Source: Candidatus Bathyarchaeota archaeon
GTDB lineage: Archaea > Thermoproteota > CALKCG01 > B24 > DRYS01
Length of the DNA stretch: 64,000 nucleotides
Direction of reading: 5' to 3'
Assembly: GCA_018396535.1 (NCBI GenBank)
Contig: JAGTQC010000002.1
Span: 71,152 to 135,151 of the forward strand
Notes under the pieces: model-generated
Database searches by the model: none
What the model was told of the DNA's origin: nothing
Seen by the model: the letters and a program-made list of their open reading frames with translations, nothing else
In this document: positions 1 through 64,000 of the stretch, in pieces
Layout: every line of letters starts with the position of its first letter
Position numbering within the stretch: the first letter of the stretch is position 1
Program-made: the position numbers and the translations under genes

Positions 1-320
1 TTTCTTTACGTTGCACTCAAGTTTATAACAGGATACTTTGGAATCATGATATGGTGAAAATTTTGTATAGAAAGTATAATGTTAATATTTATATCCCTGC
101 ACTCTGAATAAGACTATTACTTCACTCTCATTGCTACAGGCATTTATACATTTTTAGAGATGAAATGAGCTAAGCTTAAGGGTTATGATCCACTTTATAA
201 ATCTTAATAACGGATTTGTAAGATGGCTTATCTGGTTATTTTCCTAGCTATAAGAGTTAGTATATGGTTTAATATTTCAAGTTTTTTGTTTAAAAATTAA
301 ACGAGGTTTTACTTATTAAA

Positions 321-337
321 TTTTATATAAAAATTTC
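321..337 (+). promoter_or_regulatory. Putative archaeal TATA/BRE-like element upstream of the first operon
   Basis: AT-rich 'ttttatataaaaatttc' about 50 bp upstream of the ATG at 384, in a 380-bp non-coding AT-rich leader. The position fits an archaeal box A with a short 5' UTR. No other support. Confidence 0.25.
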
Positions 338-383
338 TATAATTTAGCCTTATATTATACCTATGTAATCTCTGGTATGTGGT

Positions 384-773
384 ATGTCTAGCAGACCTAG
401 ATTCGTAATGTGCATATGTACTGGTGAATGTCCTGGGTTTGCTAAGCTCGATCTATGGAAGCTGGTGAACTATATACGTAACGAGCTTGATGTAGAGTAT
501 GCGATAATACATCCACAGCTATGCGTAGATGATGGCGATAGATTCTTCAGGGATTATCTTAAGGAAGGCCCTACAGATATAGTCTATATCATAGGCGGCT
601 GTGATCCTAGGATGCAGAGGAGACTCTTCAGAGAGGCTTTCGAATCTAAGAAGCTCGATATGGATAGAAACCTGGTATCTTTGGATCTTAGAAATATGAG
701 TACTGAGGAAGCTATGAGGAAAGTTGCCGAAGCCGTAGAGGGGGTTAAGAGGAGGGTTAGAACTGATGGTTGA
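384..773 (+). CDS. MvhD/FlpD-like hydrogenase-associated iron-sulfur subunit (methyl-viologen-reducing hydrogenase delta-like)
   Basis: 129 aa with the cysteine arrangement 'FVMCICTGEC...CVDDGD...IIGGCDP'. This resembles MvhD-family [2Fe-2S] proteins (COG1908). It overlaps the next ORF by 8 nt, which indicates an operon. Confidence 0.5.
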   Translation: MSSRPRFVMCICTGECPGFAKLDLWKLVNYIRNELDVEYAIIHPQLCVDDGDRFFRDYLKEGPTDIVYIIGGCDPRMQRRLFREAFESKKLDMDRNLVSLDLRNMSTEEAMRKVAEAVEGVKRRVRTDG

Positions 774-1053
774 AAGGATGTATCTAGGTATCCCGCGTAG
801 AGAGATCCCATGGTATCCGCAGATAGATTATGAAAGGTGTATCGGCTGTCTTACATGCGTTAAGCATTGTCCTCACAATGTCTACGGTACAGAGGGTAAT
901 CCTGCTAAGCCTGTAGTTGTAAACCCGTATAACTGTATAGTTGGTTGTAGCTCCTGTGCTAAGCTATGCCCCTCTGAAGCGATAAAGTTCCCGTCTAAAG
1001 ATGAGTTGAGGGAGATCTTAAAGAATCTTAGAGGGAAGTATGGCTTAGGATAG
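766..1053 (+). CDS. 2x[4Fe-4S] ferredoxin
   Basis: Two canonical CxxCxxCxxxCP motifs are present: CIGCLTCVKHCP and CIVGCSSCAKLCP. Confidence 0.8.
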   Translation: MVERMYLGIPRREIPWYPQIDYERCIGCLTCVKHCPHNVYGTEGNPAKPVVVNPYNCIVGCSSCAKLCPSEAIKFPSKDELREILKNLRGKYGLG

Positions 1054-1140
1054 CCTACTCACCATCTATCTCAAACAAGTAGCTACGGTTTATTTTTTAA
1101 ACCAATACTTAAATCGTTTAGCTACTAACTTTTACTCAGT

Positions 1141-1716
1141 ATGAGTGGATCGGTAGAAGGCTTTCGAGTGGAGATCTCTAGAGGTAGATGCCTTAAGGAT
1201 CCTACTAAAGTTATGATAGAAGCATTCTATCCCGAAGGGTTTGGTGACTCCGTGGAGATGCTTGCATTAATTCTCCCGCCGTTGAAAGCTAGATATTCTA
1301 GGCAGAATCGTTGCACTACTATTATAAATGAAGGTAGGCTTATAGGCGTATATTCTGATGGAAGGATATTATTCTGCGCTAAGGATATGGATGAGATTAG
1401 AAGCATCCTGAAATATGTTAGGAATCTCCTAGAAGAAGCTTCTAGATTAGTTAGAGAAAAAGGCCCTCCAAGAGTGGAAGATGTAGAAGCTTATGGTAGG
1501 ATTTCAGTTTTCAAACTATATGATTATCTCCCTAAAACAAATTGCGGCTTATGTGGATATTCTACATGTATAGCTTTCGCAACTAAGGTTCTCCAGGGTG
1601 AAGCTAAGCTTAAGGATTGTAGCTTATTGAGTATATATGAGTGGAAGCATTTAGTCATAAAACTCGAAAAAGATTTTAATACAACGATACTCAAAAGCTT
1701 AGGTTGGTTTGCTTAA
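1141..1716 (+). CDS. Fe-S cluster domain protein (RnfB/AcsC-type CxxCGxxxC...C domain at the C-terminus)
   Basis: The C-terminal 'LPKTNCGLCGYSTCIAFATKVLQGEAKLKDC' matches the putative [4Fe-4S] 'FeS' domain found at the RnfB N-terminus and in CODH/ACS corrinoid proteins. The N-terminal approximately 140 aa are of unknown function. Confidence 0.5.
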   Translation: MSGSVEGFRVEISRGRCLKDPTKVMIEAFYPEGFGDSVEMLALILPPLKARYSRQNRCTTIINEGRLIGVYSDGRILFCAKDMDEIRSILKYVRNLLEEASRLVREKGPPRVEDVEAYGRISVFKLYDYLPKTNCGLCGYSTCIAFATKVLQGEAKLKDCSLLSIYEWKHLVIKLEKDFNTTILKSLGWFA

Positions 1717-2064
1717 AGTAAGTTACTGTTATGAACATTGAGAAAGCTGATCTACTTGAAGAATTAGAGAAAACTAGAAGATAAGTTATATGTATTAGTC
1801 TTAATACCTATTCATTAATAAAAATCCAATTAAAATATTCAAAAATACTTGATTTTTAATAATATTGAAAGAGAGCTAAGGATACAACCAACATACTGTG
1901 AGAAAATTAACGAAGCATGCAGTATGAGGGGACATTATGAATATACGAGTTATACGGATTATACTATTGATGGAGATGGAGCATAGAGTAGAGGAACTTG
2001 TCAGATTCCAGACTACCCTAAAATTTTTCTCTTTAAGACAATCTAATAAAAATGGGGGTGTTCT

Positions 2065-3567
2065 ATGGGTCCTAAGATTGCTTTTATAGGCGCTGGTAGT
2101 GCTAGATGGACGAGTAGAATATTGATCGATATCTTCATGAATGAAGATCTACGCAACTCAGAGATATGGCTTATGGATATAGATGACTATCGGCTTAACA
2201 TTATATCGACACTTGCTAAGAGGTATGTTGAAGAGGTTAAGCTTCCTGTTAAGATCTGTGCAACTAAGGATAGAGCGGAGGCTATTAGGGATTCAGATTT
2301 CATTATATCGACTGCTCTCCCGAAGGGTTACCTATACTATGAGACTATGAGAGATCTATCCGAGAAGCATGGCTACTATAGAGGTATCAATAGCGTTGAG
2401 TGGAACTATGTAGGGGATTATCATACGATATGGGGCTACTATCTATTCAAACTACATCTCGATATAGCTAGAGATATAGAGGAGCTTGCTCCAGATGCAT
2501 GGTTTTTCATAGTTTCGAACCCAGTCTTAGAGTTAACTACGATGGTTGCCCGCGAGACTAAGGTTAACGTAGCAGGTATATGCCATGGATTCTTAGGTTA
2601 TAGGGCTGCTATCGAGGTTCTAGCTATGCGCTTAGCTAAGGAGAAGCTCGGTAGGGATATAACACCATATTGTGCAGCTCATAGACCTGAGTGCTATAGA
2701 GAGGTTTTCGATCTTATAGAATTCGATGAGATAGAAGTGGAGATGAAAGGGTTAAACCACGTTATATGGTTAACTAAATTTACATATAAGGATGAAGATG
2801 GCTATAAGTACATGGATGAATGGATTAGAGAGGATTCTGAGGAGTATTGGAGAGTTTGGAGAGAGTATACGACCAATCCTTGGGATCTAGATCTATGCCC
2901 AGCAGCAATAGACATGTATAAGACATATGGCTATCTACCTATAGGGGATAGTGTTCGCGGAGGTACATGGAAATACCATTGGGATCTTAAGACTAAGCAG
3001 TACTGGTACGGTCCGTATGGTGGACCAGATTCAGAAATAGGCTGTGCCATAAGGATAATGCAAGTTAGAAGGAATGTCGATGAGATGGCTAGGATAGCAT
3101 TCGATACTTCGAAACCTGTATCCTCAGCTATTCCGTTTAGACCGAGTGGTGAGGTTATAGTAACTCTGATAGACTCTATATATAACGATAAATCTGCAGA
3201 TAGTTATGAATTACAATTCTTCGGTAAACGCGTAACTGTACCTATATACGTGAACGTTATGAATAGAGGAGCAATACCCAATATCCCAGGAGACGTCGCC
3301 GTTGAGACTCATGTAAGAGTCGATGGTAAGGGTATCCATCCGATACAAAAGGATTCTATTCCAAGCAAACTCTACAAGTATGCTATACTACCTAGGATTA
3401 CGAAGATGGAGTGGGCTCTAGAAGCAAATCTTAAGGGTGGAAGGGATAGTCTAGTACAATGGCTTATAGTGGATGTTAGAACTAAAAACATGAAGCAAAT
3501 AGATGATGTTATAGACGATATATTGAAGCTTCCAGGAAACGAGGAGATGGCTAAACACTTTAGCTAA
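2065..3567 (+). CDS. Glycoside hydrolase family 4 (NAD+/Mn2+-dependent alpha-glucosidase/alpha-galactosidase type)
   Basis: N-terminal Rossmann motif 'KIAFIGAGSARWT', a 'GICHG' Cys-His motif, and the 'SNPV' region. The overall layout is GH4. An SD-like 'gggggtg' sits 6 nt upstream of the ATG. Confidence 0.8.
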   Translation: MGPKIAFIGAGSARWTSRILIDIFMNEDLRNSEIWLMDIDDYRLNIISTLAKRYVEEVKLPVKICATKDRAEAIRDSDFIISTALPKGYLYYETMRDLSEKHGYYRGINSVEWNYVGDYHTIWGYYLFKLHLDIARDIEELAPDAWFFIVSNPVLELTTMVARETKVNVAGICHGFLGYRAAIEVLAMRLAKEKLGRDITPYCAAHRPECYREVFDLIEFDEIEVEMKGLNHVIWLTKFTYKDEDGYKYMDEWIREDSEEYWRVWREYTTNPWDLDLCPAAIDMYKTYGYLPIGDSVRGGTWKYHWDLKTKQYWYGPYGGPDSEIGCAIRIMQVRRNVDEMARIAFDTSKPVSSAIPFRPSGEVIVTLIDSIYNDKSADSYELQFFGKRVTVPIYVNVMNRGAIPNIPGDVAVETHVRVDGKGIHPIQKDSIPSKLYKYAILPRITKMEWALEANLKGGRDSLVQWLIVDVRTKNMKQIDDVIDDILKLPGNEEMAKHFS

Positions 3568-3671
3568 ACTTTATCCTCTACAGATAGATTTCCAATACGA
3601 TGTAACGATAATTAATAGAGATAAACACTATATTTTTAAATAGCTATCACTTGATAAAATCTTCTTAGCTT

Positions 3672-4070
3672 ATGCTCTCTCCCCGCTTACTATCCATCCT
3701 AGGCTTATGGATAGTAGCTGACGGTATTATAGCGATAGTCCTTGTGTATCCTTATCAACATTATTGGCTTGTTATCCGTTTCATCAGAGTAGTTGTAGGT
3801 TTCATAATACTTGTAGAGACTCAACGAATACGAGTAAAATTACTAACCTATACTGTGAAGAATCTAGATAAATTATACAGATGTGCTCGTATCTACACGA
3901 TTGTATTAGACTCCATAGGTATATGGTTAATAGCCGATGGGTTATCTACAGGTCTACTAGGATATACTCATCCTATACTAGTATGGCAGTTTATACGTAC
4001 AGTTCGAGTTATTATGGGTTTATGTTTAGTTCTGATAAGTTTGCTCCATGAAAGATTCTATAAGATATAG
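3672..4070 (+). CDS. Small integral membrane protein (four predicted TM helices)
   Basis: 132 aa and strongly hydrophobic. No recognisable motif. Confidence 0.4.
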   Translation: MLSPRLLSILGLWIVADGIIAIVLVYPYQHYWLVIRFIRVVVGFIILVETQRIRVKLLTYTVKNLDKLYRCARIYTIVLDSIGIWLIADGLSTGLLGYTHPILVWQFIRTVRVIMGLCLVLISLLHERFYKI

Positions 4071-4182
4071 TAGGAGGGGCTCTCCCGTAATATAGGTTAA
4101 TTTACCCCATATAGCCCTTCACAGACCATTCTACACTCAATAGTTTTATCTATGATTTAGGTGTAATTGATTCATCTAGGCT

Positions 4183-5199
4183 ATGAAGAAGATTGGGGTT
4201 GGCGTCATAGGTGTAGGTATTCAAGGAGAAAGGCATGCAGCGGTATACGCAAACAATCCTCTATCTAAACTTATAGCTGTAGCTGATATAGATGGAGCTA
4301 AGGCTGAGCGTATAGCTAGGAAGTATGGTGCTGAAGTATACTTCACTGACTACCATAAGTTATTAGATATGGATGAAATAGTGGCCGTATCTATAGCTAC
4401 ACCGGATTTTCTACATAGAGATCCATGCATAGCTGCCGCTGAAGCTGGCAAGCATGTCTTAGTAGAGAAGCCTATGGCTACATCTGTAAGTGATTGCCAA
4501 GCTATGATCGATGCATGTAGGAAGGCTGGTGTGAAACTTATGGTTGCATTCCATAATAGATGGAATCCTGTATTCGTACAGACAAAGCTTAGCGTAACTA
4601 ACGGTGATCTCGGTAAACTCGTATATGCTTATGCTAGATTAAACGATACTATCTATGTACCTACTAAAATGTTATCATGGGCATCTAGATCTAGTAGCTT
4701 ATGGTTTCTAGGTAGTCATGTAATAGATCTCTTACTATGGCTCTTCGAAGAGAAGCCTATAAAAGTTTATGGATTTCAGAGGGGTGGGAAGCTTAAAAGT
4801 ATGGGTATAGATACTCCAGATCTATATGGCTATGTATTGTATTTCAAGGATGCAATAGCCTTCGGGGAAAATGTATGGATATTGCCTGATGGATCTCCTA
4901 CTATAGCTGAATTTAAACTAGAACTAATAGGAGATAAAGGGTGCGTATATACAGATCATTCTAGAGGTAGATCTATAGAGAAGATCACAGACCGATATAT
5001 TATACCGGATACATACGTATACTACGATCTATATGGTAAGCCTCTAGGTTTCACTGCGGAATGCGTAAACCACTTTATAGAATGCGTAGCAATGGATCGA
5101 GAACCTATAGTCAAGGGGGAGGATGGATTGATAGTGACTAAGATCATATCATCCATACTTGAATCGGTAGATAGACTTGCAGAAATATATGTAAGTTAA
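4183..5199 (+). CDS. Gfo/Idh/MocA family NAD(P)-dependent oxidoreductase
   Basis: N-terminal 'KIGVGVIGVGIQGERHA' Rossmann motif and the 'EKPMA' motif typical of the family. Length 338 aa. Confidence 0.8.
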   Translation: MKKIGVGVIGVGIQGERHAAVYANNPLSKLIAVADIDGAKAERIARKYGAEVYFTDYHKLLDMDEIVAVSIATPDFLHRDPCIAAAEAGKHVLVEKPMATSVSDCQAMIDACRKAGVKLMVAFHNRWNPVFVQTKLSVTNGDLGKLVYAYARLNDTIYVPTKMLSWASRSSSLWFLGSHVIDLLLWLFEEKPIKVYGFQRGGKLKSMGIDTPDLYGYVLYFKDAIAFGENVWILPDGSPTIAEFKLELIGDKGCVYTDHSRGRSIEKITDRYIIPDTYVYYDLYGKPLGFTAECVNHFIECVAMDREPIVKGEDGLIVTKIISSILESVDRLAEIYVS

Positions 5200-5267
5200 A
5201 AGCTTAGGTTTTAATATCTATATTAGGTGAAGTAAAGGATCATAGTCAGGTAAAGGAGGCGGTTCAT

Positions 5268-6212
5268 ATGGATGACTTTAACCCCCGCCTATTCATAGAG
5301 GAGAAAATTGAATGGCTTAGAAAGGAGATAGGATCAGAAGATGCGATAGTAGCACTTTCAGGAGGGGTTGATAGTTCTGTGACGGCTGTACTAGGCTTTA
5401 AAGCCATAGGTTCACGCTTAAAATCCGTATTCCTCGATGATGGATTTATGAGAATAGGAGAGGCGGATAGAGTTAGAAGCATCTTTGAGAAACTAGGTAT
5501 GAAAGTACACGTATACGACGTCGAACATGAATTCCTAGAAGCTCTCAGAGGGGTCAGAGATGCTGAGGAGAAGAGAAGGGAGTTTCGTGAAACCTTCTAT
5601 AGGATATTCTCTCGTATAGCTCGCGAATTCGGTGTCAGGATAGTTCTACAAGGGACAATAGCTGCGGATATCGTCGAAACTAAAAGCGGTATTAAAACTC
5701 AGCATAACGTTCTCGAGCAGATCGGTATAGATCCTCTTAAAAGCTACGGCTTCAAGATCCTTGAACCAATCAAAGAACTGTACAAGAGTCAAGTTAGGCT
5801 CATAGCTAAAGAGCTTGGACTCCCAGATGAAATAGTTAAGCGTAGACCATTTCCAGGTCCAGGCTTATCCATAAGAATACTCGGTGAGGTTACTAAGGAG
5901 AAGCTTTCTCTGATAAAGAAGGCGACGGCTATAGTCGATGATGAACTCTCAGATATCGAATGCTTCCAAGCTTTTCCAGTTCTACTCGAAGGTATGGCTA
6001 CAGGTCTTGACTCTACTGGTGGTAGAAAGTACGGGTATATTTTGGCTTTAAGAATAGTGGAATCTATGGATGCTCTGACTGCTAAATATATGAAGATAGA
6101 TTGGAGTAAACTCGAAAAAGTTAGAGATAGATTACTAACGGAGATTCCGAGTGTAGCTAGAATACTCTACGATATAACAGATAAGCCTCCAGCTACTATA
6201 GAATTCGAATAG
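5268..6212 (+). CDS. guaAb: GMP synthase (glutamine-hydrolysing) subunit B, ATP-pyrophosphatase subunit
   Basis: PP-loop 'ALSGGVDSSV' and a C-terminal GMP-synthase dimerisation region ('RPFPGPGLSIR'). About 314 aa, typical of the archaeal split GuaA subunit B. Confidence 0.85.
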   Translation: MDDFNPRLFIEEKIEWLRKEIGSEDAIVALSGGVDSSVTAVLGFKAIGSRLKSVFLDDGFMRIGEADRVRSIFEKLGMKVHVYDVEHEFLEALRGVRDAEEKRREFRETFYRIFSRIAREFGVRIVLQGTIAADIVETKSGIKTQHNVLEQIGIDPLKSYGFKILEPIKELYKSQVRLIAKELGLPDEIVKRRPFPGPGLSIRILGEVTKEKLSLIKKATAIVDDELSDIECFQAFPVLLEGMATGLDSTGGRKYGYILALRIVESMDALTAKYMKIDWSKLEKVRDRLLTEIPSVARILYDITDKPPATIEFE

Positions 6213-6227
6213 GGTAGCAAATAATTA

Positions 6228-7421
6228 TCATAAGAAGCTAAGAATGATGAGCGACGATAAGTAGGCTGCTATAGCTGATGGGACTAACCTCTTATAGACT
6301 GATAATATCCCTGATTTATAGTATCCTATTGTTAGGATTAGGCATAGATGTAGGGGTGATATTAAGTAGGAGAATATTACGGATATGTATATAGAGGATG
6401 CGGTAGATACAGACATATTATCTACGATCGCTGAAGCTATAGGGAATGCGAGAGCTATACCTGCAGAAGGCATAGCCGTCGCTAAACCTATAATCCATGT
6501 TATCGTTAGAGCTATTATTAACGGTGGTAGCTGTGAATATGAAAAGTATGGTATAGCTGCTTCTATTAATCCTGAACGCTTCAGCGTATATCTGAAAACC
6601 ATAACACTAGGTATGGCAAGGGGTATCGCTACATTAATCCTCCTTAGGATATATCGAACCTTCTCTAAACCTATACGGTTGATAACTATCGTATAGGCTA
6701 CAGCTACGATCAAAGCTAGAGCCATATTTAAACCTACTACTGTTAGAATAACCGCGATCAATATAGGTGATATACCTAGTAGTATACGGTAGAGTGAAGG
6801 CCAGTCTATCTGACTTTTAGAGTAACCCTCTACTCTAGCTATACTACGTAGGGATGCTATGTAGCCTATGAGTATATATATGAGTAACACTGGTAGTTGA
6901 ACCGCTATAAGTCTGTAGAGGCTCACACCGGCAAGTGTTGAAGCTAGTATTATAGCTGAGGATAACGGGTATACGAAGAAGTTCCAATGCCTAAACCATA
7001 CGTTTATGAAGCTCTCCTCGTCACCATCTAAACCGAGCTTATTAGCCGTATCCTCTATCATAGGCGCTGATAGTAGAGCCCCACCAGGCATGGGTAGGCT
7101 ACCCATTATAGCGGGTAGTATTGCTAGGATATATTTAGCTGGTAGAACACTTCTAATCGATTGTATCAGTCTTTCGATCATACCTGATTCGCTCATACAT
7201 AATGCTAGAAGCTGTATAAGTGCTACTATGGCAGTAAGCTCTAGAGTTTCTAGATCAATTATGGTGGAGATTACTATTTCTAGAAATTTATAGACGTTCA
7301 TCGCCGATACTATAGCTATAGCGAGAGCTCCTATGAGTAATGCTAGACCATAGTTTACACGATTAGCAACTAATACAACGACAACTATCAATGGGATAGC
7401 TATGAGTAGTAGGGGTAGCAT
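6228..7421 (-). CDS. Polytopic membrane protein, DUF401-like putative permease
   Basis: 397 aa with at least 10 hydrophobic segments. It resembles the archaeal/bacterial DUF401 membrane family. No catalytic motif. Confidence 0.4.
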   Translation of the reverse strand: MLPLLLIAIPLIVVVVLVANRVNYGLALLIGALAIAIVSAMNVYKFLEIVISTIIDLETLELTAIVALIQLLALCMSESGMIERLIQSIRSVLPAKYILAILPAIMGSLPMPGGALLSAPMIEDTANKLGLDGDEESFINVWFRHWNFFVYPLSSAIILASTLAGVSLYRLIAVQLPVLLIYILIGYIASLRSIARVEGYSKSQIDWPSLYRILLGISPILIAVILTVVGLNMALALIVAVAYTIVINRIGLEKVRYILRRINVAIPLAIPSVMVFRYTLKRSGLIEAAIPYFSYSQLPPLIIALTITWIIGLATAMPSAGIALAFPIASAIVDNMSVSTASSIYISVIFSYLISPLHLCLILTIGYYKSGILSVYKRLVPSAIAAYLSSLIILSFL

Positions 7422-7662
7422 GACGGTTAAAGATGTCGAAGCATTCTTATAAATCTTAAATACGGTGAAACATTAGGATTGATCGTCCAACCATTATCAT
7501 AGTTACATCTTATAACTTCTTCTAGATTATCCGATCTTCCTTACTAGATAAGCTTCTCTACATTATGCTAGATTGATCCATTTACAGCTTGGTAGGTATA
7601 GTGGTTCTAGATGCTGTTTAAATCTTTATAGAGTCGGATATGTTGTAAGTAGTGATCAAGAT

Positions 7663-9558
7663 TTGACGAACCCCTTCCTACGCGAAGTAATATTGGAGAA
7701 TTTCATGAGCTATGAGTATGCTAGAATTAAGCTTGCACCAGGTTTAAACCTTATATCTGGTCCGAACGGTTCTGGGAAATCATCGATTCTCCTGGGCATA
7801 TCCATAGCTTTAGGTCAAACTTATACAGAAAGAGCTAGGAGACTTAGCGATCTTATAAGATGGGGTAACGATATAGCACGTGTAACATTAATTTTCGATA
7901 ATAGCGGTAATGATGGTAATAGATTATTTCCATCGATTAAATCTTCTACTGTATCTATATCGAGGATTCTAAGGAGGGATGGAACCTACAGCTTCTATGT
8001 ACTAGGGGAGGAGAGGACGAAGACTGAGGTAATAGAGCTTCTCAGTATGGTTGGTTTAGACCCTGATAATCCATTCATAATAATGCACCAAGGTACGATA
8101 GAGGAGTTTGTAGCTACACGTCCAGAGGAGAAGCTTAAACTTCTAGAGAAGGCTGTAGGCTTCGAGGATTATAGGAGGAATATACTTGAGGCTAGGAGCA
8201 AACTTTCTAAAATCTTATCTGAGGAAGAGGTTATACGTGAGAGGCTAGCTGATGCTGAATCTACGTTAGAATATTGGCGTAGAGAATATGAGAAGCTTAC
8301 ACAATACAAGAGGCTTAAAGAAAGAGAGGAGGAGCTTAGACTGGAGTTGGCATGGTCGAGGATAATCGGTATGGAGAATAGGATAGCTAAGCTAACCGAT
8401 ATGATTGATTATTGTAGTAGGAGAATAGCGAAGCTTGAGAGAATAGGCTCAGATGCTAGATCTAAGCTAATAGATACTGAGAGAGAATTTGAGAGTACAA
8501 TATTCGAAGAGGATAGGCTACTCGAAAGAGTAATCGCATCGGAGAGATTCTTATCGGTAATATCGGAGAGTTCTCGTATACTCGAAAACTATGGTGGACA
8601 ACTCCCCATAGAGTTAGAGAAAGAGCTTAAGAGAAGAGCTATAGATCGAGAAAGGGTCGAGGCAGATTTGAAGAACATGTATAAAGTTTATAGTGGATTG
8701 AGGGTGAAGGAGCGAGAATTGATTAAACGTTACGCTGATCTAAGAGTTGAAGAAGCGTTAGCTTCGTTCGAGGTAAATAGACTCCTAGATGAGAAGAAGC
8801 GTATAGAGGTTAGGTTATCTGAACTTCGATCTAGGATGGAATCTATGTTATCGGAAGTAGGCGGCTCCTCATCAAGACCTCATACTGTTAGGAGTCTAGC
8901 TGAAGTAGAGGAGGAATTGAAAGGGATAGAAGCTAGGATTAGAGCCTTAGGCTCCGTCTCTGAGGATATAGCTGCTATGTATGAGAAGTACAGAGGGGTT
9001 TATGATGAATTGAAATCTAGACTTGAAATACTCTCTGAGAATAAGAATCTACTTTTAAATGAGTTAAACGATAGAATTAAAGTTTGGAGAGATGCATTAG
9101 AAAAACTACTGGATGATGTGAATAGAGAATTTCAAGCTATACTCGAGGGGTTTGGTTATAATGGTTTTGCTAAACTGGTAAATCCACATGATATAGATAG
9201 AAGCGGGTTAGAGATATATATGGGCACCCCAGGTATGGATCCAACCCCGCTTAATAACCTCACACAAAGTGGTGGCGAGAGGAGTCTAGCTATATCTACG
9301 TTTCTCTTAGCCCTCCAACAATACATTAAAAGCCCGTTTAGAGCTTTAGACGAGTATGATGTGCATATGGATCCGGTGAATAGGGAGGCTGTATTGAAAC
9401 ATATAGTAGAGCGGATATCTGGTGAGCGAAGGATACAGTATTTAGTTATAACACCTAATCCGTTACCATTAGCTGCTAAAATCACTAACGTTATAATCGT
9501 TCAGAAGGTGGGAGGGAAATCTAGAATTGGTAAAATCGAAGCCTACGTTGAAGCGTAG
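7663..9558 (+). CDS. SMC-like ABC ATPase lacking a hinge domain (archaeal SMC-related / RecN-sized)
   Basis: N-terminal head 'NFMSYEYARIKL...LISGPNGSGKSSIL' (Walker A) and the Q-loop region 'IIMHQGTIEEF..PEEKLKLLEKAVGF'. C-terminal signature 'LTQSGGERSL', Walker B 'RALDEYDVHMD' and D-loop. Between them is about 350 aa of heptad-rich coiled coil with no hinge or zinc hook. The ORF-track start (7573) is probably too far upstream; TTG at 7663 or ATG at 7705 is more likely. Confidence 0.75.
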   Translation: MTNPFLREVILENFMSYEYARIKLAPGLNLISGPNGSGKSSILLGISIALGQTYTERARRLSDLIRWGNDIARVTLIFDNSGNDGNRLFPSIKSSTVSISRILRRDGTYSFYVLGEERTKTEVIELLSMVGLDPDNPFIIMHQGTIEEFVATRPEEKLKLLEKAVGFEDYRRNILEARSKLSKILSEEEVIRERLADAESTLEYWRREYEKLTQYKRLKEREEELRLELAWSRIIGMENRIAKLTDMIDYCSRRIAKLERIGSDARSKLIDTEREFESTIFEEDRLLERVIASERFLSVISESSRILENYGGQLPIELEKELKRRAIDRERVEADLKNMYKVYSGLRVKERELIKRYADLRVEEALASFEVNRLLDEKKRIEVRLSELRSRMESMLSEVGGSSSRPHTVRSLAEVEEELKGIEARIRALGSVSEDIAAMYEKYRGVYDELKSRLEILSENKNLLLNELNDRIKVWRDALEKLLDDVNREFQAILEGFGYNGFAKLVNPHDIDRSGLEIYMGTPGMDPTPLNNLTQSGGERSLAISTFLLALQQYIKSPFRALDEYDVHMDPVNREAVLKHIVERISGERRIQYLVITPNPLPLAAKITNVIIVQKVGGKSRIGKIEAYVEA

Positions 9559-10306
9559 ATCTGTGAGGAGAGAAGTAGAGAAGATTATAGCACAGTGTAG
9601 GCTTACGATTAAGCGTGGAGCCGATCCGTTTCAGATAGACGTGAAGAGTTCTCTAGGTGTATTAAGAAATTTTCTTAAATCTGCTTCAACCTTAGACGAT
9701 ATCTGTCTAGATGGCGAAGCTATATACAATCTATCTACTGTGGTGGAATCCCAGGATAGATGGGTTAAGTTTAGGTCTAGTAGACTCTTTGTAGATCCTA
9801 TACTTATAGAGTCGAGGATTAAATCTATATCGAACAAAGTGCTAGCACGTATATTCGTATCATGTTGGACACCTATAGCTTCGATAGAAACGTTAACAAT
9901 ACCATCCATAGATCTGGCTATAGACTACTGGAATAGATTAAAACCTATAAAGAGTAGGTGGGGTAGACTACCTAAAGGCTCTATGAAACATCTAACTCTA
10001 TCACCAGATGAAGCTTCTAGACTAGGCTTAATATACGATAGAAGATTTGAGGAGCAATTATCATCTATAGAAGAACAGATTAGAAAACTTCTAGCGAGTG
10101 AGGGAGGGAGAGTTGAGTATAGCATAATAGTCCGCGGCAAGGATTGGATTGAAGCCGTTACTAAAGCTTACCTAGTAAGCTTCCTAGTTTCATCTGGACG
10201 TATAGGTATGACTTACGATCCCTCCACCGATAAATTCTATATAACACCATACAGTAATTATGATAAGCCTAAATCGATCGCCATATCTATAGGGATTGGT
10301 GGATAG
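9527..10306 (+). CDS. Kleisin-sized (ScpA-like?) partner protein of the SMC-like ATPase
   Basis: 259 aa. It overlaps the upstream ATPase gene by 32 nt and the downstream gene by 11 nt, so the three are translationally coupled. The size and position fit a kleisin, but sequence similarity cannot be confirmed by eye. Confidence 0.3.
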   Translation: MVKSKPTLKRRSVRREVEKIIAQCRLTIKRGADPFQIDVKSSLGVLRNFLKSASTLDDICLDGEAIYNLSTVVESQDRWVKFRSSRLFVDPILIESRIKSISNKVLARIFVSCWTPIASIETLTIPSIDLAIDYWNRLKPIKSRWGRLPKGSMKHLTLSPDEASRLGLIYDRRFEEQLSSIEEQIRKLLASEGGRVEYSIIVRGKDWIEAVTKAYLVSFLVSSGRIGMTYDPSTDKFYITPYSNYDKPKSIAISIGIGG

Positions 10307-10856
10307 AGGTATGAAGTCTAGAAAGGATATAGACGAAAGGGCTAGGAGGGCTCTGCAACTAATACTACTACAAAGGCATAGGAAACCTGGTGTAAAAGGG
10401 TGGGAGCTTAGACGCTCCCTAGGTAAGAATTATCTCAGCATACTAGAATACTTGAATGATAAGCTCGACTCCTATGGTTTATGCGTTAAGATGGTGTATG
10501 AGGGAGAGGAGACAAATCCAGATCAAGCTAGGTTCATAGTAACTGTTAAAGATGATATCAAGATGAGTGAAGCCATATCTGCGGGTTGGCGTATAGATGA
10601 GCTTGCTATACTCGCAGCTTCGGTAGCGTATATAGCTTCGAGACAGGGATCTGTAAGCTCTAGGGAATTGATACATCTACTCGAAGCTAAATTCCCTAGA
10701 TGGTTTGTAGAAGCTACTTTGAGGAGGCTTATAAGATCAGGCTACCTAGAGCAGGATCGTGATACTATAATGATTGGGTGGAGGAGTAAAGCTGAGATTG
10801 ATATAAGTAAACTTTTAGAACTCTTAGTTAGGATGGATTTTGAAGGTATAGGTTAA
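10296..10856 (+). CDS. Kite-like (ScpB-like) protein with tandem winged-helix domains
   Basis: 186 aa with two consecutive wHTH-like segments of about 75 aa each: 'RALQLILLQRHRKPGVKGWELRRSL...' and 'ELAILAASVAYIASRQGSVSSRELIHLLEA...RRLIRSGYLEQD'. This matches the ScpB/kite architecture. Confidence 0.4.
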   Translation: MVDRGMKSRKDIDERARRALQLILLQRHRKPGVKGWELRRSLGKNYLSILEYLNDKLDSYGLCVKMVYEGEETNPDQARFIVTVKDDIKMSEAISAGWRIDELAILAASVAYIASRQGSVSSRELIHLLEAKFPRWFVEATLRRLIRSGYLEQDRDTIMIGWRSKAEIDISKLLELLVRMDFEGIG

Positions 10857-10890
10857 GTTAAATAAGACATACGTATATGCTAGTATAGGT

Positions 10891-13800
10891 TTGAAGAGGC
10901 TATCTACTTTTACTACGATACTTACACTTTTATTACTATTATTTACGCATATACTTGAACCTATACCTATGCATGGATATGATAAGATAGTTCCTCCACC
11001 TATACTTGATTATATCTCCAACCGTATGGAAGATTATAGATATCGCGATAGTAATGTAACGATAATAGAGTTAACCGATAGCACCGGCCTCATGGATCTC
11101 TATTCATCTGGTCTTAGAATTAGGTATGTTTCAAAAACTATGCCGGTAGTCTTTGTCGAAGGTTCGAGTGATGAATTAATGAGTATTATAGGAAGTAGAT
11201 ACGTTAAGTCTATATGGCCTGACAGAATAGTGAAGCTTACAGACATAGATATACTAGGCTGTAGATTTTCTCTATCAGGCTATAGAGTAATGCCTCTCAA
11301 TGAGACGACGATTATGGTGAACGCTAATCTTTTATGGAGTATGGGTTATACTGGCAAGGGTGTACGTATAGCTATAATCGATACAGGCGTAAATAGTAGT
11401 CATCCAGACCTCTACTTTCCGAATGGCACAAGTAAGATAGTAGAGTCTATTTCTTTCGTTGGAGAAGATGTGGAGGATAGGCATGGGCATGGAACAGCTA
11501 TGGCGGGGATAGCTGCTGGTTCAGGGCTAGCATCTGATGGTAGGTTTAAAGGTGTTGCTCCAGATGCTCTAATCATAAACGTTAAAGCATTCAAGACTGA
11601 GGGGTTGGAGGCATACTCGACTATAGAAATCCTATTTAAGGCTTTGGAGTATATTGAAACTGTTAAACCAGATGTGATATGTGCTGCATGGGGTATATAC
11701 CCTCCTATACCAGAGGATCACCCGTTTAATAGACTTATAAGAAGACTTGTAGACTTAGGAACAGTATTCGTAGCTGCAGCAGGTAATCTAGGTTACCAAT
11801 GGACGGTAGTATCGCCTTCATCCACCCCATCTGTAATATCTGTAGGAGCTGCTACAAGGAGTGGGGTAGCGTTTTTCTCTTCTAGAGGACCTGATCCATA
11901 TAGTTTGAGAGCTACACCTTTAGTAGTAGCTCCAGGTGTTAGGATAATAGCTCCAGGTAGCGGAGTATTATACGATAAATTCAGGTATGACGGATATGAG
12001 GGTTATATAGAGATATCTGGTACATCACCAGCTACAGCTCACGTAGCAGGTGTTGTAGCTTTGATTCTATCAGCTAAACCTTGGCTTACACCTCAAGCTA
12101 TACTTGCTGGTTTAGTTGCTTCAGCTAAACCTTTCAAAGATGTAGATTACACGGAGCAGGGAGCAGGCTTAGTAGATGCGTATAGTTGTCTCAAAGCGCT
12201 CGAGGAAGATTTACAACCGTTCGAGGTTAGAGTACCTGTAGAGTATACTAGCGGGCTTAGATCTATAACGCTAGATCGTAGAGGGGGAACTCCTATACTC
12301 GGTTCACACTACTATAAAACCTATGGAAACTACACTATGATAGGTAACGGCTTATTCCACTTGATACTTTCTGAGAAGGCTATGCTTACATGGCTATTCT
12401 ACAGTAAGGCTAGGGTATTGGAGGGTTTATCCATATCGATCCTACCGATCGATTCTGATAGATGGATAACATATGAGTCTATGAATACTACTACAGGTTT
12501 TAAACTAACTAGTTTTTCAGATAGATTGTGGAGCGGGTATGCGGATCTCGAGTATAAGGGGATAAGGATTCGTATAGAAGTAGCAATACCACTTGACCAA
12601 CCATACATAGAGTTTAAGTTTTTAAAGACGAGTGGGGATGTAGAACTTTTAAACGTTACTCTAGCTCCTTCCATTATGCTAGGCTTCATAGAGGCTGCTT
12701 ACCTAGGTGGGCTTGAAGGTATTATCGTATGGAGTAGGGATACATTTATAGGATTAGCTTCTACTGATAAACCTTACAGTCATCTTCTAGGTAAATCTAG
12801 AGATGCTTATGCGGTTAACTCTGAAAACGTGACTTTGACGTTCAAATATAGTGGAACATCTATCAAGGTCTATGTAGCTATATGCGATTCTTATAGGGAG
12901 GTAGCATCTACGCTTTCGATACTTACGGGTAGGGATGTAGCTGAAGCTTTCCTAAAGCCTATCGAAGTTATAAGGATATTACCTCCTGAAACATCCAGCG
13001 TTTTCAGAATACTCGTTAGGAATCTTGGGTCTAGTAGAGATGTGAGAATCTCTATAAGGGTTGTAGGTCTACCTAATAGTAGTACCTATGAGTATAATAT
13101 GTGTTACGATATACATCTAGATAGCTATACGGATAATCGTTACGAATTCCGTCTACCGAAGCTATCTATGGGGTTATACAGAGTTTACGTTGAGTTAGAG
13201 AATCTACCATGCGAGATCCATAGATCGTATGATAGACTAGTATTCGATCTATATGTAGGCTTATACCCTAGGATAGTAGTGTCTCTACCTTATATGATAG
13301 ATGGTATCGAAAAGCCGTTCATACTCATGTATCCCGGGGATGTTGATTATCTAAACGTAACTTTGATATCTTCAACTCCTATATCTTGGGTTAACGCTTA
13401 CATTGTAGGGAATGCGTCACTAATACTCAGAGTATACTCGACTAAAAATGTAGGTTTCCAAGTTTATACTTCCATATATGGTTACATACCAGATGGTTTA
13501 GAACCTACGATGTATAGTGGAAGCTTGGTATTTGAGAGTTATGGAAGTGTTATAGCCTCTGTACCTGTAAATATAAGTGTATGTGAACCTATAGCCACAG
13601 TTCTATGGCATGATAGACTAGATTTCATACCTGGTAGGAACGATTTATACCTATGGTATACGGAGTTATGGAGGACTTCAGCTCTTAGGGGTATAAGGAT
13701 TGTTCCTGCTAGCCTACATATAGCACAGCCTAAGAGAATCGATTTACTTATACTCCCAGACCCATACTACGGATACCAGGATATACGTTCAGTACTAGAC

Positions 13801-14736
13801 TACTTCTTAGAACGCGACGGTTCTGCAGTTATACTCGTAGGTCCAGCTATATTTGCTCTGAAGTATGGCTATAGGATGATACTTGAGGAGTATGGGTTGA
13901 AAGCTGTTAAGGAGCCATATTTTAGGTGGAGTAATTCGTCTACTAAACTTGATCTATATGGTTTTGAAGAATTAGCTTCTTTGAATTTAACGGTAGTATA
14001 TGGTGTATTTTTCGATGTATCTACGACTACTATAAGGGGGGCTGTACAGGTTATGTTTAGAGCTCTAGAGGTTGGCCCATATGGATTCCTTAATGTATCG
14101 AGTAGCTTCTATTCATCGTTCATCTGTAGGAGTCTACCAGATGGTAGAGTAAAATTATTCGTGTATTCTAGCGTCTATAGCTTCGATGATCTATGGTGTA
14201 GACTAGGCTATGAGGTTAAATGGGATATAGAGGAGGGGAGGCTTATAGGCTATGTAGAGCCTATCGAGAATGTTACTGCTAGGAATATAGATCTCCTAAC
14301 CATTATAGCGTCTAGGTTATCGAATAAACCTCCAAGGATTTTATCAATTAACGTTCTAGATAGTAGGGTGGAACAAATGTTTGAATCCTATACGCTAGTA
14401 GTAGCTGCTAGGGATGAAGAGGGTGATGCTGGTAAGCTTAATGTTACAGCTAGAATAGAGAAGCCTAACGGTGTTACCGTCCATATAGGTGGATCCTATC
14501 TTAAAGATGGGATATACATCCTATACTATACACCTGGTATGAATGACCCAGTAGGGGAATATAATGTTGTAGTTAGGGTTGAGGATATGCTTTATGCCTA
14601 TAGCGAGAGATACTTAAAGTTTGAGGTTATACCACCTATTCGAAGTATACTGATGATTATTATTCTAGTAGGGTTACCATTCGCTATCATAGGCTATATA
14701 CTCGGTAGAAGGGTTAGGTTGAGGATTCGCGAGTAG
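10891..14736 (+). CDS. Very large cell-surface subtilisin-like serine protease (peptidase S8) with N-terminal signal peptide and C-terminal TM anchor
   Basis: Signal-like N-terminus 'LSTFTTILTLLLLLF'. S8 catalytic triad motifs: 'GVRIAIIDTGV' (Asp), 'HGHGTAMAGIAAG' (His) and 'ISGTSPATAHVAGVVAL' (Ser). About 900 aa of beta-rich extension follow, then a C-terminal 'ILMIIILVGLPFAIIGYILGRRVR' anchor. Confidence 0.8.
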   Translation: MKRLSTFTTILTLLLLLFTHILEPIPMHGYDKIVPPPILDYISNRMEDYRYRDSNVTIIELTDSTGLMDLYSSGLRIRYVSKTMPVVFVEGSSDELMSIIGSRYVKSIWPDRIVKLTDIDILGCRFSLSGYRVMPLNETTIMVNANLLWSMGYTGKGVRIAIIDTGVNSSHPDLYFPNGTSKIVESISFVGEDVEDRHGHGTAMAGIAAGSGLASDGRFKGVAPDALIINVKAFKTEGLEAYSTIEILFKALEYIETVKPDVICAAWGIYPPIPEDHPFNRLIRRLVDLGTVFVAAAGNLGYQWTVVSPSSTPSVISVGAATRSGVAFFSSRGPDPYSLRATPLVVAPGVRIIAPGSGVLYDKFRYDGYEGYIEISGTSPATAHVAGVVALILSAKPWLTPQAILAGLVASAKPFKDVDYTEQGAGLVDAYSCLKALEEDLQPFEVRVPVEYTSGLRSITLDRRGGTPILGSHYYKTYGNYTMIGNGLFHLILSEKAMLTWLFYSKARVLEGLSISILPIDSDRWITYESMNTTTGFKLTSFSDRLWSGYADLEYKGIRIRIEVAIPLDQPYIEFKFLKTSGDVELLNVTLAPSIMLGFIEAAYLGGLEGIIVWSRDTFIGLASTDKPYSHLLGKSRDAYAVNSENVTLTFKYSGTSIKVYVAICDSYREVASTLSILTGRDVAEAFLKPIEVIRILPPETSSVFRILVRNLGSSRDVRISIRVVGLPNSSTYEYNMCYDIHLDSYTDNRYEFRLPKLSMGLYRVYVELENLPCEIHRSYDRLVFDLYVGLYPRIVVSLPYMIDGIEKPFILMYPGDVDYLNVTLISSTPISWVNAYIVGNASLILRVYSTKNVGFQVYTSIYGYIPDGLEPTMYSGSLVFESYGSVIASVPVNISVCEPIATVLWHDRLDFIPGRNDLYLWYTELWRTSALRGIRIVPASLHIAQPKRIDLLILPDPYYGYQDIRSVLDYFLERDGSAVILVGPAIFALKYGYRMILEEYGLKAVKEPYFRWSNSSTKLDLYGFEELASLNLTVVYGVFFDVSTTTIRGAVQVMFRALEVGPYGFLNVSSSFYSSFICRSLPDGRVKLFVYSSVYSFDDLWCRLGYEVKWDIEEGRLIGYVEPIENVTARNIDLLTIIASRLSNKPPRILSINVLDSRVEQMFESYTLVVAARDEEGDAGKLNVTARIEKPNGVTVHIGGSYLKDGIYILYYTPGMNDPVGEYNVVVRVEDMLYAYSERYLKFEVIPPIRSILMIIILVGLPFAIIGYILGRRVRLRIRE

Positions 14737-15064
14737 CTAATACTTTAGCTATCTCCTGAAATAGCTTCATTGAGGACATATCTACTACAGGTATCTGACC
14801 TCCTCTAGCTATAGACTTGAATCTCTCATACTTTGGGCATTTAGTGAAGCAAAGCTGGCTTATGATAAACTCACCTGTCTCTATTTCATGCTCAAATGAT
14901 TTTTCAGGTACCTCCATGCATATCAGATACCCGCTTACCCAGAAGAGCTTGGATACCTCCATAGTGGATGAACACCATATAAGCTCATCTTCACTCTTCC
15001 TATAATCTAGCCCTAAAATCTTAACCTTCCTACTTATAGCTAACTCTACATCCATCTCAATCAT
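14714..15064 (-). CDS. Hypothetical protein
   Basis: 116-aa ORF convergent with the protease gene, overlapping its 3' end by 23 nt. No motif recognised. Confidence 0.3.
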   Translation of the reverse strand: MIEMDVELAISRKVKILGLDYRKSEDELIWCSSTMEVSKLFWVSGYLICMEVPEKSFEHEIETGEFIISQLCFTKCPKYERFKSIARGGQIPVVDMSSMKLFQEIAKVLATRESST

Positions 15065-15078
15065 CCTCCGAGATAAAT

Positions 15079-15453
15079 TTAGTCTTTCAAATGGAAGCCT
15101 AAAGCTTTAGCTACCTTCTTAACTCCTTCGAAGGTTACCGTACTCACCCCCTTAACGACTTCATCTCTTGTAGGCGTTATCATATAGCCCTTGTAGAGAC
15201 CGGATACATTCCCTATATAAAATACTTGTAGGACGAATAATAGTAGGTTTAACTGACGTGCAGAGAGACTTCTGGAAAGTATCTCGTATTCTTCATCAGA
15301 CATAGCTACTCTACGCATAAAGGATTCCTTTATACCCGTAGGCTCTTCATCCATAGCATCTAGCACATCGTACACGGTTATACCGTATTCTTTGAGTAAA
15401 TCACTTAACGCCTTCTTTAACTGCACATATTCGTAGGTCATCATCCTCCCCAA
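15079..15453 (-). CDS. Hypothetical protein
   Basis: 124-aa ORF with protein-like composition. No recognisable motif. Confidence 0.35.
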   Translation of the reverse strand: MGRMMTYEYVQLKKALSDLLKEYGITVYDVLDAMDEEPTGIKESFMRRVAMSDEEYEILSRSLSARQLNLLLFVLQVFYIGNVSGLYKGYMITPTRDEVVKGVSTVTFEGVKKVAKALGFHLKD

Positions 15454-15539
15454 TCTATGTTAGATTCGGATTAAGGTTATTAAACTATCGCAAATAGAGG
15501 GAGAAAACTTATAAAAGCTATTTCCAGTCTCTAGGATAC

Positions 15540-16334
15540 GTGAACCTGGTTGACTATCATACACATACATACCTATGTAGACATGCTGTAGGTGAGCCTA
15601 TAGATTACGTGAAGATGGCTGTTTCTAAAAACCTGACGGAGATAGGTGTATCTGATCATCTGAGCTTCTCCATACCGGAGGATTCCATACCCTTAGATAA
15701 ACTGGAGTTATACGTGAATATGGTTGAGGAGGCTAAACGTCTATATGGTGATAGGATTAGGGTTAGGTTAGGCTTTGAAGTGGAGTACTCATATGATAGC
15801 CTTGATTCCATAGCTAGAATATTGGAATCTATAGATGAGCTAGATTACACCTTACTATCGATCCATAAGATGGATGGATGGATAGTTAATAGTTCCAGAT
15901 CTAGGGATAAATATATGGAGGTCGATCTATATAGACTGTATGAGAAGTACTTTAATCTAGTATGTGAAGCAGCTTCATATAGATTATTCCAGATCGTTGC
16001 TCATATAGATCTACCTAAAATCTTCGGTTTTAAGCCTATTGAGGATATGAAGCCTTTATACGAAGACACCGCTAAGAGGCTTGCTAAAGCTGGTGTATGT
16101 GTGGAAGTTAATACTTCTGGGTTTAGGAAGCCTGTAGCTGAAGTTTACCCTGCTAGAGAGTTTCTAGAGATTTTAAGGAAGTATAATGTACCTATAACTC
16201 TAGGATCGGATGCGCATAGACCTGAGGATGTAGCGTATCGATTCAGAGATGCTATCGATATGATATTGAGTGTGGGATACAAGTCTATATCAGTCTTTGA
16301 GGGGGGAAGGAGGATTGAGATACCTATCTTCTGA
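15540..16334 (+). CDS. PHP-family histidinol-phosphatase-like phosphoesterase
   Basis: N-terminal 'DYHTHT' metal-binding motif, 'GVSDH', and a C-terminal 'GSDAH' motif, all characteristic of the PHP/HisJ family. Confidence 0.75.
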   Translation: MNLVDYHTHTYLCRHAVGEPIDYVKMAVSKNLTEIGVSDHLSFSIPEDSIPLDKLELYVNMVEEAKRLYGDRIRVRLGFEVEYSYDSLDSIARILESIDELDYTLLSIHKMDGWIVNSSRSRDKYMEVDLYRLYEKYFNLVCEAASYRLFQIVAHIDLPKIFGFKPIEDMKPLYEDTAKRLAKAGVCVEVNTSGFRKPVAEVYPAREFLEILRKYNVPITLGSDAHRPEDVAYRFRDAIDMILSVGYKSISVFEGGRRIEIPIF

Positions 16335-16935
16335 ATAGATTAATCCATATCTTCATCCTCTCCATGTACGACCTGAATACGGGATCGTTATAGTATCCTA
16401 TGAGTATCTTCCATGCATCCTCAACACTCCTAGATTCAGCTACTATACGTAGAAGCCTCATACAATCTATGAGAGCATTCCTTCTATGTTTAAGGGGGAG
16501 TTCTAATGCTAAGGGTAGCTCTATATCTACGAGTGAAAGTGTTATCGGCGATATAGAACCTAGTAGTAAGCCTGATTTTAGTTTAAAAAAGCTTGGTACA
16601 CCCTTCTTCTGAAGCCTCATAGGATCTACCAATCTTCTAAGACTACTCTTTGCGTAGCCATGTATCTCTATATAGATCGAGGGTTTAAACCTCTTTATCA
16701 ATCGTATAAGGTTTAACCCGGCTTCGGATCTGTAGAATGATATGTCTAGAGTAGTTCTGTAGTATGCGTCGAACGAAACCCTAGGTACGAATATAAAGCT
16801 GCCTACTATACTCCAGTCTACAGATCTAATCTTAGATTCTATACGTCTAGATACGATCCATTCACGTCCATGGAGGCCTCCTACTGCTAGCTTAACAGGT
16901 AGACCGCCTCCCTTTACAAGTATCTCCTCCATCAT
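16324..16935 (-). CDS. Hypothetical protein (possible zinc-hydrolase-like 'GGLHGREW' motif)
   Basis: 203 aa. Its 'GGLHGRE' loosely resembles the HGxE zinc site of succinylglutamate desuccinylase/M14-like folds. Very tentative. Confidence 0.3.
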   Translation of the reverse strand: MMEEILVKGGGLPVKLAVGGLHGREWIVSRRIESKIRSVDWSIVGSFIFVPRVSFDAYYRTTLDISFYRSEAGLNLIRLIKRFKPSIYIEIHGYAKSSLRRLVDPMRLQKKGVPSFFKLKSGLLLGSISPITLSLVDIELPLALELPLKHRRNALIDCMRLLRIVAESRSVEDAWKILIGYYNDPVFRSYMERMKIWINLFRR

Positions 16936-17049
16936 AGCTTTATGATTATATCCATACGTTAAGCTAAGTTTAACTCTGTATAGAGTAGAAATAATGTTAG
17001 CTTAAGCTTAGATATTGCTAGACTATCTAGCATTTAGGCGGGTTGCTGT

Positions 17050-17715
17050 ATGATGATAGCTGGTTTAGATGAAGCCGGTAGAGGATCGATTATAGGGCCT
17101 CTAGTCCTATGCGGTATATTGATCGATGAAGAGTGTGCAGGGAGTCTTATAGGTATAGGTATCAGAGATTCTAAGCTGCTATCTAGAAAGCGGAGGATTG
17201 AGCTTAGAAATCGTATAATCGAGGTGGTAGCAGACTACTTTATAGTAGAGGTTCCTCCATCAGAAATAGATTCAGCGGTACGAATACATAGATTAAACGA
17301 TCTTGAAGCTAGGTATTTCTCGAGTATTATAGATAGGTTGAAGCCTAGTAAAGCATACATAGATTCCCCTCTACGCAATTATAAGCGATTCTCGGATATG
17401 GTATCCTCATACTGTAAGTGGAGGTGTGAGATAGTAGCTTTATGCCATGCTGATAGAGATATACCGGTTGTATCTGCTGCCTCTATACTAGCTAAGGTTA
17501 GGAGGGATGAGATTATAGATAGCTATAGGAGTATGTATGGGGAGGTGGGTTCAGGGTATCCATCTGATGCTAGAACTATAGAGTTTCTCCGTAGATCTAT
17601 GAGTGAAGCTGAGGCTGCCGGTATAGTACGCAGGAGTTGGCGTACCTATACATCGATTATACACAACAGGGGTAGACAAACAGTGATAGATGCCTATAGA
17701 GATGGTAAAGCTTAA
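17050..17715 (+). CDS. rnhB: Ribonuclease HII
   Basis: 'IAGLDEAGRGSIIGPLVL' active-site motif and 'DSK' motif. Archaeal RNase HII length (221 aa). Confidence 0.9.
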   Translation: MMIAGLDEAGRGSIIGPLVLCGILIDEECAGSLIGIGIRDSKLLSRKRRIELRNRIIEVVADYFIVEVPPSEIDSAVRIHRLNDLEARYFSSIIDRLKPSKAYIDSPLRNYKRFSDMVSSYCKWRCEIVALCHADRDIPVVSAASILAKVRRDEIIDSYRSMYGEVGSGYPSDARTIEFLRRSMSEAEAAGIVRRSWRTYTSIIHNRGRQTVIDAYRDGKA

Positions 17716-17735
17716 TGTAATAGGATAATCGGAGA

Positions 17736-19085
17736 ATGGTTATCAGGTGTTGCATCTTGGAGTTTAAGATAGTAGGTGGATCCATAGTTACTATGAGCGA
17801 GAGAGGTATCATTAGGGATGGATGCGTAATCGTAGAAGATGACAGGATAGTGGATGTAGGATCTAGGAGCATAGCATCCAGGTATCATGGATACGAGGAA
17901 ATAGATGCTGATAAATGCGTAGTTATACCTGGTTTAATCAACTGCCATCACCATATAGCTATGGGTCTTCTAAGAGGTTACGCAGATGATCTAATCCTGA
18001 CGGAGTGGCTTGAGAAATGGGTTTGGCCTTTCGAATCGAAGCTTACAGGCTATGATATATACATAGGCGCATTACTCACATCTACTGAAACCCTGCTATC
18101 AGGCTGTACGACCGTAAATACTATGTACCACTACTCATATGATTATAATGAAGCTAAAGCTTTACTAGATCTAGGTATGAGAGGGGTTGTAGGTCATGTA
18201 TGCTTCTCATGGCGTAGGGAGGATGATTTAAAGCTCATAGAACACTTATACAGGGTTTGGCATGGAAAGGATGGTCGTATAAGAGTTTCCGTGGATCCTC
18301 ATGCATGTTATACCGTAGATCCGAACTACCTAGTCGAATTACATAACCTATGTATAGAGTTTAACAAGAAGAATCCTGAAACTCCAGTTATACTTCATAC
18401 GCATCTTGCAGAAACAGAGGATGAAGCTAATAGGGTTGAGAAGACATTTGGTGTTGAGACTGGTGGAAGCGTAGTAAGGTATATGGATAAACTAGGTGTA
18501 TTAGACAGGTATACTGTAGCCGCGCATTGTGTACATTTATCAAGCGAGGATATATCTATACTAGCTAGACGCAGGGTTAAAGCCGTCCACTGTCCTGTCT
18601 CAAATCTTAAGCTATCCTCAGGTATAGCTCCCATACCCGCTATGTTGAGGGAGGGGGTGCATATAGCTATAGGCACGGATAGTGTATGCTCACATAATCG
18701 TTCAGATATGTTCGAGACTATGAAGTTCGCTGCTCTGATCCATAAAGGTGTCTATAAGGATCCAACCGTTATGCCTGCTTCACTCGTTTTGAAAGCAGCT
18801 ACGGTATCTGGTGCTGAAGCTCTAATGTGGAGGGGGCTCGGCGTTATAGAGGCTGGATATTACGCTGATATAGTAGTTGTAGATTTTCGTAAACCTCACC
18901 TAACCCCTCTATACGATGAATATAGCCATCTAGTCTATGCAGTTAGAGGTTCGGATGTAAAGTATGTGATGGTTAACGGTAGACTTTTAGTAGATAACGG
19001 ATGTATAACTACTATAGATTTGGAGTGGCTTTTAGATGAAGCTATCAAAGCTAGAGATAGAGTGTTGGAGAGACTTCATAGCTAA
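17736..19085 (+). CDS. mtaD: Amidohydrolase, 5-methylthioadenosine/S-adenosylhomocysteine deaminase-like (MtaD/chlorohydrolase family)
   Basis: 'IPGLINCHHHIAMGLLRG' (HxH metal motif), 'HTHLAET', 'AHCVHLS', 'IGTDS'. The true start is possibly TTG at 17757 ('LEFKIVGGSIVTM'). Confidence 0.8.
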   Translation: MVIRCCILEFKIVGGSIVTMSERGIIRDGCVIVEDDRIVDVGSRSIASRYHGYEEIDADKCVVIPGLINCHHHIAMGLLRGYADDLILTEWLEKWVWPFESKLTGYDIYIGALLTSTETLLSGCTTVNTMYHYSYDYNEAKALLDLGMRGVVGHVCFSWRREDDLKLIEHLYRVWHGKDGRIRVSVDPHACYTVDPNYLVELHNLCIEFNKKNPETPVILHTHLAETEDEANRVEKTFGVETGGSVVRYMDKLGVLDRYTVAAHCVHLSSEDISILARRRVKAVHCPVSNLKLSSGIAPIPAMLREGVHIAIGTDSVCSHNRSDMFETMKFAALIHKGVYKDPTVMPASLVLKAATVSGAEALMWRGLGVIEAGYYADIVVVDFRKPHLTPLYDEYSHLVYAVRGSDVKYVMVNGRLLVDNGCITTIDLEWLLDEAIKARDRVLERLHS

Positions 19086-20551
19086 TAGAGTAGCTTAACA
19101 TTATCCTGGAATCCGAATTTCTCTATTATCGAATCCGTTATCGCTGAGACACCTAGATCGTATATCCTACGGAATTCTGAATCCTCGCTATAAAGGTTTA
19201 CTATAGCATCTCTTATATATCTTCTCCCCTTATCATCCCTTATGTTGAGAGCTAGGAATAGGTATGATTTAGCTATCATAGAAAGTGGATCCCTTTCTCT
19301 AATCTTACCATCCCTAACTCCACGCTTATAGTTATCTAGTTTTGCTACAAGCTCATCAGAGTATAGCGGACCCTTATCCTTAACCTCTCTCTCTAGATAG
19401 TCTAAGACGGTATCGAATAACTCATCATATATCTGTCTTCTCCTAGATCCAGGCGGTGAATTATACAGTATCTCTAATAGGAGTTCGTAATATATACCTG
19501 AGATCTTAGTTTTCACTCTTCCACCTGTAGCTAGTCTTAACGTCTCGTATACTCTTGCACCTTTCATAGATGAAGGCGTAAAACCGCTAGTCGAGTGTAT
19601 GGATATAGCCGATCCTAGAGAGTTAGCTATAGCAGCTAGTATAGAGACTCTAGATCTAAGCTCATCTAGATCGCCTTTATAGTCGAGTCTCTTCTCGAAT
19701 CCTATATTAGGTGCTATGAACTCTGCATGCCCTCCTCTTTCCCTCCATTCTCTCAGATAGTAGTATAGATCCTTAGCGGATGTGATAACGGGTGTTTCAT
19801 CGAAAGCTATCTCAAAGCCGAATGGTCTACCATCCATCTTATCAACTATATATGAGTAGATTCTCCACGTAGTCTCTAAGCTATCTATGTACTTTATGGT
19901 AAGCTTTTTCACATCATCTGCGCTAAACTCTATAGTGTAGCATCTACCATCTATCCATGGGAAGATAAACCTTCTACCAGTATACCTATAGATTACTCTA
20001 ATCCTATCGTTATACTCTGGGATAGCCTCCTCAAACCTCCTATCCAGCTCATATCCAGATAGCTTATCTGCAGAGAAGTCTATCAAAGAGCAGGCGTCGA
20101 TGGTGAAAGCGTTTATCTTAGATGTCTCGACAGCTTCATCTATCTCGCTGAAATTATACTTTATAGATGCTTCGATTATATCACCTCTCTTAATAGAAGC
20201 TTTGCTAACACCTATAATTCTGGAAACGGCTTCAACAGCGGTAACCCCTACTATAAGATGGTCAGCTTCTATCTCAGCTACGACACCCTCCCTACCTGCA
20301 TAGTACGATGCCTTCTCTATATACTCTGTTATAGAGGTGCCTGTATGACCTATGGTTATATGGTATAGACCGGGAGCAGATTCTACAACATATCTAGGTG
20401 CTGTCTCCCTTCCAAATGATAGCATGAATCCGGCTGCAACCCTATGCTCTTTAAGAGATTTCAATATTCCAGGTAGAACTATATCTGGTATCCTTATACC
20501 AAAAGCTGGGTGAGGTAGGGAACCTAGATATCTAGGTGTCTCTATCTGCAT
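19082..20551 (-). CDS. GatZ/KbaZ-like (tagatose-6-phosphate kinase / tagatose-bisphosphate aldolase accessory subunit family) protein, tentative
   Basis: 489 aa. Segments 'IEADHLIVG', 'AFTIDACS' and 'IAFDETPV' align by eye with conserved blocks of the GatZ family (DHLGP, HLDCS, GTEVP). Divergent from a BadF-type sugar kinase. Not verified. Confidence 0.35.
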   Translation of the reverse strand: MQIETPRYLGSLPHPAFGIRIPDIVLPGILKSLKEHRVAAGFMLSFGRETAPRYVVESAPGLYHITIGHTGTSITEYIEKASYYAGREGVVAEIEADHLIVGVTAVEAVSRIIGVSKASIKRGDIIEASIKYNFSEIDEAVETSKINAFTIDACSLIDFSADKLSGYELDRRFEEAIPEYNDRIRVIYRYTGRRFIFPWIDGRCYTIEFSADDVKKLTIKYIDSLETTWRIYSYIVDKMDGRPFGFEIAFDETPVITSAKDLYYYLREWRERGGHAEFIAPNIGFEKRLDYKGDLDELRSRVSILAAIANSLGSAISIHSTSGFTPSSMKGARVYETLRLATGGRVKTKISGIYYELLLEILYNSPPGSRRRQIYDELFDTVLDYLEREVKDKGPLYSDELVAKLDNYKRGVRDGKIRERDPLSMIAKSYLFLALNIRDDKGRRYIRDAIVNLYSEDSEFRRIYDLGVSAITDSIIEKFGFQDNVKLLY

Positions 20552-20613
20552 GGAGAGTCATCCTCCTACACAACATACCTAATTAACATTAGATATAAGT
20601 ATTCCCAGCTACG

Positions 20614-21618
20614 ATGATAGAGGAGGAGGGATGTACATTGATATTTCTAGGTGTGGATGGCGGGGCGACTAAGACTGTAGCTATAATAGCTGATGAAAAT
20701 GGTAGGTTATATGGGGTTGGATACTCGGGTTCTTCATCCCATCATTTTGTAGGATATGAATCTGCTAAGATGAATGTGCTTAAAGCTGTGGAAACAGCTT
20801 TACGCTATGCTGGTATGAGTTGGGGCGATATCGATGGTGTATGCTATGGGTTATCATCGGTAGGCGATACGCCTATGGATACTGAGATAGTTAGAAGCTT
20901 TGTATCAGAGATAACTCCTATAGATTTCATACTGGTTAACGATGTTGTGAACGCATACTACGCTACATGTCTAGGTGAGCCTGGGGTGGTTGTAGTAGCT
21001 GGTACAGGCTCTATAGCTTATGGTAGAAGCGGTATATACGAAGTTAGGGTTGGGGGTTGGGGTCAGCTTATAGGCGATGAGGGAAGCGCTGTCTATATAG
21101 CTAGGCGAGCTCTACAGGAAGCTACTAAAGCGTGTGATGGTAGGGGTGAGTATACGATTCTCATAGATCGCATACCTAGAGCATTAGGCTTCAAAAGTTT
21201 AGAAGAGGTTACGTTCAACTTAATGACGATGAAAATTAGTCTAATAGAGCTAGCTAGATTAGCACCAGTAGTAGCTGAAGCTGCTGTTAATGGTGATAGA
21301 GTTGCTATCGATATTTTGAAAGAATCTGGTAGAGAGCTGGCTTTGCTAGCTATAGCGTGTCTTAGAAGGCTTAGACTCGAGCACGGAATCGTAGGTGCTT
21401 CAGGAGGTGTATTCAAATCTGGAGCTTTAGTATGGGATACGTTTAAGTCTATTGTGAAAGCATCATATCCACATGTAGAGTTCACTGATCCAATATATGG
21501 ATGGCAGCCTGCTGCAGGAGCTATAGTTTTAGCTGCATATAAGCACGGTATACGTATCGATAGAAGAGTGTTAACTCGATTATTCGAAGCTATAAAGGTA
21601 GAAGAGGCTAAGCTATGA
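20614..21618 (+). CDS. BadF/BadG/BcrA/BcrD-type ATPase (N-acetylglucosamine-kinase-like sugar kinase)
   Basis: N-terminal 'FLGVDGGATKTVAII' phosphate-1 motif, 'VVVAGTGSIAYG' phosphate-2 motif and 'GGWGQLIGDEGSA'. ASKHA fold. Confidence 0.7.
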   Translation: MIEEEGCTLIFLGVDGGATKTVAIIADENGRLYGVGYSGSSSHHFVGYESAKMNVLKAVETALRYAGMSWGDIDGVCYGLSSVGDTPMDTEIVRSFVSEITPIDFILVNDVVNAYYATCLGEPGVVVVAGTGSIAYGRSGIYEVRVGGWGQLIGDEGSAVYIARRALQEATKACDGRGEYTILIDRIPRALGFKSLEEVTFNLMTMKISLIELARLAPVVAEAAVNGDRVAIDILKESGRELALLAIACLRRLRLEHGIVGASGGVFKSGALVWDTFKSIVKASYPHVEFTDPIYGWQPAAGAIVLAAYKHGIRIDRRVLTRLFEAIKVEEAKL

Positions 21619-22164
21619 TACTCTAGTTAACTCAGATAGCCTTATCCTACATGATTCGCAGAATCTGAAGCTTTTAATATCAACATCCAGTATCGAGTTG
21701 GAGAAGCTCATTACACACCTAGGGTTAGAGCAATGTTTTAATCCATACGTATGCCCTAATTCGTGTACCGCTTCCTTTAAGAGCCTCTCTGCGAGAAGAT
21801 TTGAATCGGGTTCCCCTCCATAAAATTCGGGTCTCAACCTATGTAGACTTACTATAGCATAGTTTCCAGGAGATTCTGCTTGACCGAATACGAAGTTTAA
21901 CCCTGAGACGTAGAGATCAAGGTCTGTTACTATTAGTATACTAGCCTTACCACAACCTATGTTAGTTGATCTAATATTATCCAGTATGATAGTTGAATGG
22001 TACTGCTTTCTACGAGCGTTGTATGCATTCAGTGGGAGTTGTATAGGGTGGAAGAGTATAGATACGCAGGTATTGAACATTTCGCTAAGCTCATCCTTAA
22101 GTCGTGACAGTAGATCGATATTTACTTCGCCTAGAGGTATTAGTACTATAGGCTTCATAACCAT
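21613..22164 (-). CDS. amzA: Archaemetzincin (zinc metalloprotease)
   Basis: 'HELGHTYGLKHC' HExxHxxGxxH motif, then 'CVMS...C..C' as a second zinc site. 183 aa. Confidence 0.85.
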   Translation of the reverse strand: MVMKPIVLIPLGEVNIDLLSRLKDELSEMFNTCVSILFHPIQLPLNAYNARRKQYHSTIILDNIRSTNIGCGKASILIVTDLDLYVSGLNFVFGQAESPGNYAIVSLHRLRPEFYGGEPDSNLLAERLLKEAVHELGHTYGLKHCSNPRCVMSFSNSILDVDIKSFRFCESCRIRLSELTRVS

Positions 22165-22165
22165 T

Positions 22166-23425
22166 CTAGGATACTTCGTATGTCTTTAGGATATCTGCTC
22201 TCATACATCTATACCCCTTCTCCTCTACTAAATTCTGTAGTTTAACCATCTTATCTGGCTCTCCATGCATGAGGAATATCTGAGCATCTTTACCTATTTT
22301 CTCTATTATCCTAACTAAGCCACTATGGCCGGCATGACTGGAGAAGTCAAAGTGTTTCACTTTAGCTTTAACCTGTTTAGCCTTCCCCTTTACCATAAAC
22401 TTACCTGTTTTCAGAAGAATATCTCCAGGTGTACCTGGTATCTGGTAGCTTACGAGGAATATACCGTTTTCATGTTTACCCATAAGCCTCTCCATATAGA
22501 ATACAGCCATCCCACCTTTAAGCATACCTGCAGGACTTACTATCACACAGGGTTTCTTTAGTATATTTTTCCTATCCTTCCATCCGGATGGCCAGTCGGC
22601 CATCCCCCAAGCTTTCTTAAATAGTCCGCTATCCCTAAGCTTAGATGAGTGTTTCAACAATATCTCACCAGCTTTTACAGCCATCCCATCGATATAGACG
22701 GGATACTCGATATTATAGGCTGATAGTATACATAGAATTTCATGAGCTCTACCTACACTGAAAGCTGGTATCAAAACCTTACCGTTATTATCTAGTATGT
22801 TATATACATCTTCTATGAATTCCTTTTCAAGCTTAGCTCTTTCAGGATGTTCTTCTCCAGCATAAGTAGCTTCCATTATAGCTACATCTATCTTGCCATA
22901 ATCTAAGTCTGCTCCCTTGAGGAGTCTTGTATCTATATCGTTAATATCCCCGGTATATAGGAGCCTTAAACCACTACTATCCTCTAGTATAACTTGTACA
23001 GATCCAGGTATATGACCTGAATTCAGGAATCTAACATTGAAATCTCCTATTTCGAAGTCCATACCAGGCTCCATAATCCTAGCTGATGATATCATATTCT
23101 CAACTTCTATAGTTTCAAATGGGAGATAGTAACCTGATAATCTTAGGAAATCCTTCAGTAGTAGATCGGTATACTCTAGGGTAAGTGATGAAAGGTATAG
23201 TGGTATACGTCTAGAGACGTAAAAGTATGGTGCTGCACCTGTATGATCTAGGTGAGCGTGGGTTAGTATTATTCCATCTATATCTTTTGGGGGGATATGG
23301 GCGGGAAATCCAGGTATATGATTTAAAGCTACGCCATAGTCTAGTATAAGCTTAGTACCTTCCGATTCTACTAAGATAGCTGACCTACCTACGGAGTCTG
23401 TACCACCTAGGAATGTAATCTTCAA
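22166..23425 (-). CDS. Metallo-beta-lactamase / beta-CASP family ribonuclease (aCPSF2-like)
   Basis: 'ILTHAHLDHTGAAP' motif, an 'ATYAGE' motif, and the C-terminal His of beta-CASP ('HGEP'). 419 aa. Abuts the archaemetzincin gene on the same strand. Confidence 0.8.
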   Translation of the reverse strand: MKITFLGGTDSVGRSAILVESEGTKLILDYGVALNHIPGFPAHIPPKDIDGIILTHAHLDHTGAAPYFYVSRRIPLYLSSLTLEYTDLLLKDFLRLSGYYLPFETIEVENMISSARIMEPGMDFEIGDFNVRFLNSGHIPGSVQVILEDSSGLRLLYTGDINDIDTRLLKGADLDYGKIDVAIMEATYAGEEHPERAKLEKEFIEDVYNILDNNGKVLIPAFSVGRAHEILCILSAYNIEYPVYIDGMAVKAGEILLKHSSKLRDSGLFKKAWGMADWPSGWKDRKNILKKPCVIVSPAGMLKGGMAVFYMERLMGKHENGIFLVSYQIPGTPGDILLKTGKFMVKGKAKQVKAKVKHFDFSSHAGHSGLVRIIEKIGKDAQIFLMHGEPDKMVKLQNLVEEKGYRCMRADILKTYEVS

Positions 23426-23453
23426 GGTTTAATCAAACCCACCTCACTACTCG

Positions 23454-23756
23454 CTAGCCTCCTAAAGGCATATACCTAGGCATTACACCTATCAATAGCG
23501 ATACTATAAACAGCAGCCAGGAGATTATAAGTATTACTCGAACGATCTTTCTAGCAGCTGCTACGAATTCTAATATCAGATATAACGCTGTTAACGCTAC
23601 TAATAGTGTACATATATCACTATAGGTTGCCGCAGCTTCAGGAGCAGCTTTGAATACCGTACTCGATAGTATGAATCGTATGAATTCACGTAGATAATGG
23701 TATATAGTCCATAGAAAGTTTATCAGAGACTCTGGTGAGGGGGTAGGTAAAGACAT
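23454..23756 (-). CDS. Small membrane protein
   Basis: 100 aa with two or three hydrophobic helices. No motif. Confidence 0.3.
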   Translation of the reverse strand: MSLPTPSPESLINFLWTIYHYLREFIRFILSSTVFKAAPEAAATYSDICTLLVALTALYLILEFVAAARKIVRVILIISWLLFIVSLLIGVMPRYMPLGG

Positions 23757-23801
23757 CTCTCCAATACAATTGTAAGCTCAAGATACTTAAACTCTTCCTA
23801 T

Positions 23802-24725
23802 TCAAGTTAACCCTCCAAGCATAAATCCTATAATTCCCATTAACATTAGTATTAGAACGGTATTTTTAACCTTCAAAGCTGTCTCTCTCGATAAGCTACG
23901 TCGAAGCTCAACTATAGAGTATATGAAGCCTAAATCGACGAACGCTATGATGGGGTAATAGTATACGGATACTAGACCTAGTATGGGTGGTATGATGCTC
24001 AAAGCTACCGCTAATATGTACAGTATAGATGCTAAATTAGATGCAGCCCTTTCTCCATATCTAACTGCTGGAGATTTCACACCGTGTGAACGATCACCTT
24101 CGATATCAGCTATACCCTTTGTAATCTCTCTACCCAAATTCGCTAGAAAGGCTATTGATGAGAATAGTATTATAAGAATGAAGCTTCCATCCACTCCTCT
24201 ATTATATATGGATAGAGCTGCTAAACCACCATATACGAATGGGGCTGAGACACATAGACTTACCATGATATTTCCTAAAAATCCAAGTCTCTTAATCCTC
24301 CATGAGTAGAGATATGATATTATAGCGAAGAATACTGCATAGAGGAAGCATATAGGAGAAGTTAGTATAGATGATGATAGACCTAAACCTAGCAGGGTTA
24401 TGGATAGTATTAAAGCTAATCTAGGTGTAACAGCTCCTGATGGTATGGGTCTATGAGGCGCGTTTATACGATCTATAGGTAGGTCGAAATAATCGTTGAG
24501 AGCCATAGACGCTCCACAGAGGGTAAACCCTGTGATATATGGAGGGATAACATGACTAGGTATATACTCAAACCTACGTAAAACTATACATATACCTACA
24601 TAAACTGCTAAACCCATCATGAAACAGTTGATCGGGCGGATAAGCCTTATACAGCCGTATACCTTCTTCAAAGCGCTTCGAAACCTAAAAATTGAGTAGA
24701 ACAATTTAAAGCTATCACCCCTCAT
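23802..24725 (-). CDS. UbiA-family prenyltransferase, probable (S)-2,3-di-O-geranylgeranylglyceryl phosphate synthase
   Basis: Asp-rich motif 'NDYFDLPIDRINAPHRPIPSG', 8-9 TM segments and a second 'DIEGD' motif. Typical of archaeal DGGGP synthase. Confidence 0.7.
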   Translation of the reverse strand: MRGDSFKLFYSIFRFRSALKKVYGCIRLIRPINCFMMGLAVYVGICIVLRRFEYIPSHVIPPYITGFTLCGASMALNDYFDLPIDRINAPHRPIPSGAVTPRLALILSITLLGLGLSSSILTSPICFLYAVFFAIISYLYSWRIKRLGFLGNIMVSLCVSAPFVYGGLAALSIYNRGVDGSFILIILFSSIAFLANLGREITKGIADIEGDRSHGVKSPAVRYGERAASNLASILYILAVALSIIPPILGLVSVYYYPIIAFVDLGFIYSIVELRRSLSRETALKVKNTVLILMLMGIIGFMLGGLT

Positions 24726-24985
24726 AAAGGACTAGTATTGAATCTAAACATTTATCTACAACTGGCTATCAAATCTATCATCGATGATGAGCGACCCTGT
24801 CTATGTATGTAGATGGCTTACATGCTTGAGCCAGATGACGAAGCGAGCAGACCCTGAAATAGAATAATACTTATTAGCTAGCGGTATACGATTCAAGAAT
24901 TTGGATGATTAAAGCTGGTATTGCTGAAAGCCTGTAGAAGGCTTTATGATGTTAGACACCAATTATGACGAACATTACTCTGATT

Positions 24986-25771
24986 CTACCCATAGACTAT
25001 ATTTAGTACGGGTGCTAGCAACATATCTCCCACCGGCGATAATATGAAGCCTAGAGTGAAGAATAATAGTAAGGGTATACCGAATGATACATATATATGG
25101 CTAATGTTTAATTTACGATATTTTTCTAGAATTTTAATTCTGGATTCAGTACTAAATTCTATACCTATATTAACATTTATTCTACGTATTATTTTCCCAT
25201 TGCTATCTTCTATACTCTCAACTGGATAAAGATAGTTTTTAGAAGCGAAAACTTCTAATGGAACCTTATAACATATGAAGTATAATATTATCATTTTTAG
25301 CATATTTAGATCTTTAAACTCTGAGAATGGTTTATCACTAGATAATAATGCTTTAATATTAGTCATAAACGTGAGTATAGAAGTTGTTAAAGCTAATAGA
25401 ATACCGTTATTAAAACATGTAAGCGTCATTATAGGTGTAGTATAGGATAGAATGGGGTTATATAAATCATAAGGGTATCTAGGTATGGTTAGCGTTAGTA
25501 GTACTAATGCCTTTGCATCACCACCACCATAGAGACCGAGTAGTGCTGGAGTGATGGCTAGGATTAGAGATATAGCCATGAACAACAGCGTCTCCATGAT
25601 ATAGATCGGTGTTAATACTAGATCTAACGCTAATAGGGATAGACCTACCGGATAGGATAATACCCATACATCATCTGGTACCTCTCTATATTTCAAATCT
25701 AGTATTGTAGTATATATGTAGATCGAAGCTATGAATAGCATCCTCAAGTATAGTATATATTCTCTAATCAA
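24986..25771 (-). CDS. Type IV prepilin/preflagellin peptidase (A24 family, PibD/FlaK-like)
   Basis: Polytopic membrane protein with the 'LDLKYREVPDD' first-Asp region and a 'LYGGGDAKAL' GxGDxK second catalytic Asp motif. Overlaps the agmatinase gene by 4 nt. Confidence 0.6.
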   Translation of the reverse strand: MIREYILYLRMLFIASIYIYTTILDLKYREVPDDVWVLSYPVGLSLLALDLVLTPIYIMETLLFMAISLILAITPALLGLYGGGDAKALVLLTLTIPRYPYDLYNPILSYTTPIMTLTCFNNGILLALTTSILTFMTNIKALLSSDKPFSEFKDLNMLKMIILYFICYKVPLEVFASKNYLYPVESIEDSNGKIIRRINVNIGIEFSTESRIKILEKYRKLNISHIYVSFGIPLLLFFTLGFILSPVGDMLLAPVLNIVYG

Positions 25772-26649
25772 CGTCGACCAACCTCGATGTAACCTATAGC
25801 TTCTATCAATATCTTAGATGCTTGTAGTATTGTTAAACCGCTATCGTACATAGGCGTAGCTTCGACTATATCTAAGCCTATAACCTTATAGGATGCTAGA
25901 TACTCGATTATATCGAGAAGCATGCCAGTATCTATACCATCTGGCTCCGGATTTGCTACGCTAGGAGCGTAAGCTGGGTCTAGTACATCCATATCTATCG
26001 ATATGTATATCGGGGTATTCTTATCTAATCTAGATTCTACTATGGAGATAGCCTTCTTGAACCCCCTTCTTAAATCCAATGTTGTGATGTATGGAATATT
26101 CATACTGGAGGAGAATATATACTCCTCCTTCGATATAGCTCGTACACCTATATGGAAAATGGATTTAACGTTACTTAGTTCAAGTATCCTCCTAGCTACA
26201 GTTGCATGACATACTTTGCAACCTAGATATTCGTCTCTTAGATCGAGATGCGCATCTAGAAATACGACTTGCACTTCTGGTAAAGTTTTGACTATACCTA
26301 ACGTTAACGTATGCTCTCCACCTATAGTTATAGGTATCTTACCATAACCTATTATCTCTGAAACAACTGATTTAACCATGTGTAACATCTCATCTACGGA
26401 TAGCGATTCATTCAAATCGCCTATATCGCATAACGCTACATCCTCTAGATCTATACCGGTTCTTATACTATAGGTTTCTAAGTTATCGATGAGTGTACGG
26501 ATAGCTTGAGGTGTAAACCTTGACCCCGATCTAAAGGTTGAAGTACTATCGAAGGGTACACCTAGAATTACATATTTGGAATCTTCGAATTTACGTCTAG
26601 ATCCTAGTATAGGCTTAGATGGCTTTACATATAGGTTTATATACCCCAT
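25768..26649 (-). CDS. speB: Agmatinase (arginase/ureohydrolase family)
   Basis: 'GGEHTLTLG', 'FLDAHLDL', 'SIDMDVLDPAYAP' Mn-binding motifs of the arginase/agmatinase family. Confidence 0.85.
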   Translation of the reverse strand: MGYINLYVKPSKPILGSRRKFEDSKYVILGVPFDSTSTFRSGSRFTPQAIRTLIDNLETYSIRTGIDLEDVALCDIGDLNESLSVDEMLHMVKSVVSEIIGYGKIPITIGGEHTLTLGIVKTLPEVQVVFLDAHLDLRDEYLGCKVCHATVARRILELSNVKSIFHIGVRAISKEEYIFSSSMNIPYITTLDLRRGFKKAISIVESRLDKNTPIYISIDMDVLDPAYAPSVANPEPDGIDTGMLLDIIEYLASYKVIGLDIVEATPMYDSGLTILQASKILIEAIGYIEVGRR

Positions 26650-26757
26650 AAATCTCCACCAGATACCCTATATATTCCTCCTTAATAATGCAGTTAATCT
26701 AAACTCTTACATCAAATATAGCACTAGACTAATATCGATATAAACTCTATACTATAT

Positions 26758-27330
26758 GTGATAGCTTTGCATATAGTAGCGTTCGCCACGGGTAATCCTA
26801 GGAAAGCTGAAGAAGTTCGAAGTATACTTAGATCCTATGATATAGATGTAGAGGTGGTCAAGGTTCGTAAAATCGAAATACAAGATGATAGTATAGAGAG
26901 GATAGCTGCCTTTTCAGCTAGGATCCTAGCTAGGAGGATAGGGAAACCTTTAGTTGTAGAGGATACAGGGTTATTCATAGATGCGCTTAAAGGCTTCCCT
27001 GGACCATACTCCGCTTATGTATATAGGACGATAGGTTTAAAAGGTGTATTGAAGCTTATGGAAGGTGTAGAAGATAGACACGCTACTTTTGTATGCGTAG
27101 TCGCGTATTGTGAACCTGGTTATAGACCTATAGTCTTCGAGGGTAGGGTTAGAGGGCGTATAGCAGACGAGGCTAGAGGCTCTTTTGGATGGGGTTATGA
27201 TCCTATATTCGAGCCTGATGGCTATAATAAAACATACGCTGAGATGGGAGTGTATAAAAATGAAGTGAGTCATAGAGCTGAAGCTTTTAGAAAATTTGCT
27301 AACTGGTACATAGAATCGAAGAGGGTTTAA
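26758..27330 (+). CDS. Non-canonical purine NTP pyrophosphatase (Ham1/RdgB/ITPase)
   Basis: 'FATGNPRKAEE' and 'EDTGL' plus 'FGWGYDPIF' motifs of the Ham1 family. Confidence 0.85.
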   Translation: MIALHIVAFATGNPRKAEEVRSILRSYDIDVEVVKVRKIEIQDDSIERIAAFSARILARRIGKPLVVEDTGLFIDALKGFPGPYSAYVYRTIGLKGVLKLMEGVEDRHATFVCVVAYCEPGYRPIVFEGRVRGRIADEARGSFGWGYDPIFEPDGYNKTYAEMGVYKNEVSHRAEAFRKFANWYIESKRV

Positions 27331-27390
27331 ATAGTAGATAGTATAGTTAAGCAGTAGATCTAGCTTAGATGTGTAGGGAGGAGTAAGTAG

Positions 27391-27837
27391 TTGAAGAGGA
27401 GAGCGCATGCTAGGGGGAGATCCCATTCGAAGAGGCCTATAAGTAAGAGGCCTCCTTCCTGGTGTACCTACACCCCAGATGAGGTTGAAGCTCTAGTAGT
27501 TAAGCTAGGTAGACAGATGATACCGCCAAGTATGATAGGCGTTATCCTTAGGGATCAGTATGGCATACCCCTAGTTAAAAACATAACTGGTAAAACTGTA
27601 ACGGAGATTCTTAGAGAGCATAATCTAGAACCTTCTCTACCTGAAGATCTAGCAAACCTCCTTAAGAAAGCTGAACGGTTGAAGAAGCATCTTGAAGTTC
27701 ATAAAAGTGATGGGTCGAATAAGAGAGCTCTTCAGCTTATAGAATCTAAGATACATAAGCTAGCTAAATACTATAAGCGTATAGGTAGGCTACCTGAAGA
27801 TTGGAGTTATAAAGCTGCTATACTATCTGCAGGTTAG
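27391..27837 (+). CDS. rps15p: 30S ribosomal protein S15P/S13e
   Basis: Basic N-terminus and a conserved central region 'IPPSMIGVILRDQYGIP', with the C-terminal S15 helix 'RLKKHLEVHKSD..KRALQLIESKIHKL'. Confidence 0.85.
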   Translation: MKRRAHARGRSHSKRPISKRPPSWCTYTPDEVEALVVKLGRQMIPPSMIGVILRDQYGIPLVKNITGKTVTEILREHNLEPSLPEDLANLLKKAERLKKHLEVHKSDGSNKRALQLIESKIHKLAKYYKRIGRLPEDWSYKAAILSAG

Positions 27838-27839
27838 TT

Positions 27840-29261
27840 ATGAGCGAGGATTATGCGAAGTTTATAGATGGGGCTAGAAAACTATCCGAAACCATATACG
27901 AGTGGGTATATGAGAATCAGCCAGTTATTATTCTAGGGCATAACGATGCGGATGGTATATCTGCTACAGCTATTATCTCTAAAACACTTTATAGAGCTGG
28001 GGTTAGGTTTCATGCTAGAATACTTCGAAGGCTTGAAGCTTCTGAGCTTGAGAGAGCTTCTAGTTCCGGTAGGATGACTATATTATGCGATATGGGTAGT
28101 GGCTATCTAAGCCTGTTATCTAAGTATAGTTGGAATGGAGGGTTAGCTATACTAGATCATCATAAACCAGAGTTATTTGAAGCTCCATCAAATTCTATAC
28201 ATATCAATCCACACCTCTACGGTCTGGATGGGGTATCTGAAATAAGCGGTTCTGGTGTAGCTTATATAGTGTCTAAAGGCTTTTCTAGAGTAGAGTGTAA
28301 GGATCTAGCAGTTTTAGCTATAGTGGGAGCTTTAGGTGATATGCAGGATATAGATGTAGGTCGTAGTCTAAGAGGGGTGAATAAACTTATAGTTAAGGAA
28401 GCTGAGGGGGAGGGGTACTTAACCGTTCAGAGGGATCTACTACTACCTGGGAGGGAAAGTAGACCTATACATATAGCTTTAGCAAGCTTAGTTAATCCGT
28501 TTATACCTGGTTTATCAGGTGATGAGGATGCCTGTATATCCTTCTTATCTAAACTTGGGATAAGCCTGAAGGAATCGGGTAGATGGAGGACTCTATCAGA
28601 TCTATCTAAAGAAGAGAAGCAAATGCTATTCAATGAGCTTTTAAGATATCTTGCAGAAAACAGCTATCCAACATCTATACTCAGGGATTTGATAGGTACA
28701 GTCTATATCTTACAGAAGGAGAGGAGGTTTAGCTATATGAGGGATGCTAGGGAGTATGCATCACTATTGAATGCTTGTAGTAGGATGGGGTTATATGGGT
28801 TAGCATTAACCATAGCTATGGGTGATAGAGGGGATGATACGATAGCGAAGGCGGAATCAACCTATATAGATTATCGTAGGAAGATTTCTAGTTATATACG
28901 TACTATATTATCTGAGCCCGGTAGGATAATCTCTATGGGTAAATTCTATCTTCTAAAATGTTTAGATCTAGTAGAGGAGGATTTGCTTAGCGTCGTAACT
29001 TCTATCATAACGGAATCCTATCTCGCTGATAGAGGTTTACCTGTTATAGCTCTATCTGGAGCATCTAGTGGTGAAGTTAAAGTCTCGGCTAGATTACCTA
29101 GGAGTAGTAAAGTTCAGAATATGGATTTAGGTTTAGTTATGCGTAGAGCAGCTAGTAGGGTTGGAGGTGAGGGGGGAGGGCACTCGGTAGCAGCTGGAGC
29201 GTATATTGCGAAAGGTAAGGTAGAGGATTTTATAGCGGCTTTGGTAGAGGAGATGGGTTAG
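27840..29261 (+). CDS. DHH-family phosphoesterase, archaeal RecJ/Cdc45-like (GAN-type) nuclease
   Basis: 'ILGHNDADGISA' DHH motif I, 'LDHH' motif, and a DHHA1-like C-terminal 'GGGH' motif ('GGEGGGHSVAAG'). 473 aa. Confidence 0.75.
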   Translation: MSEDYAKFIDGARKLSETIYEWVYENQPVIILGHNDADGISATAIISKTLYRAGVRFHARILRRLEASELERASSSGRMTILCDMGSGYLSLLSKYSWNGGLAILDHHKPELFEAPSNSIHINPHLYGLDGVSEISGSGVAYIVSKGFSRVECKDLAVLAIVGALGDMQDIDVGRSLRGVNKLIVKEAEGEGYLTVQRDLLLPGRESRPIHIALASLVNPFIPGLSGDEDACISFLSKLGISLKESGRWRTLSDLSKEEKQMLFNELLRYLAENSYPTSILRDLIGTVYILQKERRFSYMRDAREYASLLNACSRMGLYGLALTIAMGDRGDDTIAKAESTYIDYRRKISSYIRTILSEPGRIISMGKFYLLKCLDLVEEDLLSVVTSIITESYLADRGLPVIALSGASSGEVKVSARLPRSSKVQNMDLGLVMRRAASRVGGEGGGHSVAAGAYIAKGKVEDFIAALVEEMG

Positions 29262-29515
29262 TGATACTTCTTTCAGCGAGGCTTTCTTTTAGCATTCCCC
29301 GCGATCTAGCTTGGATATTTTCTGAAGCTTTAAAACCTGATGATAAGCTTCTTCCAGAAGGATTATCTATACACTACGACCACTATGATGATAGATTGGA
29401 AGTCTTTATCGAATCCGATTTAGATATAGGTTCGTTTGCAGCTGTTTTAGATGATATATTGATGCATATATCTATGCTAGATAGATTGTTTGCTAAACTA
29501 GAGTTTAATACTTAA
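29261..29515 (+). CDS. Pcc1-like small protein (KEOPS subunit-like), tentative
   Basis: 84 aa with a Pcc1-like beta-alpha pattern ('ARLSFSIPRDLAWIFSEALKPD'). Start overlaps the stop of the RecJ-like gene. Confidence 0.35.
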   Translation: MILLSARLSFSIPRDLAWIFSEALKPDDKLLPEGLSIHYDHYDDRLEVFIESDLDIGSFAAVLDDILMHISMLDRLFAKLEFNT

Positions 29516-29558
29516 GGAGGATTTATAAGTTTCCGAGTATAGCCCTTTCTAGAAGGCT

Positions 29559-30170
29559 ATGCCGAAACCTAGGGTGAAAGCTAAAGCTAAGGTCTGGTAT
29601 CCTGTATATGCACCTCCAGCATTTGGCGAAGTAGAACTACCAGCTATAGTTAGTGATGATCCTTCAAAACTTATAGGTAGCGTAGTCGAGACTACGCTTT
29701 ACGATATAACTGGGGATTTCAGTCATATCAATATCAAGCTTAAATTCCAGATAGTGAAGGTTGAGGGGGGCAAGGCATACGCAGAGTTTAAGGGAGAAGA
29801 GTATCTAGGCGACTATCTTAGAAGCCTTGTTAGACGAGGGAGTAGTAAGATTGATAGTATATTCGATGTAGAAACGAAGGATGGGTATAAGCTCAGAATA
29901 TTCCTTTTATGCTGTACGGTTAAGCGTATAAGCCGCAGTCAAGCTAAAGCTATAAGGAGTATAGGTCGGAAGATTATAATGGAAAGAGCTTCAACTCTAA
30001 GCTTCACACAGTTTGTCCAGGAGGCTGTTCTAAGTAAGCTTGCATCTGATGTATATAACGAGGCTAAGAAGATAGCCCCGCTTAGACATGCTGGTATAAG
30101 AAAGATAAAGGTTCTAACCCCACTTGTAGGGAAGGTTGAGAAAACGGCTGAGGAGCTGTCGAAGCTATAG
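29559..30170 (+). CDS. rps3ae: 30S ribosomal protein S3Ae
   Basis: 'KVWYPVYAPPAFGEVELPAIVSDDPSKLIGSVVETTLYDITGDFSHINIKLKFQIVKVEG' is the conserved S3Ae/S1e core. Confidence 0.9.
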   Translation: MPKPRVKAKAKVWYPVYAPPAFGEVELPAIVSDDPSKLIGSVVETTLYDITGDFSHINIKLKFQIVKVEGGKAYAEFKGEEYLGDYLRSLVRRGSSKIDSIFDVETKDGYKLRIFLLCCTVKRISRSQAKAIRSIGRKIIMERASTLSFTQFVQEAVLSKLASDVYNEAKKIAPLRHAGIRKIKVLTPLVGKVEKTAEELSKL

Positions 30171-30177
30171 TAGAAGC

Positions 30178-30519
30178 TTAGAATTCATATGTTCGCTTAA
30201 TACCTATTAAGAAGAGGGTTATACCTAGCGACACTATAATAATGGATATGAAGTATGGAGTTAATTCTTTCTTCATAGATACTATAACATAGAGCCCTCC
30301 GATGCTTATGGATAATATGCCTATACCTAGAGCTGGCAATCTAGCATTGTCTATTATAAGGTCTAATATACTTAGTAGCGATAGAATGACTCCGAATACT
30401 ATGAACGTAACTGCTATCACCATACTTTCGATACCGGGTAAGTAGAATATTACGAATAATGATGACCCGATAGCTAGTAGAGCTAAACCTACTATCGATG
30501 TATACGTTAGTTTCGTCAT
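30178..30519 (-). CDS. Small membrane protein
   Basis: 113 aa with three hydrophobic helices. No motif. Confidence 0.35.
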   Translation of the reverse strand: MTKLTYTSIVGLALLAIGSSLFVIFYLPGIESMVIAVTFIVFGVILSLLSILDLIIDNARLPALGIGILSISIGGLYVIVSMKKELTPYFISIIIVSLGITLFLIGIKRTYEF

Positions 30520-30656
30520 ACCTAACGAACCTAGCTTCTATAGATGAATTAAGATTTTTACTCTAGTTAATATTAAATAGGGTAGGTTACTATATCCTAA
30601 AACTATAATTAGGAATAGAATCATTATGCTCTCTATAGTAGCTATCTTAAACTGGG

Positions 30657-31679
30657 GTGATTACTAGACTGCGACGGGTTATAACGATAGATCGGGATAG
30701 CGGAATACCTCTTATAGGATGTATAGCTTTCGGTATCATAGATAGGGGTACGAATATACTTCAAGTTAGACCTACGACTATATGTAATCTTTCATGTATA
30801 TACTGCTCCACGGATGCTGGACCTAAATCACGATATAGACTAACAGAGTATGTAGTTAACCTAGACTACCTGTATGATTGGGTTATAGAAGTTGTGAGAT
30901 ATAAGGGATCTAGAGGTATAGAAATCCATATAGATACTGTTGGAGAACCTACAACATACCCGTATCTCGCCGATCTGGTCCAGAAGCTATCATCTATAAA
31001 GGGGGTTGACGTCGTATCTATGCAGAGTAATGGTACACTTCTAGATGAAAAAAGGCTTGAGGATCTAAGAGATGCAGGGTTATCGAGGTTGAATCTATCC
31101 ATAGACACTTTGGATTCAGAAAAGGCTAAGATTATAGCTGGAACAGAGGATTACGATATAGAGAAGGTTAAAGCTATAGCTGAATACGTTACGAGTATAA
31201 ACGGTTTGGATCTGCTTATAGCGCCTGTATGGGTACCGGGTATTAACGATCAAGATATACCAGAGATAATAGAGTATGCTTTAAGAATAGGTGCTGGTAA
31301 GAAGTGGCCTCCCTTAGGTATACAGAAGTATGAAGCACATAAGAGGGGGAGAAAACCATCTAGCATTAAACCATTCTCATGGACTAGATTCTATAGAGAG
31401 TTGCATAGATTAGAGAAGAAGTATGGTATTAAGCTTATTTTGAAACCGGAGGACTTTGGTATACATCCTAGACCCACGATACCATCACCCTTCACTACTG
31501 GTATGAAGATCAAAGCTGAAATCGTAGCTTCAGGATGGCTTAAAGGTGAGGTATTAGCTGTAGCTAAGGGTAGAGCTATAACTGTAGTAGATGCCAGCGA
31601 TGAGCTCATAGGTAGACGCGCATATCTACGGATTATAAGCTGCAAACATAATATATACTTGGCTAGAATTGAAGGTTAA
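30657..31679 (+). CDS. Radical SAM protein with C-terminal TRAM-like domain
   Basis: 'CNLSCIYCS' CxxxCxxC radical-SAM cluster motif and a C-terminal OB/TRAM-like segment ('IKAEIVASGWLKGEVLAVAKGRAITVV'). Confidence 0.7.
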   Translation: MITRLRRVITIDRDSGIPLIGCIAFGIIDRGTNILQVRPTTICNLSCIYCSTDAGPKSRYRLTEYVVNLDYLYDWVIEVVRYKGSRGIEIHIDTVGEPTTYPYLADLVQKLSSIKGVDVVSMQSNGTLLDEKRLEDLRDAGLSRLNLSIDTLDSEKAKIIAGTEDYDIEKVKAIAEYVTSINGLDLLIAPVWVPGINDQDIPEIIEYALRIGAGKKWPPLGIQKYEAHKRGRKPSSIKPFSWTRFYRELHRLEKKYGIKLILKPEDFGIHPRPTIPSPFTTGMKIKAEIVASGWLKGEVLAVAKGRAITVVDASDELIGRRAYLRIISCKHNIYLARIEG

Positions 31680-31762
31680 CGCTGCGCTTTATCTACACAT
31701 TCAACTTTGTTGATTGTAATGTAGGTATTTAAATACCTGTGTAATATATTACACAGAGTGAT

Positions 31763-32563
31763 ATGAAGCTACATGGGATACCAGCTAAAAGGATAGCTGT
31801 GATAGCTGTATTCACAGCGCTAACCATAGCGATAGCTAAACTTCTACCGAATATACCTATAGTAGGTTTACCACAAGGCCAGGGTAGTATATCTCCATCG
31901 GTCATCCTCTATCCTATTATGGGGTTAATCCTGGGACCATCCTTGGGGTTAGTAACAGCTTTGATAGCTAATACTATAATCTGGATAATACCTCCTCAAA
32001 CTATATTTGGTCTTCTCACCATACCAGCGGGAGGGGTTGCTGCGTATATTACAGGATCCATAGCTAGAAGGCCTAATACTGGATGGGTAAAAGCTGCTAT
32101 CGTAGCAGCAATACTCATAGGATGCTGGTATGTTACGCCTATAGGGTTTGAAGCACCATTCTACCCGATACCTCTTCATAGTGTAGCTTTAGCTTTAACG
32201 CTAGTATTCAACCGTAGGATTCACACTTGGATAGAGGAATCTGGTAGAGGGTATAGACAGATCCTGGCTTTACTCATAGCATGTTTTGCAGGTATCATGG
32301 CAGATCATATGTGGGGTAACCTTATGTTCATATTAGGAGTAGGCTTATATATACCTATGAAGACTATACGTGACACTCTAAATGCTATAGGTGTCCTAGC
32401 TGTTAAGATGGGGTTACCTAACATACCTCTTAGAGGTCTTGGCGATTTATTTATGGTAATGCTACCAGTTTCAGCTATAGAGAGAGTTATTATGACGATT
32501 ATATCAGCTATGATAGGTTTAGCCGTATTCAAAGCTATGAAAGTTTATCTAATGAGGATATAG
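31763..32563 (+). CDS. Polytopic membrane protein (possible transporter component)
   Basis: 266 aa, six or seven hydrophobic helices, Gly-rich helices. Family not identifiable by eye. Confidence 0.4.
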   Translation: MKLHGIPAKRIAVIAVFTALTIAIAKLLPNIPIVGLPQGQGSISPSVILYPIMGLILGPSLGLVTALIANTIIWIIPPQTIFGLLTIPAGGVAAYITGSIARRPNTGWVKAAIVAAILIGCWYVTPIGFEAPFYPIPLHSVALALTLVFNRRIHTWIEESGRGYRQILALLIACFAGIMADHMWGNLMFILGVGLYIPMKTIRDTLNAIGVLAVKMGLPNIPLRGLGDLFMVMLPVSAIERVIMTIISAMIGLAVFKAMKVYLMRI

Positions 32564-33619
32564 AATCTTAGCATACTCCAATCCGGCATATTCGAGTGTA
32601 CCCAAAACTAGCCTATAATATATTCTACCCTTCTTTCTATCGTACACCTCTTCAAGCTTAGCCTTTACTTCTATTCTATCACCGATCTGAAAGGCTGAGG
32701 AGAAGAATCCATCGAAAGATACTAGCTCCTCTATGTTACATATACCATTACCTTCAAGCCATTCTAGTACGGATATAGAATATATCGCAGGTAAAAATAT
32801 ACCATCTCGGTCATCCACTACCTCTGCCACAACCTTAGCTAAACCTTTATGTCTGTAAATTCTATCTCCATATCTCTCATCTACATATAGACGTTCAGGA
32901 TGCACAGAGAAGTATACATCATCGAATACGCCTCTCTGCCATACCCTATCGTATATCTTTCTAAGATCATCCACGCTTAAAGGGTAATATTGTATCTTCT
33001 CATTGATAGACTTATCTATATGGCTCTGCGGGATAGACTTGATAACTCCACTCTTTTTAAGATCTAGTAAAGCCTCCCTAACCTTTATGGATTCATCTAA
33101 ACCGTAGACTGTTAGATCTATATCAGAGAACCGTGGATTATGTATCCCTACGAGTATGGAGCCTGTTACGCCGAAGAATTCTAAAGGTATACCTGTAGAA
33201 TCTATGAGAATCTCTACTAGCTTCGTAAGCTTATCTTCTAATATATCGTCTGCCCCTCTATGCATAATCTCTTCCAGTTTTTCTTCAGGTTTAAAATGTC
33301 TAACTATCCTTTCGATAGGTATACATGGCATATTTATACCCCATGCGTCGATATAACGTACATAATACGGATACTTATCCAACAGTCTTATGGATTCCCT
33401 TAACGATAGCATACTATAGACTTTCATTAATCTCTCATAGTTTAATCCATCTCTACTTCTCCAGATAGATCCTGAAGATTCACTTGTAGCTATATATCTC
33501 GGATAGGCTACTACACAGCCATCTGGATGCACCTCACCTACTATGCAAAAGAGAATGTTCTCAGCGGTCTCTAAGAAATCTCTATTTTTAAATCGATTAT
33601 ATCTACGTATAGTATTCAA
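32549..33619 (-). CDS. Predicted nucleotidyltransferase (Pol-beta superfamily) with N-terminal extension and C-terminal OB-like domain
   Basis: 'GVTGSILVGIHNPRFSDIDLTVYG' matches the hG[GS]x(9-13)Dh[DE]h NTase motif. The C-terminal 'IGDRIEVKAKLEEV' is OB-like. 356 aa. The 3' end overlaps the convergent membrane-protein gene by 15 nt. Confidence 0.4.
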   Translation of the reverse strand: MNTIRRYNRFKNRDFLETAENILFCIVGEVHPDGCVVAYPRYIATSESSGSIWRSRDGLNYERLMKVYSMLSLRESIRLLDKYPYYVRYIDAWGINMPCIPIERIVRHFKPEEKLEEIMHRGADDILEDKLTKLVEILIDSTGIPLEFFGVTGSILVGIHNPRFSDIDLTVYGLDESIKVREALLDLKKSGVIKSIPQSHIDKSINEKIQYYPLSVDDLRKIYDRVWQRGVFDDVYFSVHPERLYVDERYGDRIYRHKGLAKVVAEVVDDRDGIFLPAIYSISVLEWLEGNGICNIEELVSFDGFFSSAFQIGDRIEVKAKLEEVYDRKKGRIYYRLVLGTLEYAGLEYAKILYPH

Positions 33620-33664
33620 CCCTGAATCTTGGATAAATCATCTTAACGTTTAAAAATCTACCTT

Positions 33665-35530
33665 ATGAAAAACTATTCTAGGGTAAGCAGTGGATCCATG
33701 CCTAAACATATATCGTGGTGTCTAGATTGCGGTGTACCTCTGCTACAGAAGGTATGCGGAATATGTGGTAGTGTAGGTATAGATGTAAGGCTTACAGGTT
33801 TAGCCGATCCTAGACCTGCTTTCGAGGGGGATATAAAGCATATAGATGAAGGATTGAGGAACAGCTTCGACGTAGGTATTCATGAGGTTGGGTTAGATGG
33901 AGTACCTATAATCGTTAATAGGATACCATATATGGATGAAGCATTTGAGGTAGTAGTAGGCGGAGCTATCATAGCGCATGTATTCTTCGATTTATATATT
34001 CTGAAGTGGAAATTGAAACCATTCAGATGGTTTTGTAAAATCCTACTTGATAAGGGGTTGCTACCTTCTATCAAGTTAAACTGTAAGCCTAAGAGTAAAG
34101 GTGTAATCGAACATCTATCTAATTTCAGTAGCTTAGATCGTGGTTATTTAGCTCTCATAGATAGAGATGGATGCGTGATAGGTTTAGCTGAAGCGGATGA
34201 TAGGCATATATACATCCTTAAAACATGGGGTAGGGAGGAATGTGAGAAGCCTATAATTAGACGTAGAAGCTTAGATGATATTCTTAAAGCAAACGTTAGA
34301 GAAGTGGAAATGGCTAGATCGAGGGCATGCAAATTCACAGTTAAAATGAAGGAGAGATTTCATTCATCGTATCTCACCCTGGCATACTCAGGTGGTAAGG
34401 ATAGTTTAGCTACTCTATCGATAGCATTAGAAGCAGGCTTGGATCCTATACTCATATTTAATGATACAGGACTAGAGCTGCCTGAAACGGTAGATAACGT
34501 TCATAGAGTAGCTGATAGATTCTCCTTAGATATCTTAGAAGCATCGGCAGGGGATTCCTTCTGGAGCTATCTAGACATATATGGCCCTCCAGCTAGGGAT
34601 TACAGATGGTGTTGTAAATTATGTAAGCTGATACCTATGAATAGACTCTATAGAAGGGTTGGTGAAGCTCTAAGCTTCATAGGACAAAGAAGGTTTGAGT
34701 CTAGAAGACGTAGCCGATCTGGAAGTGTAGGACGTAATAAACTCCTACCTAACGTAATCTATTGTGCACCTATAAACGATTGGACTATGCTACATGTATG
34801 GCTATATCTTAGGAGGGTTAAACTCGATTCGTATGCTAACCCTTTATATCGTGAAGGATTCGATAGAATAGGATGCTACCTATGTCCATACTGTAATGTA
34901 GCTGAATTTAGGGAGGTTGAGAGACTGCATGAGGAGCTATGGCATAGATGGATGAAATACATAGATGCATGGGCTTCGAAACATAGCTATAACCAGGTAT
35001 ACGTAGAGAGGCATTTATGGAGGTGGGTTAATATACCATCGAAGATAGCGAATTCTTTCAGTATAAATCGCCCTACTAGGATTGATATAGACGATAAGAT
35101 CGGATACTCTAGGATGAGGTTATGCTATGGTAAAGCTATAAAGCTTAGTATACCTAAATGGTTTGATCTAAGTCTTATGGATACTTCATGCTATATATAC
35201 GGTGTAGATTTCAAGTCGAAGAATGGTCTAGCTATAGCATCATATGATGATTCACGTATATACGTCAATATGGATAGGGGGGAGGCTACAATTATATCGA
35301 GAGATAATGGTTGGAGAATACTTTTGAAAATACTGATTAGACCTATCTTCTGCACGAAGTGCGGTTTATGTATCGATGTATGCCCATCTAAAGCGTTATC
35401 GCTCTCCAATAAATTCTTATTTGAAAGGAGGGTTTGTACTAGATGTGGTCTATGTATGCGGGTATGCCCTTCGATAACTATAGGATTTAGATTCTTATCG
35501 AAGCGTATAGAATCCGCATGCAGTTTATAG
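33665..35530 (+). CDS. PAPS-reductase-like PP-loop ATPase fused to an N-terminal zinc ribbon and C-terminal 2x[4Fe-4S] ferredoxin domain
   Basis: N-terminal 'CLDCG...CGICG' Zn-ribbon. PP-loop 'LAYSGGKDSLATL' with downstream PAPS-reductase-like blocks ('FNDTGLELPET', 'RWCCKLCK'). C-terminal 'CTKCGLCIDVCPS' and 'CTRCGLCMRVCPS' ferredoxin motifs. 621 aa. Confidence 0.65.
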   Translation: MKNYSRVSSGSMPKHISWCLDCGVPLLQKVCGICGSVGIDVRLTGLADPRPAFEGDIKHIDEGLRNSFDVGIHEVGLDGVPIIVNRIPYMDEAFEVVVGGAIIAHVFFDLYILKWKLKPFRWFCKILLDKGLLPSIKLNCKPKSKGVIEHLSNFSSLDRGYLALIDRDGCVIGLAEADDRHIYILKTWGREECEKPIIRRRSLDDILKANVREVEMARSRACKFTVKMKERFHSSYLTLAYSGGKDSLATLSIALEAGLDPILIFNDTGLELPETVDNVHRVADRFSLDILEASAGDSFWSYLDIYGPPARDYRWCCKLCKLIPMNRLYRRVGEALSFIGQRRFESRRRSRSGSVGRNKLLPNVIYCAPINDWTMLHVWLYLRRVKLDSYANPLYREGFDRIGCYLCPYCNVAEFREVERLHEELWHRWMKYIDAWASKHSYNQVYVERHLWRWVNIPSKIANSFSINRPTRIDIDDKIGYSRMRLCYGKAIKLSIPKWFDLSLMDTSCYIYGVDFKSKNGLAIASYDDSRIYVNMDRGEATIISRDNGWRILLKILIRPIFCTKCGLCIDVCPSKALSLSNKFLFERRVCTRCGLCMRVCPSITIGFRFLSKRIESACSL

Positions 35531-35670
35531 AATCGATCCCTTATCTTCACGTATATATTTTATACCTGCTAACTTTATATCCTGATAGCTTATCGTGTAT
35601 GACATGCATAGAAAGGTGTTATAACGATGTTTAAGAAGCTGCTATACAATATCCCTTGGAGGGTTAGCGT

Positions 35671-36957
35671 TTGACCAGAATCATAGATATACCATACATA
35701 TCTAGAGTCGAGGGAAAAGGCTCTCTCGAAATAAGGATAAGTGGAGGAACTATAGAAGATTTAAAGTTTAAGATACATGAAGCACCTAGATTTTTTGAAG
35801 CATTCCTAATTGGTAGAATGTATTATGAAATTCATGAAATAGTATCTAGGATATGTGGCGTATGCCCTGTAACTCATCAGATAACAGCTTTAAAATCTAT
35901 CGAGAAGATACTAGGTTTAGAGCTACCTGAACACATACACCATCTTAGAGAGCTTATGGCTATAGGTGGCATACTAAGCAGTCATGCTCTACACCTTTTT
36001 GCTATGGCTCTACCAGACTATACTGGCCACCCAGATATTATAGCTATGGCTAGGGATTATCCCGATGTGATTAAAACTGGCTTCAAGATCAAAGAGGTGG
36101 GAGATAACCTAGTCGAGATAATAGGTGGTAGGAGTGTACATCCAGTATCTACGATCGTAGGGGGCTTCACATCTATACCTACACATGAAAGGCTAAGGAG
36201 GTTTAAGGATAAACTCATAGAAGCTAAAAACCTAGCTTTAAAATATTCAAGCTTTATAGTTAATCTCGACTATCCTACGTTCGAACGTAGATCTGAGCAT
36301 ATAGCTTTCTACGATAGTGAGGATTACCCCATAAATAGCGGAGTAGTAAAGTCTACCGAAGGGTTGGAAATAACAGAAGACGAGTACAGGCGATGGATAT
36401 ATGAAGTTGAGGTAGGATACTCCAACGCTAAGCATTCGTATGTAAGAAATAGGGGTAGCTTTATGGTGGGTCCTCTCCCACGTGTAAATATAAACTATCG
36501 TAGCCTATCGGATGATGCTAGAGATATATTATCTTCAAGCCCGTTTAAGTTTCCATGCTTCAACCCGTTTGCATCTAACATAGCTAGATTAGCTGAGATA
36601 GTGACGCTGATAGATAAGGCTCTAAGGATTATAGATGAGAAGAAGTTGGAGGGGGTATCGCATGTGAAGCTTGAACCTAGAGCTGGGGAGTCATCCTCTA
36701 TAACAGAGGCTCCTAGAGGTATAAATTTCCATAGCTATAGACTAAACGATGATGGCGTAGTTACGTATGCATCCATAGCTCCACCTACATGTCAGAATGC
36801 AGCTAATATAGAGGCGGATTTAAGGGTATATCTTAAAGAGTATCTAGATAGGAGCGATGAAGAGATAGTTCGTAAAAGTGAGATGCTTATTAGAGCGTAT
36901 GACCCATGTATCTCATGCGCAACCCACTTCCTAGAAGTTAGAGTATCAAGAGTATAG
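35671..36957 (+). CDS. [NiFe]-hydrogenase large (catalytic) subunit, group-3/sulfhydrogenase-alpha-like size
   Basis: N-terminal 'ITRIEG'-type start ('ISRVEGKG') and L1 Ni-binding motif 'RICGVCPVTHQ' (RxCGxCxxxH). C-terminal L2 motif 'DPCISCATH' is followed by a 9-aa tail consistent with endopeptidase maturation. 428 aa. Confidence 0.8.
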   Translation: MTRIIDIPYISRVEGKGSLEIRISGGTIEDLKFKIHEAPRFFEAFLIGRMYYEIHEIVSRICGVCPVTHQITALKSIEKILGLELPEHIHHLRELMAIGGILSSHALHLFAMALPDYTGHPDIIAMARDYPDVIKTGFKIKEVGDNLVEIIGGRSVHPVSTIVGGFTSIPTHERLRRFKDKLIEAKNLALKYSSFIVNLDYPTFERRSEHIAFYDSEDYPINSGVVKSTEGLEITEDEYRRWIYEVEVGYSNAKHSYVRNRGSFMVGPLPRVNINYRSLSDDARDILSSSPFKFPCFNPFASNIARLAEIVTLIDKALRIIDEKKLEGVSHVKLEPRAGESSSITEAPRGINFHSYRLNDDGVVTYASIAPPTCQNAANIEADLRVYLKEYLDRSDEEIVRKSEMLIRAYDPCISCATHFLEVRVSRV

Positions 36958-36963
36958 TTTAGT

Positions 36964-37893
36964 TTATTCGAAGTATGGCTTCCTCCTAGCTATAGCTAAT
37001 AGGAAAAGCTTCTTAAGATCCTCTCTACTAGCTCCACATCTTATAGCCTCCACTATATTCACATGATTATCATAGCGTAGTAAACATGGTTTAAGTTCTC
37101 CTCTAGATGTAACCCTCAATCTATCACAATACTTACAGAAGGTAGGGTTATGCATAGGTTTCACAAGTTCAACTATTACACCATTGGGTAGAACATATCT
37201 AGGTCTAGCATGACTACTCCTACAATATTTAGCTATAGCTATCCTAGATAGAAGAATTTCGACTCTATCTAGCGACACATGAAATTTATCGTATAATTCG
37301 TTATCCACTACACCTACTTTTTCAAATTCTATAACCTGTAGCACTGCTCCAACATTAGCGGCATATCCTATCATATTTGGAATATCATCCTCATTCAAAT
37401 CTTTCAATAAAACCATATTTATTTTGACAGGGGTTAAACCAGCGTCTACAGCGGATTTAACCCCATCTAGAACTCTATCCAGAAGATCGAAACCTGTAAT
37501 AATCCTGTAAGTCTCCTTATTAATGGTATTAACAGTTATATTGATACGCTTTAACCCAACCTCTTTAAGCTTATATGCATAATTGGATAAAAGTACACCA
37601 TTAGTAGTCATCGAAACCTCCTCAATACCATCTAGACTAGATATACGGTAAATGAGATCCACTATATCCTTTCTCAGCAATGGTTCACCACCAGTAATCT
37701 TAACTCTACTTAAACCAAGTTCTGCACCTATACTTACTATAGATACGAGTTCATCTATATCGACATCACAATTCATACCTACACTATAATTCTCCCCTTC
37801 TCTATGACAATATATACATCTGAGATTACATTTATCAGTAACAGCTATCCTAAGCGTCGTCAATCTTCTACCATAATCATCTACAAGAGACAA
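36964..37893 (-). CDS. moaA: GTP 3',8-cyclase (molybdenum cofactor biosynthesis MoaA)
   Basis: 'CNLRCIYCH' radical-SAM motif, 'ITGGEPLLR', and the C-terminal second-cluster cysteines 'CKYCDRLRVTSRGELKPC'. Confidence 0.85.
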   Translation of the reverse strand: MSLVDDYGRRLTTLRIAVTDKCNLRCIYCHREGENYSVGMNCDVDIDELVSIVSIGAELGLSRVKITGGEPLLRKDIVDLIYRISSLDGIEEVSMTTNGVLLSNYAYKLKEVGLKRINITVNTINKETYRIITGFDLLDRVLDGVKSAVDAGLTPVKINMVLLKDLNEDDIPNMIGYAANVGAVLQVIEFEKVGVVDNELYDKFHVSLDRVEILLSRIAIAKYCRSSHARPRYVLPNGVIVELVKPMHNPTFCKYCDRLRVTSRGELKPCLLRYDNHVNIVEAIRCGASREDLKKLFLLAIARRKPYFE

Positions 37894-38067
37894 CTATCTC
37901 AGCACCATGTATCTAATTCCAACAGCCGAATCTTAAAAATTATACTGATACCATAGTCTAGATCATAGCTTGCATAGCTTAGCTAGGGAATGGGATTATC
38001 ATAGCATCCAATACATCACGATCTATAACGCCGGAAAGCTAATATACCGCCTACTAGGCTTCCTAGT

Positions 38068-38430
38068 TTGAGGGCGAATAACGTGGCATCTGTATCCTTT
38101 AAAGCTATCGTAGTCGGTAAGATTCTGGAAAAACTCCCAAGTGGAGAGGAAGTTGTACGTATAGATTTGGCTGAAGAAAAGCCTGCTACTCCACCCATAA
38201 TTATGGATACTAGTAGGCTTGAACAATCTGAGATAGCTAGAGAAGTTATACCAGTAGTAAGTCAAGTACTAGCATCTCTACCTATATCTCGTGCTACTAT
38301 AAGAGTACCTAGAGTTACGATCGTACTCACTATGGATGAGTGGGGTCAGCTAAAATCTAAACCTGATCTAGGAGATGAAATGACGGTAACGATAGAGGGG
38401 GATAGTATACACGTATCTAAATCCATCTAA
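38068..38430 (+). CDS. Hypothetical protein
   Basis: 120-aa ORF. No motif. Confidence 0.3.
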   Translation: MRANNVASVSFKAIVVGKILEKLPSGEEVVRIDLAEEKPATPPIIMDTSRLEQSEIAREVIPVVSQVLASLPISRATIRVPRVTIVLTMDEWGQLKSKPDLGDEMTVTIEGDSIHVSKSI

Positions 38431-38848
38431 GTACATATATGTGCGGATTTATCTTAATCCATTTACGTTCATCGAATAAATATCCTGATTCACCTTCGGT
38501 TAAAGGTCTTATTATAAGTGTAGCTTTAACCCTCCGAGCTATATCCTCCATATAAGGTATGAGTTCTGGCGGAGGCCTGATAGAGTAAAACATCTCGACA
38601 TCACGATACTCATCTACGTTCAACCTGGTTACATCATCGAGTTTAACTTCTAGATCAGGACATGTATGTCGGACATAATCTAAAACTCTTTGATCCCTAT
38701 CTACGACGATTATCCTAACATGCGGTAAAACCTTTTTGAGAGTACAAGCAACCCAAGGATTGAACCCTACTCCAAACTCAACTATAGCACCTATACCTCT
38801 ATACGAATTCACTATAGCCTTGACGATTTCATGCGTATCTAATAGCAT
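38417..38848 (-). CDS. UPF0146-family protein (small Rossmann/methyltransferase-like archaeal protein)
   Basis: 'IVEFGVGFNPWVA' glycine-rich loop near the N-terminus and a 143-aa size typical of UPF0146. Confidence 0.55.
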   Translation of the reverse strand: MLLDTHEIVKAIVNSYRGIGAIVEFGVGFNPWVACTLKKVLPHVRIIVVDRDQRVLDYVRHTCPDLEVKLDDVTRLNVDEYRDVEMFYSIRPPPELIPYMEDIARRVKATLIIRPLTEGESGYLFDERKWIKINPHIYVLRWI

Positions 38849-38867
38849 ACGATGACCCCTCGAAGAG

Positions 38868-39272
38868 TTAAGAGAAATCCATAAGTCTACGTGCAGCGAG
38901 CAGCTCTGGTCTTATCCCTATTTTTGAAGCCTCCTCTAATGATATACTATACATTCTCCCTCCTTTCCTAAAATGTTGAGGCGGTATGAAAAACCAGTCA
39001 TAGCCTGACCCTTTGAACTTAACTGCTATATATGGTGTGGCACCGAATTTTTCTGAAAATCTTATAAGCCGTTTCAAACCCTCCTCTCCAACGTAAATCT
39101 TCTTTCTAGAGGTGGTTTTTACTTCGATAGCTAGAATTAAACCTTTCCGTCCGGCTATGATATCAGGTCTTTCGATCCTCGTACCACTACCTGAGCTCGG
39201 CGCCCTAACTACAGCAAAACCAAGCTTAGATAACTTACGAGCTAGGAGCCTCTCATAATCTACGCCTTTCAT
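38868..39272 (-). CDS. hjc: Holliday junction resolvase Hjc
   Basis: 'YERLLARKLSKLGFAVVRAPSSGSG...PDIIA...IEVKTT' matches the Hjc catalytic core (the PD..(D/E)xK nuclease motif: the acidic and Lys residues). Confidence 0.8.
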   Translation of the reverse strand: MKGVDYERLLARKLSKLGFAVVRAPSSGSGTRIERPDIIAGRKGLILAIEVKTTSRKKIYVGEEGLKRLIRFSEKFGATPYIAVKFKGSGYDWFFIPPQHFRKGGRMYSISLEEASKIGIRPELLAARRLMDFS

Positions 39273-39324
39273 AAACCCTAAAATAGGATATACAGGATAG
39301 GGGGTTTAAAGATATTATTATAGA

Positions 39325-41775
39325 TCAATCTAACTCCTTCGCCCATTCAAACTTGAAAAACGGTTTCTCCGATTCACTCTTCTCCCTTATATTTCTAAGC
39401 TCCTCCAATAGTATCTTCTGTTCTATACTAGCCACGAGTAACCTAGTCTCGATAACTTTATCTGGGTTTACAGATATGCTAGTTGCACCTTCCCTAACCA
39501 GGAATTCTACCACTTCGGGATAATTAGATGGCGCCTGACCACATATACTTGTAGTAACACCATGCTTCCTACACACTCTTATAACGTGACTTAAAGCTCT
39601 CAATACGGCTAGATTTCTCTCATCGTATATCTCTTGAACTGAAGCATCATCCCTATCTATACCTAGTATAAGCATCGTAAGATCATTAGTACCAAAGCTT
39701 ACACCATCTATACCCTCTTCTATGAATTTATCTATTAGCAGAACCGTACTGGGTACCTCAACCATTATCCATATTTTGAAGTCAGGCCCTCTTACGAGAC
39801 CCTCCTCCTCCATGATCTTCTTAGCTAGACGCAACTCCTCCACTCTTCTAACGAATGGTATCATAACCCATACGTTCTTAAGCCCATATTCATCCCTAAC
39901 CTTCCTTATAGCTCTGCATTCAAGCCTGAATATATCAGGTTCCTTAATATATCTGAAAGCGCCTCTATAACCTATAAGTGGGTTAGGTCCTACATGCCCA
40001 GCTTCCTTCTCATACTTATCTCCACCAGGTAGTGCTAGAAATTCATCTGGCTTAAAGTCTAAGAATCTATAGACGACAGGTTTAGGATAGAAAGCTTGAG
40101 CCACCATCCTTATACCTTCAGCGAAAGCATCTATCATACGTTGCTCTCCACCTTCCTCGATGAGTAACCTCGGATGTTTTCCTACACTCAACATTAAATG
40201 CTCAGCTCTTAGTAGACCTACTCCATCCGCCTGAGTTTCAGTAGCTATCTTCTCAGCTACATCTGGTATGGATATATTAACATAAATCTTCGTAGCAGTA
40301 ATCGGCATAGGAGCTGCAACCATACCCATAGCTGGTACAGTAGGTGCAGCTGTAGGAGCAGCTGGAACAGGTTTAGCTAGCTCTTCTATTATACCTTCAT
40401 AGATAACCCCAGTCTTAGCATCAACCGTATAGTATCCTCCGTTTACTAAAATCTGAGTTGCATTCTTAGTACCTACTATACAAGGTATACCAAGCTCCCT
40501 AGATACTATAGCTGCATGGCATGTCATACCTCCTTCATCTGTAACTATAGCTCCAGCTATCCTCATATATGGAACCCAATCTGGATTAGTCATCTTAGTG
40601 ACGAGTATATCACCTTTCTCCATAACCTTAGCTGCTTCCTCATGTGTTAAAGCTATCTTAACCCTACCAGCGTATATACCTGGACTAGCTGGTAGACCTT
40701 TAAGGATTACCTTACGCTCGACTGCAACTTTAGGCTTTTCAGCTTTAACCTCCTCCCTAGGTTTAACACTCCATACAGTTTCAGGTCTCGATTGGACTAT
40801 GAATATATTCTCTGGAAATGGTAGATCCCTATCTACAGCAAACTCTATATCTTGAGGATGGCCATAGTGATCCTCTATCTTCTTAGCAAGCATAGCTAGA
40901 TACTTTACTTCTTCATCAGTTAAACTCGGAGCATTCCTCCTATCTACAGGTACTTCTAAATGAACAGTTTTACCTGTAATCGGATCTCTCACATACTCAA
41001 CAGTCTTCTCCGCGATCTCCTTCTCCACTATCTCGAAAGTACTCTTATCAACTATAAAGCGATCCGGTGTTACTGCTCCAGATACTATAGCTTCTCCAAG
41101 ACCCCATACAGATTCTATAACGATCTTATATTTATCACCTGTTACAGGGTGGATAGTAAACATCACACCTGCAGATCTACTATTAACCATCTTCTGAACA
41201 GCTACACTTATCAAGACCCGTTCATGCGCGAACCCCTTCTGAGTCCTGTAGAATATAGCTCGAGGAGTGAATAGACTCGACCAACATTTCTGCACATACT
41301 TAACTACCTCTTCCTCCCCTCTAACATTCAGATAGGTTTCCTGTTGCCCTGCAAAGCTTGCATCAGGTAGATCTTCTGCAGTAGCAGATGATCTAACAGC
41401 TACGAATACAGAATCTGTACCAATCTTCCTACATAACTCTCTATAACTCTCGACTATAGCACTACGTATATCTTCAGGCATTTTAACAGATTCTATCAAA
41501 GCTCTAACTCTACGAGAAGCCTCCTCATACTGGGTAGGGTCCTTCGAATCCTTTATAGTTTCTCTAAGTATATCGTAGATCTTACTAGCTATCCCAGTCT
41601 CTTCTATGAATCTCTTATACGCGTATGCGGTGACAGCAAACCCTGGGGGTACAGGTATCCCTGCATTTATCATTTCACCTAGATTCGCATTCTTACCTCC
41701 TACCAGCCCTACATCCTTCTTATTCAGTTCCTCAAACCATAAGGTTAAAGCCGTCTCTTTACCCATATACTTCAC
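39325..41775 (-). CDS. ppsA: Phosphoenolpyruvate synthase (pyruvate, water dikinase)
   Basis: N-terminal 'VGGKNANLGEM' ATP-grasp start, central phospho-His domain 'GGMTCHAAIVSRELGIPCIVG', and a C-terminal PEP-utilising TIM barrel. 816 aa. Confidence 0.9.
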   Translation of the reverse strand: MKYMGKETALTLWFEELNKKDVGLVGGKNANLGEMINAGIPVPPGFAVTAYAYKRFIEETGIASKIYDILRETIKDSKDPTQYEEASRRVRALIESVKMPEDIRSAIVESYRELCRKIGTDSVFVAVRSSATAEDLPDASFAGQQETYLNVRGEEEVVKYVQKCWSSLFTPRAIFYRTQKGFAHERVLISVAVQKMVNSRSAGVMFTIHPVTGDKYKIVIESVWGLGEAIVSGAVTPDRFIVDKSTFEIVEKEIAEKTVEYVRDPITGKTVHLEVPVDRRNAPSLTDEEVKYLAMLAKKIEDHYGHPQDIEFAVDRDLPFPENIFIVQSRPETVWSVKPREEVKAEKPKVAVERKVILKGLPASPGIYAGRVKIALTHEEAAKVMEKGDILVTKMTNPDWVPYMRIAGAIVTDEGGMTCHAAIVSRELGIPCIVGTKNATQILVNGGYYTVDAKTGVIYEGIIEELAKPVPAAPTAAPTVPAMGMVAAPMPITATKIYVNISIPDVAEKIATETQADGVGLLRAEHLMLSVGKHPRLLIEEGGEQRMIDAFAEGIRMVAQAFYPKPVVYRFLDFKPDEFLALPGGDKYEKEAGHVGPNPLIGYRGAFRYIKEPDIFRLECRAIRKVRDEYGLKNVWVMIPFVRRVEELRLAKKIMEEEGLVRGPDFKIWIMVEVPSTVLLIDKFIEEGIDGVSFGTNDLTMLILGIDRDDASVQEIYDERNLAVLRALSHVIRVCRKHGVTTSICGQAPSNYPEVVEFLVREGATSISVNPDKVIETRLLVASIEQKILLEELRNIREKSESEKPFFKFEWAKELD

Positions 41776-41871
41776 CTATCTTACTTATTACCAAGACGTA
41801 TAGTCTAAACTAAGAATAGTTATATTTTAAGATTGCTATAGGATAACTAAGCTAAAACCATGGAGCATCCT

Positions 41872-43143
41872 CTATAGATAGTCTTGAATATTCCGCTGGT
41901 ATAATTCACGTCTAAGTAGATGGCTATGCTTTACCCATACCTTTAAAGGTATTTCAAGACTACTAGATATGATTGATAAAGCTTCTTCTATACTTTGACA
42001 TACTATCGGCTTCTTCCTCAAAGCATTGCGTACATGCTCTCTCACATGCCATACACCTACAGGCATAATATACCCTGGATGTATTTCTCTAAGTATCAAA
42101 ACCGAAGCTTGCCTCATTATAGAGTTGAGATACTCTGCAACCGCAAGTCTAGCAGCGTAGTAGCATCCACCGATGATAGCGTAATTCTTCTTACCATGAT
42201 AACCTTCCCAATCTCCTTCAATAACTGGGATCCTACCATCCGGGTTCCAGACGGTTTTAGGATACCATGCTTCTATAGATTCATAGCTCCAAAAACTAGG
42301 CATCATCAATATCTTGAATCGATTATCGAGATATACAGATTCAAATAATAGGTATGTAGAGATAGGCGGATAATGCTTAACCTTTTCTAGAATCCTTTCA
42401 GATATTATAGAATCTACAGCAGTTATACTCCATCTAGTAGGTACCAGCCTACGGTTGGATCCTATACCGAATATACCTAGACTAAAGGCTTTCTGTATAG
42501 AGCTTACCGATACACCAGATCTATATAGATCGAAAACAGCATCCGCAGCTTTGATATCCCTATCATAGTAAATCTTCTCCATACGTCTATCAACATAGAT
42601 ATTACCCCCAGGTATGATTCTAGATAAAGGAGCAGATATACCCAACGGCTGAACCTCGTCATCTAATACTATAGAGGCTCTAGGCTTACTAGCAAGCTTA
42701 ACCTCTAGATCAACTGGTTTATAGGACATAGCTAACTCTTGAAGAGTTACTAGAAGACTATCTGGGTTAGCAGCTGAATCGACACGCATAAGTCTTTCAC
42801 CTCTTAAAAGTATACTACGAAATCTAACTATATCTTCTATAGACATACCAAACCAGTATTCAGGAGTATCTAGTATCCGTGTATCACCTTTAAACGGAGG
42901 TGTTAAAGGCCCGACATATACTTTAGGATAGCCAAACCTACCTACAAAAACACCTGGAGGGGAGGATCCTTCAACATCGAGTTTATCGAAATACCTTACT
43001 GCCTCATACATAATGCTAGCTCTAACTATTACAGGACACCTACTCTTACCACAAAGTAGATGCGCACCCTTACATATAACGCATAACCTACTAGATCTTT
43101 TAGTATCGATAAGCTTACTATTGATGTCTAGAAACCAGTTCAT
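41872..43143 (-). CDS. NreA-like protein (COG1602, DUF650/DUF651 archaeal DNA-repair-associated family), tentative
   Basis: N-terminal 'LCVICKGAHLLCGKSRCP' Cys motif that I associate with the Nre family. 423 aa. Confidence 0.45.
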   Translation of the reverse strand: MNWFLDINSKLIDTKRSSRLCVICKGAHLLCGKSRCPVIVRASIMYEAVRYFDKLDVEGSSPPGVFVGRFGYPKVYVGPLTPPFKGDTRILDTPEYWFGMSIEDIVRFRSILLRGERLMRVDSAANPDSLLVTLQELAMSYKPVDLEVKLASKPRASIVLDDEVQPLGISAPLSRIIPGGNIYVDRRMEKIYYDRDIKAADAVFDLYRSGVSVSSIQKAFSLGIFGIGSNRRLVPTRWSITAVDSIISERILEKVKHYPPISTYLLFESVYLDNRFKILMMPSFWSYESIEAWYPKTVWNPDGRIPVIEGDWEGYHGKKNYAIIGGCYYAARLAVAEYLNSIMRQASVLILREIHPGYIMPVGVWHVREHVRNALRKKPIVCQSIEEALSIISSSLEIPLKVWVKHSHLLRRELYQRNIQDYL

Positions 43144-43267
43144 ACCTCAACCTTCATGAACTACTTCGATAGAAATTATACTTTCTGCATCTTAGATATT
43201 AGTGTTTACGATACGATTATACTAATAGAAGCAGCATAAGAGGGGGAGTTTTATAAAGGTTGTGGAG

Positions 43268-43294
43268 CCGGGCGGGGGTTTTGAACCCCCTACA
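43268..43294 (-). repeat. Tandem partial copy of the tRNA(CAT) 3' end (T-arm plus acceptor 3' strand), degenerate
   Basis: 'gccgggcgggggttttgaaccccctac' versus tRNA 3' end 'gccgggcgggggcttcgaacccccgac' (43297-43323). The only mismatches are in the T-loop and last 2 nt. Separated from the tRNA by 2-5 nt. Confidence 0.5.
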
Positions 43295-43295
43295 A

Positions 43296-43435
43296 TGCCG
43301 GGCGGGGGCTTCGAACCCCCGACTTCTGGTAGCCCGGTCTTAGACCCGTATGAACGGCTATCTCCAGATTATGAGTCTCACCCTAACCCCATATGGATAG
43401 GGGTCTGGCGCTCTAACCAGCTGAGCTAGCCCGGC
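43296..43435 (-). tRNA. tRNA with CAT anticodon (elongator Met or Ile2-type) containing two introns
   Basis: Minus-strand read: acceptor GCCGGGC/GCCCGGC+A, D-arm GCTC-AGCTGGTTA-GAGC, anticodon stem CCAGA/TCTGG, loop CTCATAA (anticodon CAT), variable AGGTC, T-arm GGGGG-TTCGAAG-CCCCC. A 28-nt insert follows the 5' anticodon-stem strand. A 37-38-nt insert lies in the variable region. The mature length is about 74-75 nt. No encoded CCA. Confidence 0.6.
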
Positions 43436-43594
43436 ATTCACAGATATTTTTAGGGTTTTAGGAAGTATTAAGTTTTAACTTTATATACGGGTATAGAATC
43501 CTCCGTGAGATGTGTATGTTTCACTTATACTACGGTATATAGTGAATAATATATATACCTCTACGTTGATTATATGAGTACTACTTAGTAAATG

Positions 43595-43601
43595 TATATA
43601 T
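43595..43601 (+). promoter_or_regulatory. TATA-like box upstream of the LeuA-family gene
   Basis: 'tatatat' about 40 bp upstream of the ATG at 43642, in an AT-rich 200-bp non-coding region. Confidence 0.2.
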
Positions 43602-43641
43602 CTACCTGAGTATTCTTTATAGGCTGAGGTTCATATACTCT

Positions 43642-44817
43642 ATGAAGGAGTTTAATAGAGACTACCTAGAATTCGAGCTGGATCCTAGGAATATTGTGAT
43701 AGTCGATTCTACACTTAGAGAGGGTGAGCAAGCAGCTGGTGTCGCTTTAACCTTAGATGAGAAGCTACGTATAGCTAGCTACGATGATGAGATAGGGGTA
43801 GACTATGTGGAAGTATTCACAGAATATGGCGATAGGGAAAGGGTACTTCTAGAAAGTATTAGACAGCTAGAATTTAGGAATTCTAAAATCCAGGTTTGGA
43901 ATAGGCTCAGAAAAAGCGATATAGATCTATGTTTGAAGTATGATTTCGAGTGGGTATCGATAACAGCCGGGTTCTCTGATATACATCTTAAGAGTAAATT
44001 TAGAGCTAGCTTTGATGATCTTCTACAATCTTGTCTAGAACTTATCTCGTACTGTAAGGAGCATGGATTAAAAGTATCGCTCCACCTAGAGGATTCTACT
44101 AGAACACCCATCGATAGGCTGATTAAGATACTATCAGAGGTAGATGATGTGGATAGGATTAGGGATTGCGATACCGTTAGTGTACTAATACCTATAGCTG
44201 CATACAATAGGATGAAGCTGCTAGTTGATAACGCTAGAGGTATACCTATAGAAGTCCATTACCATAACGATAGGGGGTTAGCTTTAGCGAACTCTATCTC
44301 AGCTGTAATGGCGGGGGCATCATCTATATCGGCTACATGGAACGGGCTAGGTGATAAGGCTGGAAATGCTGCATTAGATGAGGTGATCCTCCTAATATAC
44401 GAACTTTATGGTATCGATAGATTCGACTTATCTAAAGCTGTGGAGGCTAGTCTATACGTAGCAGAAGCTTCCCGTATCCCTATATATAGGTTTAAACCCG
44501 TATCCGGATACGATGTATTTTCCGTACAATCTGGGATACATCAGGATGGTATATTGAAGAATCCCGAGATTTACCAGCCCTACCCACCTAAACTTGTAGG
44601 TAGAGAATGGCGTATAGTTCTAGGTGTAACATCGGGTACACATGGGTTATCATACCTCCTAGCTAGTAGAGGATATAAACTTCCAGATGATGAAAGAAAA
44701 GTTAGAGAGATATTAGCGTATGCTAAAAGTATAGCTGAAAGTAAGAAGGGATACCTAGATGAGGATGACCTGGATAATCTAGCTAGAAGGTTTAATCTTG
44801 AAAATTTAACAAGATAG
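43642..44817 (+). CDS. 2-isopropylmalate / homocitrate / citramalate synthase family (HMGL-like) enzyme
   Basis: 'VIVDSTLREGEQA' DRE-TIM motif, 'HYHNDRGLALANS' metal-binding motif. 391 aa, short form without the LeuA regulatory domain. Confidence 0.75.
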   Translation: MKEFNRDYLEFELDPRNIVIVDSTLREGEQAAGVALTLDEKLRIASYDDEIGVDYVEVFTEYGDRERVLLESIRQLEFRNSKIQVWNRLRKSDIDLCLKYDFEWVSITAGFSDIHLKSKFRASFDDLLQSCLELISYCKEHGLKVSLHLEDSTRTPIDRLIKILSEVDDVDRIRDCDTVSVLIPIAAYNRMKLLVDNARGIPIEVHYHNDRGLALANSISAVMAGASSISATWNGLGDKAGNAALDEVILLIYELYGIDRFDLSKAVEASLYVAEASRIPIYRFKPVSGYDVFSVQSGIHQDGILKNPEIYQPYPPKLVGREWRIVLGVTSGTHGLSYLLASRGYKLPDDERKVREILAYAKSIAESKKGYLDEDDLDNLARRFNLENLTR

Positions 44818-44836
44818 CATAGACTATATAATTGAT

Positions 44837-45328
44837 CTAGCTAGATTTGGCCATCTTTATAAATCTCCAGATGCGATCACCTATATAATGTATAGTTTCG
44901 ATAGCCCTACCTCTACCCATAGACTTAATCACCTCGCTATCCTTCAAAGCTTTACCTAAAGCTATGGTTTTAGAATACTTCTCATCGCAGATAGCTACTA
45001 TACCACCTTCACCGAATACTCCTTCAATCCTAACTATACCTGGAGCCATAACATCTGCGCCATTACATATATGAGGAATCGCTCCTCGATCGACAAATAC
45101 CTTCGGTAGCATGTTTATAACCTCACCGAATAATAATGTAGGATACACCTCATCGCCTATCTTGAATACGACTGGCTCCCCATCCAGAATGTATAGGGTG
45201 AAATCGTCGGAATCGACAACTTCACATCTATCCGGTCTTATATCTAGATTAAGGTTTAAGCTAGCTTTCAGCTTCTCTAATACTATGCTAGCCTCCCTAC
45301 GTCTAATATCCCTACGTTTCAAACGCAT
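44837..45328 (-). CDS. PUA-domain RNA-binding protein (MCT-1/Tma20-like archaeal family)
   Basis: C-terminal PUA-like block 'GADVMAPGIVRIEG...GGIVAICDEKYSKTIALGKAL'. 163 aa. Confidence 0.55.
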   Translation of the reverse strand: MRLKRRDIRRREASIVLEKLKASLNLNLDIRPDRCEVVDSDDFTLYILDGEPVVFKIGDEVYPTLLFGEVINMLPKVFVDRGAIPHICNGADVMAPGIVRIEGVFGEGGIVAICDEKYSKTIALGKALKDSEVIKSMGRGRAIETIHYIGDRIWRFIKMAKSS

Positions 45329-45451
45329 ACAGCTAGTATTAGGTGAGAAGGAGATTTAATAACCTTAATATCCTAGGGGTAAAGCTGGCATAGCCTATCA
45401 GAGAGGGAAAAGTTTTAAAAGGGATATCTATCTGCTTCTAGAGTAGGGATC

Positions 45452-45679
45452 ATGAGTGAGATAACATTTACGGTATTAGAGGAGAGTCTTGGTAGGATAG
45501 TGCTCGTTAAGCTTAAAGGAGGCAAGACGTTAAGGGGGCTGCTTGAAGGATACGATAAACATCTAAACCTAGTTCTATCTAAGACTGAAGATGTAACTGA
45601 TGGAAATGAAGGAGTAAAGCTAGGGAATGTTATAATAAGAGGGGATAACGTTATACTGATATCGCCTGTAGGAGGCTAG
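45452..45679 (+). CDS. Sm-like archaeal protein (LSm/SmAP)
   Basis: Sm1/Sm2 motifs 'VLVKLKGGKTLRGLLEGYDKHLNLVL...VIIRGDNVILI'. 75 aa. Confidence 0.85.
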   Translation: MSEITFTVLEESLGRIVLVKLKGGKTLRGLLEGYDKHLNLVLSKTEDVTDGNEGVKLGNVIIRGDNVILISPVGG

Positions 45680-45684
45680 GGTTT

Positions 45685-45873
45685 ATGGTTAAAGGAACAG
45701 CTTCTATGGGTAAGTATGGTGGGGAGACGCTCCATATAAGATGCCGGAGATGTGGGAGAAGATCCTATAACGTTAAGAAGAAGAGGTGTGCAGCATGCCA
45801 TTACGGAGAATCCTCTAGGATAGCGAAATATTCTTGGAAGAATAGGAAGGTTAATAGGGAGAGGATTAAGTAG
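45685..45873 (+). CDS. rpl37e: 50S ribosomal protein L37e
   Basis: 'KGTASMGKYGGETLHIRCRRCGRRSY...KKRCAACHY' C4 zinc ribbon. 62 aa. Immediately downstream of the Sm gene, the conserved archaeal LSm-L37e pairing. Confidence 0.85.
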   Translation: MVKGTASMGKYGGETLHIRCRRCGRRSYNVKKKRCAACHYGESSRIAKYSWKNRKVNRERIK

Positions 45874-45940
45874 TAAGCGGGTTAAAACTGGTTAAAGTTT
45901 AAAAGCTTCGATCCCTAACAGAGATAGCCTAGTTATAGAT

Positions 45941-46015
45941 GGGCCGGTAGATCAGACTGGTATGATCGCCCCCTTGGCGCGGGGGAGGTCGAGGGTTCAA
46001 ATCCCTCCCGGTCCA
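45941..46015 (+). tRNA. tRNA-Ala (GGC)
   Basis: Acceptor GGGCCGG/CCGGTCC with a G3:U70 pair, D-arm GATC-AGACTGGTAT-GATC, anticodon stem CCCCC/GGGGG with loop TTGGCGC (anticodon GGC), variable AGGTC, T-arm GAGGG-TTCAAAT-CCCTC, discriminator A. No intron. CCA not encoded. Confidence 0.9.
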
Positions 46016-46229
46016 CTATCCAACCCCTTACTCCTAGAGTATGTATCCTAAGGGTTATGTGTATCTGGATCCCCCCTATCGATTATCCATAGTTTTTATC
46101 CATGATTTCTCCATAGATGTGGCGTTTATGATGGAGGATTGTTTAGCGATCTAAGCATTCTAGGAGGAAGGGATCCTACCTACTATCTTAATATTTTTAG
46201 GTTTGATCCTAGTATATCTCGATTGATTT

Positions 46230-47978
46230 ATGGAGTCTATGTATAGGGATTACCCGGTAATTCTAGAAGATGTCTCATTTACCTATGAGGGATCTGATAA
46301 ACCTGCGTTAAAGGATATAGATTTAAGGATTAGGAGGGGGGAGGTTACAGCTATACTTGGTAGAACAGGATCTGGGAAGACTACTCTGATATACGTTATG
46401 GGTGGGGTTATCCCGAACTATGTTAAAGGTAGGCTTAGAGGATGCATCCTAGTCGAAGGTTTAGATACTAGGGAGCATCCACTCTACGAGCTAGCTATGC
46501 ATATAGGTGTAGTTATGGATGATCCTGAAGCACATATAGTCTCCTTCACGGTATGGGAGGATGCAGCCTTCGGTCCATCAAACCTAGGTCTACCTAAAGA
46601 TGAAGTTATGAAGAGAATCGAATTCGCTCTAGATGCAACGAGGCTGGGAGCTCTAAGATATAGGAATCCATACAACCTATCAGGAGGTGAGAAGCAGAGC
46701 TTAGCTATAGCTGGAGTCCTATCCATGATGCCTAACATTATAGCTCTAGATGAACCAACCTCCATGCTCGATCCACTAGGTAGTATGAGAGTCCTATCCA
46801 TCCTAAAGGATTTGAATAAAAGGTATGGCATAACGATAATCCTATCAAGCTTCGATGCTGAGGAAGCTGTAGAGCTTGCAGATAGGATCATAGTATTAGA
46901 TAAAGGCGAGGTAGTTATGGATGGAGATACTAGAGATATACTACAAGAAGCGGATATACTCGAAAAAATCGGTATACGCATACCAGATGTTTCTAAGCTT
47001 ACGATGAAGCTCAAGATGGATAACCTATGGAGCGGAGATATAGCTATAAATATAGACGAAGCATTCAAACGTATAGTAGATATACTCAGAGATAGACGAG
47101 AAACCCCACCCAGACCTAACCCATACAAAGAAATCGAGAAGCCTAGAGAACCCATAGTAAAGGTTAGAAGATTATCGCATACATATCCGGGAGGTGTTAA
47201 AGCTCTACAAGATATAAACCTAGATATCTATAACGGAGAATTCGTAGCTTTAATAGGGCAGAACGGATCTGGAAAAACAACTCTTGCAAAATACCTATGC
47301 GGATTACTTAAGCCTAGAGATAGATATACAGAGATAATAGTTGATGGCCTAGATCTAAGGAATGCTAGGATGAAGGATATAGTTAAGAAGATAGGCTACG
47401 TCTTCCAGATACCTGAACAACAGCTATTCTTCACAACTGTTAAAGAAGAGATAGGATTCGGCCTCAGGAATCTCGGACTCCCAGAAGATTATATAGAGGA
47501 TAGAGTCGAAGAGATAATGAGAATCCTAGAACTAGAAGCTTATAGAGATAGCGTTACATCATCACTCGATAGAGGGAGGAAGTTTCGTGTAGTACTAGGA
47601 TCAGTCATAGCTATGGATCCGAAGATTATAGTAGTCGATGAACCTACCACAGGTCAGGATTGGATAGAATCCACGTATATATGCAGACTCCTAGATGATC
47701 TAAGAAGGAGAGGAAAAACCATAATCATGATCACACACGAGATGGAGCTGGTCGCTAGATTCGCTACCAGAGTTATAGTTATGCGTGAAGGTAGAGTAAT
47801 CCTAGACGGCACTCCTAGATACGTATTCTCCAAACCAGAGATACTAAGATCCACATGGGTTCAACCCCCACAGATAACGAGGCTAAGCCAGATGCTATCT
47901 GAATACGGTATACCAGGGGATACCCTATCCATAGAGGAGATGTACAGCTATATAGTACACATGCTGAGGGGGGTGTAG
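46230..47978 (+). CDS. ECF/cobalt-type ABC transporter ATPase with duplicated nucleotide-binding domains (EcfA-EcfA' fusion)
   Basis: Two full NBDs: Walker A 'GRTGSGKTTL' and 'GQNGSGKTTL', signatures 'LSGGEKQ' and 'SLDRGRK', Walker B 'IALDEPTSMLD' and 'IVVDEPTTGQD'. Confidence 0.85.
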   Translation: MESMYRDYPVILEDVSFTYEGSDKPALKDIDLRIRRGEVTAILGRTGSGKTTLIYVMGGVIPNYVKGRLRGCILVEGLDTREHPLYELAMHIGVVMDDPEAHIVSFTVWEDAAFGPSNLGLPKDEVMKRIEFALDATRLGALRYRNPYNLSGGEKQSLAIAGVLSMMPNIIALDEPTSMLDPLGSMRVLSILKDLNKRYGITIILSSFDAEEAVELADRIIVLDKGEVVMDGDTRDILQEADILEKIGIRIPDVSKLTMKLKMDNLWSGDIAINIDEAFKRIVDILRDRRETPPRPNPYKEIEKPREPIVKVRRLSHTYPGGVKALQDINLDIYNGEFVALIGQNGSGKTTLAKYLCGLLKPRDRYTEIIVDGLDLRNARMKDIVKKIGYVFQIPEQQLFFTTVKEEIGFGLRNLGLPEDYIEDRVEEIMRILELEAYRDSVTSSLDRGRKFRVVLGSVIAMDPKIIVVDEPTTGQDWIESTYICRLLDDLRRRGKTIIMITHEMELVARFATRVIVMREGRVILDGTPRYVFSKPEILRSTWVQPPQITRLSQMLSEYGIPGDTLSIEEMYSYIVHMLRGV

Positions 47979-48815
47979 ATGGTACTACTCGAGTATGAAG
48001 CTAAGGATACAGTTATACATAGATTAAACCCTATAGCGAAAGCCGTATGGTTCGCATGCTGCACGATACTATCCACACTATACCTAGAACCACAACCTCT
48101 AATAATACTAGCAGCCCAGATAGCTATGATAGGATACCTATCTAAGGTGCCATGGAGTAAACTAATCTCCAGAGCCTGGTGGGCATATATAGGTTCACTA
48201 CTCGGAGGATACACCGTATCGCTTTGGATAACAAGCCCAGAACAGCTTTGGAGAATACCGCCAGAGTATGGATGTAAAGTCCTACTAGAAGTTACACCTA
48301 AAGGAACACCTATCATAGGATACACAGCTATAACATATGCTGGCCTACTATGGGGTACAACAGTCACCATGAAGATAGCTTTAGCCGTAACAGCCGCATG
48401 CATACTAACCTATACAACACCGATATCCGATATAGTATCCATATTAGGGAGGATACTACCCTACAAAGCCTCATTCATAGTGATGACAGGTGTAAGATTC
48501 TATCCAGTCCTACTAGAGAGGATACAGGGAATAGTAGATGCAGCTAGATCTAGAGGATGGGAATCCTCCTATAGGAACCCGGTTAAAAAAGTTCGATCAC
48601 TATACACGATAGTCTTCCCATCAATCAGGGAGGCTATACTCCTATCCGAACGAATGAGTCTATCGATAGAATCTAGAGCTTTCGGAGTTAAGAAACCTAC
48701 ACCTATCAAAACCCTAGCCTTAGATAGAAGCGATATACTCTTCATAACATTCATCTCCTCATTCACAGGTCTACTAGCCTATATGTGGAGCGTGTACGGG
48801 TTTGGAATGCTATAG
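47979..48815 (+). CDS. ECF transporter transmembrane (T) component, CbiQ/EcfT-like
   Basis: Begins 1 nt after the ATPase stop. 278 aa with five or six TM helices and a conserved 'RxxP' region ('YRNPVKKV'), followed by the 'A(R/L)xxRG' motif region 'ARSRGWES'. Confidence 0.7.
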   Translation: MVLLEYEAKDTVIHRLNPIAKAVWFACCTILSTLYLEPQPLIILAAQIAMIGYLSKVPWSKLISRAWWAYIGSLLGGYTVSLWITSPEQLWRIPPEYGCKVLLEVTPKGTPIIGYTAITYAGLLWGTTVTMKIALAVTAACILTYTTPISDIVSILGRILPYKASFIVMTGVRFYPVLLERIQGIVDAARSRGWESSYRNPVKKVRSLYTIVFPSIREAILLSERMSLSIESRAFGVKKPTPIKTLALDRSDILFITFISSFTGLLAYMWSVYGFGML

Positions 48816-49467
48816 AATACTCATACAGCTACTCCTACTATCACTAGCGATAGCTACCGTACACCCCATCTACACCGAATCTAAGGATAAGCTTATCTCA
48901 ATACTATGCATCGATTCGGTAGGCGAACCAGTAGTAAACGCTATCGTAAAGATAGGTAGGGAGGGCGAAATCCTATATACCGGAGTTACAAACTCCTCAG
49001 GATTCCTTCCTAAACCTATACCGAGAGGCATCTACCACATCGAGGTAGAATCGAGAAACCGCACCATATACTCAGGTATGGTCTACGCTCAAGATGATAT
49101 CGTTAAGATACTATGCGAAGTGTATAAGCTAACCATCATCGTCAACTACCTAGACATCATACCTATAGTAAACGCGAAAATCACTATCATAGATACAGAG
49201 TATGGCAGGATAGTATATAGCGTAGATAAGCTTAGAATACCCTACGGCTTCTACATCTTCTCAGCTGAAATATCTACCAAGCTTCCTAAAGGCGTATATG
49301 AAGTAGTAGTCGAATCTCTCAATTCAGAGATTGGAAGGGTAGCCCTCACAGATAATTCAACTATTAGATTTACAAATGTGGTATCTTTAGACTCGATATT
49401 ATTTATAGCATTACTGATATCTACTATAATCTCACTAATACTATTCATCTTAACTATTAGACGATAA
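48802..49467 (+). CDS. Exported beta-rich protein with N-terminal signal and C-terminal TM anchor
   Basis: 221 aa with a hydrophobic N-terminus, carboxypeptidase-regulatory/Ig-like beta-strand pattern, and a C-terminal 'ILFIALLISTIISLILFILTI' anchor. Overlaps the T-component stop. Confidence 0.35.
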   Translation: MECYRILIQLLLLSLAIATVHPIYTESKDKLISILCIDSVGEPVVNAIVKIGREGEILYTGVTNSSGFLPKPIPRGIYHIEVESRNRTIYSGMVYAQDDIVKILCEVYKLTIIVNYLDIIPIVNAKITIIDTEYGRIVYSVDKLRIPYGFYIFSAEISTKLPKGVYEVVVESLNSEIGRVALTDNSTIRFTNVVSLDSILFIALLISTIISLILFILTIRR

Positions 49468-49499
49468 CCTTATATAACTCACATCATAAGAACTAAATC

Positions 49500-50303
49500 G
49501 TGTCTATAAAAACCACTAGGAGAATAGAACTCTGGACACCGAGAAGAGTAACTAGAGCAGCGATAATAGGAGCATTATCCGGTGCTACATCACTTATACC
49601 CGTCCCGGTTATGCCAGGCATGACCCTAGATCCTGCTATACCAGCATTCGCAGCCGTATACTACGGGCCATTCGAAGCATACTGGGGCTACGCTATAGGC
49701 CAGCTTATCAGATCCCTTATAAGAGATCCAGGCGTACTTATGATAAATCCTCTAAACTTCATGTTTGGAACACCATTCTTCATGATAATCATAGCATGGC
49801 TTGTCAGAGTGGTGAAATACCCATGGAACATCCCTGCTAGCATAGCTCTAGGCATCCTCATGCATATGCTCTCCTACGCTATACCAGGCTGTATAATAAC
49901 CTATGGCTGGGCTGTCTTCCCGACATGCTTCATACTTCAGATGATCGGCTGCGCTATAGTCATATCCGTCTGCCTAATAATAGCTTTGGGAGGAGCAGTC
50001 TATATGTGGAGGATACGTAGACAACCCATGTTCCCACATAGATTCATAGATAAGGATGAGGAATTCTCGATAGCGAGTAAGGGGAGGATACTAGCATCAG
50101 CTATAGCCGCCGTAATCCTATTCATCATCCCATACATCTTCCTAGCAACACCCTACTCCTCTGATAGATACCTTGGACCACCAGAATCCCCTCTACGCAG
50201 ATACATAGATGCCTATATAAGGCATCCAATGACTGCAGGCTTAGGCTGGCTATGCTGGGAGCTATACAAGAAGCATGGGGAATGGTTTAAGATAACAGAG
50301 TAG
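49500..50303 (+). CDS. Polytopic membrane protein, possible ECF substrate-capture (S) component
   Basis: 267 aa, six hydrophobic helices, Gly/Pro-rich first helix. It sits last in the ECF operon. Substrate unknown. Confidence 0.4.
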   Translation: MSIKTTRRIELWTPRRVTRAAIIGALSGATSLIPVPVMPGMTLDPAIPAFAAVYYGPFEAYWGYAIGQLIRSLIRDPGVLMINPLNFMFGTPFFMIIIAWLVRVVKYPWNIPASIALGILMHMLSYAIPGCIITYGWAVFPTCFILQMIGCAIVISVCLIIALGGAVYMWRIRRQPMFPHRFIDKDEEFSIASKGRILASAIAAVILFIIPYIFLATPYSSDRYLGPPESPLRRYIDAYIRHPMTAGLGWLCWELYKKHGEWFKITE

Positions 50304-50329
50304 ATCTAGGGATAGATGTATAGCATTAC

Positions 50330-51838
50330 CTAGACATCATCCCTTACAATCTTCAAAGCTAACAATCTAGCAGCAGCTTCAAACTCCCATCTTAAATCCC
50401 CTATGAATGATACCTTATGCCAGCCGAATATGCTTTGATCATGCTTCTCCAATATCCTACCAGCATCATCCTCCACAACCAGCTTATCCCTACACGCCTT
50501 CTCATCCTCTATTAAACCTAAACTCCTACCATAACGGATACATATCGATCTATGGAGAACACTAACCTTAACAGTTGTAACAGGTTCACCTTTCGGAAAC
50601 CTAACTATAGGAGATGCTCCTATAAAGTGCGCCTCACCATGCCTATCTATACAATAGCTTAGAGGAGGCTCACGGCATCCATAGAGTCTAGTAGGTGATG
50701 TACAATGTAGATAGATAACCCTGTTACCAGCTAGATCTAGACAGTAGTTCCCGACCATACCTGGACGATCAGCTAGATACATACCTAGAAGAAGTGTAAC
50801 AGCTGAATCCATATCAGCTTCACATACAGCTACTATCCCCTCATCGTTAAGCTTAGAGAAGGCCATGCATGGCAGTATAGGCATCTTACCTGATAACAGT
50901 ACTGGGAAGCATTCAATACCGATAGCATCGCATCCTCTATCTCTGAGAAGATTCTTCAACGCTAGGTAAAGCCTAGCCGCACATACTATAGGATAACGGG
51001 CCACCCTGTTCTCCTCAGCCTCCCTTATCCATCCATCAGCTACACCTTCAGCCTCCTCTACACTAACAGCCTCCCAGTAATCTAGAAGTTCACCAGGATC
51101 TATCCTAACAAGCTCTAAACCAAAGATATCCTTTAAATTGCTTCTATAAAGATCCTCATTCCTCCTCCATTGTAAAGCCTGATCCACACCATGAACATCG
51201 ACAGCGAAGCTATCCGGGAAGATATAGTACTTGATAAGCATATCCCTAACCTCTACCGGCAACCCCTCAGCCTCCAGCATCCCAACCATCCTCCTCCTAT
51301 CCTCCTCGCTTCTCGAAACCTCAGCTTCATCAAAGGTAACCACTAGAATCCTCCTCCCCCTCATATCGTACAGCCTCTTCATAACCTCCAAAGCTCTCTC
51401 TACATCCTCAAAATTTGGTGAAGATACAGGGAGAACGGGGAGACCCCTACCTCTAACCCTCTCATAGATCCTTATAAACCCCCAATCCCCACCATACATA
51501 AAGCTAGCTAGTATCGTAGGCTTACCTATCTCTATAGCTTCAACTCCTATATCATCTATCGTAGGGTTTGTCCCATAATTACCCACGACATATAGAAGAA
51601 GACCATCAGACTCTCTTACCCCCTTCTTAATTTCCCAACTATCCTCACGACTATACCTCCAGATAACCCTACCCCCTGTGAACTCTACATCAGGAAACCT
51701 TACCCTTAACCTCTCAACTATGGATTTACATAACCCACCCTCATCGTATCCTATATAGGGCCAACCAGGCCCCCATCTACCCTTACCTAGAAAAAGAACG
51801 TATACCTTCATACGTATCGACGTATACCATACATCCAA
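50330..51838 (-). CDS. Putative sugar isomerase (L-fucose/L-arabinose isomerase-like, tentative)
   Basis: 502 aa. The N-terminal 'KVYVLFLG...' Rossmann-like start resembles the FucI/AraA N-domain. Heads a minus-strand cluster with a TIM-barrel sugar isomerase, GH4, GH29 and GH31. Assignment is by context and weak similarity. Confidence 0.3.
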   Translation of the reverse strand: MDVWYTSIRMKVYVLFLGKGRWGPGWPYIGYDEGGLCKSIVERLRVRFPDVEFTGGRVIWRYSREDSWEIKKGVRESDGLLLYVVGNYGTNPTIDDIGVEAIEIGKPTILASFMYGGDWGFIRIYERVRGRGLPVLPVSSPNFEDVERALEVMKRLYDMRGRRILVVTFDEAEVSRSEEDRRRMVGMLEAEGLPVEVRDMLIKYYIFPDSFAVDVHGVDQALQWRRNEDLYRSNLKDIFGLELVRIDPGELLDYWEAVSVEEAEGVADGWIREAEENRVARYPIVCAARLYLALKNLLRDRGCDAIGIECFPVLLSGKMPILPCMAFSKLNDEGIVAVCEADMDSAVTLLLGMYLADRPGMVGNYCLDLAGNRVIYLHCTSPTRLYGCREPPLSYCIDRHGEAHFIGASPIVRFPKGEPVTTVKVSVLHRSICIRYGRSLGLIEDEKACRDKLVVEDDAGRILEKHDQSIFGWHKVSFIGDLRWEFEAAARLLALKIVRDDV

Positions 51839-51846
51839 TATAAGAT

Positions 51847-52734
51847 TTACTCGATCGTAACCCAGGGACAGGTATTCCTCAAAACATCTAGAGATCTCTT
51901 CGAATCTCTAAGCGAAAGCTCGAAGACTATAGGCCCCCTAAACCCCTTAAATTGCAGATACTTCATAAACTCTACTAGCGGTAGATCGCCTTCACCTAAC
52001 GGTAGATGATCCCTCCTGATAGCTAGCCCATGCTCTACCCTGAAGAAGCCATCATGCAGATGTATCTCGATAAGCCTATCGTAATGCTTATCAAGGAAAT
52101 CCATAATCGAAAGCTCATCCGAGAAGCCTGCTAACAGATGCCCGGTATCCAAGCATATAGATAGATCGAATCTATCTATAGCTTCCCTCGTAAGATCGAA
52201 CGGGAATTCCACATTCTCCACAGCTATCTTCCGTGAAGGAATATCTATCTTCGATACTATCTCCTCTAAGCTTCGTATAGAATTTGATAGCATACCCTTA
52301 TTGACTATATATTTGTAAGATCTAGGGATATTAAGCCTAGTAAACTCTGATGCAAGAGCCCCTGTAATATGGATCACATAGCATTCAGGGTTAAGATCCT
52401 TAGCTAACTCTATAGAGTGGACCATACTCTCTACAGACCCCCTCCTAACGAACGGGTTTGGAGAAGCAAGCTCTACGCTCCATAACGGTAGATGAACACT
52501 ATAGGTGATACCTAAACTCTCACCTAGATCGATAAGCTTTCTAAAAGTATCCTTTTTTAGAGATCCAGGAAGTATGTATTCTATATCCATAGTTAACTCT
52601 ACATGGCGGAATCCCTCCATCACGGATGTTATACAGAAATCTGGGAAGCTGAATTTCGATAGATCAACCGAGAATCCATCTACTATCCTCTGCATAACAT
52701 CGAGGAATTGGAGAGGCTGTACACCAAACCTCAA
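51847..52734 (-). CDS. Sugar phosphate isomerase/epimerase (xylose-isomerase-like TIM barrel)
   Basis: 'HVIHITG', 'IAVENVEFP', 'ICLDTGHLLA' and 'IEIHLHDGF' metal-binding blocks of AP-endonuclease-2/xylose-isomerase-like TIM barrels. Confidence 0.65.
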   Translation of the reverse strand: MRFGVQPLQFLDVMQRIVDGFSVDLSKFSFPDFCITSVMEGFRHVELTMDIEYILPGSLKKDTFRKLIDLGESLGITYSVHLPLWSVELASPNPFVRRGSVESMVHSIELAKDLNPECYVIHITGALASEFTRLNIPRSYKYIVNKGMLSNSIRSLEEIVSKIDIPSRKIAVENVEFPFDLTREAIDRFDLSICLDTGHLLAGFSDELSIMDFLDKHYDRLIEIHLHDGFFRVEHGLAIRRDHLPLGEGDLPLVEFMKYLQFKGFRGPIVFELSLRDSKRSLDVLRNTCPWVTIE

Positions 52735-52747
52735 TACATACCACCGA

Positions 52748-54033
52748 TCAGCTCAGCCAAGGTATCCACTTAGCTTCAGCTTTAAACATCTCGTTAACCA
52801 TCTCCTCGATCTCTCTAGGTGTTAGAATAGCCGATGTTAGAGGATCGAACATTATAGCTTCTACAACAGCGGTCCTATCCTTCTCTAAAGCTGCTTTAAC
52901 AGCTAGCTCCTGGACGTTTATATTAGTCCTGTTCAAAGCTGCACATTGAGGGGGGAGATCCCCAACGTAGCATGGATGGATACCCCCTCTATCCACCATA
53001 CAGGGTACCTCTACACAGCATCCATATGGAAGGTTAGTTATCAACCCTCTATTCTCGACATTACCGTTTATACGGCATACCCTACCCGTCTCCATAGAGT
53101 ATATTACATCTATACCGTATTCATCTGATCTGTTAATCTCTATAGGCTCCTCCCCTCTTATCTGCCTCTCTATACGTTCAAAATGCGGCTTCCAGCGGGT
53201 CTTACATATCTCTAGGTAGAACCATCTAGGTTCACAGTATCTTCTACGTCTCTCCTCGTTGGTCCTGAAGTATGGGATGTACTCGCTTAGATGATGACTC
53301 GACTCTGTTATAAAGTATCCGAGATACTTCATCATCTCGAATCGAACCTTATCCTTCTCGTATATCTCCCTATTCTCCATAGCCTTCCAGAGTAGTGGGT
53401 ACGCATCCCTACCTCTATACTTGAATTCTAGGAAGAAAGCTTGGTGATTAATACCAGCAACCCAGTAGTAGACATCCTCGTATGGCACTCCTATATAGCC
53501 TGCTAGAGTCCTCGCCGTCCCCTGAACACTATGACATAACCCTACATTCCTTATCTTAGTAGCTCTATTCATAGCCCAGCAGTTGATCGCCATAGGGTTA
53601 GCATAGTTTATCAGAAGGGCATCCGGGCATAGATCCTCCATATCGTAGCATATATCTAGTAGAACAGGTATGGTTCTAAGCCCTCTAAAAACACCTCCAG
53701 GACCTATAGTATCACCAACCTCCTGGTTTACACCATACTTTAAGGGTATGTATATATCATACTCGAAAGCCTCCAACCCACCTACCTGGATCATCACTAT
53801 AACATAATCCGCTCCATCTAAAGCCTCTCTCCGATCTAGAGTCGATTGTATCTTCAAGCCTGACGCATACTTAGAGGCAAGCGTATATGCAAACCTCGTT
53901 ATCACATTAAGACGCTCAGCATCTATATCCATAAGGGATATCGTGGAGTTTCTAAGCTCGGGATGATACACTATATCCGTGAGTAGACGACTAGCAAAAA
54001 CAACGCTTCCAGCACCGATGAAGACTATCTTAG
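52748..54033 (-). CDS. Glycoside hydrolase family 4 (second paralogue)
   Basis: 'GLCHSVQG' Cys-His motif, 'NYANPMAI', 'VLLDICYDME'. The ORF-track start (53971) lacks the Rossmann N-terminus. The same frame upstream encodes 'AKIVFIGAGSVVFASRLLTDIVYHPE', so the real start lies about 54000-54035 with a non-ATG initiator. Confidence 0.75.
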
Positions 54034-54352
54034 CCGTGAAACATACACCTCCACAAACAATATAGAGGTAGCAGCTTTACCTGATTTAAATAATTCCTAA
54101 ACACTCCATTAAGTAACGCATATAGATTAGTTTAGCTAAGAGAATTAGGCTATAACCATCATCCTCATCTATTCTAGAATACAAAATCGATATATTACTA
54201 GCGAACGTAGAATAATCCATGAGTCTATCCTAGAATACATCTCATATCCTCAAACCTCAAATAAACCTATACCAGTACCGCCTACCGATACATCCACACA
54301 GATTATGTATAATCCGCTTCAGGCTCTAAGCAACTCTACATAAGGTTACACT

Positions 54353-55891
54353 CTACTTCTCTCTAAGCTTCCTAACCAGTATCCTAGATACTACTATACC
54401 TTTCACAGTCTGGCTAGGTATCTCTATCCTAAGAGCTTCATCCTCATAGCTCCACCTAGGCTTCTCCCTTAACCCAACTATATCTACGTCTAATATTTCT
54501 TCATCCTCATCTATCAGTCTCAGGTTTCTAGCTAGAGATCTAAAGCTTATAACTCTAGATCCGTTAGACCCTACCGGGTATATAGCATATACTACACTAC
54601 CCGTAGGATATAGATCCCTCGCCGTATATCGTACATCACCTTCTACGAATCTAACACCCCTCTCTGTGAAGAATCCTCCTCTACCTATACGTGTAGGCCC
54701 CTCACCGTAGACCCTCCATACTCTTGTACCGTATATAGCCTCCCCATATAGCTTAAGCCATCCACCTATACTAGATAATATCTTCCTCTGCTCTTCCGGT
54801 ATCACCCCATCCGGGGATGGGCCTATATTCAGTAGGAATACACCATTCTTACTTACAACATCCACCATATGCCATATTATGCTTTCAGGAGTCTTATACT
54901 CTGCATCCCTTATATAACCCCAAGATCTATAATCTACCGATGTATCAGCTAGCCATGGCGAGGATCTAAGCCTAAGTATAGTCCCTCTCTCAGCTAGATC
55001 AGGTATAGCAGCTCCATCTGGGAAAGCCCCATGCTTATACACTATGACAGGTTCAAACCCCCAGCTTTCACATCTATTATAGTAGTATGCTGCGAAAGCC
55101 TTCAGGTACGGCTCAAACGCAGGATTAGCTATCCACCAATCGAAGTAAACTAATCTAGGCCTATACTTCTCTACCACCTCAACTATTCTTAATAACCAAT
55201 CCATCAGGAATTCATCATCCGGAGGTATGTTATCTGGTCCTACAGGAGCTCTAGGATCTGTAGATGCAGGCTTAGCTGGACCGTATAAATCCATATACCT
55301 AGGATCGTTCACATCTGAATCTATACGTGTACCAGGTTCGAAAAACCACCAATGCTCAGCTCTATGATACGATACACCGAATATAAGCCCCACCCTCTCG
55401 ACAGCTTCCTTCAACTCTCCAATTATATCCCTTCTAGGACCTATCTTAGATGCACACCATCTAGTATACCTAGAATCCCATAGAGCATAGCCATCATGAT
55501 GCTCCGCTACGGGTACTACGAATCTAGCACCCGATTCTTTGAATAATCTAGCCCAACTATCTGGATCCCAATTAGCAGCTGTAAACATGGGTATGAAATC
55601 CTTATAACCGAAATCCTTCGGCGTACCGAAGTTTCTATTGTGGAAATCGTATTCAGGTTTACCAGGCATATACATGTGTCTAGGATACCATTCATTACCA
55701 TACGCTGGGACGGAGTATACACCCCAATGTATGAATATACCTAGCTTGGAATCTACAAACCATGACGGAACCCTATAATTCTTAAGAGAGCTCCATGAAG
55801 GCTCATAGGATCCGCTTGTAGGAGCAGGTATACTCTTGAATATATCGTATGGATCAACCATGATATACACCTTCACTTGACTATGTAACAT
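54353..55891 (-). CDS. Alpha-L-fucosidase (glycoside hydrolase family 29)
   Basis: 'SWFVDSKLGIFIHWGVYSVPAYGNEWY' and 'HHDGYALWDS' are signature GH29 blocks. 512 aa. Confidence 0.85.
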   Translation of the reverse strand: MLHSQVKVYIMVDPYDIFKSIPAPTSGSYEPSWSSLKNYRVPSWFVDSKLGIFIHWGVYSVPAYGNEWYPRHMYMPGKPEYDFHNRNFGTPKDFGYKDFIPMFTAANWDPDSWARLFKESGARFVVPVAEHHDGYALWDSRYTRWCASKIGPRRDIIGELKEAVERVGLIFGVSYHRAEHWWFFEPGTRIDSDVNDPRYMDLYGPAKPASTDPRAPVGPDNIPPDDEFLMDWLLRIVEVVEKYRPRLVYFDWWIANPAFEPYLKAFAAYYYNRCESWGFEPVIVYKHGAFPDGAAIPDLAERGTILRLRSSPWLADTSVDYRSWGYIRDAEYKTPESIIWHMVDVVSKNGVFLLNIGPSPDGVIPEEQRKILSSIGGWLKLYGEAIYGTRVWRVYGEGPTRIGRGGFFTERGVRFVEGDVRYTARDLYPTGSVVYAIYPVGSNGSRVISFRSLARNLRLIDEDEEILDVDIVGLREKPRWSYEDEALRIEIPSQTVKGIVVSRILVRKLREK

Positions 55892-55913
55892 AGATATAGC
55901 AATTTAAATAGTT

Positions 55914-58169
55914 CTAGGATATTTTCACCTCAACCTCCTTTCCATCATATTTAACCACCCTATCAGGTATAACAGTCTCCTCAACACCGATACCATATCC
56001 ATCCCTAACGAATACTATATGGAAGGATCTCTCCCTTAACATACCAGGATAGCCCCCCTCCCTCGCACCTATAATCAACCTACCTTCATCTTCAAGCCAT
56101 GTAATAGGGGTTAGGCTATATTCACCCCTCTCGTAGCTATATGTTTCTCCATCATCTTCGTATAACGTGAAGCTAGCATCAGCTCCACGGTATACTCTAA
56201 CCTCTATAGGGTTCCAAGGCTTCTCCTTCGCATACTGTAGCGGCGGAGCCATAGGTATTATAGATCCAGCTTTAACATGGAGCGGGATTATGTCTATAGG
56301 CGTAGGTGTTTCGATCCATACCCCTCCATTCATATGTCTTCCAGTCCAGAAATCGTACCACCCACATATACTCCTAGGTAGATAGATCCACCTAGCCTTA
56401 ATCTTGGGAAGGGTTACAGGACTAACCATTATAGCGGATCCAAACATATACTGGTCATCTATATCGGCTACCCTAGTATCCATTCTGAAATCCATTATTA
56501 ACGGTCTCATAAACGTATAGCCTTCCTTCGTAACCCTCCATGCATGAGAATATATGTATGGTAGCAGCCTATACCTCAACCTGATATACTTAACAAGTAT
56601 CCTCTCATACTCTGATCCAAACCTCCAAGGCTCCTTAGCATACGTCGTCCCATGCACTCTGAAAATAGGGCAGAAGGAGCCCCACTGAAACCATCTGGCG
56701 AATATTTCCCTATACGAGTCGGTCTCAGGGTTACCGCTAAAGAACCCGCCTATATCTGTAGTCCAGTATGGTATGCCTGAGATAGAGAAGTTCAACCCTG
56801 CAGCTATCTGCTCCCTAAGTATACCCCAATCGTGGCATATATCCCCAGACCATGTTATAGCCGAATATCTCTGCTGACCTGTGAAAGCTGATCTAGTAAG
56901 TATAACTACACGTTTATCCGAGATGCTACGCTGCCCTTCATAGACGGCTCTAGTCGTCATAAGCGAGTATGCGTTCAGATACCTAGCACCCGAACCTATA
57001 GCCGTAGTCGATGAATGGAATGGTGTATAGAACGAAGCCCATCCTACACCAGTCTCGGGTTCTGTCGCATCAAGCCACCATCCATCCACGCCTATATCGA
57101 AGAAGCTTCTCCTAATATACTCCCAATACAATTTCCTAGCCTCCTCGTTGAAGGGATCATAGCATCTAGTACCAGGGCATATGAATCCTCTACTCTCCAT
57201 ATCCTTATAGATATCCGTCTCCTCACCGAATATCGGCCATATGGAGATTAAAATACGTATGCCAAGCTCATGTAGATCCTTAACCATCCCAGCTGGATCT
57301 GGGAAGGATTCCTCATCGAACTTAAAGGCATTCCATCCATATTTACCCCAATATTTCCAATCCAATACTATGATATCGATAGGTATACCTTTACTCCTAA
57401 AGGTTCTAGCAACCTCTAGAATCTCATCCTGAGTCTTATATCTCTCCTTAGATTGCCAGAATCCATAAGCCCATATCGGTAGTAGAGGTGGATCACCAGT
57501 TAGCTTACGATAGGATGATATCACATCATCTATACTTGGGCCATAGATTAGATAGTAGTCTATAGCATCCGAAGCTTCAGACCAAAACTTAATCTTACCA
57601 AAACCGTTATCGGCGAAGTTTTCGAATCGAGTCATAGAGTAGTTATCCCATAGTATACCGTAGCCTCTACTAGATACTAGGAATGGTATAGCTACATCCC
57701 AATTCCTCTGTATAAGCGTGATACTACGACCCCTATAATCGAATATACCTGGATGCTGCCCTAATCCATAGAATCTCTCATCCATAGATACTCTGAAGGT
57801 TTGTTCTACACTATAAGTCTCCCCATCGGGTAGCTCGATAGAGGTTAGTGATCTAGAATCCTCGACGATAATCGGGGATCCATACAGGTCGTAGAACTCT
57901 ATAAGCCCAGTATCAAGATCTACCGATGCCTTCAACTTATCGGTGGCTACCGTAATCCTGGAAGGCTCCCTTCGTATCTTCCAATCAACCTGTTTCAAAG
58001 ATGTATTAATAACCGATAGACTGCTATCCCCGGGTAGCTTAGAGCTTAGAGTATAGGTTACACGTATAACGTTATCGCTACAGATCTGCAGCCTCATCCT
58101 ACCCTCTGGATGCATATAGAACGTAATCTCCCTTAATCCTCTACTATAGGATTTTACAGTAAATGGCAA
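55914..58169 (-). CDS. Glycoside hydrolase family 31 (alpha-xylosidase/alpha-glucosidase, YicI-like)
   Basis: 'GIPIDIIVLDWKYW', catalytic-nucleophile block 'GVDGWWLDATEPE', acid/base block 'GIPYWTTDIGGF', and 'FRVHG'. 751 aa. Confidence 0.85.
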   Translation of the reverse strand: MPFTVKSYSRGLREITFYMHPEGRMRLQICSDNVIRVTYTLSSKLPGDSSLSVINTSLKQVDWKIRREPSRITVATDKLKASVDLDTGLIEFYDLYGSPIIVEDSRSLTSIELPDGETYSVEQTFRVSMDERFYGLGQHPGIFDYRGRSITLIQRNWDVAIPFLVSSRGYGILWDNYSMTRFENFADNGFGKIKFWSEASDAIDYYLIYGPSIDDVISSYRKLTGDPPLLPIWAYGFWQSKERYKTQDEILEVARTFRSKGIPIDIIVLDWKYWGKYGWNAFKFDEESFPDPAGMVKDLHELGIRILISIWPIFGEETDIYKDMESRGFICPGTRCYDPFNEEARKLYWEYIRRSFFDIGVDGWWLDATEPETGVGWASFYTPFHSSTTAIGSGARYLNAYSLMTTRAVYEGQRSISDKRVVILTRSAFTGQQRYSAITWSGDICHDWGILREQIAAGLNFSISGIPYWTTDIGGFFSGNPETDSYREIFARWFQWGSFCPIFRVHGTTYAKEPWRFGSEYERILVKYIRLRYRLLPYIYSHAWRVTKEGYTFMRPLIMDFRMDTRVADIDDQYMFGSAIMVSPVTLPKIKARWIYLPRSICGWYDFWTGRHMNGGVWIETPTPIDIIPLHVKAGSIIPMAPPLQYAKEKPWNPIEVRVYRGADASFTLYEDDGETYSYERGEYSLTPITWLEDEGRLIIGAREGGYPGMLRERSFHIVFVRDGYGIGVEETVIPDRVVKYDGKEVEVKIS

Positions 58170-58264
58170 ACCTAATCCAACACCCCGATCATAACGTAGA
58201 TCAGATTACTATATAATAATCTTATGGCTGACTATGTACGTCTTAAAAGGAATAATTGTCGGAT

Positions 58265-59122
58265 TTATAATTCGAGAAGGATTATACCGATCGATGCTAG
58301 TAGTATAGCTATCCATATCCATATGCTCAGCTTCTCTCTTAGAGAGATGTTTGCTGCTAGAGCTGAGATTATAGGCTGTATACCAGTTATAACGGTAGCT
58401 CTACCAGCTCCTATAAGCCTTATACTCTCAAGGTATAGTGTCGTACCTAGGGATAACCCTGTTAAACCTGATAACGAGCCCCATAACAATAACCTAGCAT
58501 TTCTAAGCTTACCCATGCTACGTCTACATATAGGTAGCATAGCTAAAGCTAGTATAGGGAATCTGTAGGCGTTACCTATCAGCGGATCTACACTCCTAAC
58601 ACCTATAGATACGAAGGTTACAGCTATAGACCATAGAAGAGCTGAGACTAAGGATAAAACCACCCCCTCAAAATATTGATTCGAACCATTCCTAGATTCC
58701 TCTCCCGATAACGCTACTATTATTGATGCTGAAACTACCAGTACACCCCCGATCACGTTAACCAGTGTTATACTCTCGTTGAGTAAAAAAGCTGAGATTA
58801 ACAATACGATTAACGGATGTACCGATGATACTGCTACACCACGTGAAACTCCTATAGCATCTATACCCTTGAAGAATACCGTATCCCCGATCCCTATACC
58901 TATAACCGTAGCCGCTAGCAGTAGGAGGAAGCCATATAAGTCTAACTGAAAGATAAACCCTCCACGTAGGATGGGTAGTATTAGGATTAAGGTTAGAGAA
59001 CCTGATATACTACGTACCATATTCAACTCTATAGCCGTAGCATACCTTAAAGCTCTTTTAGAAAATACAGGTGTTAGAGCCCATAGTATAGCCGTGGATA
59101 GCGCTAAAGCCTCTCCTAACAT
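58265..59122 (-). CDS. EamA/DMT-superfamily transporter
   Basis: 10 TM segments in a 4+1/4+1 duplicated pattern. EamA-like 'ALTPVFSKRAL' start. 285 aa. Confidence 0.7.
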   Translation of the reverse strand: MLGEALALSTAILWALTPVFSKRALRYATAIELNMVRSISGSLTLILILPILRGGFIFQLDLYGFLLLLAATVIGIGIGDTVFFKGIDAIGVSRGVAVSSVHPLIVLLISAFLLNESITLVNVIGGVLVVSASIIVALSGEESRNGSNQYFEGVVLSLVSALLWSIAVTFVSIGVRSVDPLIGNAYRFPILALAMLPICRRSMGKLRNARLLLWGSLSGLTGLSLGTTLYLESIRLIGAGRATVITGIQPIISALAANISLREKLSIWIWIAILLASIGIILLEL

Positions 59123-59226
59123 AGCTTAAACCAGCTCGATAAGCTATCCTAAATTTAACGTTTACTTATGGAAGTTGGAAACCTATAAATCAAGGATGTG
59201 TGGTATATCCTAGTTTTTGATATGCT

Positions 59227-59997
59227 TTGAAGATCATGGTATGTGGTAAGGGTGGAACTGGGAAGACTATTGTATCTATCCTGCTAGCCAGGGTTCTATC
59301 TGAGAAGTATAGGGTGTACATAGTGGATTCAGATGAATCTAACATACTCTTACCTAGGCTTCTAGGTGTAAAACCACCGAAACCTCTAATAGAGTATATA
59401 GGCGGTAAGAGGGATGAAGCAGAATTGGAATCTAGGGAGCTCGATATAGCTTCCATGCTATCCAGAGCTGGGCTTGGTATAAGGCTTAGAGCACTACCAG
59501 ATGAGTATATATCGTATTCTAGAGATGGGATAGGGTTAACGTGTATAGGTAAGGTTAGAGAGTATGGCGAAGGATGTGCATGCCCATTCAATATTCTTAC
59601 AAGGATACTACTTAAAAACCTAGTATTGGATGCTGATGAAAGGGTTGTAGTTGATACTGATGCTGGGATCGAACATATAGGTAGAAGGGTGGAGGAAGCT
59701 GTAGATGGGGTTATAGCTCTCATAGATCCGACAGCTGAATCTATAGAGACAGCTTCTCTACTCAAGGATGTAAGCTTAAGCTTAGGTAAGAAATTCTGGG
59801 TTATAGCTAATAAGATCGATAGAAAGGTGAGGGATATACTGATAGATAAAGCTAGAGGGATGGGGCTAAGTATAGATGGATTCATAAGCTTCGATGAGAA
59901 AATTATCGAATCATGCCTACTAGGAGAGGAGCTTAGATCGAGTAACGCTCTAGAAGATGTTAGAAGTATAGCATACACTCTTAAGATTATCGAGTAG
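59227..59997 (+). CDS. MinD/ParA-superfamily P-loop ATPase, CooC-like (Ni-enzyme maturation-type)
   Basis: Deviant Walker A 'KIMVCGKGGTGKT' at the N-terminus, Walker B 'VVVDTDAGIEH'. 256 aa. 'CxC' ('GEGCACPF') as in CooC/metallochaperone ATPases. Confidence 0.65.
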   Translation: MKIMVCGKGGTGKTIVSILLARVLSEKYRVYIVDSDESNILLPRLLGVKPPKPLIEYIGGKRDEAELESRELDIASMLSRAGLGIRLRALPDEYISYSRDGIGLTCIGKVREYGEGCACPFNILTRILLKNLVLDADERVVVDTDAGIEHIGRRVEEAVDGVIALIDPTAESIETASLLKDVSLSLGKKFWVIANKIDRKVRDILIDKARGMGLSIDGFISFDEKIIESCLLGEELRSSNALEDVRSIAYTLKIIE

Positions 59998-60122
59998 ATT
60001 TAGAGGAGGCGTAGATCCTATATAACACTTATTAAGAATAAGATCTAGAACATATACTATTATATCAAGCGTAACCTTTATCAACTTGTTCAGATGTAAT
60101 CCTTATAGCGAAGCCGTCTCTT

Positions 60123-60782
60123 ATGTTCTCAATAAAAATAGTTCTGATATTAGCGATACTACAAATCCTATCCTCCACGTATACGATGATATACGATAAT
60201 TTAGTCGAAGAGGGTATTGAACCTATACCTCTACCCTATACATGGAGTTCAGGTATAACTTGCTACTATCTAGATCTAGATCCGTTATCCGATGGCTATC
60301 AGCAATCTATCATAGTAGAAGCTGGTAGCCTAATAGTAGCGGAAATAAAGTTTCAACGCTGGAGTATATACGGTCCAGATAGAGTAAATCAGTTATTCCT
60401 ACTATATTCATGGTCTAGGAACTGGAATCCGCCGACACATTATCTACCACTATGGTTTGGTATATCGGGCGAATATCCAGGTATAGTGAAGGTTTGGAGG
60501 TATACATTCAAAGCACCGAGTGAGCCTGGAGTATACTATATATGGATTAGAGGGGATTACACGACAGGTATGGAGGAGGCTGTAGCTAATATATGGCGTA
60601 TGTATCGTGGACCTCCACCATACGATGATGATGGAGGAGGTATAATCGGTAAGGTAATCGTAACGAGTAGGAGAGATAGAGTAGTATCCTCGAATATTAT
60701 AGCTATACCGATACTAATAGCGTTGATGGGGTTGATAATCGCATCGATTATATCCAGATCTTTGAAAAAGATGAAGGGTTAG
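60123..60782 (+). CDS. Exported protein with N-terminal signal and C-terminal TM anchor
   Basis: 219 aa with an N-terminal hydrophobic stretch and a C-terminal 'IIAIPILIALMGLIIASIIS' anchor. No motif. Confidence 0.35.
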   Translation: MFSIKIVLILAILQILSSTYTMIYDNLVEEGIEPIPLPYTWSSGITCYYLDLDPLSDGYQQSIIVEAGSLIVAEIKFQRWSIYGPDRVNQLFLLYSWSRNWNPPTHYLPLWFGISGEYPGIVKVWRYTFKAPSEPGVYYIWIRGDYTTGMEEAVANIWRMYRGPPPYDDDGGGIIGKVIVTSRRDRVVSSNIIAIPILIALMGLIIASIISRSLKKMKG

Positions 60783-60874
60783 AATATGTTATCGTAGGGA
60801 GTCATAGAGATAGATGGTCGATGATGCTAGGAAGATTAATTAAAGCGTGATAACACATTAAATTAATTAGGCTT

Positions 60875-61537
60875 ATGTCTTATTTATGGGTTGGAAAACC
60901 ATTCGTTAAAAAGACCTTAGTTAAATTCGCTATAGTCTTTACGATCATCCTAATACTCTCAATACTTGTACATTTATTGCTAGCTTTATCATGGCTTATA
61001 CTAGCATCTATAATCTTCATAGTATACTACTACAATAAGAGAGCGTACACGTACTATGTAACTGATAGATCTATCAGGATAGAGAAGTCATGGGTATTCG
61101 GGAACTACATCAGAGAACTTACATTTGATCAGATAAGAGATGTACATATAATGCAGGGGATACTCGCTAGAGCTATGAGATGCGGATCCCTAGCCTTCGT
61201 AACAACAGCTGGTTTAGAAGTAGGACATATAGGAGCTGGGGTAGGTAGAGGCGTGGTAATCGGGGGTACAGCTCCAAGGATTATAGCATGGAGGGGGGGA
61301 AGATTCTGGGATATACCGGAGCCGCAGAAGGTACGCGATATACTGATTGGGAAGATAACTGAGTGGCGTGAAGTAGCTCAGCAACAGAGAATGGCTGCTT
61401 CACTCGAAAGGATAGCTGAAACAAGACCACGTAGCGGGAATCTTCTAGATGAATTAGAAAGACTTAAACGACTCCTAGATGAAGGGGTTATAACCAAAGA
61501 GGAGTTCGAGAAAGCAAAGAAGAAACTATTAGAATAG
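60875..61537 (+). CDS. Membrane protein with bacterial-PH (YdbT-like) domain and C-terminal SHOCT domain
   Basis: N-terminal two TM helices, a central PH-like region, and a C-terminal 'LLDELERLKRLLDEGVITKEEFEKAKKKLL' typical SHOCT motif. Confidence 0.5.
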   Translation: MSYLWVGKPFVKKTLVKFAIVFTIILILSILVHLLLALSWLILASIIFIVYYYNKRAYTYYVTDRSIRIEKSWVFGNYIRELTFDQIRDVHIMQGILARAMRCGSLAFVTTAGLEVGHIGAGVGRGVVIGGTAPRIIAWRGGRFWDIPEPQKVRDILIGKITEWREVAQQQRMAASLERIAETRPRSGNLLDELERLKRLLDEGVITKEEFEKAKKKLLE

Positions 61538-61634
61538 TAAAAGATTAAAAAGTAGAATACATATACTACATATAACCAATCATAGAATATCGATAAAAGA
61601 GAAAAAAGAAAAGTATAGAGGTATAAGGGTAAAG

Positions 61635-62147
61635 CTACATTACAGCTAGCGTCGTCGATAGGTTATATAGGAATGCGAATAGAACAGTTATCCCTGTAGA
61701 TCCTGCAACCATACCTATAGCGAAGGGCATAGCTACATCCTCATATATCTTTGCTCCTCCAATCCTAAGGATTACAAGTTTAGCTACATATGCAACTACA
61801 GTTGGGATTAATATTATGTTAGGTACGAAATCGAAAGCGCCTATAACTACGCCTCCAGGATTCACCGGGAACCATGGGAATTTAGCATGTAACGCATATA
61901 TAGTAGATATTATCGCTGCTCCGATGATAAATTGTACCCAGTGCAACGGCTCTGGATGATGGCCTAACCCACTACGCCAGTAAACCCCGACCTCAGCTAC
62001 ACAGGCATATGTCGGGCCCCTCTGTAGATAATTGTTGGGTACTCCTGTATAGTTGAATGCAGCTAGGTTTAAGGCTCCAAAGCTACACCACATCTGAAGC
62101 AGCGCGAATAACGATACAACTACACCTAGAATCACAGCTATAACCAT
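61635..62147 (-). CDS. Small polytopic membrane protein
   Basis: 170 aa, four or five hydrophobic helices. No motif. Confidence 0.35.
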   Translation of the reverse strand: MVIAVILGVVVSLFALLQMWCSFGALNLAAFNYTGVPNNYLQRGPTYACVAEVGVYWRSGLGHHPEPLHWVQFIIGAAIISTIYALHAKFPWFPVNPGGVVIGAFDFVPNIILIPTVVAYVAKLVILRIGGAKIYEDVAMPFAIGMVAGSTGITVLFAFLYNLSTTLAVM

Positions 62148-62260
62148 ACCTACAAATATATGGCGTGAATCTCTGAAGAACCTTCCACCTGAAAGGATAT
62201 TAGAAGAACATATATGTGTGGTGCGTGAGCTTTTAGCTAGGCTGTTAAGGTGATGTAGGT

Positions 62261-63271
62261 ATGGGTTTGGGTAAGCCTGTTAGGTTTGGTATATTGGGTT
62301 TAGGTGTCGGTTATAGGAAGGCTAAGCAGTGTGTAGGATCTAGAGGAGCGGTTTTAGCCGCTGTCTGCGATCTACAGGAGGAGAGGGCTAGGAGGGTTGC
62401 TGAAGAGCTTGGCTGCCGCTGGTATACAGATTACGATGATATGCTTGATAGTGGTGATGTAGATTGTATAGGTGTCTTCACTCCTAGCGGTATGCATATG
62501 GATCATGCTTTGAAAGCTATAGAGAGAGGGCTACACGTATTCGTAACTAAGCCTATGGATATAGATGTAGAGAAGTGTCGCCTAGCTATAAGGGAAGCTG
62601 AGAAAGCTAACGTAGTTCTCGCAGTCGATTTCGAACTTAGATACCAAGATCTAAACCAGAAGATATTCTATGCGATACAGAAAGGTTTGATAGGTAGGGT
62701 TTTCCTAATCGATGTTTTGATGAAGTAGTTTAGGGATGAAGCATACTATAAGGGTGGATACCCCCCTGCATGGAGGAGTAGTAGACGTTATGAAGGGGGA
62801 TCTGCAGCTAACCAAGGCGTACACTACATAGATCTGGTTCAATGGTGGATGGGTGGGGTGGAATCTGTACAGGGGTTAGCCGGAACGTTTACCCACGATA
62901 TAGAGACTGAAGATTGCAGCGTAGCTATTATGAGATTTAGGAACGGGGCATTCGGAACACTTACAACCACCACCTCGAGTATACCAGATCTAGGAACGAG
63001 AATAGAGGTTAATAGCGATAGGGGATCTATGATATGGAGGGATGGGAAGATAGACTTCTTCCACTTGAAGGATGGAGATATATCTATACTAGACTCTATA
63101 ACCCTGCCGAGTGATAGACCTATGAATATATTCGAGGATATGGCTAAAGCTATCCGTGAAGGTAGGAAGCCTATAGTAGATGGAAGAGAGGGGTTGAAGA
63201 GCGTTGCCATATTCAATGCGATATACGAATCATCTAAGATAGGGAGAGCTATAAGGGTAGAGGATGTATAG
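62261..63271 (+). pseudogene. Gfo/Idh/MocA-family oxidoreductase interrupted by a single in-frame TAG (62729-62731)
   Basis: ORFs 62261..62728 and 62849..63271 are in the same frame. The intervening 120 nt also translate cleanly in that frame ('FRDEAYYKGGYPPAWRSSRRYEGGSAANQGVHYIDLVQWW'). The N-terminus has the Rossmann 'VRFGILGLGVGYRKA' and 'TKPMD' motifs. The C-terminal part has the family's alpha/beta dimerisation domain. Confidence 0.6.
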
Positions 63272-63518
63272 ATTGAACAGCATAGGGTTATCATAGCTAG
63301 TAGAGTAGAAGCATTTAATATCTTAGACTGATTCTCTATTAAAGATAAAAGATCTAACTTATAACCTCCTAGATCTTCAAAGGATTACTACACCGATAGA
63401 TACTCTGCCCATTATATTCAAATCGACATAACCACCTTTCCTTCTATCCCTACACACAATATCCTCGAAAACATTATACTTAACCTCAATTATTCTAACA
63501 GCTACAAAATATATTCAA

Positions 63519-63893
63519 TTAACTGAAATAAGTGTAGAGATCTAGGGCCTCGCAGCCATGCTCCAAAGTCCTCTTCATGACTAAGTCGCCCATCTTGAAT
63601 ATGAAGACATCGCATATGTAGAGAGTTTCGACACGAGACGGCCCCCAACGACTGGGGACTGGCTCAACCCACCTAAGAACTGGTTCATAAGGATCATAGG
63701 TCTGCCTCTTGGAGAACACATATTGAAGGTTACTTGTAAGGATCTGAAATTCGGAATGTATACCCATAGATGTACTTGGCGCCCCCTTCCCGTAAACGAC
63801 TACATAAAGCCCCATAGTCCTCAAAGACTCTAGGATTAAGATTCCGGCATCATTTCTCACATCAATGAGCGTTCTCCTAGAGAGACATCTCAT
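63519..63893 (-). CDS. Hypothetical ORF in compositionally atypical DNA
   Basis: 124-aa ORF. The surrounding 63300-64000 has visibly different base composition, G-poor on the plus strand in 63400-63520, from the rest of the window. No motif. Confidence 0.2.
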   Translation of the reverse strand: MRCLSRRTLIDVRNDAGILILESLRTMGLYVVVYGKGAPSTSMGIHSEFQILTSNLQYVFSKRQTYDPYEPVLRWVEPVPSRWGPSRVETLYICDVFIFKMGDLVMKRTLEHGCEALDLYTYFS

Positions 63894-64000
63894 AGAAACA
63901 ATTGGTTTATGATTGGTAAAGACTTCTCTTCCACAATGTCCTTAAAAATTCTTATCGCAGTTTCATGATTCAAGCCCCTTCTTAAAACTTTTCCATAATA

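What the first reader, a model, noticed from the sequence alone, without database searches (positions are those of the whole stretch)
7663..10856. Compact hinge-less SMC-like ATPase with kleisin-sized and kite-like partners in one coupled operon
Seen in sequence: a roughly 630-aa ABC ATPase with an authentic SMC-type head lies about 350 aa of coiled coil away from its other half. The head comprises Walker A, the Q-loop 'MHQGTIEEF' block, the 'SGGER' signature, Walker B and the D-loop. It has no hinge and no zinc hook. It is translationally coupled (32-nt and 11-nt overlaps) to a 259-aa protein and a 186-aa protein made of two tandem winged-helix domains, which is the ScpB/kite architecture. 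Canonical archaeal SMC is about 1150 aa with a hinge, so this is not the standard condensin. Half-size SMC-like ATPases with small partners are known as archaeal SMC-related proteins of unknown function. They also occur as defence modules such as Lamassu LmuB and the Wadjet JetC/A/B logic. A complete SMC-kleisin-kite triad built on a hinge-less mini-SMC would be worth characterising, as either a minimal chromosome-organising complex or a DNA-sensing defence system.
Basis: partly seen in the sequence, partly recalled or inferred. Interest (0 to 1): 0.7.

Follow-up and report, generated by a model that had tools for sequence, protein, structure and literature searches.

The report
Hinge-less archaeal SMC5/6-like operon
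This three-gene operon on a Bathyarchaeia chromosome encodes the archaeal relative of the eukaryotic SMC5/6 DNA-maintenance complex (ATPase, Nse4-like kleisin, Nse1/3-like kite); that kind of complex is already predicted in the literature, but here the ATPase is short and has lost its hinge.

Summary
Window 7663-10856 (+) carries three tightly packed genes: a 631-aa SMC-type ATPase, a 259-aa protein and a 181/186-aa protein.

Profile and fold searches identify the trio as the archaeal "SMC5/6-related" complex:
- The ATPase family profile scores best on eukaryotic SMC6 and SMC5. It shares their DEFDVxMD D-loop and their Q..ITP motif, which replaces the H-loop histidine.
- The 259-aa protein is a kleisin. 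Its best sequence hits are Nse4, and its C-terminal winged helix superposes on ScpA, Scc1 and Nse4.
- The small protein is a tandem winged-helix kite closest to Nse1/Nse3, not ScpB.

The same gene order recurs in 12 of 13 related loci across Thermoproteota, among housekeeping genes. I found no defence signature.

Yoshinaga & Inagaki (2021) and van Hooff et al. (bioRxiv 2024/25) already describe this operon type, including a Bathyarchaeota example. The trio is therefore a member of a known, experimentally uncharacterised kind.

Those papers do not mention the architecture. The arms are about 145 residues long, and the apex is a variable hairpin with no hinge and no zinc hook. Hinge-bearing relatives with the same partners exist in Asgard archaea. 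CxxC-hook relatives without partners exist in Bathyarchaeota. The hinge-less state therefore looks derived.

Function is inferred: an ATP-gated DNA clamp for chromosome maintenance.

The parts
7617..7632 (+). A/T-rich TATA-like element (TTTAAATCTTTATAGA) about 35 nt upstream of the ATPase start; putative archaeal promoter
   Evidence: Read directly from the sequence. Promoter function is an inference. The sigma-70 scan does not apply to archaea.
7663..9558 (+). SMC5/6-related, hinge-less SMC ATPase, 631 aa
   Evidence: Pfam SMC_N E 5.9e-34. Family profile against PDB: human SMC6 217.6 bits, yeast Smc6 206, yeast Smc5 201, Pyrococcus Smc 161, SMC2 145. The C-terminal head alone hits SMC5 and SMC6 first. 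NCBI calls the gene at 631 aa.
7759..7782 (+). Walker A, GPNGSGKS (residues 33-40)
   Evidence: invariant across the family alignment.
8083..8091 (+). Q-loop, MHQ (residues 141-143)
   Evidence: M141, H142 and Q143 are invariant.
8158..8592 (+). Ascending coiled-coil arm (residues 166-310, about 145 aa, roughly 21 nm if fully helical)
   Evidence: No Pro, almost no Gly, heptad periodicity. The length in nm is my calculation at 0.148 nm per residue.
8593..8607 (+). Apex turn, GGQLP (residues 311-315): a plain hairpin where a hinge or hook would sit
   Evidence: This is the least conserved part of the family alignment and varies in length, with indels of up to about 100 columns. No Pfam SMC_hinge. 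0 of 173 short family members have a CxxC there.
8608..9159 (+). Descending coiled-coil arm (residues 316-499), with a conserved break at 8857-8892 (VGGSSSRPHTVR, residues 399-410) that I read as the head-proximal 'joint'
   Evidence: The segment aligns with human SMC6 'ERIEVEKSAS...'. Calling it a joint is an inference.
9265..9279 (+). ABC signature, QSGGE (residues 535-539)
   Evidence: invariant.
9334..9372 (+). Walker B (PFRALDE, catalytic E564) and D-loop YDVHMD; the family consensus DEFDVHMD matches SMC6 DEFDV(F/Y)MD
9436..9456 (+). QYLVITP: Thr-Pro in place of the H-loop histidine, as in SMC5 (QYFLITP) and SMC6 (QFILLTP)
9527..10306 (+). Nse4-related kleisin, 259 aa. N-terminal helical domain 9548-9781, low-confidence linker 9782-10039, C-terminal winged helix 10040-10249. 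Overlaps the ATPase gene by 32 nt
10311..10856 (+). Nse1/Nse3-type kite, 181 aa from ATG 10311 (the ORF opens at TTG 10296, 186 aa). WH1 about 10308-10547, WH2 about 10563-10796

Best explanation
The three genes encode the Thermoproteota (TACK) form of the archaeal SMC5/6-related complex: a homodimer-forming SMC5/6-like ATPase, an Nse4-like kleisin and an Nse1/3-like kite.

Shown:
- The family identity of each subunit.
- Conservation of the operon.
- Intact ATPase motifs.
- Absence of a hinge or a hook.

Inferred by analogy with solved Smc5/6-Nse4-Nse1/3 and Smc-ScpAB structures:
- Two ATPase heads engage on two ATP molecules.
- The kleisin N-terminal helices bind the coiled-coil neck of one ATPase.
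- The kleisin C-terminal winged helix binds the cap of the other ATPase.
- A kite dimer sits on the kleisin linker.
- Together they clamp double-stranded DNA on top of the engaged heads.

Without a hinge the two roughly 21-nm arms are not permanently joined at the far end. The only closed compartment would then be the one formed by the engaged heads and the kleisin. The complex would act as an ATP-gated DNA clamp or bridge rather than a permanently closed tripartite ring.

Its genomic setting points to a housekeeping role in chromosome maintenance (repair, replication stress or local DNA organisation), usually alongside a canonical Smc-ScpAB.
For: ATPase:
- The family profile ranks SMC6 and SMC5 above every other solved SMC. 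The C-terminal head alone gives the same ranking.
- Against 1.84 billion representatives, the best hits outside the family are mostly SMC5-type (DEINQGMD) and SMC6-type (DEFDV[FY]MD) proteins, including a fungal protein.
- It shares the DEFDVxMD and Q..ITP motifs.
- Published maximum-likelihood trees place 'SMC5/6-related aSMC' from Bathyarchaeota, Verstraetearchaeota, Thaumarchaeota and Crenarchaeota with SMC5/6.

Kleisin.

Kite.

Operon:
- The ATPase-kleisin-kite order is kept in 12 of 13 loci with downstream DNA, from Bathyarchaeia, Methanomethylicia, Thermofilales and a 'Thaumarchaeota' MAG.
- The published Bathyarchaeota example has the same order.

Housekeeping context:
- In the window the flanks are GMP synthase, a DUF401 protein, a subtilase and RNase HII.
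- In related loci the flanks are the RNA polymerase A'/L30e/NusA operon or Lhr helicases.
- The partner proteins hit no PADLOC model.

Hinge loss.

Hinge-bearing relatives keep the same kleisin and kite downstream:
- Ca. Freyarchaeum, 835 aa, SMC_hinge 43.6 bits.
- P0305 and P0319.
Against: - No experiment exists for any member of this family, and none was found in the searchable literature.
- No multimer model could be run. Subunit contacts, stoichiometry and any self-association of the hairpin tips are untested.
- The kleisin model is only moderately confident (pLDDT 61.6). Its sequence link to Nse4 is borderline (E about 1e-3), and an unrelated designed repeat protein scored slightly better.
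- In the large library the best canonical-type SMCs score about as high (242 bits) as the best SMC5/6-type proteins (248 bits). The SMC5/6 affinity therefore rests on motifs, counts, PDB ranking, my unsupported NJ tree and the published trees.
- I could not check whether this particular genome also carries canonical smc-scpAB.
Confidence: 0.75

Rival explanations
1. The trio is an anti-plasmid or anti-virus defence module. An SMC-like sensor with kleisin and kite partners would recognise foreign DNA, as in Wadjet or Lamassu, or as in the restriction of extrachromosomal DNA by eukaryotic SMC5/6.
For: - PADLOC head-level hits: mad3 1.1e-33, LmuB 4.1e-20, JetC 5.9e-9.
- Short-armed, hinge-less SMC-like ATPases are typical of defence systems, and eukaryotic SMC5/6 restricts viral and episomal DNA (my background knowledge).
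Against: - The PADLOC hits cover only the generic ABC head. Neither partner protein hits any PADLOC model.
- No nuclease or other effector gene is in the operon or conserved next to it.
- The flanks are housekeeping genes, including the RNA polymerase operon.
- The trio is broadly conserved across whole classes of Thermoproteota and in Asgard archaea. That pattern fits vertical inheritance rather than patchy defence islands (literature).
Confidence: 0.12
2. It is the cell's main condensin. In lineages that lost canonical Smc-ScpAB, the hinge-less complex would take over bulk chromosome folding and segregation.
For: - Yoshinaga & Inagaki report that 36 of 80 genomes with an SMC5/6-related aSMC lack a detected canonical aSMC.
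- No canonical smc, scpA or scpB lies in the 64-kb window.
Against: - Published tables show ScpB-like kites in most Bathyarchaeia, next to the Nse4-like and Nse1/3-like pair.
- Many of the genomes are incomplete MAGs.
- Arms of about 21 nm with no hinge are hard to reconcile with current loop-extrusion models built on 50-nm arms and a closed ring (inference).
- The rest of this genome could not be searched.
Confidence: 0.1
3. The ATPase is a stand-alone Rad50, RecN or ASRP (coalescin)-type repair or compartment protein, and the two small downstream genes are unrelated.
For: - Size, coiled-coil hairpin and absence of a hinge resemble RecN and ASRP.
- NCBIfam gives sub-threshold hits to ASRP (73.8 bits), Rad50 (about 69) and RecN (41.7).
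Against: - All of those scores are far below the cut-offs (300, 700 and 408) and below the SMC_prok_A score of 226.
- There is no CxxC hook and no Mre11-like neighbour.
- The downstream genes are a kleisin and a kite by sequence and fold, and they co-occur with the ATPase in 12 of 13 loci.
Confidence: 0.03

Closest known systems
Archaeal 'SMC5/6-related' complex (Yoshinaga & Inagaki 2021, PMC8665677; van Hooff et al., bioRxiv 10.1101/2024.01.07.573240)
   Same: - The three subunit families are the same: an SMC5/6-related SMC, an Nse4-related kleisin and an Nse1/3-related kite.
- The operon order is the same.
- The taxa are the same (Bathyarchaeia and other TACK lineages, plus Asgard).
- A Bathyarchaeota example is listed in their Supplementary Table 3.
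   Different: There is no difference in kind; this locus is a member. In those papers the word 'hinge' appears only in general introductions. They do not mention that the TACK ATPases are about 550-690 aa and hinge-less. No member has been studied experimentally.
Eukaryotic SMC5/6 core (Smc5-Smc6-Nse4-Nse1-Nse3)
   Same: - Head sequence signatures: DEFDVxMD, and Q..ITP instead of the H-loop His.
- An Nse4-type kleisin and an Nse1/3-type tandem winged-helix kite.
   Different: - One SMC gene, so presumably a homodimer, instead of Smc5 plus Smc6.
- One kite gene instead of Nse1 plus Nse3.
- The 181-aa kite has no RING domain.
- No Nse2, Nse5 or Nse6.
- Arms of about 145 residues instead of about 350, and no hinge.
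Hinge-bearing archaeal SMC5/6-related proteins (Ca. Freyarchaeum 835 aa; Odinarchaeota and Thorarchaeota about 1120 aa; P0305, P0319)
   Same: - Same head family.
- Homologous kleisin and kite lie directly downstream in the three loci examined.
   Different: They keep a central globular hinge: Pfam SMC_hinge 43.6 and 40.2 bits in Freyarchaeum and Odinarchaeota. The window's protein has a bare hairpin.
Prokaryotic Smc-ScpAB
   Different: - The ATPase lacks the hinge and the 50-nm arms.
- TIGR02169 scores 226 bits against a cut-off of 729.
ASRP family (coalescin ClsN, Sph1/2) and Rad50
   Same: Compact SMC-superfamily ATPases with a coiled-coil hairpin and no SMC hinge.
   Different: - ASRP and Rad50 carry a CxxC zinc hook and have no kleisin or kite partner.
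- This protein has no hook, scores below the ASRP and Rad50 cut-offs, and has both partners.
Lamassu (LmuB) and Wadjet (JetABCD) defence systems
   Same: SMC-like ATPases. Wadjet also uses kleisin-like and kite-like partners.
   Different: - No LmuA, LmuC, JetA, JetB or JetD equivalents were detected, and there is no nuclease.
- Only generic head similarity is seen.
- The context is housekeeping.

Membership tests
Archaeal SMC5/6-related complex | The SMC subunit groups with eukaryotic SMC5/6 rather than with canonical SMC or SMC1-4 | tested here: met
   - PDB ranking: SMC6 217, SMC5 201, above archaeal Smc 161 and SMC1-4 at 145 or less. The C-terminal head alone gives the same order.
- It shares DEFDVxMD and Q..ITP.
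- About 45 SMC5/6-type against about 9 canonical-type proteins appear among the top 150 of 1.84 billion.
- The NJ tree carries no support values.
- Caveat: the best canonical SMC scores about the same number of bits as the best SMC5/6 in the large library.
Archaeal SMC5/6-related complex | An Nse4-related kleisin encoded next to the SMC gene | tested here: met
   - Profile hits to Nse4 (E 1.2e-3) and EID3 (2.4e-3), ahead of ScpA (about 0.1).
- The C-terminal winged helix has the kleisin fold.
- Adjacent in 12 of 13 loci.
- The sequence evidence is borderline.
Archaeal SMC5/6-related complex | An Nse1/3-related (MAGE-like) kite encoded next to the kleisin gene | tested here: met
   - Pfam MAGE in 6 of 45 members and SMC_Nse1 in 3 of 45, with no ScpB hit.
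SMC proteins in the strict sense | ABC head with Walker A, Q-loop, signature, Walker B and D-loop split by a coiled coil | tested here: met
SMC proteins in the strict sense | Central hinge dimerisation domain | tested here: not met
   - No Pfam SMC_hinge hit at E<=1.
- The apex is a short, unconserved hairpin of variable length.
- Relatives with a hinge do score on the same model, so the test has power.
SMC proteins in the strict sense | Antiparallel arms about 50 nm long (about 300-350 residues each) | tested here: not met
   Arms are about 145 residues (ascending) and about 184 residues (descending, including a break).
Prokaryotic Smc-ScpAB | ScpB-type kite and equivalog-level SMC | tested here: not met
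   [not shown]
ASRP (ClsN/Sph) | NCBIfam NF045487 at or above 300 bits, and a zinc-hook CxxC at the apex | tested here: not met
   73.8 bits. One Cys in the whole protein. 0 of 173 short family members have a mid-protein CxxC.
Rad50/SbcC | Zinc hook, Mre11/SbcD partner, equivalog score | tested here: not met
   Best Rad50 model scores 69.5 bits against 700. No hook. Among the adjacent genes annotated, no Mre11-type nuclease gene was found; the only phosphoesterase-like neighbour is a PHP-domain gene about 4.7 kb downstream.
Lamassu / Wadjet / MADS defence systems | System-specific partners and effector (LmuA/LmuC; JetA/B/D; other mad genes) | tested here: not met
   Only the ATPase head hits LmuB, JetC and mad3 models. 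The two partner proteins hit no PADLOC model, and the neighbours are housekeeping genes.
Eukaryotic SMC5/6 holo-complex | Smc5/Smc6 heterodimer, Nse1 RING, Nse2 SUMO ligase, Nse5/6 | tested here: not met
   One SMC gene and one 181-aa kite without a RING. No further conserved genes in the operon.
Any SMC-kleisin-kite complex | Physical bridging of SMC neck and cap by the kleisin, and binding of a kite dimer to the kleisin | not testable with these tools
   No multimer prediction or experiment was available. This is inferred from homology only.

The most novel reading that the evidence does not exclude
The bare-hairpin, short-armed ATPase is the normal state of the SMC5/6-related complex across Thermoproteota. 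It arose by deletion of the hinge from ancestors like those still found in Asgard archaea, which keep the same kleisin and kite. Within Bathyarchaeota it later gave rise to long-armed CxxC zinc-hook paralogues that left the kleisin/kite operon.

If this is right, the closest prokaryotic relatives of eukaryotic SMC5/6 work without any permanent arm-to-arm junction. An SMC-kleisin-kite machine would then function as an ATP-gated clamp without a closed tripartite ring. This natural series (hinge, then no hinge, then hook) appears not to have been reported in the papers I could search.
Probability: 0.4. Interest if true: 0.65.

Novelty: new member of a known kind. Interest (0 to 1): 0.5.

Why it matters
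The core biochemical job of SMC5/6 is the least understood among the eukaryotic SMC complexes. Its archaeal relatives have been proposed as a way to get at the ancestral function (van Hooff et al.).

This locus shows that the commonest archaeal version is a three-protein, thermophile-derived complex with arms of roughly 21 nm and no hinge. That makes it an attractive minimal object for structural and single-molecule work. It is also a natural test of whether a hinge, and hence a closed ring, is needed for DNA clamping, loading or loop extrusion.

The hinge-bearing, hinge-less and hook-bearing relatives give a ready-made comparative series.

The value is moderate rather than high. The complex as such is already predicted in the literature, and everything about its function here is inferred.

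Tried and rejected
- Defence reading: a PADLOC scan of all three proteins gave only generic head hits and nothing for the partners. Neighbours in the window and in 14 related loci are housekeeping genes. Rejected as the main explanation.
- ASRP, Rad50, RecN and arcadin-4: all far below the NCBIfam cut-offs.
- ScpB identity of the kite: no sequence or whole-fold support. The kite profile against PDB sequences found nothing useful, so a structure prediction was needed.
- The first kleisin profile (12 sequences) gave only E 0.024-0.11 for Nse4. Adding 11 operon-derived sequences improved this to about 1e-3, which is still borderline.
- The afdb50 fold library was not available.
- The bacterial promoter/terminator scan is uninformative for an archaeon.
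- Supplementary files of the 2021 paper are not held, so I could not match accession numbers (RLE49317.1, RJS84987.1) to its tree.
- The two structure-prediction jobs went to the kleisin and the kite. The ATPase architecture therefore rests on alignment, composition, periodicity and domain searches, not on a model.
- A second SMC, kleisin or kite was searched for in the window with family HMMs. None was found.

Full report
**1. What is in the sequence**

Window 7663-10856 holds three co-directional, tightly packed ORFs:
- a 631-aa ATPase at 7663-9558;
- a 259-aa protein at 9527-10306, overlapping the ATPase gene by 32 nt;
- a small protein ending at 10856.

The TTG 7663 start of the ATPase has two supports. 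The nearly invariant first strand 'EVILENFMSYEY' lies upstream of the first ATG. NCBI calls the gene at 631 aa in identical contigs.

For the third gene the ORF opens at TTG 10296 (186 aa). Public calls use ATG 10311 (181 aa), 4 nt after the kleisin stop, and a GGTGGA motif lies 8 nt upstream of that ATG. The 32-nt overlap is solid.

A TATA-like TTTAAATCTTTATAGA lies about 35 nt upstream of 7663. Its promoter role is an inference.

Identical or near-identical proteins come from 'Candidatus Bathyarchaeia archaeon' MAGs. The rest of the window is ordinary chromosomal content: glycosidases, PEP synthase, RNase HII, a RecJ/GAN-like DHH protein and Nre.

**2. The ATPase**

All ABC/SMC head motifs are present and conserved. 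Pfam SMC_N scores E 5.9e-34. NCBIfam places it nearest to SMC (TIGR02169, 226 bits, heads only). It is far below the cut-offs for ASRP (73.8 against 300), Rad50, RecN and arcadin-4.

A 40-sequence family profile searched against all PDB sequences gives this ranking:
- human SMC6, 217.6 bits;
- yeast Smc6, about 206;
- yeast Smc5, about 201;
- human SMC5, 169.5;
- Pyrococcus Smc, 161.5;
- SMC2, 145;
- SMC1, SMC3 and SMC4, 125 or less;
- Rad50, about 39.

The C-terminal head alone also hits SMC5 and SMC6 first.

The alignments show two shared signatures. The D-loop reads DEFDVxMD, as in SMC6 (DEFDV[FY]MD), where canonical SMCs have DE[VI]DAxLD. The motif Q..(I/L)TP replaces the H-loop histidine, as in SMC5 (QYFLITP) and SMC6 (QFILLTP).

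In an exhaustive profile search of 1.84 billion representatives, the short family fills roughly the first hundred ranks. Most of the next hits are 1000-1200-aa proteins with SMC5-type or SMC6-type motifs. One of these is a fungal protein. Only about nine canonical-type SMCs reach the top 150.

One caveat applies. The best canonical SMC (242 bits) scores about the same as the best SMC5/6-type hit (248 bits). Raw scores in that search do not discriminate. The case rests on the motifs, the counts, the PDB ranking, a rough NJ tree and the published, supported phylogenies.

**3. No hinge and no hook**

- Pfam finds no SMC_hinge even at E<=1.
- The same model does detect hinges in related proteins, so the negative result is meaningful.
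- Residues 166-310 and 316-499 are free of Pro, nearly free of Gly, and show heptad periodicity.
- The turn is GGQLP (residues 311-315).
- In the family alignment the apex is the least conserved region. It varies by up to about 100 columns, and members range from 548 to about 720 aa.
- The protein has one cysteine. None of 173 short family members has a mid-protein CxxC.
- A conserved break at residues 399-410 aligns with a segment of SMC6. I take it to be the head-proximal joint; this is an inference.
- Each arm is therefore about 145 residues, roughly 21 nm if fully helical (my calculation), against about 50 nm in canonical SMC.

**4. The kleisin**

Sequence evidence:
- The single sequence gives only faint Pfam hints (Nse4_C, E 0.16).
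- A 12-sequence profile puts human NSE4/EID3 (E 0.024) and yeast Nse4 (0.11) at the top of the PDB list.
- Adding 11 operon-derived homologues improves this to yeast Nse4 1.2e-3 and EID3 2.4e-3, with archaeal ScpA C-terminal domains at about 0.1.
- All of these align to the C-terminal winged helix.
- In the same search an unrelated designed repeat protein scored marginally better through a repeated 20-residue match, so the statistics are borderline.

Structure evidence:
- The AF2 model (pLDDT 61.6) has the classic kleisin layout. An N-terminal helical domain spans residues 8-85, a low-confidence linker spans 86-171, and a C-terminal winged helix spans 172-241.
- Foldseek's top hits are Nse4 (7tve_G), RAD21, Nse4 again, and then ScpA, Scc1 and RAD21 C-domains at probabilities up to 1.00.

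**5. The kite**

- The AF2 model is confident (pLDDT 88.8) and shows two tandem winged helices.
- Pfam scans of 45 family members give weak MAGE hits in 6 and SMC_Nse1 hits in 3, and none to ScpB.
- One homologue, 79% identical, is named 'MAGE domain-containing protein' in nr.

**6. Conservation and context**

With the window itself, 12 of the 13 loci that have DNA downstream of the ATPase carry the kleisin and kite immediately downstream in the same order. They come from Bathyarchaeia, Methanomethylicia, Thermofilales and a 'Thaumarchaeota' MAG. L011 is the exception.

ATPase homologues are also named from Nezhaarchaeales, Hadarchaeales, Nitrososphaerales and Culexmicrobium.

The flanks differ between lineages and are housekeeping genes:
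- the RNA polymerase A'/L30e/NusA operon in four Bathyarchaeia loci;
- Lhr-type helicases in three loci;
- an unknown 224-aa protein in six loci.

In the window the flanks are GMP synthase, a DUF401 membrane protein and a subtilase. The partner proteins hit no PADLOC model. This pattern does not fit a defence island.

**7. What the literature already says**

Yoshinaga & Inagaki (2021) defined 'SMC5/6-related aSMC homologs'. Sixty-six of the 80 came from TACK archaea, among them Bathyarchaeota, Verstraetearchaeota, Thaumarchaeota, Crenarchaeota and Korarchaeota. These group with SMC5/6. Forty-four of the 80 genomes also carry a canonical SMC.

van Hooff et al. (bioRxiv 2024, v2 2025) showed that the SMC5/6-related SMC sits in an operon with an Nse4-related kleisin and an Nse1/3-related kite. 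They proposed two SMC complexes in the TACK/Asgard ancestor. They list a Bathyarchaeota example with the order SMC-kleisin-kite. Their table shows Bathyarchaeia rows with adjacent Nse4-related and Nse1/3-related genes plus a ScpB-like kite.

The trio in the window is therefore a member of a described, though purely predicted, kind.

In both papers and their held supplements the word 'hinge' occurs only in general descriptions of SMC proteins. Full-text searches found no paper describing hinge-less archaeal SMC5/6-like proteins or any experiment on them. One 2025 paper reports an unrelated actinobacterial 'hinge-less SMC' cluster. Subscription-only literature was not searchable.

**8. Relatives with other apex types**

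These were found while testing how far the short form extends.

(a) Hinge-bearing relatives:
- Ca. Freyarchaeum deiterrae has an 835-aa protein with SMC_hinge at 43.6 bits.
- An Odinarchaeota protein of 1127 aa scores 40.2 bits on SMC_hinge. A Thorarchaeota protein of 1126 aa belongs to the same group, but Pfam found no SMC_hinge in it at E<=0.01, so its hinge is assumed from its length only.
- Two unnamed proteins of 982 and 928 aa have a globular central region.
- The three loci examined (Freyarchaeum, the 982-aa and the 928-aa proteins) carry homologues of the window's kleisin (E 1.6e-12 to 6.6e-44) and kite (E 1.8e-12 to 1.6e-30) directly downstream.

(b) CxxC relatives:
- Bathyarchaeota proteins of 1016-1047 aa, plus a partial one from Hermodarchaeota, score 734-802 bits on the family profile.
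- They carry a conserved C(D/E)(K/R)CGS motif in the middle of much longer coiled coils, which looks like a zinc hook.
- In the two loci read, no kleisin or kite lies nearby.
- They are not ASRPs by the NCBIfam cut-off (85-97 bits).

In a rough NJ tree of head domains, without support values, the 928-aa and 982-aa hinge-bearing proteins branch just outside the short family. The CxxC forms nest deep inside it. Eukaryotic SMC5 plus SMC6 is sister to that whole group.

My reading is that the hinge was lost once at the base of the main short family, and that a hook was gained later in one offshoot. This is an inference. A second short lineage (P0332, P0333) groups with the Freyarchaeum protein and may represent an independent loss. 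That was not followed up.

**9. Mechanism**

Shown:
- three subunits of the right families;
- intact catalytic motifs;
- operon coupling;
- no hinge and no hook.

Inferred from solved Smc5/6 core and Smc-ScpAB structures, such as those cited:
- ATP engages two heads.
- The kleisin bridges the neck of one ATPase and the cap of the other.
- A kite dimer on the kleisin linker helps clamp DNA on the heads.

Without a hinge, the only compartment that can be closed is the one formed by the engaged heads and the kleisin. I therefore expect an ATP-gated clamp or bridge rather than a stable tripartite ring, unless the hairpin tips or the arms self-associate. The poor conservation of the tip argues against a dedicated dimerisation element but does not exclude arm zippering.

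A housekeeping role in chromosome maintenance is favoured (confidence 0.75 for identity plus general mode of action). The rivals are defence (0.12), main condensin (0.10) and a stand-alone Rad50/ASRP-like protein (0.03).

**10. Verdict**

- The locus is a new member of a known, uncharacterised kind.
- The hinge-less architecture, and the hinge / no hinge / hook series around it, is the part that seems unreported and worth a specialist's attention.

Noticed in passing
P0263, P0265, P0272 (1016-1047 aa; Bathyarchaeota), P0314 and P0317 (partial); loci L030:2105-5248 and L035:3501-6587: Close relatives of the window's ATPase (734-802 bits on the family profile) have much longer coiled coils. They carry a conserved C(D/E)(K/R)CGS..(Q/H)W motif at mid-length, which looks like a Rad50/ASRP-style zinc hook. 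No kleisin or kite gene lies within about 4 kb in either locus. They score below the NCBIfam ASRP cut-off.
   Followed up: partly
L031:4001-7632 (Ca. Freyarchaeum deiterrae CP147778.1), L033:3501-7748, L034:3501-7938: These are hinge-bearing SMC5/6-related ATPases of 835, 982 and 928 aa. Each is followed by homologues of the window's kleisin and kite. In L034 the kleisin is 384 aa, with an extra N-terminal region of about 130 aa that gives weak MarR/HTH hits.
   Followed up: partly
L031:2625-4004: In Freyarchaeum a 459-aa AAA+ ATPase gene (Pfam AAA, AAA_lid_3) ends 4 nt inside the SMC5/6-like gene. It may be a fourth operon member specific to that lineage.
   Followed up: no
P0332, P0333 (633 and 628 aa; D-loop DEFE[VI]HLD): This is a second short, hinge-less lineage. 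In the rough NJ tree it groups with the hinge-bearing Freyarchaeum protein rather than with the main short family, which hints at an independent hinge loss. Its taxon and neighbours were not examined.
   Followed up: no
L005:3951-6788(-), L007:2987-5818(-) and 9216-12071(-), L012:2398-5295(-): Lhr-type DNA helicase genes (DEAD, DEAD_assoc, WH_Lhr) lie directly next to the trio in three loci from different lineages, on both sides in L007. This may hint at a DNA-repair link.
   Followed up: partly
L002:5233-5907(-), L014:5146-5835(-), L007:1480-2256(-), L009:3069-3785(-), L010:2270-2983(-), L004:13272-13922(+): An unannotated protein family of about 224 aa (no Pfam hit) recurs near the trio in six loci, usually divergently transcribed just upstream. 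It is absent from the first 20 kb of the window.
   Followed up: no
L003:80-1593, L004:1052-5657, L006:10945-13900, L014:10790-13826: In four Bathyarchaeia loci the trio sits next to the conserved RNA polymerase A'/ribosomal L30e/NusA-KH gene cluster.
   Followed up: partly
L011:140-952: This is the one related locus where the ATPase gene is followed by convergent, unrelated genes (a membrane protein and a KaiC/RecA-like ATPase) instead of the kleisin and kite.
   Followed up: no
window 43296-43435 (-): Rfam reports a tRNA match spanning 140 nt (42 bits) that ARAGORN does not find. It is probably an intron-containing archaeal tRNA gene.
   Followed up: no
window 10891-14736 (+): A 1281-aa subtilase (Peptidase_S8) with an N-terminal signal-like segment and a C-terminal transmembrane segment starts 35 nt after the kite gene on the same strand. 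It is conserved next to the trio only in near-identical contigs, not in other lineages.
   Followed up: partly
window 27840-29261 (+) and 41872-43143 (-): Other DNA-metabolism genes lie on the same chromosomal stretch: a DHH/DHH-CID/DHHA1 protein (RecJ/GAN-like) and an archaeal Nre protein.
   Followed up: no

Follow-up and report, generated by a model that had tools for sequence, protein, structure and literature searches.

A known type of hydrogenase with an unusual gene arrangement was found in the 64-kb stretch of Bathyarchaeia DNA analysed here (the window). The reading that we consider correct with a probability of about 85% is that this is a group 3b [NiFe]-hydrogenase encoded by hydA at one locus and by hydB, hydG and hydD at another locus of the same genome, and that no novel partner is needed. 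All four hyd genes are identified, occur together in the same MAGs, and are conserved.

The hydA gene

The three open reading frames listed by the initial annotation of this region are present at the positions given there (Table 1). The central one had been described as the large subunit of a hydrogenase, with the two Ni-Fe ligand motifs and a short tail at the C-terminus. Indeed, its product matches the NiFeSe_Hases profile (Pfam PF00374) with 88.8 bits against a cut-off of 25.8. Both ligand motifs are kept in 11 of the 11 relatives checked. The first of them, RICGVCPVTH, is present in the orthologues P0001-P0007, P0009 and P0251-P0254, and the second aligns with DPCISCSVH of the alpha subunit of P. 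furiosus sulfhydrogenase I (SHI). An endopeptidase of the HycI type is predicted to cut the tail after His419. The P. furiosus chain 9e15_B (424 aa) stops exactly at the histidine aligned to this residue.

Table 1. Positions of the hydA gene, its elements and the adjacent genes in the window
Feature	Position	Strand	Remarks
hydA, group 3b [NiFe]-hydrogenase alpha (large, catalytic) subunit, assigned by similarity	35671..36957	+	428 aa, TTG start
L1 Ni-Fe ligand motif RICGVCPVTH	35848..35877	+	HydA residues 60-69; regular expression on translation
L2 Ni-Fe ligand motif DPCISCATH	36901..36927	+	HydA residues 411-419
C-terminal tail FLEVRVSRV	36928..36954	+	9 residues after L2
AT-rich spacer 5' of hydA	35531..35670	+	140 bp; GGAGG at 35658-35662
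Zn-ribbon / PP-loop (PAPS_reduct) / 2x[4Fe-4S] protein, PRK13795-like family	33665..35530	+	likely start 33698; not a hydrogenase part
moaA (GTP 3',8-cyclase)	36964..37893	-	convergent; stop codon 6 bp from hydA stop; not a hydrogenase part

The spacer upstream of hydA contains a GGAGG box 9 nt before the TTG start codon. The corresponding spacer of a 79%-identical orthologue is 169 bp long (L011, positions 7832-8000) and likewise has GGAGG just before the start. This suggests that the translation of hydA relies on signals of its own, and probably its transcription does as well, with a putative promoter in the same region. The identical HydA protein is encoded in 21 contigs. Independent assemblies from NCBI, ENA and Logan show the same gene order around hydA, and thus the isolation of this gene is no assembly accident.

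One possibility is that the solitary alpha gene is a decaying, functionless relic of a broken operon. It does stand apart from every gene for a partner or for maturation within the window, which would agree with that. However, the reading frame is intact, both ligand motifs are found in every orthologue, and the same protein occurs in all the contigs mentioned above. Moreover, in the comparison with the 79%-identical orthologue, where synonymous divergence is near saturation, dN/dS of alpha is 0.066, as low as that of ribosomal protein S3Ae and below the values for the neighbouring PAPS-reductase gene (0.157) and MoaA (0.146). We therefore regard the relic as extremely improbable. The reading as a pseudogene is rejected on the dN/dS value.

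Class assignment

On the basis of protein similarity, HydA is assigned to the alpha subunits of NAD(P)-linked, sulfhydrogenase-type [NiFe]-hydrogenases of group 3b, with presumably the same activity. It resembles the characterised 3b alphas more closely than those of groups 1, 2, 3a, 3c, 3d or 4. Its size had been called typical of groups 3 and 4, which is right, and the class can now be given as 3b. The best match in PDB is the alpha subunit of P. furiosus sulfhydrogenase I (9nez_D, E 1.9e-78, residues 5-421 against 8-426), followed by the 3b alpha subunit of T. kodakarensis (4.8e-72), ahead of MvhA (2e-58) and a 3d enzyme (4e-41). The alignment is end-to-end with both group 3b enzymes, P. 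furiosus sulfhydrogenase I (HydBGDA; 9nez, 9e15) and the cytosolic NiFe-hydrogenase of T. kodakarensis (5yxy). In common with P. furiosus SHI alpha, HydA has an RVEGKG element near the N-terminus, the two Cys-pair motifs and a short tail at the C-terminus.

Among the NCBIfam models, HydA scores highest with HydA and ShyA (293 and 281 bits, below the equivalog cut-offs of 880 and 700), then with VhuA (172) and FrhA (143). All four subunits fall below their equivalog cut-offs. These equivalog models represent the enzymes of Thermococcales, and so these scores are no argument against group 3b.

The large subunits of group 3c Mvh (MvhA, 5odc) and group 3a Frh belong to the same fold family and have the same motifs. 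However, they are clearly weaker matches, with E 2e-58 for MvhA and 1e-41 or worse for FrhA, and neither Hdr nor MvhD nor FrhB was noted in the gene context. Groups 3c and 3a are rejected on the relative scores and the operon context of the homologues. The alpha relatives P0006 (65% identical) and P0009 (51%) sit in beta-gamma-delta-alpha operons where delta overlaps alpha by 4 bp, and the P0006 operon also has HycI and NikR genes upstream.

Absence of partner and maturation genes in the window

The initial annotation had noted the lack of a small subunit and of hyp genes near hydA, and this holds for the scanned ORFs of the window. Searches with tblastn, using the proteins of the nearest canonical operon, gave no match to beta, gamma, delta, HycI or NikR anywhere in the 64 kb. 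Oxidored_q6, HycI, NikR and Hyp families are absent from the Pfam or NCBIfam labels of nearly all ORFs of the window and of about 9 kb past its left end. Neither hypA-F nor hycI turned up in the part of this genome that was examined (roughly 100 kb), and a word-based search for HycI homologues produced two matches only.

The break has left no visible traces. When beta, gamma and delta were compared with the spacer upstream of hydA, and alpha with the spacer between delta and the PALP-domain gene that follows it at the distal locus, tblastn produced noise in both cases (best E 0.07-0.3), and thus neither a delta remnant upstream of hydA nor an alpha remnant downstream of delta was observed. This, like the lack of maturation genes in the sequence examined, counts against the favoured reading. 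The orphan status of hydA within the window is real.

The distal hydBGD locus

One of the suggestions of the initial annotation was that the gene of the small subunit lies elsewhere. Indeed, it was found on another contig in two MAGs with the exact alpha gene. In GCA_038846255.1, alpha is on contig JAWBQB010000009.1, and an intact beta-gamma-delta cluster without alpha is on JAWBQB010000007.1. In GCA_038841175.1, alpha is on JAWBUJ010000008.1 and delta is on JAWBUJ010000038.1, a contig that begins just upstream of delta. The distal genes are named by NCBIfam HydB/ShyB (an Fe-S, AsrA-like protein), HydG (an FAD/NAD(P)-binding protein with a 2Fe-2S cluster) and HydD/ShyD (the small subunit, which is NuoB-like and carries the proximal, medial and distal clusters). 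The locus adjoins gatCAB. In the alpha-less loci, the gene after delta encodes either a PALP-domain protein or an MFS protein. The same cluster occurs in a likely sister species with an 82%-identical delta, and in total beta-gamma-delta without its own alpha was observed in three species-level variants.

The alpha and hydBGD contigs are placed in one organism on the grounds of binning, accession order, composition and congruent divergence, rather than of a closed genome. It might be that the hydBGD contigs come from another co-occurring organism and were binned wrongly, the alpha-bearing organism having no small subunit. Indeed, all evidence of co-residence comes from MAGs, and no single contig with both loci was present in the data read. 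However, alpha and delta were binned together in two independent MAGs. Further, four pairs of alpha and delta accessions (MBS7641956/MBS7642287, MEM2323458/MEM2324154, MEM2165017/MEM2164872, and MEM1558659/MEM1559636) have numbers close together, and each series is read as one assembly; two of these series are additional to the two MAGs, with alpha and delta lying between a few hundred and about a thousand numbers apart. In tetranucleotide composition, the hydBGD locus has a correlation of 0.954 with the window and that of the likely sister species one of 0.965, whereas unrelated loci are between -0.01 and 0.70. Finally, hydBGD lacks its own alpha in all three variants, which is understandable only if alpha is elsewhere in that genome. 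Given all this, wrong binning has very little chance of being the explanation.

The divergence of the subunits is also relevant here. Compared with the intact operon of L007, the nearest one, the identities are 64.6% (alpha), 60.0% (beta), 65.8% (gamma) and 64.8% (delta). Alpha and beta/gamma/delta have diverged equally from this outgroup and have a congruent history, which again argues against the mixing of two organisms. All 13 of the 13 cysteines of delta are identical between species, and dN/dS is 0.13 for beta, 0.08 for gamma and 0.14 for delta. Taken together with the value for alpha, this shows strong purifying selection on both halves of the hydrogenase gene set. The split itself is old and has been stable, as the alpha-only locus is kept in the genome with the 79%-identical HydA orthologue, and the alpha-less hydBGD is kept in the species with the 82%-identical delta.

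The proposed split of the operon and its relation to known systems

In the favoured reading, with hydA and hydBGD at separate loci of one genome, an ancestral hydB-hydG-hydD-hydA operon would have been broken between hydD and hydA in a genus-level clade of hot-spring Bathyarchaeia. HydA would be translated from its own ribosome-binding site, the Hyp machinery would deliver the NiFe(CN)2CO centre, and a HycI-type protease would remove the 9-residue C-terminal tail. The large subunit would thus enter a cytosolic, NAD(P)-linked, bidirectional hydrogenase, which we infer to be transcribed, matured, assembled and active. Maturation of the large subunit precedes its association with the small subunit, and so separate loci are no mechanistic obstacle. 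A break at exactly this place fits that order of events.

As in the 3b enzymes of Thermococcales, the AsrA-like beta, the FAD/NAD-binding gamma, the NuoB-like delta, and alpha are all encoded in the genome. Unlike them, hydA lies apart from hydBGD, and the host is a Bathyarchaeia MAG rather than an isolate of Thermococcales. A single contiguous operon of the four structural genes is typical of the family, although not strictly defining, and is not observed here. Canonical hydBGDA operons do exist in Bathyarchaeia-type MAGs, namely 'Thermofilum sp. ex4484_15' NJEH01 (L007/L013) and GCA_038882875.1 (L009). The alpha subunits of these operons are those that are 65% and 51% identical to HydA, and the present beta, gamma and delta subunits are 60-66% identical to the L007 set. 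There alpha directly follows delta with the 4-bp overlap, and hycI and nikR are just upstream in L007, whereas the present alpha is elsewhere.

Group 3b hydrogenases have already been reported in hot-spring Bathyarchaeia of the order B26-1 (PMC11094006), which may or may not be the order of the present MAG. Literature searches for orphan or split large subunits gave nothing directly comparable, which is not evidence of novelty.

The genes of the small and large subunits of [NiFe]-hydrogenases nearly always lie side by side, and their translation is often coupled. There is a precedent for a soluble multimeric enzyme encoded in more than one locus, namely the group 3d hydrogenases of cyanobacteria with their scattered hox genes. 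However, hoxY and hoxH, encoding the small and large subunits, stay adjacent there, whereas here the break is exactly between the genes of these subunits. This is mildly notable, given that both halves are nevertheless under strong purifying selection in the species compared. It is relevant to pipelines that call hydrogenases from the operon context. More generally, when a [NiFe] large subunit looks orphaned on a MAG contig or within 64 kb of sequence, this does not necessarily point to a new partner or a new class.

Neighbouring genes

The gene upstream of hydA had been described as a fusion of a Zn-ribbon, a PP-loop domain and two [4Fe-4S] motifs, 621 aa long. The domain structure was confirmed: the product has CxxC...CxxC at the N-terminus, a PAPS_reduct domain at residues 238-408 (E 5.8e-39; PF01507, 134 bits against a cut-off of 22.5), and a C-terminal 2x[4Fe-4S] ferredoxin domain at residues 556-603. 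The protein is probably slightly shorter, with Met12 (ATG at 33698) as the likely true start, yielding 610 aa, since the MAG gene calls use this codon and the family alignments begin at residues 13-16. The protein aligns over its full length to the PRK13795 models, yet below their equivalog cut-offs. It is not a lineage-specific fusion, as the family is large and widespread (3204 cluster representatives at E<=1e-3, 282 at E<=1e-30), and its architecture is constant over the full length. The PP-loop SGGKDS (S242-S247) and the 8 ferredoxin cysteines are invariant in 26 family members.

The arrangement of the PP-loop gene and hydA is also that of the species with the 79%-identical orthologue, the only other one for which the hydA locus was read.

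The initial annotation proposed that the PP-loop/PAPS-reductase protein replaces the small subunit, serving via its C-terminal 2x[4Fe-4S] domain as the electron-transfer partner of HydA. The two genes are co-directional, 140 bp apart, and the neighbour does carry two ferredoxin-type clusters. The suggestion that they are conserved neighbours holds for the 79%-identical orthologue. However, this adjacency is explained by the synteny of the whole neighbourhood between close species, and it does not extend to other members of the PP-loop family: no alpha, beta, gamma or delta hydrogenase genes were found in 80 metagenomic loci of this family, with flanks of up to 5 kb (0/80). Conversely, the alpha relatives in intact operons have no such neighbour. 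The constant architecture of this large family also argues against the proposal. Moreover, it is the NuoB-like fold of a small subunit that places the proximal cluster next to the large subunit, and a ferredoxin domain does not have this fold. Finally, the canonical HydD, with all cluster cysteines and under purifying selection, is present in the same MAGs. A novel Fe-S partner is thus highly improbable, and that part of the initial annotation is not upheld. The annotation itself had named a known class with simply distal partners as the finding that would count against the new pairing, and this is what was found.

It is also very unlikely that the placement of hydA downstream of the co-directional PP-loop gene is adaptive rather than accidental. 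If it were, co-transcription could possibly link H2 metabolism to the sulfur or nucleotide chemistry of the PP-loop protein, or the latter might mature or regulate the large subunit.

On the other side of hydA, the convergent moaA of the initial annotation was confirmed by the archaeal MoaA model TIGR02668 of NCBIfam (359.9 bits, cut-off 325.25).

The hydA locus

The window belongs to a Bathyarchaeia MAG. The three ORFs noted in the initial annotation were recovered with the same coordinates, domains, Ni-Fe motifs and C-terminal tail. The hydA product, a 428-aa [NiFe]-hydrogenase large subunit (alpha), has the motifs RICGVCPVTH at residue 60 and DPCISCATH at residue 411, and ends in the tail FLEVRVSRV. 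Residue-for-residue identical copies are found in 21 contigs. Four NCBI MAGs (GCA_038860835.1, GCA_038846255.1, GCA_038841175.1, GCA_038840715.1) are among them, and there the protein carries the annotation 'Ni/Fe hydrogenase subunit alpha [Candidatus Bathyarchaeia archaeon]'. The TTG start codon is preceded at 9 nt by GGAGG within an AT-rich 140-bp spacer, and the same feature occurs in the 79% identical orthologue from another species. The domains of the upstream PP-loop gene are as annotated, whereas its length is not: MAG gene calls and family alignments indicate that it probably starts at Met12 and encodes 610 aa rather than 621 aa.

It had also been noted that partner and maturation genes are missing near hydA, and this holds. 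Tblastn with beta, gamma, delta, HycI and NikR queries from the closest intact operon gave no match in the 64-kb window. The small-subunit, Hyp, HycI and NikR families are absent from the domain labels of nearly every window ORF and of about 9 kb past its left end.

Features of the window (ORFs, genes and regions named in the text)
Feature	Coordinates	Strand	Basis
SMC_N/AAA_23 to Peptidase_S8 run	7573-14736	+	
ECF-type, putative S component	31763-32563	+	weak ECF_trnsprt/ECF-ribofla_trS matches
PP-loop gene: PAPS_reduct domain, C-terminal 2x[4Fe-4S] ferredoxin domain	33665-35530	+	domain search
hydA, NiFeSe_Hases protein, 428 aa	35671-36957	+	domain search
moaA	36964-37893	-	above NCBIfam cut-off
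Arcadin_1 ORF, 120 aa	38068-38430	+	Pfam, E 7.6e-25, 87.5 bits (cut-off 25)
Nre_N/Nre_C gene	41872-43143	-	
ECF-type, 582-aa double ABC ATPase	46230-47978	+	
ECF-type, CbiQ/EcfT protein	47979-48815	+	
Carbohydrate-use block	50000-58200	-	
ORFs at deletion site	61635-62147, 62261-62728		
Deletion site	62170-62182		

Hydrogenase class

The large subunit is assigned to group 3b, because its homologues P0006 (65% identity) and P0009 (51% identity) are encoded in beta-gamma-delta-alpha operons. We consider this context decisive; the NCBIfam and PDB rankings point the same way. The P0006 locus (L007, 'Thermofilum sp. ex4484_15') has the order HycI, beta (Fer4_22), gamma (NAD_binding_1/DHODB_Fe-S_bind), delta (Oxidored_q6, the small subunit), alpha, with nikR nearby. 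The top NCBIfam models are HydA (293 bits) and ShyA (281 bits), as against VhuA (172) and FrhA (143). The closest solved structure is the alpha subunit of Pyrococcus furiosus sulfhydrogenase I (9nez_D, E 1.9e-78, residues 5-421 aligned with 8-426), followed by that of the Thermococcus kodakarensis cytosolic NiFe-hydrogenase (5yxy, E 4.8e-72) and MvhA (2e-58). One deposited chain of the P. furiosus enzyme ends at the histidine aligned with His419 of HydA. Group 3b hydrogenases have already been listed for the Bathyarchaeia order B26-1, which may not be the order of this MAG, in a survey of archaeal MAGs from Tengchong hot springs (PMC11094006).

Partner genes at a second locus

The initial annotation had offered two explanations, a small subunit encoded elsewhere or, preferably, the PP-loop/ferredoxin protein as a novel Fe-S partner. 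The former is borne out. A search with delta of the intact operon found delta P0124 (65% identical to L007 delta) in Bathyarchaeia MAGs. Its cluster consists of beta, gamma and delta without alpha, and a spacer of 214-237 bp separates delta from the next gene, which encodes a PALP-domain protein. In four accession series the NCBI accession numbers of its 90% cluster are near those of the window alpha, and each series was read as one assembly. Two MAGs bearing the exact alpha encode delta on another contig: in GCA_038841175.1 delta P0242 is on JAWBUJ010000038.1 and alpha on JAWBUJ010000008.1; in GCA_038846255.1 delta P0241 comes after intact beta and gamma genes on JAWBQB010000007.1, and alpha is on JAWBQB010000009.1. 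The NCBIfam names of the three distal proteins are HydB/ShyB, HydG and HydD/ShyD. In delta, all 13 cysteines are conserved, and so are the CxxC, GxC and GCPP positions. HydA is a subunit of a known class, group 3b, and its partners most probably lie at another locus, the outcome named beforehand as counting against a novel pairing. A search for HycI homologues gave two matches only.

The beta-gamma-delta cluster could belong to another organism and have been binned with hydA by error. This is unlikely, as two MAGs hold both loci, two further accession series pair alpha with delta, and the cluster itself has no alpha. Its tetranucleotide composition also matches the window (r = 0.954; 0.965 for the likely sister species, whose delta is 82% identical), the reference values being 0.981 between window halves and -0.01 to 0.70 for unrelated loci. 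Finally, divergence from the L007 operon is congruent (alpha 64.6%, beta 60.0%, gamma 65.8%, delta 64.8% identity), so alpha shares the history of the other subunits rather than being a foreign acquisition.

Age and maintenance of the split

Both halves of the arrangement recur. The order PP-loop gene, alpha, convergent moaA is kept around the 79% orthologue, together with about 8 kb of upstream synteny. Beta-gamma-delta without alpha is also found in the species with the 82% identical delta, on a 580-kb contig and directly followed by a convergent MFS gene. The dN/dS of alpha between the two species of the 79% pair is 0.066, close to that of ribosomal protein S3Ae (0.063), whereas the flanking PP-loop gene and moaA have 0.157 and 0.146; the values for beta, gamma and delta are 0.13, 0.08 and 0.14. 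This ratio and the conserved arrangement contradict the reading of orphan hydA as a pseudogene. Comparison of both spacers revealed neither an alpha relic after delta nor a delta relic before alpha.

Given the recurrence, the congruent identities and the low dN/dS, the break is ancestral to a genus-level clade, with both halves maintained by selection. Judged from sequence, hydA is genuine and looks functional as a group 3b large-subunit gene; its arrangement is unusual but mechanistically unremarkable. Both hydA here and alpha in L007 have an Nre_N/Nre_C gene at a distance of 5-6 kb (L007 1956-3203, plus strand; 42% identity between the two Nre genes), and molybdopterin genes are near alpha in both (moaA in the window, moaE/thiS/thiF in L007). 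These shared genes give a weak hint that hydA may have stayed in the ancestral neighbourhood while hydBGD moved.

Most likely, beyond the gene content itself, hydA would be expressed from its own signals, the GGAGG box and AT-rich spacer. HydA would then be matured by the Hyp machinery and trimmed after His419, and the mature protein would bind HydD and join HydB and HydG in the usual NAD(P)-linked heterotetramer. Maturation of the large subunit precedes its association with the small subunit, and thus separation of hydA from hydBGD should pose no problem.

The PP-loop/ferredoxin protein

An exhaustive HMMER search, counted in 50%-cluster representatives, gave 3204 matches at E<=1e-3, of which 282 reach E<=1e-30. 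Many of the best 150 matches listed align over the full length, about 600-670 aa, as do the NCBIfam PRK13795 'hypothetical protein' models. The SGGKDS PP-loop, Cys316, Cys404/Cys407 and eight ferredoxin cysteines are common to 26 members. No solved structure matched the full length. With its Zn-ribbon, PP-loop and 2x[4Fe-4S] parts the protein has the constant architecture of its family; it is a widespread, uncharacterised Fe-S PP-loop enzyme and not a lineage-specific fusion.

None of 80 sampled metagenomic loci of this family (flanks up to 5 kb; 45 loci longer than 8 kb) encodes any of the four hydrogenase subunits (alpha, beta, gamma, delta), and one has moaA. Therefore the adjacency to hydA does not, among the loci sampled, extend beyond close relatives; it is confined to the split-operon clade, and common descent of the entire neighbourhood explains it. 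Together with the canonical beta-gamma-delta genes in the same MAGs, this contradicts the proposal that the protein is a novel partner of the orphan alpha.

The gene calls of GCA_038841175.1 divide the PP-loop gene into two ORFs (189 and 465 aa). The locus aligns to the window in two blocks that overlap by ~130 bp in window coordinates, with ~95 unaligned bases between them (L004 8368-8463, window about 34133-34265). The pattern suggests either a local duplication or an artefact of assembly; in the other assemblies the gene is intact.

Other features of the window

The 120-aa ORF at 38068-38430 matches Arcadin_1, a family that belongs to the crenactin-based cytoskeleton described in Thermoproteales. 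No actin-family (crenactin) gene was recognised in Pfam labels within 10 kb on either side. Parts of an ECF-type transporter are scattered on both sides of hydA. A co-directional run contains a 631-661-aa ATPase, two ORFs that gave no domain match (259 and ~181 aa) and a 1281-aa peptidase.

Compared with positions 12049-13952 of JAWBQB010000019.1 (GCA_038846255.1), the window lacks ~1.9 kb, reducing a 702-aa DUF6785/DUF6784 gene to a 170-aa remnant. The neighbouring GFO_IDH_MocA gene is a 155-aa ORF with four alignment gaps, and has at least 328 aa in that contig, where it runs to the edge. The deletion is either strain-level gene loss or a sequence error.

The carbohydrate-use block comprises GH4, a xylose-isomerase-like TIM barrel, alpha-L-fucosidase and GH31. 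Its G+C content (0.42-0.445) exceeds that around hydA (0.38-0.40), and the block shows a strongly negative GC skew.
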